From positions 1,688,404 through 1,720,403 of the forward strand of contig NZ_CP048833.1 in assembly GCF_012971725.1 (NCBI RefSeq): a DNA stretch of 32,000 nt, read 5' to 3'. Position numbers and translations under genes: made by a program. Position 1 is the stretch's first letter. Every line of letters begins with the position of its first letter. Positions 1 to 32,000 of the stretch are shown here, one piece after another. Below the pieces are notes generated by a model. That model worked only from the letters and a program-made list of their open reading frames with translations, did no database searches and had not been told where the DNA came from. This DNA comes from Pseudomonas multiresinivorans. GTDB taxonomy: Bacteria; Pseudomonadota; Gammaproteobacteria; Pseudomonadales; Pseudomonadaceae.

Positions 1-2
1 AC

Positions 3-1358
3 ATCACCGGCGCCTACATCAAGGGCGCCGGCAGCCAGCGCGGCACGCTGGACACCAAGGCCTACCTCGGCACGCCCATGCACCCCTTCACCCTCGGGCC
101 GATCAAGTACAAGGCCGGGCTGAATATCCCGGCCAACCAGGAAGCGCTGCAACTGATGACGCCGACCTGGACCGACCCGATCAACGATACCCACAAGTTC
201 GGCCTCTGGTCCTACTACCAGGGCTGCCTCTACGGTGATGCCGGCTGCACCAACCCGGCCCAGGCCACGACCAGGATCAACAGCGAGCTGAGCGCACTGA
301 AGACCCAGCGCGACACGCTGCTCACGACCTATTCGAACAACATGGTGAGCCTCAAGTCCGGCATCGACGCCGACATGGCGGTGGTCAACCAGCGCGAGAC
401 CCAGGTCGATGCGGCCCAGGCGGTGCAGAAGACCAACTACAACGCCATGAACACCCGTTACACCTCGGCGCCTGCCCAGGTCTGCGGGCTCTGGTGCGTG
501 GACCGCCCGGCGCTGGGGACGAAGTACGACTGCGGCATCCTCGCCGCCTGCAACAACAACACCGCGGTGAAGAACTACAACGCCTCGGTGGACACCTACA
601 ACACCAGTACCAGCGACCTCACGGCTGCCCAGCAGAACCTCAGTGCCGCCTGGTCCGTCAGTCGCAATGGCGTCACCCTCAGCCAGCGCGCCAGCGACTA
701 CGACAAGTTCGTCCAGCTCTGTGGTGCGCAAGGCGGCAGCGCCACCACCTGCGTCAGCGGCACCATTACGCGCACCGAGAAGAACGTCTCCACAGTGCAA
801 CTGGTGGCCGGCGCCATGCAGACCTCCTCCGGCACGCGTATTCAGGGACTGGATATCGGCATTGCCACCAAGTTCACCCTGCCCAGCACGGCCTACAACA
901 GCAACGGCTCGGCTGGCGCGACCACCACGCGCACGGACTTCTTCTCCATCGCCCTGGAGAACTTCACCCTCAACGGCTCCTACCTCAACCTGTGGGGCGA
1001 CGCAGCCGGGCTGAAGGCCTCCATGAGCCTGCAGATGTATGCCGACAAACTGATCATTGCCGGCTGCGAGAACTGCGCGGACAGCAACAAGGTGGTGGCC
1101 AAGAACGTCTACTTCGACCTCAACCTGGGCGATGCCAACTACCAGCCGGCAACGCTCTCCGTGGCCAGCAACGGCGACCTGGTGCTCAGTGCGCCGGGCG
1201 TTACCTGGGCCAACCACGAAGCCTTCTACCAGAACGTGCAGAAGAGCAATATCAGCATCGGCAACCTGAACATCAGCGGCACCGACGTCGGCTCCCAGGC
1301 CATCCGCGGCCTGCGCATCGATTATCTGAACGTTAGAACCGTGAACCTGCCGCGCTAG
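3..1358 (+). CDS. C-terminal part of a large Asn/Thr/Ser-rich secreted or surface protein (5' end lies outside the window)
   Basis: The reading frame is open from base 3, with no stop before the first ATG at 78. Codon position 3 shows strong G/C bias. No catalytic motif is recognisable. Confidence 0.6.
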   Translation: MTGAYIKGAGSQRGTLDTKAYLGTPMHPFTLGPIKYKAGLNIPANQEALQLMTPTWTDPINDTHKFGLWSYYQGCLYGDAGCTNPAQATTRINSELSALKTQRDTLLTTYSNNMVSLKSGIDADMAVVNQRETQVDAAQAVQKTNYNAMNTRYTSAPAQVCGLWCVDRPALGTKYDCGILAACNNNTAVKNYNASVDTYNTSTSDLTAAQQNLSAAWSVSRNGVTLSQRASDYDKFVQLCGAQGGSATTCVSGTITRTEKNVSTVQLVAGAMQTSSGTRIQGLDIGIATKFTLPSTAYNSNGSAGATTTRTDFFSIALENFTLNGSYLNLWGDAAGLKASMSLQMYADKLIIAGCENCADSNKVVAKNVYFDLNLGDANYQPATLSVASNGDLVLSAPGVTWANHEAFYQNVQKSNISIGNLNISGTDVGSQAIRGLRIDYLNVRTVNLPR

Positions 1359-1361
1359 CGC

Positions 1362-1889
1362 ATGAGGAGACTCGCCGTGAAAACTGCACGCCTTTCGAGC
1401 CGACTCCTGGCCCCCCTGTTCCTGTTGGCCGCCGCCGCCCACGGCGAGATGCGCGGCCTGGACGACAGCGAAATGGCCGATGTCAGCGGCCAGGACGGCG
1501 TCAGCCTGAGCGTCAACTTCAACCTCGCCGCCAACACCGCCGATACCCGCTGCACCGGCGGCTGCGGTGCGCGCCTGGCGATCCAGCCACTCAACAGCAC
1601 CGGCTATATCGTGCTGGACAATATCAAGGGCACCTTCAGTTTCGACGGCATGTCCATCGACATGGTGACCATCAACAATGGCTTCAACGGTGACGGCGCG
1701 CTGTTCAACCGCCAGGCCATGAAGATCGGCCTGACCAACGCCAGCGCCACCAACCTGCAGTTCACGCTGGGCGGCGCCAACCAGGGCAAGGTTTCCGGCA
1801 GCGGCCTGCAGCAGACCAACCTGCTCACCTACCAGGCCACCGGTGCGGTCAAGCTCACCGGCAACGTCTACGTCTTCGGCACTCCGTAA
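1362..1889 (+). CDS. small secreted protein of unknown function
   Basis: It starts 4 nt after the upstream stop. The N-terminus looks like a signal peptide (SRLLAPLFLLAAAAHG). An alternative in-frame GTG at 1377 lies behind GAGGAGA (1364-1370). GC3 is high. Confidence 0.6.
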   Translation: MRRLAVKTARLSSRLLAPLFLLAAAAHGEMRGLDDSEMADVSGQDGVSLSVNFNLAANTADTRCTGGCGARLAIQPLNSTGYIVLDNIKGTFSFDGMSIDMVTINNGFNGDGALFNRQAMKIGLTNASATNLQFTLGGANQGKVSGSGLQQTNLLTYQATGAVKLTGNVYVFGTP

Positions 1890-2004
1890 GCGAAACGCGC
1901 GAGCTGTCCGCCCGCCGGCCTTTCCCCCCAGCGCGTTTCACGCGACAATCCCGCCTCGTCGTGTCGGCCTGCTCGTGCAGGCACCACTCACAGGTAAACG
2001 CCCC

Positions 2005-2841
2005 TTGATCGAAGAAGCCCGTCGCCGCGCCTACCTTGGCGCCATGCAGGTCGCCAGTTGGCTGCCGCGCGTGGTGCTGCCGTTCGCCGCTCCGTCGCGC
2101 CCGGAGTTGCTGGAAACGCCTGCGCCCGTCGTAGCCGAGCCGATTGCTCCTGCGTCCGTTGCGGTAGCTCGCGAGGCCGTCGCCCCGGTTGCCGCCCCCG
2201 CGCCTGCTGCACCGGCAATGCCTGCAGAACCCGGCTCGATCGCTGCGCGCCTGCTGCCCAAGGTCGGCGCTGCGGCCAAGCCGGCCGCTGTGGTCAAGGC
2301 CGAAGAGCCGGCCGAGGCGGAAGCCGAACCGGCTGTCCGCGCGCCGGTCGCGCCGCCGCCGCGCTTTGCTCTGCAACTGTTGCGTGCCGGTGAATGCACC
2401 TTGCTGGTCGAACTGCCCACCGGCGAGCCGCTGGCCAGCCGCGATCCAGCCTACCTGCTGCTCAAGGACCTGCTGCGCGCCGCCGGCCTGCCGGACAGCC
2501 CGCAACTGATGGGCGAGCCGGTACGCTGGCCGCTGTTCTCCCGCGGCAACATGGACCAGGGCCCGCAAGCCGCCCGCGAGTTCGTCCAGGGTTTCGTCGC
2601 CGCTCGGCTGGAGGAGGGCGCTCCGTGTTCCTGCCTGTGGCTGGTCGGCATGCCCGCCGTGCGCTTCGCCGGCGAGGGCGATGAAGAGTCCCTGCTGCGC
2701 GAGCTGCAGGTCGAAGGCCTGGGCGTAGCCTGGGCACTGCCGGGCCTCGAGCGGCTGGCCGAAGAACCCACTTTGAAAGCCGACCTCTGGCGCGCCATGC
2801 GCCGAGTGCGGCAACGCTGGATGAGTCAGGCACCTGCATGA
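2005..2841 (+). CDS. DNA polymerase III psi-subunit-like (HolD-like) protein with a long Ala/Pro-rich linker; start uncertain (TTG 2005 or ATG 2044)
   Basis: Its stop overlaps the rimI start (ATGA at 2838-2841), matching the holD-rimI arrangement in E. coli. The N-terminal RRRAYLGAMQVASWLPR resembles the psi N-terminus. The 5' part of the 1843 ORF overlaps the previous gene and is unlikely to be coding. Confidence 0.45.
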   Translation: MIEEARRRAYLGAMQVASWLPRVVLPFAAPSRPELLETPAPVVAEPIAPASVAVAREAVAPVAAPAPAAPAMPAEPGSIAARLLPKVGAAAKPAAVVKAEEPAEAEAEPAVRAPVAPPPRFALQLLRAGECTLLVELPTGEPLASRDPAYLLLKDLLRAAGLPDSPQLMGEPVRWPLFSRGNMDQGPQAAREFVQGFVAARLEEGAPCSCLWLVGMPAVRFAGEGDEESLLRELQVEGLGVAWALPGLERLAEEPTLKADLWRAMRRVRQRWMSQAPA

Positions 2842-3290
2842 GCGACGCTGTTTCTTTCCGCCCGATGACCGAGGCGGACCTCGATGCCGTACTCAAGATC
2901 GAATACGCCGCCTTCAGCCACCCCTGGACGCGCGGCACCTTCGCCGATGGGCTTAAAAGCTATGAATGCTGGGTGATGTTCGAAGGTTCCCAGCAGGTCG
3001 GCCACGGCGTGATCCAGCTGATCCTCGATGAAGCGCACCTGCTCAACATCACCGTCAAGCCGGAGAGCCAGGGCCGTGGCCTGGGGCTGGCGCTGCTGGA
3101 ACACCTGATGAAGCGCGCCCACGAGCGAGGCGGAGTGGAATGCTTCCTCGAAGTCCGCGCCTCCAACGGTCCCGCCTATCGCCTTTACGAGCGCTACGGC
3201 TTCAATGAAATCGGTCGTCGCCGCGATTACTACCCGGCGGTCGGCGGCCGTGAAGACGCGCTGGTGATGGCCTGCACGCTGGTCGACTGA
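2838..3290 (+). CDS. rimI: ribosomal-protein-alanine N-acetyltransferase (GNAT family)
   Basis: The 150-aa product carries the GNAT acetyl-CoA motif (QGRGLGLALLEHL) and the RimI-typical N-terminus (RPMTEADLDAVLKIEYAAFSHPW). Confidence 0.9.
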   Translation: MSDAVSFRPMTEADLDAVLKIEYAAFSHPWTRGTFADGLKSYECWVMFEGSQQVGHGVIQLILDEAHLLNITVKPESQGRGLGLALLEHLMKRAHERGGVECFLEVRASNGPAYRLYERYGFNEIGRRRDYYPAVGGREDALVMACTLVD

Positions 3291-3668
3291 GCGCCCACCA
3301 CGCGGGCTTCTTCGCACTGACCAGGAAGTAGGATGGTGTGGAGCGAAGCGATACCCATCGATCGGTGCGTCTGCGGCATGGGCATCGCTCCTCTCCACCC
3401 ATTCTGCGAGAACTTCCCCAGACTCCCCGAGACGCCGCACGCCGGAATCCAGGGCTGCGTGGGAGCGGACTCTGTCCGCGATCGTCTCTCCGCCGCGCTG
3501 TTCGTCCGGACCTGTCCAGATCACTTCCATTCCGGGATAGCCCAGGCTAGAGCCCTCGACATTTCATCCCCCGCAAAGCCTGGAAATTTCCCACGATTCG
3601 GGTTTCTCCGAGGGCGATTCCTGGCTTACGCTTAAGCCCAATAACAACAAGAACATAAGGTCGCAGAC

Positions 3669-5057
3669 ATGAATCGCAGCGATGTGATCGTGGTGGGCGC
3701 CGGTATTTCGGGGCTGACCGCGGCCTGGCGTCTGGCGCAAGCCGGGCAACGGGTCAAAGTGATCGAAGCGAACAAGCGCGTCGGTGGGCGCACCCTCAAC
3801 CATCGCTTCGCCAGCGGCGAGGTGGTCGAGGTGGGCGGCCAGTGGGTCGGCCCGACCCAGGAACGCATCCTTTCCCTGCTGGCCGAACTCGGCCTGTCGA
3901 CCTATCCGCAGTGGAACCAGGGCGACAACCTGACCCTCTTCGGGAACCGCCTGAGGCCCTATCGCGGCGCTATTCCGAAACTTCCTCCCCACGTTCTGCT
4001 CGATGTCCTTCAGGCTCATGTACGCCTGGACCGCATGGCGCGGGAAATCCCCCTGAGCGACCCCAGCCTGCACCCCAAGGCCGAGCTCTGGGACAGCCTC
4101 ACCTTCGCCGAATGGCTGCGGCGCAACGTGCGCACCGCCACCGGGCGCAAGGTCTTCGAGCTGATGAGCGGCGCCGTGCTTGCCGCCAGCCCCCATGACC
4201 TCTCGTTCCTCCATGTGTTGTTCTACATCCACAGCGGCACCAACCTCGACACCCTGCTGGGCGTCGAGGGCGGCGCCCAGCAGGACCGCATCCTCGGCGG
4301 CTCCCAGCGGATCAGCGAAGTGCTCGCCGAGCGTGTCGCAGACGTTATCACCGGCGAGCCGGTGCGCACCGTGCGGCAGAACGGCAGCAGCGTCGAGCTG
4401 ATCACTGACCGCGGTACCCACCAGGCCGCCCGTGTCATCTTCGCTGTGCCTCCCACCCAACTGCTGCGGATTACCCAGGAGCCGCTGCTGCCCAGCTGGC
4501 GCGACCAGCTGCTGCAACGCCTGCCGCAGGGCTCGGTGATCAAGTGCATGGCGCTCTATGACACCCCGTTCTGGCGCGACAAAGGCCTCTCCGGCCAGGC
4601 CACCAGCGAGATCGGCCCGGTTCGCCTGACCTTCGACAACAGCGTCCCCGGCTCCGGGCGCGGCGTGCTGCTGGGCTTTATCGAAGGCGACGAAGCGCGC
4701 CAGTGGAACGCCCGCCTTGCCGACGAGCGCCGCGGCCAGGTGCTGGAGTGCTTCGCCCGCTACTTCGGTGAGCAGGCGCTTCAGCCGAAGGACTACGTAG
4801 ACAAATCCTGGGCTGAGGAACCCTTCGCCCGGGGCTGCTATGCCGCCCTGTTCCCGCCGGGGCTTTGGAGCAGCGGCGCGGCGCGCCTGCGCGAACCCTT
4901 CGGGCGTTTGCACTTCGCCGGCACAGAAACGGCAACGCGCTGGATGGGCTATTTCGACGGGGCCGTGGAGGCCGGGGAGCGTGCGGCGCGGGAAGTGCTG
5001 GGCGCGCGGGAAGATCACGGGGAGGAAGACTATGTGCGACACCTTGGTATTGCGTAG
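3669..5057 (+). CDS. FAD-dependent amine oxidase (flavin monoamine oxidase family)
   Basis: The N-terminus has the dinucleotide-binding motif VVGAGISGLTAA...E...RVGGR. Length (462 aa) and the C-terminal FAGTE motif are typical of the family. Confidence 0.85.
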   Translation: MNRSDVIVVGAGISGLTAAWRLAQAGQRVKVIEANKRVGGRTLNHRFASGEVVEVGGQWVGPTQERILSLLAELGLSTYPQWNQGDNLTLFGNRLRPYRGAIPKLPPHVLLDVLQAHVRLDRMAREIPLSDPSLHPKAELWDSLTFAEWLRRNVRTATGRKVFELMSGAVLAASPHDLSFLHVLFYIHSGTNLDTLLGVEGGAQQDRILGGSQRISEVLAERVADVITGEPVRTVRQNGSSVELITDRGTHQAARVIFAVPPTQLLRITQEPLLPSWRDQLLQRLPQGSVIKCMALYDTPFWRDKGLSGQATSEIGPVRLTFDNSVPGSGRGVLLGFIEGDEARQWNARLADERRGQVLECFARYFGEQALQPKDYVDKSWAEEPFARGCYAALFPPGLWSSGAARLREPFGRLHFAGTETATRWMGYFDGAVEAGERAAREVLGAREDHGEEDYVRHLGIA

Positions 5058-6276
5058 CGGCGGGGCCACCTGGTTCGCCAAGAACAGCGACCGCGAGCCT
5101 GCCGAAACGCAACGCCTGATCCGCCTGCCCGCTGTGAGCGGCGACAGCGCGGCCAAGGTGCGCACCACCTATCTGGAGATCCCCCAGACTTCCCATCGCC
5201 ATGGCGTCATCCTCAGCCAGCCGGCCTGGCTGTGGGGTGCCGAGATGGGCGTCAACGACAAGGGCGTGGCCATCGGCAACGAAGCCGTGTTCACCAGACT
5301 GACCCAGCGCGACGGCGAAGCCTTGCTCGGCATGGACCTGCTGCGCCTGGGGCTGGAGCGCGGCAGCAGCGCCCGCGAGGCGTTGTCGGTCATCACCGGA
5401 CTGCTGGAGCGCCATGGGCAGGGTGGCCCCGCCGGCTATCGCAACAAGCGCATGCGCTACGACAACAGCTACCTGATCGCCGACCGCGACGAAGCCTGGG
5501 TGCTGGAAACCGCCGGGCGTCTGTGGGCGGCGAAGAAGGTCGAGCGCTGGGCCATCTCCAACGCCCTGACCCTGGGCCATGACTACGACCTCGCCAGCCC
5601 CGACCTGGAAACCCAGGCGCGCCGCTTTGGCTGCTGGAACGGCCGCGGCGATTTCCACTTCGCCCGCGCCTTTGACGGCCGTGTGCTGCCCTGGGTCGCC
5701 GGCGCCCACCAGCGCCGCCAGCTCAACGAAGACTTCCTCGCCCACTGCCCGGCACAGGTCGACTGGCTGGCGCTGGTCGTCGCCCTGCGCAGCCACGGTC
5801 ACCGCGGGCACCGCCTCAACCTGCACGACAACCGGCAGATCTGCCTGCATGCGGGCAGCTTCTGGCGCCCCTCGCAGACCACCGCCAGCCTCATCGCTCG
5901 GCTCGACGGTGAATCTCCGCGCCTGGCCGCCACGGGTACTTCTGCACCCTGCCTGTCCATGTTCCAGCCGCTGGGTTTCGAAGAGCGCGCCGGGGAAGGC
6001 CTGCTCAGCCGCGAAACCGACGCCGTGGAGGACTCGCTCTGGTGGCGCTTCGAGACCGTGCACCAGCGCGCCCTGGCCGATCCCGGTTTCGCCGATGCCT
6101 TGCGCGCCGGCCACGGCTGGCTGGAAACCGAGTTGCTCAGCGCCCTGGATCGGCGCACGCTGGAATGGCCGCGCCTCGCCGCAGAAGGCCAGGCCTGGCA
6201 TGACGCCTGGCACCAGTTGGCGCTGCAGCAGGCGCCGCGCCCACCGCGCTGGTGGCGGCTCAACGCCGTGCACTGA
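5032..6276 (+). CDS. Ntn-hydrolase, peptidase C69 / secernin-like
   Basis: The start was chosen at MCDTLVL (Cys2 nucleophile) followed by FAKNSDREP, behind GGAGGAAG (5021-5028). It overlaps the amine oxidase 3' end by 26 nt. Confidence 0.7.
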   Translation: MCDTLVLRSGGATWFAKNSDREPAETQRLIRLPAVSGDSAAKVRTTYLEIPQTSHRHGVILSQPAWLWGAEMGVNDKGVAIGNEAVFTRLTQRDGEALLGMDLLRLGLERGSSAREALSVITGLLERHGQGGPAGYRNKRMRYDNSYLIADRDEAWVLETAGRLWAAKKVERWAISNALTLGHDYDLASPDLETQARRFGCWNGRGDFHFARAFDGRVLPWVAGAHQRRQLNEDFLAHCPAQVDWLALVVALRSHGHRGHRLNLHDNRQICLHAGSFWRPSQTTASLIARLDGESPRLAATGTSAPCLSMFQPLGFEERAGEGLLSRETDAVEDSLWWRFETVHQRALADPGFADALRAGHGWLETELLSALDRRTLEWPRLAAEGQAWHDAWHQLALQQAPRPPRWWRLNAVH

Positions 6277-6339
6277 TGCAGCTTGTCAGTCACGCCCGCG
6301 CTGCGTAAGGTGCCGCCAGCCAATGATGAGGAGCCGAAC

Positions 6340-6984
6340 ATGAGCGATCTGCAGGAACTGTTCGACAACAACGCCCGCTGGGCCGAAGCCATCAAGGAGG
6401 AGGACCCCGAGTTCTTCGCCAAACTGGCCCGCCAGCAGACTCCCGAATACCTGTGGATCGGCTGCTCCGATGCACGCGTGCCGTCGAACCAGATCGTCGG
6501 CCTGCTGCCTGGCGACCTGTTCGTCCATCGCAACGTCGCCAACGTCGTGCTGCACACCGACCTCAACTGCCTGTCGGTTATCCAGTTCGCCGTCGACGTG
6601 CTCAAGGTCAAGCACATCCTGGTCACCGGTCACTATGGTTGCGGCGGCGTGCGCGCCGCGCTGCAGCACACCCAACTCGGCCTGATCGACGGCTGGCTGC
6701 GCACCATCCGCGACCTCGCCTACGAATACCGCGACCACCTCGGCCAGTTCGAGAAGGAAGAGGAGCGCGTCGACCGCCTCTGCGAGCTCAACGTCATCCA
6801 GCAGGTGGCCAACGTCAGCCACACCAGCATCGTCCAGAACGCCTGGCACCGTGGTCAGAAGCTCTCCGTGCACGGCTGCATCTACGGGATCAAGGACGGC
6901 ATCTGGAAGGACCTCAACGTCACCGTCAGCGGCCTCGACCAACTGCCGCCGCAGTACCGCCTGCGCCCGCTCGGCCAGTCTTGA
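6340..6984 (+). CDS. can: beta-class carbonic anhydrase
   Basis: It closely resembles my memory of E. coli Can, with motifs CSDSR-like (GCSDARVP), FVHRNVANVV and GHYGCGGV. GAGGAG lies upstream of the ATG at 6340. Confidence 0.9.
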   Translation: MSDLQELFDNNARWAEAIKEEDPEFFAKLARQQTPEYLWIGCSDARVPSNQIVGLLPGDLFVHRNVANVVLHTDLNCLSVIQFAVDVLKVKHILVTGHYGCGGVRAALQHTQLGLIDGWLRTIRDLAYEYRDHLGQFEKEEERVDRLCELNVIQQVANVSHTSIVQNAWHRGQKLSVHGCIYGIKDGIWKDLNVTVSGLDQLPPQYRLRPLGQS

Positions 6985-7997
6985 GCCGACGCCTTTGCGT
7001 CATCCCCGGTGACGGCATCGGCCGCGAAGTCGTGCCCGTCGCCGTGGAAGTCCTGCGACACCTGCTGCCTGACCTGCAGGTAGAAGAAGCCGAAGCCGGC
7101 TGGGACTGCTTCCAGCGCCACGGCACTTCGGTGCCCGACACTACCTATGACAGCCTGCGCGCCTGCGGCGCCGGATTGTTCGGCGCCGTTTCCTCGCCCA
7201 GCCACAAGGTCGAAGGCTACCGCAGCGCCATCCTCAGCCTGCGCCAGACGCTGGCGCTGAACCTCAACCTGCGCCCCGTCCGTTCGCGCCCGGTAGTCTC
7301 GCCCCGTGCGGGCATCGACTTGCTGGTCCTGCGGGAAAACAGCGAAGGCCTCTACAGCGGCCGCGAACACTGGGAAGCCGAAGGCGTCGCCATCGCCGAA
7401 CGGGTCATCAGCCGCACCGCCTGCGAACGCCTCGCCGCTGGCGCCGCTGAGCTTGCCCGCCTGCGCCACGCACGGCGCATCACCCTCGTGCACAAGGCCA
7501 ACGTCCTGCCGATTACCTGCGGCCTGTTCCGCGACACCTGCCGCGACCGGTTGGCCGAAGACGGCTGGAGCGATGTGCTCGACGAACGTTTGGTCGATGT
7601 AGCCGCCCTGCAACTGGTCGAACGCCCGGAGTCTTTCGACCTGATCGTCACCACCAACCTCTTCGGCGACATCCTCTCCGACCTCGCCAGCCACTGGGGC
7701 GGCGGCCTGGGCCTTGCACCTTCGCTCAACCTGGGCGCCGGCAACGCCCTCGCCGAACCCGTCCACGGCAGCGCCCCGGACATCGCCGGCACTGGCCGCG
7801 CCAACCCTCTCGCGGCCATCCTCAGTGCCGGCATGCTGCTGAGGCATTACTGGCAACTGCCGGAGCTGGCGGATCGGATTGACTCGGCAGTGGATGAGTT
7901 TCTGCGGGAGGAGGGGAGTGTGGACTTTGCCGGGGAGACGACGCGGGTGATTGGGCAGGGTGTATTGGAGCGGTTGGGCGCAACGTCGAATCATTGA
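6981..7997 (+). CDS. isocitrate/isopropylmalate dehydrogenase family protein (decarboxylating dehydrogenase)
   Basis: A TTG start overlaps the can stop (TTGA at 6981-6984) and gives a family-typical N-terminus, (M)SRRLCVIPGDGIGREV. Later motifs are LVHKANV, NLFGDILSD and HGSAPDIAG. Confidence 0.8.
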   Translation: MSRRLCVIPGDGIGREVVPVAVEVLRHLLPDLQVEEAEAGWDCFQRHGTSVPDTTYDSLRACGAGLFGAVSSPSHKVEGYRSAILSLRQTLALNLNLRPVRSRPVVSPRAGIDLLVLRENSEGLYSGREHWEAEGVAIAERVISRTACERLAAGAAELARLRHARRITLVHKANVLPITCGLFRDTCRDRLAEDGWSDVLDERLVDVAALQLVERPESFDLIVTTNLFGDILSDLASHWGGGLGLAPSLNLGAGNALAEPVHGSAPDIAGTGRANPLAAILSAGMLLRHYWQLPELADRIDSAVDEFLREEGSVDFAGETTRVIGQGVLERLGATSNH

Positions 7998-8054
7998 GCG
8001 TGCTTGCTCGCGTGCTAGCATTTTCTGTCCCTAAAGACGCATCACTGAGCACGC

Positions 8055-8399
8055 ATGAAGCTGCTGATACTCGCCCTCGCGCTCTTCGTCCCGCCAATAC
8101 TTCTGTTCTGGCGGGCTTCAAGTTTTATCTGGCCGGTGCGCTACCTGCTCGCTGTCATACCGGCAGCCTATACCTGCATCGGCTGGCAGCTGGGCTCTTG
8201 GGGATATACCCACTTCAACTGCCTGGGCGGGACGAAGAACCTGCATGACTGTCTCGCCGGAGGCGCGGACCTTACCGCCTGGGTTGGCTACGGCCTGTTC
8301 CTGATGCTTCCCTTCCTATTCATCGGCGCGCCCCTGTCGTTGTGGTGCCTGATCGATACCGCTGCGAAGCACATCGGCCAGTCCCGCACGCAGCAGTGA
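8055..8399 (+). CDS. small integral membrane protein, function unknown
   Basis: Three to four hydrophobic segments are present. GC3 is high. Confidence 0.5.
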   Translation: MKLLILALALFVPPILLFWRASSFIWPVRYLLAVIPAAYTCIGWQLGSWGYTHFNCLGGTKNLHDCLAGGADLTAWVGYGLFLMLPFLFIGAPLSLWCLIDTAAKHIGQSRTQQ

Positions 8400-8458
8400 C
8401 GTCACCGGGCGTACCGGCGAACTAAGCTCAAGGCACCACTTTCCCCAGGGTGCCCGGC

Positions 8459-9151
8459 ATGTGCGGACGCTACGTCAGCCCTGATGAGGCCGCTATCGAA
8501 CGCTACTGGCACATCGGTGCGCGAACACCGCCGCGCTGGCTGACGGCCTGCTACAACGTCGCCCCGACCATGACCGTACCCATCCTGCGCCACGGCGAAA
8601 GCGGCCAGCTCGAACTGCTGCCTGCCCGCTGGGGTTTGATTCCCTCCTGGTGGAAGGACCCCGCTCCGCCTCGCTTATCCTTCAATGCCCGCAGCGAAGA
8701 AGCCGCCGGCAAACCCCTCTGGCGGCACGCCCTGCGCAGCAGTCGCTGCCTGATGCCCGCGCTGGGCTGGTATGAGTGGAACGAGAAGGAAAACCTGCGC
8801 AACCCGGCGGGCCGAAAAGTCCACCAACCTTACTTCATCCACTGTCCCGTCGATCCCATCATCGCAATCGCGGGCCTCTGGTCCCTGTGGATGAACCCCA
8901 ACGGCGAGCCGGTTCTCTCCTGCGCCCTACTCACCAAATCCGCTGCGCCGAGCATCGAAAACATCCATCACCGTATGCCTGTGGTGCTGGCGCCGGAAAG
9001 CTTCGAGGAATGGCTGTCTACTGCCACCCGTAACGAGGCGGTCGACGATCTGATTCATCACGCGCGGGAAGACTTTGCGGGACACCGGGTTTCGTTGCGG
9101 GTAAACGACACGCGGAATGATGAGGATGGCTTGCTGGTCGAGGCTGAGTAG
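8459..9151 (+). CDS. SOS-response-associated peptidase (SRAP / YedK-like abasic-site processing protein)
   Basis: The start was set at MCGRY because the family uses Cys2. YNVAPT and ARWGLIPSW motifs are present. Confidence 0.85.
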   Translation: MCGRYVSPDEAAIERYWHIGARTPPRWLTACYNVAPTMTVPILRHGESGQLELLPARWGLIPSWWKDPAPPRLSFNARSEEAAGKPLWRHALRSSRCLMPALGWYEWNEKENLRNPAGRKVHQPYFIHCPVDPIIAIAGLWSLWMNPNGEPVLSCALLTKSAAPSIENIHHRMPVVLAPESFEEWLSTATRNEAVDDLIHHAREDFAGHRVSLRVNDTRNDEDGLLVEAE

Positions 9152-9177
9152 CCGGGGAAAGAATGACTTTTCGCAGA

Positions 9178-9215
9178 CAAAGAAAAAGGGGTTTAGCTTT
9201 CGCTAAATCCCTTTT
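9178..9215 (-). terminator. rho-independent terminator left behind with the displaced tRNA-Met 3' fragment
   Basis: The hairpin runs aaaaggggtttagc / tttc / gctaaatccctttt. Read on the minus strand it is followed by a U-rich tract. Confidence 0.5.
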
Positions 9216-9221
9216 AAGAGA

Positions 9222-9267
9222 TGGTGGCTACACCGGGACTTGAACCTGGGACATCAGCATTATGAAT
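9222..9267 (-). repeat. attL: 46-nt copy of the 3' half of tRNA-Met (anticodon loop to CCA)
   Basis: It is identical base for base to 31803-31848 inside the intact tRNA at the other end of the island. Confidence 0.9.
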
Positions 9268-9400
9268 CGCATGAGGGCCGCCCCGCGCGCCCCCAAATCC
9301 CTGTAAACCGGGCCTTTCAAAGGCGACGAAACCTCATTTCAACCGGCTGTTTCTGACAATTGGCCTTATGTGGTCACCCCAGAGTCTTTACCAGTACTTG
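9263..9400. repeat. left copy of an approximately 135-bp direct repeat (island arm)
   Basis: It aligns with 13354-13490 at an offset of about 4090. The perfect 40-nt core is 9332-9371 = 13422-13461, and the flanks look about 80% identical by eye. Confidence 0.85.
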
Positions 9401-9897
9401 CACCTCTCGCTAGAGGCTGGACTATTTATGGAACGGTTGGCGTAAATGAGTTTTCGACTCCAGAGGCCGAGGAAGAGCGTGGCAAGCTCAAACGCTCCGG
9501 ATACCTCCGAACCTACCCCATTTTCAACTTCATCACCCGCAGCACCGCGTTATCCTCAGCAAGGGTTACGACGTCATCCCGTTTTCCTGGCTCTTGCACG
9601 CATTTCCGCGCAAGAACTGTACCGCAGCCTCAAGCCATTGCGTGCTCAAGTGAGTGGATAGCAGTTCCAGATGCCCCTACGGTTGAGGTGCTTCACTACG
9701 GCTTCTTCGAAGCAGTTGGAGGTCCACTTTAAGCGGAACGAGTGCTAAGAATGGGGCAAGCTGGCGCTTTCCCAGAGGGGGATGCAGGGAAACCGACGAG
9801 GCAGCATGTGGCCGTCTTGCTTGGATTAGAGGCTTCTACAATCAGGTGATGGCGTTGTAGTATTGCGGAAATATGTGTAACAAAAAAGATAAAGATC

Positions 9898-11013
9898 ATG
9901 GACAGAGCTAATAATTTTCACTGGATGCAGATCAGCGATTTTCATGGGGGACTCTCCGAAGCTAAACCTCGTTGGCCGCAAATAAGGCAGCAATGGTTTG
10001 ATGATATTCGAGCTCATTGCGCTAAAAATGGGCCGATTGACTTGGTTGTTTTCTCTGGAGACTTAACTAATCGAGGATTGGCTGCGGAATTTGAGTATGT
10101 GACCTCCGAGTTGCTTCGACTATGGGATCACTTTGGGGATCTAGGATTCAGCCCGCAGCTATTTGTCGTTCCTGGTAATCACGATATGGTGAGGCCTGGC
10201 GATGATTCGAACTTTAGATTTCTTGTAGATTCGTGCCGAGAGAAAAAGCCTATAAAGAATCGGTTATTTAATAAAGAGTCTGCAGATTCAAAAGAGGTCC
10301 ATGCTTGGTTTGAGAACTACTCGCGATTTATATCTGAAATTAAGTCAAAATTACCGCTCGCCTGCGATGTCATTGGTGTTTTGCCAGGTGACTGCGCCGC
10401 GCAAATCGTAGTTAATGGTCTCTCCATCGGATTGATGGGGTTAAATACCGCATGGTCTCAAGTCGAGGATGGAGATTATCGGGGGCGGATTGAGCTGTTC
10501 ATGGATCAGGTTCTGCCGTTAGTTGATGAGCTGCCAGATTGGTCACAGCGAAATAATATAAATCTCTTGGTCACGCATCATCCGTCTGACTGGTTTACAG
10601 AACAAGCATGCGACGAGTTTGAAAACGAGATTTTTTTGCCAAATTATTTTTGTGCTCATCTGTTCGGGCATATGCACAAAAATCTGCCAGAAATTCGTAT
10701 TGTTGGCGGGGGGGATGCTAAAAAGACTATTCAAGCTTCATCTCTTTTTGGTGCTGAGAAATTGGCGGGTGGTAGTGTTGAACGTACGCACGGATATTAC
10801 TTCGCATGTATAGATGCTGGTCAGTCCGAGTCAAAGCTTTGGCCGCGTGTCATTGTAAATAAAGACTTTGGCGGCTGGCAGATAGAGCGCCAAGGGGGAA
10901 TTCTAAAGGGGGATTCTGATCATATAACATCTAGTTGGACTGTAAAGCGGCTGGAAGAGGGCTCAAAAAAAAGAGCTGATTTCCGAGGGCGAGAGCTCAG
11001 CTCAGGTGGTTGA
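9898..11013 (+). CDS. calcineurin-like metallophosphoesterase (all active-site motifs intact)
   Basis: Motifs are ISDFHGG, FSGDLTNRG, VPGNHDM, LVTHHPSDW and LFGHMHKN. GC is about 40% in sampled lines. Confidence 0.85.
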   Translation: MDRANNFHWMQISDFHGGLSEAKPRWPQIRQQWFDDIRAHCAKNGPIDLVVFSGDLTNRGLAAEFEYVTSELLRLWDHFGDLGFSPQLFVVPGNHDMVRPGDDSNFRFLVDSCREKKPIKNRLFNKESADSKEVHAWFENYSRFISEIKSKLPLACDVIGVLPGDCAAQIVVNGLSIGLMGLNTAWSQVEDGDYRGRIELFMDQVLPLVDELPDWSQRNNINLLVTHHPSDWFTEQACDEFENEIFLPNYFCAHLFGHMHKNLPEIRIVGGGDAKKTIQASSLFGAEKLAGGSVERTHGYYFACIDAGQSESKLWPRVIVNKDFGGWQIERQGGILKGDSDHITSSWTVKRLEEGSKKRADFRGRELSSGG

Positions 11014-13204
11014 AGCCTCCCAGCTGAACTCTAATATTAACGGAATACGTTATTCATTGCCTCCAGTTAGGCAGCATGCAGATTGTCGAAGGTTAGAAGT
11101 TGCCCAGGCCGCGCGGGAATTAGAATTTAAAAGATTTGTATGGATTTCCGCTGATTATGATATGGGAGGGGACGATTTTCTAGCGCATGTCCTTCAAGTA
11201 CTCGATCTGGCGCAGAGCCAAATATACTTGTTGGAAATGCAAGCTGTTTACGGGGTTGGCGATTTTTATGAGAGGTGTTCGGGTTGGGTTGGTGGGGTAC
11301 ATGAATTATTAATTGGCTTGGCAAAAATTTCTGCGCCGATCTTAATTCTTGATGATATACCTTTGCTGAGAGTTGAGGCCGATGAGCATGGGTACAATGA
11401 TTGGTTGGTGGAGTTAGTTGGGGTCCTTCTAGATGCGTGTCCGAATCTGAAGGTTGTTTTGCGGAGTCCCTTCGTTAAAGAAACCCAAAAGGTAAAGCAA
11501 ATAATTTTAAATCCATTGGACGAGGCTGAGACTAGGACGTATATAAGTCTCCATCAGAATGGTAAGCATGCGTCTCAAGAGCAGATTGGCTCGGGGGAAA
11601 TTTTTAGATATACCAATGGGATTCCGGGGCGGATTGATCGAGTTTTAAAGCTTCTGGAGACAGGTGATTTTTCAAGTATTGTGAATGGCCGGTCTGAACA
11701 ATTTATAGACGATTTAGCTACATTGCCAGAGCGCCTTGTAAAGGAAATTGAGCAGCTCAAAGCTCGGGAGGAATCATCGTCTGGAACTTACAGAAGCTTT
11801 TCGCTGCTAATGGCTCTAGCTGTTTTTCCATTCGGCGAAAATGTAGAGACGATAACTTATTTTGATGGGTTCAAGGCATACCGTTCAGCTATGGCTGGGG
11901 ATCTAATCGCTGCTGGGCTTTGTGATTCGGTAGTGTCGGAAGAATCAGAGCTAGGCGATAAAGGGGCTAAGACTTTTATTGTGGTTAAAAAGAATGTCCA
12001 AGCTTACCTAATAAAGTTATTAGGTGAGGAGGCATTGCCCGTATTGTATGAAAAAGCTGTTGGTGTCTATTTTGGCCGAGACTGGCGCGTTAGAGATTTT
12101 AAGCTCGCATCGGTCTTTGATCTTCAGAAACATCGCTTAAGTCCAGTTGTAGAGCAAAATGCTAGTTTTATTTTAAATAAGTTTATTTCGGATGTGCTTG
12201 GGAGTCGGACTGCGGTTTTAAAAGATAAGCTGGATAGAATTCGAGTCTTACATTATTACGTTGAAAGATTACGAAAGCATGGTAAGTATCTCTACATAAA
12301 TCAGTTGTGTAAAGTGGTCTGGAATAAGCTTGCACCTTACAGTGATGAGGCGCCCGTTAAAAATATACTCTTTATGTATTCGCGTAGTTTTAGAATGCTA
12401 GGGATGTACGAAGAGTGTATAGAGCACTTTAATAAGTTTATAAAAATTAAGTCAAATACGGCGCGAGTAATTGCGTCGGCACATATAAATTTAGCCTATT
12501 GTCATAAGGCGCTAGGTGATAATGAGCAGGCTCTACTATCTGCGAATCTCGCCTTGAAGTTTCAACCGAAAGGTGATTCCGCCTATCATGCTGAGTCTAT
12601 TAAAATTCAGCTTAAGGGGGATTCTGAAAGAAAATACTCAAGGTTGAGGAAGTTAGAGGTGAAAGCTCGGAGAGACTCCTGCTTTGTTGCTGCTAATAAT
12701 ATTAACTTAGAATGTATTGCGATACTGAAAGACAGAGAGGCTCAAAGGGGGTTGTATAAGAAGGCAATAGCGCAATGCTCATCCACGGGTGATGAGTATA
12801 ATTTGATTAGGTCTATTGTTTATTATTCGAAATGGACTATCGATGATGGCCTGCCTTTGGATCAGAAGGAGTACAGATCGCTGTTTCATGCATATATATA
12901 TACGTGTGGTCAGCGGCTAATGGGTCTTTTTAATATGAGTCATAACGCCTTGTGGTCATGCCATGAGGATATCGATTCTCTGGATATGCTCTTCTGGCAG
13001 TTCAAGTATAGCTCTATCTTGCAGAGGCTAACAGGGAGAGATGCAGATGAGGAGGCATGCTTGAGAAGACTGGTGAGTTTGACTAAAGGTCAGGGGGTTG
13101 ATTATAAAATTCACAATGAGTTTGACGTGAGATATTTTATGTCGAGAGCGTTGAGCTACAATATATTGTCGAGTGAGAACTCCAGCAATTTTTTAGGCTG
13201 GTAA
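11006..13204 (+). CDS. STAND-NTPase-like protein lacking a Walker A motif, with C-terminal TPR repeats
   Basis: A GTG start overlaps the upstream TGA (GTGGTTGA). The N-terminal layout runs SLPPVRQ...FVWISADYDMGGDDF (P-loop position), PILILDDI (Walker-B-like), LNPLDEAETRTYI and TNGIPGRIDRVL. A canonical TPR is AHINLAYCHKALGDNEQALLSANLALKFQPKGDSAY. Confidence 0.8.
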   Translation: MVEASQLNSNINGIRYSLPPVRQHADCRRLEVAQAARELEFKRFVWISADYDMGGDDFLAHVLQVLDLAQSQIYLLEMQAVYGVGDFYERCSGWVGGVHELLIGLAKISAPILILDDIPLLRVEADEHGYNDWLVELVGVLLDACPNLKVVLRSPFVKETQKVKQIILNPLDEAETRTYISLHQNGKHASQEQIGSGEIFRYTNGIPGRIDRVLKLLETGDFSSIVNGRSEQFIDDLATLPERLVKEIEQLKAREESSSGTYRSFSLLMALAVFPFGENVETITYFDGFKAYRSAMAGDLIAAGLCDSVVSEESELGDKGAKTFIVVKKNVQAYLIKLLGEEALPVLYEKAVGVYFGRDWRVRDFKLASVFDLQKHRLSPVVEQNASFILNKFISDVLGSRTAVLKDKLDRIRVLHYYVERLRKHGKYLYINQLCKVVWNKLAPYSDEAPVKNILFMYSRSFRMLGMYEECIEHFNKFIKIKSNTARVIASAHINLAYCHKALGDNEQALLSANLALKFQPKGDSAYHAESIKIQLKGDSERKYSRLRKLEVKARRDSCFVAANNINLECIAILKDREAQRGLYKKAIAQCSSTGDEYNLIRSIVYYSKWTIDDGLPLDQKEYRSLFHAYIYTCGQRLMGLFNMSHNALWSCHEDIDSLDMLFWQFKYSSILQRLTGRDADEEACLRRLVSLTKGQGVDYKIHNEFDVRYFMSRALSYNILSSENSSNFLGW

Positions 13205-13222
13205 TAGTTTGGCTTTGGAAAC

Positions 13223-13247
13223 AGAGGGTGGAGAGTTACCACCCTCT
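13223..13247 (+). terminator. stem-loop immediately after the STAND-like gene
   Basis: agagggtgg / agagtta / ccaccctct forms a 9-bp perfect stem. The downstream T tract is weak. Confidence 0.45.
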
Positions 13248-13353
13248 TCACAAATTCTGATTGAAATCTCAGATGGCGGGGCAAAAACTGCAGTTTAAAC
13301 TCAAAAGAATTCTGTTCTTTCGCGGATTATGAATTTGTCGTATGAGATATCTT

Positions 13354-13490
13354 GAATCGCTTGAGAACCACCCCACGTCCCCCAAAAACCTTGTAAGCCG
13401 GGCATTCCAAAGGCGGCTAGGCCTCATTTCAACCGGCTGTTTCTGACAATTGGCCTTATGTAGTCGCCCTTGAGTCTTTACGGGTACCAG
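13354..13490. repeat. right copy of the approximately 135-bp direct repeat
   Basis: It aligns with 9263-9400. It is preceded at 13326-13334 by attatgaat, the last 9 nt of the tRNA-derived att core. Confidence 0.85.
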
Positions 13491-13550
13491 CGTCTCGCGT
13501 TAGCTTCGACATGGCCACATGCCATGTGCGGATGCACGCAGGGAAGGACC

Positions 13551-14327
13551 ATGGGACTGAATGATCGCGAATGGATGCGTCGTGAGAGTAGTGAGCGTCA
13601 GCGAGAGGGTAGAGCCCGGAAACGGCACAGGGCTTTCCGTTGGAACGCTCTGCACTTGTTTGGCGGGATGATACTGCTCACGTTGCTAGTGCTGACCTGG
13701 CCTTCTCTCCGATCGCTCGTAGACCGTCTCTCGGCTCCATTGCCCGTTGAAGAGAGTATCCCGGTTGCTGAAGGTCCCCAGGTTATTCCGGCACCTCCAA
13801 TAGAAATTACATACCGCCCAGATGCGCCAGACGCTCCCAATCGTCGCTCACTACGTGATTGCTTGAACGGCGGTAATACCATTACTGAAAACGTGATTCG
13901 TTGCCAGAACGGTGGCGAGCTGCCGCGCGCTCGTACTCCGCAGACGACTACAGAACCTCAAGGAATGGTCTCTCGAGAATACCTAGCTGAGTTTCGGTCT
14001 GAGGGGGATCAGCGAATCGTTCAGCAGGGTAGTGCTCAACATCACTCCGAGGAGCGTGATTCGCAATGGATAAAGAGCTGGGGTGGTGGCAGCGGCTATC
14101 GAGCAGAGTGGGTGGTTGTTAACAACATTATTGACGGTGGATCTGTCTGCCGCAACCAAGGCTGGGGTTCCGTTGAGTATCGAGAGTGCCGAAAGGGCGC
14201 GAAGGTGCATTTTCGGGAGCAGTGCCGTGCTTGGGCTGCTCGTGCTAGTAGAGATCGCTCGGATTGGAGCTATCAAATGAAAGAGCGGTATTGCACGGCA
14301 GAAAGCTCGTTCAGTCCAATGGGGTGA
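13551..14327 (+). CDS. membrane-anchored Cys-rich protein, function unknown
   Basis: The ATG at 13551 lies behind GGGAAGGA. A basic N-terminus is followed by one TM segment (LHLFGGMILLTLLVLTW) and an extracytoplasmic domain with 6 Cys. Confidence 0.6.
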   Translation: MGLNDREWMRRESSERQREGRARKRHRAFRWNALHLFGGMILLTLLVLTWPSLRSLVDRLSAPLPVEESIPVAEGPQVIPAPPIEITYRPDAPDAPNRRSLRDCLNGGNTITENVIRCQNGGELPRARTPQTTTEPQGMVSREYLAEFRSEGDQRIVQQGSAQHHSEERDSQWIKSWGGGSGYRAEWVVVNNIIDGGSVCRNQGWGSVEYRECRKGAKVHFREQCRAWAARASRDRSDWSYQMKERYCTAESSFSPMG

Positions 14328-14416
14328 GTCGTGAGTACTCACTACATATAGAATTTATGTTTCGGTGGTTTAAGAGATAGGTAAGATTTCCGCAGTCTTT
14401 GAAAGGATTTTATTAA

Positions 14417-15385
14417 ATGTTAAAGGAAGATGGTTATATTGGGTTTATTAAGTACGATGGCGAGCTGGTTGCTGACGGACTGATGGATGCACGAAAACAG
14501 GCTTACGCTCTTTTGGGGGTGGATTCGGCCTTGCGTTATTTTGTTGGAAAGTTTTCACCTGATTTCCGTGAGATAGACTACGAAATTCCGGTTAGAGTAA
14601 ATAAGGGATCCTGGGAGACCTTAATACCTGAAACAATCGGCGGCTGGGTTCAGGCAGGGTTAGGTGTTGTTGCGACGGCATATTTTTCTACTGCTGCCAA
14701 TAAGATGGCAGAAAAAGACTTTAAAGATTTCGGGTTTACTGATGTCTTTCGAAAGGCAATTGAGGCGACGAAGTGGTTTGTGCGAATCTCAAAGCATGTG
14801 GGCAGTGCCTCCGTTAAGAAATTTGAGGATGTGGTCTTTAGTGCAAGGAATGAGTTGGTTGGGATTAAGAATGATGCCGGCGAGGTTCTGTATGTTCCTA
14901 AAGAAATGCTAGATATTTATGTGGCAACCAATCCCATGATAATCGAGGGTCTCGCTTCAAATGTGGAGATAGGTCGAGAACTTAGAATTGGAACCATCTC
15001 TCCTCAAATTGTAGATGAAGTCGTCGTGGATATTAAAAGCAAACATATTTTTTGCCGCACAGACGATGATGATAATGACGAGATTCTATTTCCGGAACTG
15101 GTTCATGGTGAAGACGTTGTTCTCGAGGGTGAAGTGACGCGAGAAAATAAAACCACGAACTCTATGGGGTTTAAATACAAAGAGCATATTTTGAGCTCCT
15201 ACCCACAATCCGGAAGTATTGTTCCCTACAAACAGTTGCTCTTTTTGCGCTGTCGTATATTCGCCACAGTCAGCCGGATGGATGATGATGGGCGCCCACT
15301 TGCTCGGCGGCCAAAGCTTTATTTTTCAAGAATTGAACAGCTATACGATCAAGGTCATGAAGATGATTTATTTGGTGGGGCGTGA
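14417..15385 (+). CDS. 322-aa hypothetical protein (low GC), no motif recognised
   Basis: A long ORF lies in a region of about 42% GC, with AAAGGA upstream. It has an acidic central stretch (RTDDDDNDE). Confidence 0.65.
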   Translation: MLKEDGYIGFIKYDGELVADGLMDARKQAYALLGVDSALRYFVGKFSPDFREIDYEIPVRVNKGSWETLIPETIGGWVQAGLGVVATAYFSTAANKMAEKDFKDFGFTDVFRKAIEATKWFVRISKHVGSASVKKFEDVVFSARNELVGIKNDAGEVLYVPKEMLDIYVATNPMIIEGLASNVEIGRELRIGTISPQIVDEVVVDIKSKHIFCRTDDDDNDEILFPELVHGEDVVLEGEVTRENKTTNSMGFKYKEHILSSYPQSGSIVPYKQLLFLRCRIFATVSRMDDDGRPLARRPKLYFSRIEQLYDQGHEDDLFGGA

Positions 15386-15637
15386 CTTTTTCAGCTAATC
15401 CAGCAGGGCGCTGGTCGATGATTGGCATGCTTCAAGATGCACAGCAGCGGCCAGACTCTATGCTAGTTGTGTCCAGTGACAATAAGAAAATACTGAAAAC
15501 ATTGGCTCCGTCTATTTATTGTTCATGCTCGTCACCTTGTTCGTGTTGTGTAGGCCCAATGCCTACTACTAGGACCTATCTCTCCTTGACGGTGTTCTCT
15601 CGGGCAAACCAACGCCTAGCGACCGTTTGAGTTATCT

Positions 15638-15910
15638 CTATCCCGCGTCTTGTCCTGCCAAGTTTCGATCAGCCTCATCATATTCGGGGCTAATTTCCCC
15701 ATTGGCTGGGTCGACTCTGCCCGTGCGCAACCATAGAGAGTACTGAGGGTAATGCTCCGCAATGAGATCAAGCTCATTGGTACGGAGGTTTGCCCTCTTG
15801 TCGTACCGGATGGTTTTGCACCGCTCCTCCTTTATGCCCGTGACAAGGCCCACCTCACGGTGACCTAGCTTAGACATAAATGCACGAACTCTTTCCTGTG
15901 TTGATTCCAT
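15638..15910 (-). CDS. phage repressor (Pf repressor C type)
   Basis: This 90-aa protein is transcribed divergently from the structural operon and has an HTH-like segment. Its position is equivalent to Pf4r. Confidence 0.75.
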   Translation of the reverse strand: MESTQERVRAFMSKLGHREVGLVTGIKEERCKTIRYDKRANLRTNELDLIAEHYPQYSLWLRTGRVDPANGEISPEYDEADRNLAGQDAG

Positions 15911-15929
15911 ATCAGTCTAAAAAAGCAAT

Positions 15930-15993
15930 GTTGAATTATTCCACTCTTCGTGGGGAGTGGTAATATTCCACCCATCTTGTGGAAATATTCCAC
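15930..15993. promoter_or_regulatory. three operator-like 15-bp sites in the repressor/excisionase divergent promoter
   Basis: The sites are GTTGAATTATTCCAC (15930-15944), GTGGTAATATTCCAC (15957-15971) and GTGGAAATATTCCAC (15979-15993). The last is a GTGGAA-N3-TTCCAC palindrome. Confidence 0.6.
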
Positions 15994-16035
15994 CTGCTCG
16001 ATATGTGCAGGTAGCCGCGATTATAGGGGGTTCAC

Positions 16036-16308
16036 ATGGAAGAGTCTGGAATAGTGGGGTTCACCGTCACGGGAGCAATGGAAAAGGTCACGGACTTTCG
16101 TACCGCTCCGTTCTGCTCCCAGGCGGTATTCGCTCAGATGCTGGGCCTGGAAGACATCACGGAAGACGTGGTGCGTGGCTGGGTCGAAACCAAGACGGTG
16201 CCGACCGCCAAGATTGGCCGCCGCCGCGTCATCAACCTCCACAAAATCCGCCGCGACCTCGACCGAGGTAAGTCGATCTTCTGCCAAGGGGATTATGACG
16301 ATGAATGA
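16036..16308 (+). CDS. excisionase / DNA-binding protein (Pf XisF-like position)
   Basis: It is the first gene of the rightward operon, behind AGGGGGG. The product is 90 aa with a basic HTH-like segment (TAKIGRRRVINLHKIRRDL). Confidence 0.65.
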   Translation: MEESGIVGFTVTGAMEKVTDFRTAPFCSQAVFAQMLGLEDITEDVVRGWVETKTVPTAKIGRRRVINLHKIRRDLDRGKSIFCQGDYDDE

Positions 16309-16801
16309 CGCCCGGTCCTTCTCCCAGTTCAAGCTGCGCATGCCTCCGGACCTGCGCTCCCAGGTCGAGCAAGCCGCCGAAGCTTCTCTCCGCTCCCTGA
16401 ACGCCGAACTGATCTTCCGCCTTCAACAGAGCTTCGAAGGGGAGGTGCCCACCGATGCTTCCGAGCAAGTACCTGGACCGACCGCATCCCGAGGACTGCG
16501 ACTGCTCTGTCTGCTGGTCCCGTCGCGAACTGGGGAAAATCAGTCCCTGCCAATCCACACCGTGCACCGCATGCCGCCCTACGCGAGTCGTCACCGTAGT
16601 TACCGTGATGAAGATGGTCGCTGGAGCGTGGCGCTCGATCTCCTCGACCTACCGGGTGGAACGGGGTTTTACCTGCGCGAAACACATGCCCGCGCTCCGT
16701 CCCCCGAAGTACTGGCACGTTATCTACGACAGCGGGAAGCCAACGCCCTTCGTCCCAGTGCGCGAGCCATTCGAGCTGGAGGGCTGAGCCATGGCCTTTA
16801 A
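16301..16801 (+). CDS. Arc/MetJ-type ribbon-helix-helix protein; only the first ~50 codons look confidently coding
   Basis: FKLRMPPDLRSQVEQAAEASLRSLNAELIFRLQQSF is an Arc-like RHH. There is no stop until 16801, but GC3 drops after about 16450, where another gene starts in a different frame. Confidence 0.45.
   Translation: MNDARSFSQFKLRMPPDLRSQVEQAAEASLRSLNAELIFRLQQSFEGEVPTDASEQVPGPTASRGLRLLCLLVPSRTGENQSLPIHTVHRMPPYASRHRSYRDEDGRWSVALDLLDLPGGTGFYLRETHARAPSPEVLARYLRQREANALRPSARAIRAGGLSHGL
16455..16787 (+). CDS. Cys-rich small phage protein (possible zinc binding)
   Basis: A strong SD (GGGGAGG, 16439-16445) lies 9 nt before the ATG. GC3 is about 78%, higher than in the overlapping frame. A CDCSVCW...C...C..C pattern is present. 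Confidence 0.6.
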   Translation: MLPSKYLDRPHPEDCDCSVCWSRRELGKISPCQSTPCTACRPTRVVTVVTVMKMVAGAWRSISSTYRVERGFTCAKHMPALRPPKYWHVIYDSGKPTPFVPVREPFELEG

Positions 16802-16997
16802 CCCGATCCCGCACTTGATCTTCTGGCTCGTCCTGCTGGCCATTGGCGCTGTGGTTGGCCGCCATCACGCTCGCCACACCATCCCCTCATGGGCCAATCA
16901 GGTCCAGGGCCGCCGCACCGGCTTGTCCGAACGCGCTTTCCCGTTCGGACAAACGGAGCGCTGGGCGAAGCGCACCCTTGACCGTCCCCCTCCCTGA
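16791..16997 (+). CDS. small membrane protein of the Pf early operon
   Basis: GGAGGG lies 8 nt upstream. It has one TM segment (HLIFWLVLLAIGAVVG) and high GC3. Confidence 0.5.
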   Translation: MAFNPIPHLIFWLVLLAIGAVVGRHHARHTIPSWANQVQGRRTGLSERAFPFGQTERWAKRTLDRPPP

Positions 16998-17365
16998 ATA
17001 GCCTCCGCTCGGGAGTGAGGGGCAGCACCACCGCCCCGCGCTCCTGAGCCCTCGGCGGTGAGAGCGGGATGACAAGGGCAGAGCCCTTGGTGTGATTAAC
17101 AACTCCTATCAGTCAGGAGCTACTTAAACCTTGGAAAACCTCGCTGTTTCAGAGCGATAGGCTCCATTTTGATAAATATCTATCGACGGTTTTTACGCTT
17201 GTTTTTGTGTTGAAGTAGATCCCGTCAGTTTCTTGAAAGCCGCGATTTAGAGCGGTTTTAACTGGCAACTAACGATCACTTATCCATCCCCGCTGAATTA
17301 ACGGCAAACAAGCCGAATTGCAGCAGCGGGCCAACTCATGCCCGAAAAAGGCAAAGGAGCTTCAG

Positions 17366-17782
17366 ATGAACATGTTTGCAACCACTGGCGGAGTCGTTGA
17401 ACTGTGGGTCATCCAGACCGACACCTTCACCTCCAAAACCTCCGGCGAAATCTACGCCAGCGTCCAGGCGATTTCCCCGATCCCGGACGGCGCTCGCGGC
17501 AATGCCCGTGGCTTCGAAATCACCCAGTACGACATCGAGCCGACCCTACTCGACGGCATCGTCTTCGAAGGCTCCCCGGTGCTGTGCAAGTTCGCCAGCG
17601 TGGTGCGCCCGACCAAGGACCGCTTCGGCAACACGAAGAACACCCAGGTCCTGACCGAACTGCTCGCCATCGGCAAAGACGTACACACCCCGGCACCGAG
17701 CCGCCAGCCGCAACCCCAGACACAAGCCCAGCGCCCAACTCAGCCCACCGCTGAGAAACCCTCCGACAGCAGCAAGTCCTGA
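17366..17782 (+). CDS. ssDNA-binding (helix-destabilising, gene 5-type) protein
   Basis: The start was set at MNMFATTGGVVELWV behind AAGGAG. It closely resembles my memory of Pf1 gene 5 protein, including the Pro/Gln-rich C-terminal tail. Confidence 0.9.
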   Translation: MNMFATTGGVVELWVIQTDTFTSKTSGEIYASVQAISPIPDGARGNARGFEITQYDIEPTLLDGIVFEGSPVLCKFASVVRPTKDRFGNTKNTQVLTELLAIGKDVHTPAPSRQPQPQTQAQRPTQPTAEKPSDSSKS

Positions 17783-17798
17783 CGGCGAGGGTAGGTAG

Positions 17799-18020
17799 AT
17801 GAAAGCGCCGCTCCGTTTCGCCTTCGGCTGGGTTCTGTACGTGGCAATTCTCTGCGCCGTATCGCCTGCCGTGCGTGCGGTGCGCGAATTCCTCGAACCC
17901 TACCCGCTGGATTCCGTGATCGCTGTGATCGCGGCTGCGTTCGCCTTCTTCGCCCTGTGGTGGTTCGTCCTGCGCTCTTTCTGGAGCTGGTGCGACCACC
18001 CACGCAAGGAGGCCCGCTGA
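17799..18020 (+). CDS. small hydrophobic phage protein (PA0721-position)
   Basis: Two TM segments are present and GC3 is high. It is tightly packed between the ssDNA-binding gene and the next gene. Confidence 0.6.
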   Translation: MKAPLRFAFGWVLYVAILCAVSPAVRAVREFLEPYPLDSVIAVIAAAFAFFALWWFVLRSFWSWCDHPRKEAR

Positions 18021-18021
18021 C

Positions 18022-18273
18022 ATGTCAGGCGTGGTTGCCGTTCAGGTCTGCACCAGCTGGGCGTCCACGGCGGACGGCCTCATGCAGTGCCAGCACATCG
18101 AATGGCAACAGGCCTACCTCATTCCGCCCGAGGCCGCTGGAGCAATTGAAATCCTGGTCAACGGCGGGTTCTCCCTGGAGGCCTTCAGCATCGGTGCTGC
18201 GGGCGTTCTCGGGGCATTCGTGACGGGGCTTTTAACTGGCTGGGTCGCGTCACTTCTTCGTAAAGCCAAGTAG
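18022..18273 (+). CDS. small phage protein with C-terminal TM segment (PA0722-position)
   Basis: It starts 1 nt after the upstream stop. GC3 is high. Confidence 0.6.
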   Translation: MSGVVAVQVCTSWASTADGLMQCQHIEWQQAYLIPPEAAGAIEILVNGGFSLEAFSIGAAGVLGAFVTGLLTGWVASLLRKAK

Positions 18274-18285
18274 AGAGGAAACACC

Positions 18286-18537
18286 ATGAACGCCATGAAA
18301 CAACAGATCGCCAAGTTCAACCCGATCCGCTCGTTCCGCAACCTGTGCATCGCCGGCACCGTCACCGCCGTGACTTCGGTTCCGGCCTTCGCCGCCAGTG
18401 TCATCGACACCACCGCCGTCGAACAGGCCATCACCGACGGCAAGGGCGACATGTCCAACATCGGCGGCTACATCGTCGGTGCCCTGGTCATCCTCGCTGT
18501 CGCCGGCCTGATCTACAGCATGTTGCGCAAAGCGTAA
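18286..18537 (+). CDS. coaB: major coat protein precursor
   Basis: MNAMKQQIAKFNP...GDMSNIGGYIVGALVILAVAGLIYSMLRKA is nearly identical in its mature C-terminal half to my memory of the Pf1 coat protein. Confidence 0.9.
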   Translation: MNAMKQQIAKFNPIRSFRNLCIAGTVTAVTSVPAFAASVIDTTAVEQAITDGKGDMSNIGGYIVGALVILAVAGLIYSMLRKA

Positions 18538-18615
18538 GTGCTCTGGTCGGTGTGGTTGGGGGCGTTCTTCGCCGGCGCCTTCATCACCGGGTACCGATGC
18601 GGCGAATTCTTCTAA
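18538..18615 (+). CDS. possible 25-codon hydrophobic micro-ORF (MLWSVWLGAFFAGAFITGYRCGEFF)
   Basis: A GTG directly abuts the coaB TAA. 23 of 25 codons end in G/C. It lies upstream of the terminator. No SD is present. Confidence 0.3.
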   Translation: MLWSVWLGAFFAGAFITGYRCGEFF

Positions 18616-18632
18616 CCGCCTGATGGAAGCGG

Positions 18633-18667
18633 AAAGCCCCTCGGTTGATTCCGCAGGGGCTTTTTTC
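18633..18667 (+). terminator. rho-independent terminator after the coat gene
   Basis: The stem gcccctcgg / ccgcaggggc is followed by TTTTTT (18661-18666). Confidence 0.7.
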
Positions 18668-18683
18668 TTGTCCGGAGTGGGGA

Positions 18684-19994
18684 ATGAACAGATTTCTAAG
18701 GGGGCTGCTGTGGTGTTTGCCAGCACTGCTGTTGCCGCAGCTGGCCCAAGCGGCGCTGTACGGATTCCAGTACGGCAACCAGATGTACAGCTCTGCCGGT
18801 GCCGTATGTGAGGCTTACCGGGCATTGAATCAAAAGAACTTCCCCGGTAGCCCGCTTGAAGTCATCGTCACGATGACCAACCCAGCGACGGTGAAGTGTC
18901 AGCTCAAGTTCACCAACTCTGGTTTCAGCGGCAGCACCACGTTTGTCCGAGTGGGAGACTCCTGCGGCACCGGTGCAGCCTGGAGCGCCACCAACGGCCA
19001 GTGTGAATGCCCGGCCGGTCAGCAACAGGACTCCTCGGGTAGCTGCGTGGTGCCGCCTACCTGCGAAGTTGGCATGCCGCTGCTGACCCGTGGCCCGGAC
19101 TCGCCGACCACCACCATTGCCGGTCGCGTCACCATTCTCAGCACGCCGCCTTCGACGGTGTGCAGCGGCAGTTGCCAGTACCAACTCAACTCCAGCAAGG
19201 CCACCTCCTGCTATCTCGTTCCTGGCTCTACTAGCCAAGGCTTCTGCAACTACTCGATGTCCAGCGACGGCCAGAACTGCGCCGTCGATAACGCCCTGCC
19301 GCCCTCGGTAGGCGACTCACCGAATCCCGCCCCGCCCGAAGGCGAGACCGACCCCAATACCCCGCCCTCCGATCCCAATGACCCTGGCTGTCCGGACGGC
19401 TATTCGTGGTCCGGCACCACCTGCGTCAAGACCCCAACCGACCCCGGCACCGATCCGGGCGAGGGTGGCGGAACGGACCCCGGCACAGGTGGCGGCAATG
19501 GCGGGGGAGACGGTGGCGGCACTGACCCAGGCACGGGCGGTGGCACCGATCCCGGTACCGGTGGCGGTGATGGATCCGGGTCAGGCAGCGGTAATGGAAA
19601 CGGCTCCGGTAGCGGAAACGGGGATGGCGATGGCGAAGGCCAATGCGACCCCGCCAAAGACCCGAACGGCTGCCAAGGCAATGGCCCCTCCAGCGAGCTG
19701 AGCGAGCCCAAAGCTGGCAACTGGGACGAGGCCAACAAGGAGTGGGAGCAGAAGGTTCAGGACGCCAAGAAAGACCTCAAGGACGCGGTGAAAGCCAACA
19801 TCGATCAGCTCAAGGGCTCCTTCGATCTTCAGCTGTCTACCGGCGGCGGCCAACTGCCCTGCGATTCCTTCACCGTCTGGGGCAAGTCCTACCGCCTGTG
19901 CGTCGCCGACTACTCCACCCAACTCTCCTACATGCGTTTGGCGCTGCTGCTGATGGCCGCGCTGATCGCTGCCTTCGTCATCTTGAAGGACTGA
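18684..19994 (+). CDS. coaA: minor coat / adsorption protein (g3p-like)
   Basis: The start was set at MNRFLRGLLWCLPALLLPQLAQA (signal peptide). It has Cys-rich N-domains, Gly-rich linkers and a C-terminal membrane anchor. Confidence 0.8.
   Translation: MNRFLRGLLWCLPALLLPQLAQAALYGFQYGNQMYSSAGAVCEAYRALNQKNFPGSPLEVIVTMTNPATVKCQLKFTNSGFSGSTTFVRVGDSCGTGAAWSATNGQCECPAGQQQDSSGSCVVPPTCEVGMPLLTRGPDSPTTTIAGRVTILSTPPSTVCSGSCQYQLNSSKATSCYLVPGSTSQGFCNYSMSSDGQNCAVDNALPPSVGDSPNPAPPEGETDPNTPPSDPNDPGCPDGYSWSGTTCVKTPTDPGTDPGEGGGTDPGTGGGNGGGDGGGTDPGTGGGTDPGTGGGDGSGSGSGNGNGSGSGNGDGDGEGQCDPAKDPNGCQGNGPSSELSEPKAGNWDEANKEWEQKVQDAKKDLKDAVKANIDQLKGSFDLQLSTGGGQLPCDSFTVWGKSYRLCVADYSTQLSYMRLALLLMAALIAAFVILKD
19431..19640 (+). 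repeat. low-complexity Gly/Asp/Pro/Thr/Ser-coding tandem repeats inside coaA
   Basis: Reiterated TDPGTGGG and GSGNG units are visible in the translation. Confidence 0.8.
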
Positions 19995-19999
19995 CTTAT

Positions 20000-20356
20000 A
20001 TGGAATGGCTCTCCGGCTTTCTCGACCAGATCATCGGCTTCTTTCAGTGGATCTGGGATTTCTTCGCGCAGGGCATCTACGACTTCGTCAAAGACGGCCT
20101 GGTCGTCGTAACCAAGGCGATCATCTACAGCACCCTGCAGACCTTCATCCTGCTGCTCGATGTCAGCTTCACAGTCGCCCGCGAGCTGATCGATGGCCTC
20201 GGTATTCCCGCCATGGTTCGAGGTATGTACGCGGCGCTACCGGCCCCCATTGCGGCCGGCCTCGCCTTCTTCGGCGTACCGCAGGCGCTCAACATCATCA
20301 TGACCGCCGCCGCCACCCGGTTCTGCATGCGCTTCGTGCCGATCATTGGGAGGTGA
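20000..20356 (+). CDS. g6p-like minor coat / membrane protein
   Basis: The start was set at MEWLSGFLDQIIGFF. It is hydrophobic and lies between the g3p-like and Zot genes, as in Pf phages. Confidence 0.7.
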   Translation: MEWLSGFLDQIIGFFQWIWDFFAQGIYDFVKDGLVVVTKAIIYSTLQTFILLLDVSFTVARELIDGLGIPAMVRGMYAALPAPIAAGLAFFGVPQALNIIMTAAATRFCMRFVPIIGR

Positions 20357-20359
20357 GTC

Positions 20360-21649
20360 ATGTCCATCAAGATTCACCACGGCCCCAATGGCTCGTACAA
20401 AACCTCCGGCGCGATCCAGGACGATGCCGTGCCCGCGCTCAAGGATGGCCGCGTCATCATCACCAACGTCCGTGGCTTCACCCTGGAGCGCGCCTACACC
20501 GTGTTTCCCGATCTGCCCAACACCGCACAGATCATCAACCTCGATCTCGAATCCCTGGCCGACCTCGACCAGATGCGCACGTGGTTTCAGTGGGCACCCC
20601 GCGGCGCGTTCCTGATCTTCGACGAAACCCAACTGCTGTTCCCCAAGTCCTGGCGGGAAAAGGATCTGGAGAAGTTCGACTACCCCGGCGGCCCCGAGGC
20701 GGCGCACGAAGCGGATCGGCCCATGGGCTGGCTGGATGCCTGGACCCGGCACCGCCACTTCAACTGGGACATCGTCCTCACCACCCCGAATATCAGCTAC
20801 ATCCGCGACGACATCCGCATGACCTGCGAGATGGCCTACAAGCATTCCAACCTCGCGGTGATCGGCATCCCCGGTCGGTACAAGGAGGCCCAGCATGACG
20901 CCCAGCTCAACCGACCACCCGCTGACGGCACCATCGTCGAATACAAGCGAATCAAAAAGCAGACCTTCCGGCTCTACCAGTCCACCGCCACCGGCAAGAC
21001 CCAGGACACCAAGGCCGGCAAGAGTCTGTTCCGGTCGCCTAAGTTGGTTCTTCTACTGGCACTGCTGGCCGGCACTATTGGCTTTGTCAGCTATATGGGA
21101 CCTCTCAAGGTCATCGGCGGTAAGCCTGCTGAAACCTCTTCCGCGCCTCATCTGGCACCTGATGAAACTCATCCTGCGACCTCTGCGCAAAGCCCTGCTG
21201 TGGCTGCTGCGGCGCGTCCTGCTGCGAGTAGCTTTGTTCCTCCTGGTCTTCTACCTGCTGGGCCAGCTGGTGCGCCTGTTGACCTGAGCGCCCATCCCTT
21301 CGCCGACCGCCGCATCAGCATCCTCGCCCACGCCTACCGACAGTCGAAGGGCGACATCTACATGTTCGCCCTGGATGACCCGGAAGGCCGGCATCTGGAA
21401 CTGACCAGTTGGCAATTGATGGGGTCGGGCTACCGGGTCATCCCCAAGGGCGAGTGCATGGCCGAGCTCGCCTTTGAGAAGTGGAAGCAGACCATCACCT
21501 GCACCGGCTCACCGCCCAGAACGATGGCCGGCGTGAATCCCTCAGCCCCCATCGTCACACCCGCCGGCCCACCACCGCCCAACACGCCAGCGTCGCTGAC
21601 GGTGGTGCCCGACTCCGAATACGCCTCACGCCCCTGGAGGAAGCAATGA
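20360..21649 (+). CDS. Zot-family assembly ATPase (g1p-like)
   Basis: The N-terminus has a P-loop-like [11 protein letters not shown] and a Walker B (FLIFDETQ). A central TM segment is present. Confidence 0.9.
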
Positions 21650-21756
21650 CCCAGCACGGACTGATCAACGCCCTCGGGCTGCTCGCACTCGCCTATGCGC
21701 TCGGTTTCCTCACCGCCCTGCAGGTGCTGCAGCCGGTGTCGGCGTTTCCGTTTTGA
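21646..21756 (+). CDS. possible 36-aa hydrophobic protein
   Basis: Its ATG overlaps the Zot stop (ATGA). GC3 is about 85%. It has a single TM-like segment. Confidence 0.4.
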
Positions 21757-21888
21757 GTCGGCGAGCCGCGCCGCCGGCCGGGAGCGCCAGGCACGAGCGG
21801 TAGGCCGAAGGCGCGGCCGACGACCCTGTAACACGTCGGATAGCTAACGAGTAAGCACCTCAATAAACCTCATTGAAGGTACGAAAGA

Positions 21889-23181
21889 ATGAAAAAGGCA
21901 GTTCACCCCCTCCGCCTGATCCTCAAGGAGAACGGGGATTTTTATGAGTCGTCCGAAGGACGGATTTTCATGGACCCGAGCAACGGCAGATTTGCCGACC
22001 TGTCGGGTGTGCGCCTGCTGCGCTGTGGTGTCGATACCGTGCGGCAGCTGTACAACGGCATGATCCGCCCGGAAGTGATGGCGCTGTTCGATGAGCCCGA
22101 GGATCTCGTCAACTTCGCCGGCTACAAATGGGCCAAGGGCCGCATCGGTCGGGACTCGGGCTACCAGTACCGGCTACAGAACGCCGACCTTGGTCTGATC
22201 CTGTTGATCAAGAACCATAACGTGAAGCTCGAAAACATCGGCCCGCACCTCAAGATTGAGGTGTCTCCACACGCCCTGGATGGTGCCGATCCGAAGATCC
22301 TGCAGGGCGTAATGGATGACCTGGCCGCTGGAGTGCTCTCGGCTTGCGAAGTGAACCAGTGCGCCGTCCATATCGCCCTCGACGTGCAGGGCTGGACCCC
22401 ACCCGTGGACTTAGTGGACCGCATGCACTGCCGCTCCCGGCGTGTACGCCAGATCAGCGGCATCGACCGCATCGAATATGACGGCAACGCCTCGGTCTAC
22501 GGACGTGGTGAGACGTTCATGTTCGGCTCGGCCAACGGCCTGCAGATGTGCCTGTACAACAAAACGCTGCAGGCGAGAGCGACCGACAAACTCGACTATT
22601 GGGAATCGGTGTGGGCATCCCTGAACGGTGATCCCTTCGGCGATGGTGAACCCGCCTTCAACCCGCTGGAAACGGTGTGGCGTATCGAATTCCGCTTCCA
22701 CCACTCCATCGTCCAGCAGTTCTCCGAAGGCTCTACGATGACTTCTGGCGAGGTGATCGGCTGTCGCACCTATGAAGGCCTCTGCCCGCACCTGCAAGGC
22801 CTCTGGCAGTATGCCTGCGACAACTACAAGCTCATTTCCCGGGAAGGGATCTTCGACGCCTTCTGGTCGCTGATCAGCCTCGACACCAAGGTCCAGGTAG
22901 AAGCCGATCCGCTCATAGAACGCACCGAGTACCGCCGCTACTACAAGACCGCTCAGGGCTTCTCCGGCAAGAACTGCGAGATGTTCCTGGGTCAGTTCGC
23001 CAGCCTGATCGCACGGGAGCGCATCCCGCCAAAAAAAGCGCTTGAGGTCGGGAGAACGCTCCCCTTCTGGCATGTGATCGAAGACCACTACACCGCCAAG
23101 GGCTACAGCACTCGCGACCTCGAAAAGCACGTCATTGGGTTGATCAACGATCGCTACATCAGGCGGGGCTACGCGATATGA
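21889..23181 (+). CDS. replication initiation protein (g2p-like, rolling-circle)
   Basis: The product is 430 aa. Its position and N-terminus match my memory of the Pf4 PA0727-type initiator. Confidence 0.8.
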   Translation: MKKAVHPLRLILKENGDFYESSEGRIFMDPSNGRFADLSGVRLLRCGVDTVRQLYNGMIRPEVMALFDEPEDLVNFAGYKWAKGRIGRDSGYQYRLQNADLGLILLIKNHNVKLENIGPHLKIEVSPHALDGADPKILQGVMDDLAAGVLSACEVNQCAVHIALDVQGWTPPVDLVDRMHCRSRRVRQISGIDRIEYDGNASVYGRGETFMFGSANGLQMCLYNKTLQARATDKLDYWESVWASLNGDPFGDGEPAFNPLETVWRIEFRFHHSIVQQFSEGSTMTSGEVIGCRTYEGLCPHLQGLWQYACDNYKLISREGIFDAFWSLISLDTKVQVEADPLIERTEYRRYYKTAQGFSGKNCEMFLGQFASLIARERIPPKKALEVGRTLPFWHVIEDHYTAKGYSTRDLEKHVIGLINDRYIRRGYAI

Positions 23182-24170
23182 CCGCGCGCAAGGATGGGAA
23201 GACGTGGACGGCTGACTTTTACGATAACGGTCGCTCTGGTCGCAGGATCCGCAAGAAGGGCTTCGCCACCAAGTCCGCAGCCATTCGCTACGAACAGGAC
23301 TTCTTCGCCGTCCTGGGCGAGACGGGCCGCCCGCTGGATGATCGTCTCTCTGATCTGGTGAAGGTCTGGTATGACCTCCACGGCTGCACTCTGAAAGACG
23401 GCAAACAGCGTCTGGCTCGTTGCCAAGCATTGGCCGAACGCCTCGGCGATCCGCAGGCCTTCGAGTTCGATTCGCTCGCGTGGGCACGCTACCGGCAACG
23501 TCGCCTGACCGAGGTGAAGCCGGAGACGGTCAACCATGAGCAACGCTACCTGTCCGCCATCTTCTCCGAGCTGATCCGTCTCGGCTCATGGCACAAGGCA
23601 AACCCGCTGGCCAACGTCCGGCAGATCAAGACCGATCAGGTCGAATTGACCTTCCTCACTCTGGATCAGGTCGCCCAGCTCCTCGAGGAGTGCAAGGCCA
23701 GCACGAACAACCACACGTACCCGGTCGCTCTCCTGTGCCTCGCTACAGGTGCGCGCTGGGAAGAAGCCGAGAGCATCGCCCGTGGGGCCGTGCATGGGGG
23801 AAAGGTTCACTACCACCGGACCAAGAACCGTCAGAGCCGCTCAGTGCCGATCCCGGCCGAGCTGGAGCAACTGATGTTCAAGGTAGGCATGCCTGGAACC
23901 GGTCGCCTGTTCATGTCCTGCCGCGCCGCCTTCCGTTGCGCCTATGAGCGCTGTGGATTCCAGACGCCGGGGCAACTGACCCACATCCTCCGCCACACCT
24001 TCGCTAGCCATTACATGATGGGAGGAGGGGACATCCTCACGCTGCAGCGGATCTTGGGGCACTCGTCAATCACGATGACGATGCGGTATGCGCACTTGTC
24101 GCCGGACCATTTTGAATCAGCGATGCGCTTGTCCCCAATTGCGCAAGGTGGAATATGTTTGAATAACTAG
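23178..24170 (+). CDS. tyrosine recombinase / phage integrase
   Basis: Its ATG overlaps the upstream stop. It carries ATGARWEEA, HILRHTFASH, LGHSSITMTMRYAHL (catalytic Tyr). Confidence 0.9.
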   Translation: MTARKDGKTWTADFYDNGRSGRRIRKKGFATKSAAIRYEQDFFAVLGETGRPLDDRLSDLVKVWYDLHGCTLKDGKQRLARCQALAERLGDPQAFEFDSLAWARYRQRRLTEVKPETVNHEQRYLSAIFSELIRLGSWHKANPLANVRQIKTDQVELTFLTLDQVAQLLEECKASTNNHTYPVALLCLATGARWEEAESIARGAVHGGKVHYHRTKNRQSRSVPIPAELEQLMFKVGMPGTGRLFMSCRAAFRCAYERCGFQTPGQLTHILRHTFASHYMMGGGDILTLQRILGHSSITMTMRYAHLSPDHFESAMRLSPIAQGGICLNN

Positions 24171-24328
24171 TAGTTGGATGGTAATTAAATAATCTAGAGC
24201 TGCCTCGGTGCAGCTGTTGAGTTGGCTTTATTGAAATTTAAAATTCTGCAGGTCCCGGTTCTCAGGAGTGCTTTTAAGAAGTAGGGGAGACCATAATCAG
24301 CGGTTTATGGCTGCCTCTTCAAAGATAT

Positions 24329-24712
24329 CTACTGCTGGAGGTGATCGATGTCTATTTCTGCGTTTATAAATCCGGCAAATTGAGACATGGAGGGAGGGAT
24401 TGTAAGTGATGGAACTCTGTCTCCGTCAGAAACTATGATCGTTAGTTTCGCTCTACCAGTCATTGCTATATCTCTGATCTCATTTTTTGATTTGATCAGC
24501 GCTGGCTCTAAACTTTTCCAGTGATCAACAAGATCGCTTGATGAGGATCTCGATCGAATCGACCAAATGCTCTGTCGAGGTAGCCCGCGAGTAGGATTTC
24601 GCTCTCCTTGTTGAAGTGCGGTATCAGGAATTATTTCAATAATTCTTGAGATGTCTTTCGGAAGCACGGTAGTTCCCAAAAGCTGAAAGTCGATCTGAAG
24701 AGATCCATCCAT
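24329..24712 (-). CDS. DUF4279-like protein (immunity-like orphan)
   Basis: The two-lobed pattern recalled for DUF4279 is present (N-terminal F.LLG....P..I...I.I.P, C-terminal L.I.......P.L.I....S.FA....A.IDID). This region is low GC. Confidence 0.55.
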   Translation of the reverse strand: MDGSLQIDFQLLGTTVLPKDISRIIEIIPDTALQQGERNPTRGLPRQSIWSIRSRSSSSDLVDHWKSLEPALIKSKNEIRDIAMTGRAKLTIIVSDGDRVPSLTIPPSMSQFAGFINAEIDIDHLQQ

Positions 24713-24937
24713 CTATTCGCTTCCGAATCCGCCTACCCAATGGATTTGATTTGTAACGTAAGGGTCTATTACAAACCCTTGGGGGTTTTCCCTAAATCCC
24801 GGATCGTCTTTAATATTGGAAATGGCTTCCTCTGCCTTTTCCTGTGTGGAGAAGATGCCGATTATCTTAAATGTTTCCATGTCAGGATATTGCCAATGAG
24901 ATAGTAAATATGATCGCATAATTCTTTTCTCGGTCAT
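24713..24937 (-). CDS. 74-aa small protein resembling polymorphic-toxin immunity proteins
   Basis: Its TAG stop abuts the ATG of the next gene. It carries the pattern IGIFSTQEKAEEAISNIKDDPGFRENPQGFVIDPY. Confidence 0.5.
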   Translation of the reverse strand: MTEKRIMRSYLLSHWQYPDMETFKIIGIFSTQEKAEEAISNIKDDPGFRENPQGFVIDPYVTNQIHWVGGFGSE

Positions 24938-25018
24938 TTAAACGCCCTGTCACATGTGATCTATCACTTTGAGTTTGAGGAGCTGCGAACGTCGTCAGGC
25001 TTAGTTTATATGGGCTAG

Positions 25019-25044
25019 GCGGGTTAGCCGAAGGCGTAACCCGC
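25019..25044. other. REP-like palindrome
   Basis: gcgggtta / gccgaaggcg / taacccgc forms an 8-bp stem. It occurs once in this window. Confidence 0.5.
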
Positions 25045-25148
25045 GAGGCAAAGCGTCGGCCATTACAAACTTTTTTCGCCTTTCCGTCAGTAGTGTGGGG
25101 AGGAGGTAAATACCGTTCAGGGAGCGTTAATAACTCGCTCTGCAAGAG

Positions 25149-25742
25149 CTAATATCCGATGATATCTTTGTCATTAGTTTTTCCTTGAAAGTGGCGTGCC
25201 TTATCTGCATCTAGAGGGAAGCCGTGTATTCCTTTTTTATAGAACTCAGCCATGCTTTCTAATGCGCCTTCAAACTTGGATTCCGCTGATTTTTTTACAT
25301 ACTCAATACCGAGCTTTTCATCTTTCTCGATGCCATTCCTTCCATGGATAAGATCCAGGCCGTATATCCATTGAGCGTGCGGGTGGCCTTTTTCAGCTGC
25401 TTGTCTGAATAGTTGTGCCGCTTTTTCAAGATTTCGCGGAACTAGATCGCCAGAGTCGTAGTGTATCGCTAATTCATGCATGGCAGGTGCGTAGCCATAT
25501 TTTGCTGATTGTTGCAATTGCTCAATTCTTCGCTTTTCAAAGTGCTCAAGGCTTTCGCCCGGGACACCAAAAGTAGCTGCATAAAAAATTGCAGCCGCAT
25601 CTTTCTTGATGATAAGAGGGTTGAGTAATTCCCGTGCTCTATCGCAATCCCCCTGGTCTACTTTTTTAATGGCCTCTTTGATAACGGATGCTGCGACGCT
25701 GTCCATTTTGCTGAGAAAAATATCTTCACTTCTACGTGGCAT
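25149..25742 (-). CDS. Sel1-repeat (SLR) protein, putative immunity protein for the Rhs toxin
   Basis: It starts 11 nt after the rhs stop. Sel1 repeats are recognisable (AMHELAIHYDSGDLVPRNLEKAAQLFRQAAEKGHPHAQ). Confidence 0.75.
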   Translation of the reverse strand: MPRRSEDIFLSKMDSVAASVIKEAIKKVDQGDCDRARELLNPLIIKKDAAAIFYAATFGVPGESLEHFEKRRIEQLQQSAKYGYAPAMHELAIHYDSGDLVPRNLEKAAQLFRQAAEKGHPHAQWIYGLDLIHGRNGIEKDEKLGIEYVKKSAESKFEGALESMAEFYKKGIHGFPLDADKARHFQGKTNDKDIIGY

Positions 25743-25753
25743 TTCGCACCCAC

Positions 25754-28700
25754 CTAATAGACTGGATTTCCTTTATTGTCAGTGCATTTGCACTGAGTAT
25801 GCTTCGCCTGTTTTCCTAGATTTTTTCTAGCAATTCTTTCGGCTTCAGCCCTTGCCTCGGTTTTAGTTGGCGCAGTTGCTTTTCCGAATGCAAATTCATC
25901 ATCTGGGCAGTTTCCTTCTTGAAGACCATTTGAGGATGCCCTGCAAATACAGGTCACGCCTTTTTTCGGCTTTTCGGGCTGAGGAATAGTTCGGTCTCGT
26001 GTTTGTGCCGTGTCTCCTGACAACGACAAAATGGCACCCACCATACCTAGAGCCCGCCCTCCTGGGATTGTCACCCAGTCGGGCAAGTCAAGAATAATGT
26101 CAGGTACGGGGATCTCTAAAGCCGCTTCACCAATTGGGTCGATGAGATTAAGTGGATTCCCCATTACATACCCGTAGGTATTCAATCCACCGTAAAGCCC
26201 AATCGGATCGCTTTCGACGTACCGTCCCGTCTCGGGGTCGTAGTCGCGGAAATAGTTGTAGCGCAGTCCGGTCTCAAAGTCGAAATATTGTCCTGGGAAA
26301 CGAAGATTGAGCACATTTTGATGCCCGCTACCCTGAGGATCCTGATCCGGTGCTCCATTGCCGAAGGCATCCGACTGCCACTGCCAAACAATCTGCTGAG
26401 TCGCTGAAGTCGCCAGGCGCGGAGTGTTCAGGTGGTCGCTGTGCAGGTAGAGCACGCGCGGTACGCCGCTGCCCTGCTTCTCCACGCTGGCCAGCGGCAT
26501 GTTGTCCAGCCAGAGGTACGTTTGGCTGCGCTGCTGTGTACCGGCGCTGTTGTAGTCGGTCTCTGCCAGCAGTTGGCCGTCCGGGCCGTACAGGTAGGTG
26601 GTGAAGCCCTGGCTGGTGAGCTTGGCCACGCGCTGGCCGAGGCTGTTGTAGCGGTATTCGGCGACCTGCTGACCGTTGATCTTCACGTTGGCCAGGCGGT
26701 TCTGTGCGTCGTAGCCGAGCAGTCGGCTGGCGCGGTCCTGGGTCAGGTTGCCGGCGGCGTCGGCAGTGACGGCTTGCCCGTCGATGGCGGTCAGGCGGTT
26801 GCTGTTGCTGGCGTACTGGTAGGTGGTGGTCGCTGTGGCGCCGTTCTCCGTGACCTGCCGCTGCGTGCGGTTGCCCACCGCGTCGTAGCTGTAGCTGCCC
26901 TGCTTACCGGTGGCGTTCTCGCTGGTTAGGCGGTCCAGTGCGTCGTAGCCGAAGGTCAGCGTGCCCCAGAGGTTGTTTGCCAGTTCGGTGATGTTGCCGT
27001 TGGCATCGCGCTGGTAGTCGTTGCGCCACGGGCCGACGTCCTGGCGGGTCAGTTGGTAGTCCTGGTCGTACGTGCGGCTCATCTGGATGCCATTGGCCCA
27101 GGTCAGTTGCTGCAGCGGGCCGAAGGGCAGGTAGCTCATGCCGCTGGCCAGGTTACTGGCGTTGCCGCCATCGAGGGCCAGCGTCACGTTGCTGACCTGG
27201 CCGCCCGCGTTGCGTGGGTAGCCCACCTGCACGGCGCTCGGATAGCCGATGCCCACCAGTTGGTCGGCGGCGTCGTACTGGAAGGTCAGGGTGTCCGCCA
27301 GCGTTTGGCCGTTCACACTGAGGCTGCGTGCCTGCTCGATCAGGTTGCCGCGCGCGTCGTAGCGGTAGGCGAGGGTACCGCTGCCGTCCTGAATGGCAGT
27401 CAGGCGACCAATACCGAAGTTGCCGTTCGCCGTGGCGTCGTAGCTGTAGGTGGCGTCCAGCGCCGGGGTGGCCGGGTAGTGCCGCGCGATGAGGCGGTTC
27501 AGCGCGTCGTAGCTGAAGGTAACCACCACGCCACGGGCGTCGGTCTGCTTCGTGACGTTGCCGGCGGCATCGTACTCGAAGGTGCTGGTGCCGCTGTCCG
27601 GGCTGATCAGCTTGGTCTGGTTGCCCAGGCCGTCGTACTCGTAGCGGGTGGTGACGCTGCGTGGATCAATCACTTGCGTCAGGTTTCCCTGAGTGTCGTA
27701 GCTGAGTTGCGTTTGGCCTTGGAGTGCATCGGTATTCTTATTCGGACGATCAAAGGCGTCGTAAGTATCGGCGCTAGCGTATCTCCTCGGGTTGGTTGTG
27801 CCGGTCAGGTTGCCATTCGGGTCGTAGCGCAGGTCGCGGATATTCCCGTTGGCATCGGTGATCTGCTTCAGGCGCGAAAGCGCATCGAATGCCTGGCTCA
27901 GCGAATAGGTCAGCGTACCGCTGGCATTGAACCGCTTTTCGCCCAACCGATTACCCTCGGAATCGAGCGAATACTCAATGCGGTCCCCTAGATTATTGCT
28001 GATAGCAATTAGTCGCTGCGCGGCGTCGTATTGGTAATTGAGCCTCGCGCCGTTGGGCAGGTCCGTTGCGCTGCGAAGTCCGTTGCTGTCGTAGTGTTGC
28101 TGGGTTGTGGCGCCGGCGGTGGACTGGCTCAATACGCGCCCGCGCACGTCATAGGTCAGCAGCGTTTCAACGCCATTGGCATCGGTGATGAGTAAGGGTT
28201 GGCCGTTCCGATTGTAGCGGGAATAAGTTGTCGCTTGGCCTAGGGCATTGGTGATGCTGGCAAGGTCTCCTTGCGTATAGTTCGCGCCAGTGGATTCGTA
28301 GTAAGCCAGGCTGTAGTCCGCCGTTGAGCTACCGGGCTGCGTGAGGGTCAGTAGCTGGCCTCGTGCGTTGTAGGTGTAGCGGGTCACTCTAGCGGGTGTG
28401 CTGGTATCCGGTTGCGCAGTGAAACCTTGCGCGCCGGTGATATCCTGCGTCACTTGTTCGGTGACGCGGCAAAGAGTGGGCAGCTCGCTCGGTGCGCACT
28501 GGATGGGCTGGTTTCCGGCCAAAGGGTCGCTATCGCCGTTGTAGAGATAGGTCGTTTGCAGCCGGGGGGCGAACTGCTGGATTGGCTTACGGTGAATACT
28601 GTGCCAGCGCGTGCTGAATTTTCTGGCGCCCGCCGGAAGCACCTTGCCGTCAGGTCGATAGTCGGTGCTGTCGTTCAGATTGATGCCTTCGACACGCACG

Positions 28701-30340
28701 GTTTCCAAAGCGCGGGAGCTGTCCCAGCCATACAAGGTCTTGTTGCCGTTGAAGTCTGCCTGGTAGCGCTTCAGACCCTTGTCGTCATAATCGATGACAT
28801 TGGAACTGGCAGGGCAGCCGGAGCCGGCGGGCTGTGCAACGGAGGTGGCAAGCTGCGTTCCATCGGCCAGCGTCTTGCTGAAGTAATGATTGTACTGAAC
28901 ATCCTGGCTGGTCTTTACCGACGAGTAGTTTCCCAAAACCTGGACGATGCGTTTATCGACACCACCAGCGAGTTCGCTACTGACGACAAGGTCGCTGGAA
29001 TACTTGTAGGTACCGATGCGCTGGCCATTGGCGTCCAGTTTTCCGGTAACGAGAATCGGACTGGTCGAGCCGGTCCCCGTCATTCCGGGTTCGTTGTATA
29101 GATAGCTGACGCTGCTGCCGTCCTGCCAAGCAACCTTGGTGATTTGCCAGTAGGTTGCCTGCTTAGGGTCATTACCGTATTCGTAAGTGATGACCTTGCC
29201 GTCTGGCGGCGTGGCACTGATCAACCGCCCCTGGCTATCGTAGGCATAAACGATGGATCGGCCGAGATGGTCGGTCTTTTTGCTCAGCCCATAAGGGCCG
29301 TACTCGTAATCGATACCGCCGCCCGCTGCCGGCGAATAGCGCAGGAGTCGTCCATCAGGCTGGAACAATGAAATGTTTCCTTGCCCGTCTATGAGTTTCC
29401 AGCTTGCCCCGCCATGGGCGCTGGCGTCGACGCTTCGCAGGATAGTGCGCAGGCCAATCGGCCCATCGCCCTTGAGAGTATTGTCATTACCTGTGAATCG
29501 ATAGCGATTGCGGCCTTGCCATAGGTAAACGGTGCGCTCCGTGCTGGTGTTCACCCATTCCGGACGTCCGATATTTGCATAGGCCTCCGTGCTAGTGGGA
29601 TTGTCCGGATCCAAGGCATAGCGATTGAAAACGGAAACACTGTTGTATGGCTGAATACCTCGCGCGCCAAACACTGTCGCAGAGGATATGGAGCTGGAGG
29701 GGGCAAGCACGATAAGACGATCAGGGGGATCAATTGCCCAGCCGCTATATTGGTCGCGGTAGATCCGTTGTATGTCCAGCAGACCATCCGCGCTGCGGTA
29801 ATCCTCTTCGCGGAAAAACTTCATACCATCCGCAATCTGGATGGGATTAGCGGTTGCTGAGCAGGAGCTTTTCTCAACCAACGAGCATTCGGCTGTGCGG
29901 GTGTCCGATGGGTAGCCGGTCTGTGTGCCGCTGAAAGGCTTAGGACAGTCCAAGTGTACGTTTGCCCCAAGTCCTCCTGCCGGTGCAGTTCCTGTCGAAA
30001 TACTTCCGGCGGAATTTTTGGTCTGAGTGAAGGCTGTTCGGGAAAGCTGATAGGTCAGTGGCTCATTGTTAATGGTAACGCTTCCGACAGGTGTCGCGCT
30101 GGTGATGGTGTTGCGTGTGCAGCTATATGTTGGAGCGTTTAAACACTTCTGGAACGTCAATTCGGCGCTTGAGTTAAGATTGGATATGAGCTCGCTGAGA
30201 GATGAAAACTTCAAATATGGAATTGAGCCATTCACGCCGTAGCTGGTGGTTGGCTTTGTTTTTATCTCCGCTGCTTCGATGGAAGTAAGCGTTGCGCAGA
30301 GTAGTAAATTTATTGCGATATATGTTGTCTTCCCTTTCAT
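25754..30340 (-). CDS. Rhs/YD-repeat polymorphic toxin with Sec-type signal peptide
   Basis: There are more than 15 YD repeats (for example YAYDSQGRL, YEYDGLGNQ, YRYDARGNL). An NPIQIADGMKFFREEDY entry motif is present. The core ends in RYNYFRDYDPETGRYVESDPIGL...NPLNLIDPIGE. The N-terminus is MKGKTTYIAINLLLCATLTSIEA. Confidence 0.9.
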   Translation of the reverse strand: MKGKTTYIAINLLLCATLTSIEAAEIKTKPTTSYGVNGSIPYLKFSSLSELISNLNSSAELTFQKCLNAPTYSCTRNTITSATPVGSVTINNEPLTYQLSRTAFTQTKNSAGSISTGTAPAGGLGANVHLDCPKPFSGTQTGYPSDTRTAECSLVEKSSCSATANPIQIADGMKFFREEDYRSADGLLDIQRIYRDQYSGWAIDPPDRLIVLAPSSSISSATVFGARGIQPYNSVSVFNRYALDPDNPTSTEAYANIGRPEWVNTSTERTVYLWQGRNRYRFTGNDNTLKGDGPIGLRTILRSVDASAHGGASWKLIDGQGNISLFQPDGRLLRYSPAAGGGIDYEYGPYGLSKKTDHLGRSIVYAYDSQGRLISATPPDGKVITYEYGNDPKQATYWQITKVAWQDGSSVSYLYNEPGMTGTGSTSPILVTGKLDANGQRIGTYKYSSDLVVSSELAGGVDKRIVQVLGNYSSVKTSQDVQYNHYFSKTLADGTQLATSVAQPAGSGCPASSNVIDYDDKGLKRYQADFNGNKTLYGWDSSRALETVRVEGINLNDSTDYRPDGKVLPAGARKFSTRWHSIHRKPIQQFAPRLQTTYLYNGDSDPLAGNQPIQCAPSELPTLCRVTEQVTQDITGAQGFTAQPDTSTPARVTRYTYNARGQLLTLTQPGSSTADYSLAYYESTGANYTQGDLASITNALGQATTYSRYNRNGQPLLITDANGVETLLTYDVRGRVLSQSTAGATTQQHYDSNGLRSATDLPNGARLNYQYDAAQRLIAISNNLGDRIEYSLDSEGNRLGEKRFNASGTLTYSLSQAFDALSRLKQITDANGNIRDLRYDPNGNLTGTTNPRRYASADTYDAFDRPNKNTDALQGQTQLSYDTQGNLTQVIDPRSVTTRYEYDGLGNQTKLISPDSGTSTFEYDAAGNVTKQTDARGVVVTFSYDALNRLIARHYPATPALDATYSYDATANGNFGIGRLTAIQDGSGTLAYRYDARGNLIEQARSLSVNGQTLADTLTFQYDAADQLVGIGYPSAVQVGYPRNAGGQVSNVTLALDGGNASNLASGMSYLPFGPLQQLTWANGIQMSRTYDQDYQLTRQDVGPWRNDYQRDANGNITELANNLWGTLTFGYDALDRLTSENATGKQGSYSYDAVGNRTQRQVTENGATATTTYQYASNSNRLTAIDGQAVTADAAGNLTQDRASRLLGYDAQNRLANVKINGQQVAEYRYNSLGQRVAKLTSQGFTTYLYGPDGQLLAETDYNSAGTQQRSQTYLWLDNMPLASVEKQGSGVPRVLYLHSDHLNTPRLATSATQQIVWQWQSDAFGNGAPDQDPQGSGHQNVLNLRFPGQYFDFETGLRYNYFRDYDPETGRYVESDPIGLYGGLNTYGYVMGNPLNLIDPIGEAALEIPVPDIILDLPDWVTIPGGRALGMVGAILSLSGDTAQTRDRTIPQPEKPKKGVTCICRASSNGLQEGNCPDDEFAFGKATAPTKTEARAEAERIARKNLGKQAKHTQCKCTDNKGNPVY

Positions 30341-30777
30341 GATGATCCTTGACGTTTTTTGTGTATTTCGGTGGGTGGAAGTTTGGGCTGATTGTAGGTT
30401 CCAGTTATTTATTTCTGTAAATAGAAAGTGCGGTTTTGGCCGGTTTTAGGGGGGTATGTTTATTTTTAGTTTTTGATTTTGAGGTTTTTTACTCCTTGGT
30501 TCACATCATGGCAACATTAGATGGTTGATGCACTGCAATATGAGGGTAACGCACCGGCAATGCGTCTGTGTTGAGTTGTTAATGTCAGCGCTGCTTTATT
30601 TGTTCTGGTTAGGAGGCTTCGTTGGTGGTAGCTCAGGGAGGAGGAAAAGTGTTGGAAGCCAGAGCGTTCCCTGCTGAGATTTCAGCCACAAGGAGTGGCA
30701 GATTCAGCCTTGGCTAATTGCTAGATACGGACTGAGGCTTTAGATTTGTGTACTGAATTGAGAAACGAGATACCCTC

Positions 30778-31011
30778 ATGCGTGTTGTGAGTTTCTCTGA
30801 AGCCCGAAAAGACTTAAAGAAGGTCATTGACGACGTTGTTGATAACTCAGACTTCACGGTGATCACGCGGAGCAATGCTCCGGATGCCGTGCTGCTTTCG
30901 CTCGACAGCTTCAATAGCCTTTTGGAAACTCTCTATCTGCTGAAGTCACCGGCCAACGTAGCTCATTTGGAGCGTTCTCTGGCTCAAATTCAACCGTGCG
31001 AGGAAGCCTGA
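30778..31011 (+). CDS. yefM: Phd/YefM-family antitoxin
   Basis: MRVVSFSEARKDLKKVIDDV...VITRSNAPDAVLLSLDSFNSLLETLYLLKSPANV matches the YefM pattern. Confidence 0.85.
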   Translation: MRVVSFSEARKDLKKVIDDVVDNSDFTVITRSNAPDAVLLSLDSFNSLLETLYLLKSPANVAHLERSLAQIQPCEEA

Positions 31012-31122
31012 TCCCTTGAAAGAGAACCTATCGAGATGCTTGTCCAGGCGTATCGGCAGGCCAGCGAGTCGTTGGAGATACCCTCCTGCCGCTACCACTA
31101 CAGACAGGCTGTGAGAGGCTGA
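31012..31122 (+). pseudogene. yoeB: YoeB toxin remnant (only the C-terminal ~30 codons)
   Basis: In frame directly after the yefM stop it reads SLEREPIEMLVQAYRQASESLEIPSCRYHY. By memory this aligns with the E. coli YoeB C-terminus SRRITEEHRLVYAVTDDSLLIAACRYHY. About 55 N-terminal codons are absent. Confidence 0.7.
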
Positions 31123-31129
31123 AATAGAT

Positions 31130-31711
31130 ATGTCAGGTGATGGTGTCGACGCAGCAGGCGAAGAGCTCTCTCGGAAAGGAGAGAGGGGCGGGCTGGGTAG
31201 TCGGATTCACGCCCGTTTCGAAGCTGCTGGACGGCTGGATGTACCCGAAAGGGAAAAGCTGTTTGAGGACTCGGCGGCATCGATCATTGGCAAGGTGGTC
31301 CTTGCATTTTCGCGCTTCGAGCTGAACCTGACGATCCTCTTGGAAACACTGGTGACGCCTGAGAATGGAGCGGAAATTGATCGCTTGTTTAAGCGAACTC
31401 TCGGCGTGCGGATCGAGGGAGTTCAAAGCGTGCTTTCGTCTCGTGCAGAGCTGGATCCGTCATGCCTGGCCGAGTTTGCGGATTGGAAGCTGCGAATGGA
31501 TGGCGTGCGACTTCTGCGGAACCGTTTTGTTCACGGTCGATGGGGAATACTCGCCCACGCTCAGCAGATTGCCAGCGTAGCTTCCTACCGTGCGAAAGCA
31601 CCAGCAGACAACGAAATTCGGTACAGCCTTGTGGAGCTTGAAGCTGAACTAGGCAGGATTGAAGAGGTGTGTGCCGGCTTTATCGCTTGGAGAAAACGCT
31701 GGCCTATCTGA
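31130..31711 (+). CDS. helical protein with Rx4H motif (HEPN-like)
   Basis: It carries LLRNRFVHGRWG (R-N-x-x-x-H) in a predicted all-helical 193-aa protein. It starts 8 nt after the yoeB remnant. Confidence 0.55.
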   Translation: MSGDGVDAAGEELSRKGERGGLGSRIHARFEAAGRLDVPEREKLFEDSAASIIGKVVLAFSRFELNLTILLETLVTPENGAEIDRLFKRTLGVRIEGVQSVLSSRAELDPSCLAEFADWKLRMDGVRLLRNRFVHGRWGILAHAQQIASVASYRAKAPADNEIRYSLVELEAELGRIEEVCAGFIAWRKRWPI

Positions 31712-31768
31712 TGAGGCGGGCTGGTAGACAGGGTGTAGTCACTTCGTAGTCACTACCCCAGAAAGCAC

Positions 31769-31794
31769 AAAGGGCTAGCTTTCGCTAACCCTTT
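31769..31794 (-). terminator. element-borne stem-loop downstream of the reconstituted tRNA-Met
   Basis: The hairpin aaagggctagc / tttc / gctaacccttt is a diverged copy of the hairpin at 9184-9215. Confidence 0.4.
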
Positions 31795-31802
31795 GTTTTG
31801 TA

Positions 31803-31879
31803 TGGTGGCTACACCGGGACTTGAACCTGGGACATCAGCATTATGAATGCTGCGCTCTAACCGACTGAGCTATGTAGCC
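31803..31879 (-). tRNA. tRNA-Met (elongator, anticodon CAT), 77 nt with encoded CCA
   Basis: The reverse complement is GGCTACATAGCTCAGTCGGTTAGAGCGCAGCATTCATAATGCTGATGTCCCAGGTTCAAGTCCCGGTGTAGCCACCA. It folds as a cloverleaf with a fully paired acceptor stem. It is close to my memory of the E. coli elongator tRNA-Met. Confidence 0.95.
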
Positions 31880-31890
31880 GAGTGGCGCGC

Positions 31891-31919
31891 ATTTTCCGCA
31901 GATCGTGGGGGGGTGTCAA
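31891..31919 (-). promoter_or_regulatory. sigma70-type promoter of the tRNA-Met gene
   Basis: On the minus strand it reads TTGACA, a 17-nt spacer, GAAAAT, then a GC-rich discriminator (GCGCGCC) just before the tRNA 5' end. Confidence 0.5.
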
Positions 31920-32000
31920 CCCCTTTTCTTGAATATTGTTCTGATCTATCAATCGTTTAGCCGGTCGTGCTGGATTTTCGCGATGAGCGGTGGGGCAGGG

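Follow-up and report, generated by a model that had tools for sequence, protein, structure and literature searches.

The combination of a metallophosphatase effector with a STAND NTPase has been experimentally validated in E. coli as DS-8 (DefensePredictor system 8; NCBIfam NF053861), and defence depends on the catalytic residues of the phosphoesterase as well as on a functional Walker A of the NACHT module (PMC13092281). Erosion of the NTP motifs in STAND modules is known from iSTAND and iSTAND2 of the MoxR-vWA ternary conflict systems (Kaur et al., 2020, 2021; PMC8195603), and degenerate Walker motifs are reported for the STAND protein KpAvs8 (PMC13581612). We analyzed two adjacent ORFs, g1 and g2, in 32,000 nt of Pseudomonas multiresinivorans DNA (the window; Table 1). 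The closest validated relative of this locus is DS-8, and iSTAND and KpAvs8 are precedents for an inactive STAND. As in DS-8, one protein combines an N-terminal metallophosphatase effector with a STAND-class module, and the phosphoesterase domain is homologous to that of DS-8 (g1 scores 60 bits and its fused relatives 79-86 bits, at model positions 1-269 of 994). In contrast to DS-8, these scores are far under the 790-bit cut-off with no sequence similarity detectable beyond the phosphoesterase domain, the Walker A that is functional in the NACHT module is replaced throughout the g2 family, and neither a TPR sensor nor a frameshift junction is reported for DS-8.

The best PADLOC match of g1 (4.7e-23) and of the fused relatives (up to 7.8e-24) is PDC-S60 (PDLC05051, 1027-position profile), a long single-gene candidate with an N-terminal phosphoesterase like these relatives, for which no mention was found in the literature searched. 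However, only profile positions ~2-285 are matched, whereas g2 and the C-terminal 700 aa of the fused relatives are unmatched. The locus shares with the Avs/NLR-like STAND proteins (Avs1-24; e.g., Avs3, PDB 8dgc) a swappable N-terminal effector, the NBD-HD-WHD order and a TPR-like sensor, and the predicted model of g2 matches Avs3 and plant NLRs structurally. Degenerate Walker motifs are also a feature of KpAvs8, but conservation of the deviant loop extends through the entire g2 family and is not confined to one orthologue. PADLOC gave no sequence-level membership in Avs profiles, and the main text of the 2026 Avs survey mentions no metallophosphoesterase effector. In common with iSTAND and iSTAND2 there is a STAND-derived module with eroded NTP-binding motifs, which has a sensing or assembly role in these predicted counter-invader systems; here, however, the effector is fused directly, a TPR sensor is present, and MoxR AAA+ and vWA partners are absent from the window and the loci examined. 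The sequence-only reading had proposed an undescribed anti-phage system. This holds insofar as no named-system profile of PADLOC or NCBIfam covers g1/g2 as a whole, but a metallophosphatase with a STAND has been validated as DS-8 and eroded STANDs have been described.

Layout of the locus and prophage context

The ORF check confirmed the gene pair and the overlap of the g2 start with the TGA stop of g1 (GTGGTTGA at 11006-11013). The only RBS-like sequence before the GTG is weak (GAGAG, 10 nt upstream). The GTG at 11006 permits independent initiation of g2, which counts against reading the locus as a single gene. The pair lies in a block of low GC content (0.376-0.452 across 10001-13500 in 500-nt windows versus 0.61-0.73 upstream), slightly higher than the 38-42% quoted before. 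The 9-bp stem-loop (AGAGGGTGG/CCACCCTCT), 19 nt past the g2 stop, is real, but it is not followed by a T-tract and the terminator scan made no call there.

Table 1. Features of the g1/g2 locus and its surroundings in the window.
Feature	Position	Strand	Basis or remark
47-nt copy of tRNA-Met 3' part (att fragment)	9221-9267	.	left boundary of integrated region 9221-31848
151-nt direct repeat, left copy (Pf left-end sequence)	9263-9413	+	repeat family D1; brackets cassette
g1 ORF, metallophosphoesterase effector half, ATG, 371 aa as encoded	9898-11013	+	ORF list, Pfam
STAND-TPR half, full open frame	10946-13204	+	begins 60 nt upstream of GTG, spans A-tract
A8 homopolymer tract in effector-STAND linker, encodes KK	10965-10972	+	probable junction of two halves
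TGA, -1 frame relative to g1; would-be g1 stop in A6 or A9 allele	10977-10979	+	three-frame translation
g2 ORF from GTG, 732 aa: deviant STAND module, winged helix, TPR sensor	11006-13204	+	
NBD, helical domain, winged helix (aa 28-345)	11087-12040	+	AF2, Foldseek
Deviant P-loop position ADYDMGGDDF (aa 49-58)	11150-11179	+	between beta1 and alpha1 in model
Walker-B-like strand ILILDD (aa 112-117)	11339-11356	+	beta3 in model
Helical-domain GxP motif TNGIP (aa 203-207)	11612-11626	+	family conservation
All-helical TPR-like sensor region (aa ~380-730)	12143-13195	+	Pfam, model, Foldseek
Stem-loop, 9-bp stem	13223-13247	+	
151-nt direct repeat, right copy (degenerate Pf left-end sequence)	13353-13503	+	repeat family D1
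Pf-type filamentous prophage core: excisionase/Arc-like, SSB, CoaA-like, Zot, replication initiator, integrase	16019-24170	+	Pfam (Arc, Zot, integrase), PHROG (SSB and others)
tRNA-Met (CAT), attB-derived island end	31803-31879	-	ARAGORN, Rfam 68.9 bits, att match

A Pf-type filamentous prophage that is integrated at tRNA-Met carries the cassette as cargo in its variable left arm. The attB of Pf prophages is tRNA-Met, and their attP is a ~46-bp fragment (PMC7549136). The att fragment at the left boundary is identical over 47 nt to the terminal att repeat of the Pf-like phage 54-4 and also matches exactly within the intact tRNA-Met (31801-31848). The first 190 positions of phage 54-4 match 9201-9391, the two direct repeats are 81% identical with a spacing of 4090 bp, and the prophage core shows 78-86% nucleotide identity to phage positions 4029-12536. 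Of the neighborhood claimed before, the prophage, the tRNA and an Rhs protein (25754-30340) were recovered, but Pfam found neither the "TA remnant" nor the "HEPN-like gene".

Phosphoesterase half, STAND-fold module and family architecture

The calcineurin-fold assignment of g1 is borne out by a match to Pfam Metallophos (E 6.9e-15) and by the metal ligands D14, H16, D55, N94, H95, H227, H258 and H260, which are invariant or at least 90% conserved among 23 homologues. NCBIfam DS8_antiphage (E 8.8e-17) and DS9_1 (E 3.7e-9) were matched far under cut-off, and against PDB the profile matches are of a generic kind (Lmo2642, SbcD/Mre11, Rv0805, GpdQ).

Sequence profiles of Pfam NTPase families and PDB chains gave no significant match to the N-terminal domain of g2, and therefore the STAND ancestry of this domain rests on predicted structure. 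An AF2 model of this part from a 24-sequence alignment (pLDDT 84.6) gave 153 Foldseek matches in PDB at E<=1e-3, and all 50 of those listed are AAA+/STAND proteins, among them 2qen (2.5e-8), Avs3 8dgc (4.9e-6), ORC/Cdc6, Sr35, NRC3, RFC and DnaA. With the full-length model, the TPR-containing STAND ATPase 6mfv ranks first (E 1.5e-8, 767 columns). The motifs on which the STAND-like layout had been proposed (FVWISA, DMGGDDF, ILILDD, NPLDEAE and TNGIPGRID) are all found in the sequence, and in the confident model they occupy the positions expected for them, namely beta1/loop/alpha1, the Walker-B strand and the GxP element of the helical domain. The proposed loss of the P-loop turned out to be a property of the whole family: G....GK[ST] occurs neither in g2 nor in 149 family representatives, and the consensus at this position is [SA][DE]WG[ML]Gx[DE][GE]F, with K in only 25 of 141 sequences at the variable Walker-A Lys position and an acidic residue in 113 of 141 at the Ser/Thr position. 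Despite this the family retains Walker B (D116 in 117/146, followed by D in 73 and N in 42), a sensor-1-like Arg and GxP (G205 in 147/148, P207 in 143/148). Canonical NTP binding seems unlikely for a module whose Walker A is replaced family-wide by an acidic/aromatic loop. The predicted TPR was confirmed by Pfam TPR_2 at aa 490-522 (nt 12473-12571), and the helical repeats (pLDDT 85-94) match TPR proteins in Foldseek.

An exhaustive profile search for the g2 family yielded 536 representatives. Among the best 150 of these, 92 are fused to Metallophos, 31 are standalone and 27 carry another N-terminus; standalone forms predominate in the clade of the window protein. The usual form is a single protein of ~1100 aa with an N-terminal metallophosphoesterase, the STAND-fold module, a winged helix and TPR. 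With P0130, one of these fusions, g1 is colinear over residues 1-365 (41% identity) and g2 aligns to residues 383-1070. The functional tie of g2 to a metallophosphoesterase, as suggested before, is supported, but the pair is colinear with single-chain fusions and does not represent a new architecture with an effector encoded in trans. As four representatives carry SIR2_2 and P0142 carries SEFIR/TIR on the same chassis, we regard it as NLR/Avs-like.

The poly-A junction between the two halves

Nine metagenome loci and five earlier ones, 11 distinct loci without the window, were available for comparison of the split state. In 11/11 an A6-A10 tract with a phased A AAA AAG/A heptamer occupies the junction position and the STAND half follows in the -1 frame; a 0-frame stop lies 0-4 codons past the heptamer, and the g2 frame opens upstream of the g1 stop. 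The A8 tract of the window, 34 nt upstream of the g2 GTG and within the open g2 frame, was unremarked in the sequence-only reading, which had assumed translational coupling via GTGGTTGA. The related loci indicate that this was probably the wrong junction and that the halves meet at the A8 tract. Ahead of the GTG the open frame encodes KKELISEGESSAQ, which aligns with the linker of the fused relatives, and the C-terminal 13 aa of g1, RADFRGRELSSGG, are out-of-frame read-through past the tract.

Programmed -1 ribosomal frameshifting at A AAA AAG is known from dnaX and the IS3 family, and A-runs can give rise to transcriptional slippage. The related loci resemble dnaX/IS3 in the slippery heptamer, the 0-frame stop just downstream and the longer trans-frame product in -1; several have a stem-loop 5-10 nt downstream (L026 z -3.45, L028 z -2.7; a shared hairpin in L002/L003/L006) and some an SD-like motif upstream. 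In contrast to dnaX/IS3, the stimulatory elements are not universal (L007 and L016 lack hairpins, and the z-scores are mostly modest), the window carries a +1 instead of a -1 allele, and recoding is predicted here from sequence. Furthermore, phasing alone is no proof of a programmed event, because the same phase would arise if an ancestral in-frame tract, A AAA AAA G, lost 1 nt. The -1 ORFs still have 734-761 aa while g2 identity drops to 25-30%; L028 has an internal stop in its STAND half. The phased heptamer of all related split loci and the intactness of both halves down to this identity point to frameshifting of a programmed kind, slippage in transcription or phase variation. Between L003 and L006 the linker is still 52% identical at the amino-acid level, with four-fold sites of the gene body saturated at 27%; between L007 and L014 conservation is poor (22%). 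A fused A10 and an inferred split A9 allele occur within one 90% cluster, and distant fused clades lack the A-tract. We found no report of such a recoding junction in a STAND/NLR-like defence gene in the literature searched.

It is rather unlikely that phosphoesterase and STAND-TPR protein are made separately and assemble non-covalently, with the tract as a historical fission site, g2 starting from the GTG coupled to the g1 stop and relatives starting from internal TTG or ATG codons. Both ORFs are intact with overlapping start and stop, domain fission at linkers is a common evolutionary event, many relatives offer TTG, GTG or ATG candidates between tract and NBD (in several loci a TTG or GTG able to start a standalone STAND-TPR protein), and the predominance of standalone forms in this clade and a split kept over deep divergence would also fit a stable two-gene arrangement. 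However, 14/14 split loci have an uninterrupted g2 frame across the g1 stop, mostly without a start codon in the overlap, all splits in relatives are -1 behind the heptamer, a normal intergenic spacer with RBS has arisen in none of them, the RBS-like sequence in the window is weak, and in L014, L020 and L026 the conserved linker peptide and the family-wide LP....H motif precede any ATG, GTG or TTG.

The window allele itself is the sole +1 case among 12 distinct split loci. An in silico A7 allele gives a single 1101-aa ORF that aligns to P0130 in one HSP (1-1091 against 1-1093), and an A6 or A9 allele restores the canonical -1 configuration with phased A AAA AAG and 0-frame stop (ends SKKS and SKKKS, respectively, then stop), of which the TGA in the -1 frame at 10977-10979 is a relic. 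As sequenced, the -1 frame is closed (KKKS, then stop), so a dnaX/IS3-type mechanism cannot operate on A8. The A8 allele is atypical and may represent an OFF state or an error in sequencing the homopolymer. We consider it unlikely that the two genes are merely a one-base artefact of a broken or mis-sequenced allele (phase-OFF variant, recent inactivating slip or long-read homopolymer error) with a true or ancestral fused A7 or -1 A6/A9 state. The perfect ORF after removal of one A, the unique +1 configuration, the single occurrence of the protein, on one 6.5-Mb contig, and the coexistence of fused and split alleles of different tract length in one cluster point in this direction; on the other hand, neither half shows decay (no internal stops, all conserved residues present), which shows only that an inactivation, if there was one, happened recently. 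That split states do exist is shown by their recurrence in relatives across many independent short-read assemblies (P0011 on at least 23 contigs).

Defence context and proposed mode of action

An anti-phage function is suggested by context and analogy: homologues adjoin PDC-S06 (6e-163), Tmn (3e-85), TIR-like proteins and AbiJ-NTD, fused forms occur on three IMG/VR proviruses, and the models of the validated systems DS-8 and DS-9A as well as PDC-S60 are matched by the phosphoesterase domain. A non-immune STAND-TPR regulator with MalT-like logic, controlling a housekeeping phosphodiesterase as a passive passenger of mobile elements, would fit the many cellular roles of metallophosphoesterases and the generic PDB matches, but is very improbable given the absence of a DNA-binding output domain, the swapped effectors, the defence neighbors, the prophage-borne, patchy, low-GC and horizontally moved distribution and the anti-phage models as nearest profile matches.

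Our best explanation, put forward tentatively, is that a single NLR/Avs-like anti-phage gene, carried as prophage cargo, is spread over two reading frames and that its halves meet at a slippery poly-A tract. The gene would comprise four parts: a calcineurin-fold metallophosphoesterase effector, a P-loop-less STAND-fold oligomerisation module, a winged helix and a C-terminal TPR sensor. Binding of a phage protein by the TPR region may trigger oligomerisation of the STAND module, and the clustered phosphoesterase domains might then act as nuclease or nucleotide phosphodiesterase and stop the infection. With the STAND-TPR half in the -1 frame behind the heptamer as clade norm, standard decoding would produce the phosphoesterase alone, and -1 ribosomal frameshifting and/or RNA-polymerase slippage the full-length protein of ~125 kDa. 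From the A8 allele of the window the latter would have to arise through slippage of the polymerase to an A7 transcript, a ribosomal shift of +1 or a mutation that alters the tract length. Changes in tract length may switch alleles among fused, -1 and +1 states.

Two reading frames and their single-chain relatives

The feature at 9898-13204 is real. A sequence-only reading of this DNA had described two low-GC genes, a GTG start overlapping the upstream stop and a closing stem-loop, and all of this was borne out. The metallophosphoesterase gene (g1) and the STAND-TPR gene (g2) lie in a region where the GC content is 0.38-0.45 (10-13.5 kb) versus 0.61-0.73 upstream, the GTG of g2 overlaps the g1 stop in the octamer GTGGTTGA (11006-11013), and a 9-bp stem-loop without a T-tract is located at 13223-13247, where a terminator scan called no intrinsic terminator. 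The calcineurin-fold motifs listed for g1 are all present, with a Pfam Metallophos match (E 6.9e-15) and metal-ligand motifs that are all invariant or nearly so in 23 homologues; against PDB profiles just the first ~100 residues of g1 align, to Lmo2642, SbcD/Mre11, Rv0805/Icc and GpdQ. The textbook TPR reported for g2 was recovered as one clean copy at aa 490-522. Both proteins occur once each in the searched data, in P. multiresinivorans.

Features of the cassette and its surroundings (window coordinates)
Feature	Position	Strand	Remarks
SRAP (SOS-response associated peptidase, YedK-like)	8450-9151	+	E 2.5e-58
g1, metallophosphoesterase	9898-11013	+	371 aa
g2, STAND-TPR protein	11006-13204	+	GTG start, 732 aa
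285-aa ORF	13470-14327	+	C-terminal 110 aa match phrog_7381, 8e-43
322-aa low-GC ORF	14417-15385	+	phrog_32975 end to end, E 2e-131
Pf core, excisionase to integrase	16019-24170		synteny with phage 54-4
Rhs module	24329-30340	-	1528-aa Rhs, 11 RHS repeats and RHS core
DUF4279 protein	24329-24712	-	downstream of Rhs
Sel1-repeat protein	25149-25742	-	downstream of Rhs

Word-indexed homologue searches for g2, with the single sequence or a 26-sequence profile, returned only 3 relatives, and a profile search of genome contigs gave a single match on one 2-kb P. californiensis contig. On the contigs of g1 homologues, a ~360-aa Metallophos protein is followed by a 690-733-aa protein without a Pfam domain, and such pairs are present in P. 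syringae, P. aeruginosa, P. cichorii and other Pseudomonas. These partners are full-length g2 homologues with 28-37% identity. An exhaustive profile search collected 536 representatives of the g2 family at 50% clustering. Among the best 150 of these 536, 92 are proteins of ~1100 aa that have GNHD close to residue 90 and a g2-like part spanning ~380-1090; of the others, 31 are standalone and 27 have a different N-terminus. Pfam confirmed the N-terminal Metallophos domain of the fused forms, the N-terminus of the representative P0142 is of the SEFIR/TIR type (PADLOC bSEFIR, 5.6e-44) and those of P0171, P0202, P0223 and P0245 are SIR2-like (SIR2_2). Furthermore, the fused relative P0130 aligns with g1 over its residues 1-365 (41% identity) and with g2 over its residues 383-1070, and this colinearity indicates that the pair is the split form of a single-chain effector-STAND-TPR protein. 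An effector, a STAND module and TPRs, with swappable effectors, is the architecture of Avs/NLR-like immune proteins. As relatives are fused and g1 and g2 are colinear with P0130, the former interpretation as a translationally coupled two-gene system is superseded; from the suggested defence-like sensor and effector, the tie of STAND/TPR to a phosphoesterase is retained, and the effector encoded in trans is not.

Since pipelines call these loci as separate genes, defence finders relying on gene counts would misclassify them. Gene callers start most of the standalone proteins (P0125-P0129, P0233, P0275) at the Met of a conserved HMD, which cuts off the conserved LP....H segment, so that the family is systematically mis-annotated; the public labels are 'metallophosphoesterase' plus an N-terminally truncated 'TPR/hypothetical protein'. 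At L009, the locus of P0130, the fused gene lies between two Glu_synthase-domain ORFs on opposite strands, at 2197-2580 (-) and 6554-8212 (+). One of them is just 127 aa long, suggesting that P0130 was inserted into or beside a disrupted gene.

A STAND module without Walker A

A first full-length AlphaFold model of g2, built from 4 sequences (pLDDT 67), had its best PDB match in Foldseek to 6mfv, a STAND ATPase with TPR, over 767 columns. The second model was restricted to aa 28-345 (AF2, 24 diverse sequences, pLDDT 84.6) and has the topology beta1-loop-alpha1-beta2-alpha-beta3-alpha-beta4-beta5, followed by a helical domain and a winged helix. Foldseek returned 153 PDB matches for this model at E<=1e-3, and all 50 of the 50 listed are AAA+/STAND ATPases, including 2qen, ORC/Cdc6, the plant NLRs Sr35 and NRC3, clamp loaders, DnaA and the bacterial Avs3. 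Membership in described STAND families was tested with NACHT, NB-ARC, AAA_16, nSTAND and Avs profiles; the N-terminal domain of 24 members matched nothing significantly in Pfam or PADLOC (best nSTAND3, E 0.12, in one member), and hmmsearch of this domain against PDB sequences yielded no significant chain. As there are no significant profile matches to NTPase families, the claim of STAND ancestry rests on the predicted structure, in which the g2 core adopts an AAA+/STAND fold of NBD, helical domain and winged helix.

The Walker-A position reads ADYDMGGDDF in g2 of the window and [SA][DE]WG[ML]Gx[DE][GE]F in the family consensus. A canonical GxxxxGK[ST], whose absence from g2 had been noted on first inspection, was found by motif search neither in g2 nor in any of 149 representatives. 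Residues at the position of the Walker-A lysine differ between members (of 141, K in 25, S in 23, G in 20 and E in 19), and the position of the Ser/Thr is acidic in 113/141. Walker B is kept, with D116 in 117/146 and D/N as the following residue, as are the sensor-1-like Arg (110/147) and GxP (G205 147/148, P207 143/148). One subclade retains A-x4-G-K-[DE], which suggests a stepwise erosion from a true P-loop. With the fold taken from the model and no Walker A in g2 or the 149 representatives, the description as a 'P-loop-less STAND' protein is correct, and, judged by the aligned sequences, the loss is a conserved property of the family and not the decay of a single gene.

DS-8 is a validated single-protein system of a metallophosphatase plus a NACHT module, and it no longer protects when either the catalytic residues of its phosphoesterase or the ATPase residue of its NACHT module is mutated (PMC13092281). 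A phosphoesterase effector on a STAND chassis is therefore already known. The g2 family shares with DS-8 a homologous metallophosphatase effector, whose catalytic residues are conserved in the g1 family, but has a different STAND module without Walker A, whereas the NACHT module of DS-8 has a functional Walker A that is needed for defence. Using the DS-8 profile NF053861 (curated cut-off 790 bits), g1 scored 60.1 bits, three fused relatives 73.9-85.8 and the representative P0250 28.4, in the phosphoesterase region only. The g2 family is not DS-8. NCBIfam DS9_1 matched g1 and the fused forms over the phosphoesterase domain only and far below the cut-off, and PADLOC PDC-S60 (1027 positions) was matched at 6-250 by g1 and at 2-285 by fused relatives, with no PADLOC match of g2 to this profile. 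That no named system covers the pair thus held up, as the matches to PDC-S60, DS8_antiphage and DS9_1 are limited to the phosphoesterase and far below the cut-offs.

Inactive STAND modules, which were also remarked on by Kibby et al., are known as iSTAND and iSTAND2 from MoxR-vWA ternary systems (PMC8195603), and KpAvs8 has degenerate Walker motifs (PMC13581612). Unlike the ternary systems with their MoxR and vWA partners, the g2 family is without such adjoining genes: neither MoxR AAA+ nor vWA was found among the called neighbours in eight loci of relatives (L001-L007, L009) or the scanned ORFs of the window. The locus is an NLR/Avs-like architecture with a DS-8-like effector and iSTAND-like degeneracy. 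A defence context is supported in relatives, with PDC-S06 (6e-163) beside L001, Tmn (3e-85) and a TIR-like protein beside L003, and AbiJ-NTD and TIR-like genes beside the fused P0130; fused forms are also present on three IMG/VR proviruses. By analogy with known systems, we consider an anti-phage function of the family to be likely.

Prophage setting

The cassette is located within the accessory region of a Pf-type (Inoviridae) prophage at tRNA-Met. The Pf-like phage 54-4 has a 66-nt terminal repeat that corresponds to the 3' part of tRNA-Met, and exact matches to it are found at 31801-31848, at the intact tRNA-Met (31803-31879), and at 9221-9267. Pf prophages are known to have tRNA-Met as their attB and an attP of ~46 bp, and accessory ORFs lie between their core genes and att sites (PMC7549136); KKP is an example of the defence cargo described in such prophages (PMC11341870). 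The left-end sequence of the phage is present twice (9263-9413 and 13353-13503, 81% identity), and both copies bracket a 4.09-kb low-GC cassette containing g1 and g2 alone; phage 54-4 has unrelated cargo at this position. The cassette is therefore either a moron-type insertion in the prophage's left arm or what remains of a tandem element. No match to g2 was found in INPHARED phage records, and Rfam detected only tRNA in the whole window. The proposed island context was confirmed for the prophage, the Rhs gene and tRNA-Met; the additional 'TA remnant' and 'HEPN-like gene' were not recovered in the window by Pfam.

The exact 47/48-nt repeat of the tRNA-Met 3' fragment bounds 22.6 kb (9221-31848), and this composite island comprises the defence-like cassette, two phage-family accessory ORFs, the Pf-type core and the Rhs module. 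Typical Pf prophages have 8-16 kb, and the far greater length of the island suggests tandem or nested insertions. The high-GC chromosomal genes ahead of the island end with the SRAP gene, which directly adjoins the left att fragment on its outer side. The 322-aa ORF was considered as a third component and rejected, as it belongs to a phage family and no similar-sized gene is found there in L001-L007; it had no Pfam or PADLOC match. This ORF and the 285-aa ORF are both Pf accessory-arm genes and could be further conflict genes. At 15957-15994, two copies of the 16-nt near-palindrome GTGG(T/A)AATATTCCACC, 22 nt apart, lie directly upstream of the region homologous to the 54-4 excisionase, and the pair looks like a putative operator for the Pf repressor/excisionase switch. 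The CoaA-like minor coat protein gene contains, at 19436-19579, five imperfect direct repeats of 36 nt (and 12-nt offset) with many GGC/ACC/CCG; they form a Gly/Pro/Thr-rich linker of the kind typical of filamentous-phage g3p proteins. The interval from integrase to tRNA contains the DUF4279 gene, the Sel1 gene and the Rhs protein, and GC falls to 44-46% at 24.0-26.0 kb over the Rhs C-terminal tip and the Sel1 and DUF4279 genes, the pattern expected of an exchanged toxin tip accompanied by immunity-like genes.

The poly-A junction between effector and sensor

The truly unexpected part of the locus is the conserved frameshift-prone junction. The open frame of g2 reaches back beyond the g1 stop in every split locus, and a poly-A tract, which encodes the linker 'KK', marks the point where both frames meet. 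Scanning metagenomes with the g1 family yielded 80 loci, with 24 fused, 6 running off the contig and 9 split, and in 9/9 of the split loci the STAND-TPR half is in the -1 frame relative to the phosphoesterase half. Adding the loci found before brings the distinct -1 junctions to 11, each with an A AAA AAG or A AAA AAA heptamer that is correctly phased to the g1 frame and followed after 0-4 codons by a 0-frame stop. This layout is the anatomy of dnaX/IS3-type -1 frameshift sites and also of transcriptional-slippage or phase-variable tracts; a literature search turned up no such site in any STAND-type defence gene. The phasing of the heptamer as decisive evidence for programmed frameshifting was dropped, because the loss of 1 nt from an in-frame A AAA AAA G tract results in the same phase.

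Most -1 junctions have no ATG, GTG or TTG in the g2 frame for another 60-230 nt, and in three loci (L014, L020, L026) the first possible start comes only after the LP....H motif that is conserved throughout the family. Despite divergence of g2 to 25-30% identity, the -1 ORFs have remained intact (734-761 aa). When L003 is compared with L006, four-fold sites of the gene body have reached saturation (27% identical), yet the linker before any start retains 52% amino-acid identity; conservation of this linker is far weaker between L007 and L014. Stem-loops 5-10 nt past the heptamer are present at L002/L003/L006, which share the hairpin GCCCCGG...CGGGGC, and at L014, L026 (z -3.45) and L028 (z -2.7); they are missing at L007 and L016, and the downstream structure in the window has z = -0.56. 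L028 (metagenome contig JAAIGF010325745.1, about 5240) has an in-frame stop 66 codons past the heptamer, with a STAND region beyond it that is 93% identical to a family representative; this stop may reflect decay of the copy or an error in sequencing.

The tract lengths span A6-A11. In fused members of the same clade the tract is in frame (A10 in P0130, A11 in L018), and the split allele P0276, from the same 90% cluster as P0130, ends with ...EQKKRLSL*, as expected for A9 (inferred length). Distant fused clades have no tract. In one clade without it (P0143), the gene is fused in Agrobacterium sp. LAD9 (1107 aa) and split in A. leguminum (432 + 651 aa); in contrast to the linker-tract splits, the latter break is inside the STAND region at a different position and probably an ordinary disruptive mutation. 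From the junction sequences, the chance that members of the -1 clade make both a free effector and the full-length protein by recoding seems to be just short of even, and we propose, a little more tentatively, that this NLR-like clade may use the slippery poly-A between effector and sensor to recode and switch.

The window allele has an A8 tract (10965-10972) with g2 in the +1 frame; it contains the heptamer, but TGA (10977-10979) closes the -1 frame. An in-silico A7 allele gives a single 1101-aa (125-kDa) ORF with one HSP to P0130, and an A6 or A9 allele the canonical -1 configuration, A AAA AAG AGC TGA; the window is therefore one base from both states. The full-length protein, which reads ...EEGSKK/ELISEGESSAQVVEASQ... 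across the junction (slash) in the joined frames, could be produced by polymerase slippage on A8 or a +1 shift, and its expression from this allele appears possible but rather doubtful. A 'hungry AGA codon' as a cause of +1 frameshifting was left as speculation, as AGA, although rare in host-like genes (4/76 Arg codons), is common within the cassette (20/68). Alternatively, the allele could be a two-subunit form with g2 starting at GTG 11006. The overlap GTGGTTGA, from which translational coupling had been deduced, does exist and is probably incidental, because the g1 stop (11011-11013) is reached solely through the extra A. The allele could also be phase-OFF or recently inactivated, or the A8 tract a homopolymer sequencing error.

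In our proposed mechanism, recognition by the TPR region would lead to oligomerisation and activation without canonical NTP binding, and the output would be that of a nuclease or nucleotide phosphodiesterase. Standard decoding would yield the free phosphoesterase, a -1 ribosomal frameshift or slippage of RNA polymerase the full effector-STAND-TPR protein, and changes in tract length would toggle between fused, -1 and +1 alleles.

With this locus, the accessory arm of Pf filamentous prophages would gain a cargo of the defence type. If our interpretation is true, the junction would be the first described case of a programmed frameshift or phase switch in a defence gene of the STAND/NLR type, and it would act in a family whose 'NTPase' abandoned the P-loop altogether. 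In this case, 536 clusters (50% identity) of NLR-like proteins would work via a conserved non-Walker loop, and the g2 family would test whether oligomerisation of immune STAND proteins requires nucleotide, extending the single-orthologue observation of KpAvs8 and the purely computational iSTAND cases. Furthermore, the metallophosphoesterase, recently validated in DS-8/DS-9, would be a widespread swappable effector beside SIR2 and TIR, and the slippery junction would be a model for dosing or switching a potentially toxic immune effector by recoding or phase variation.
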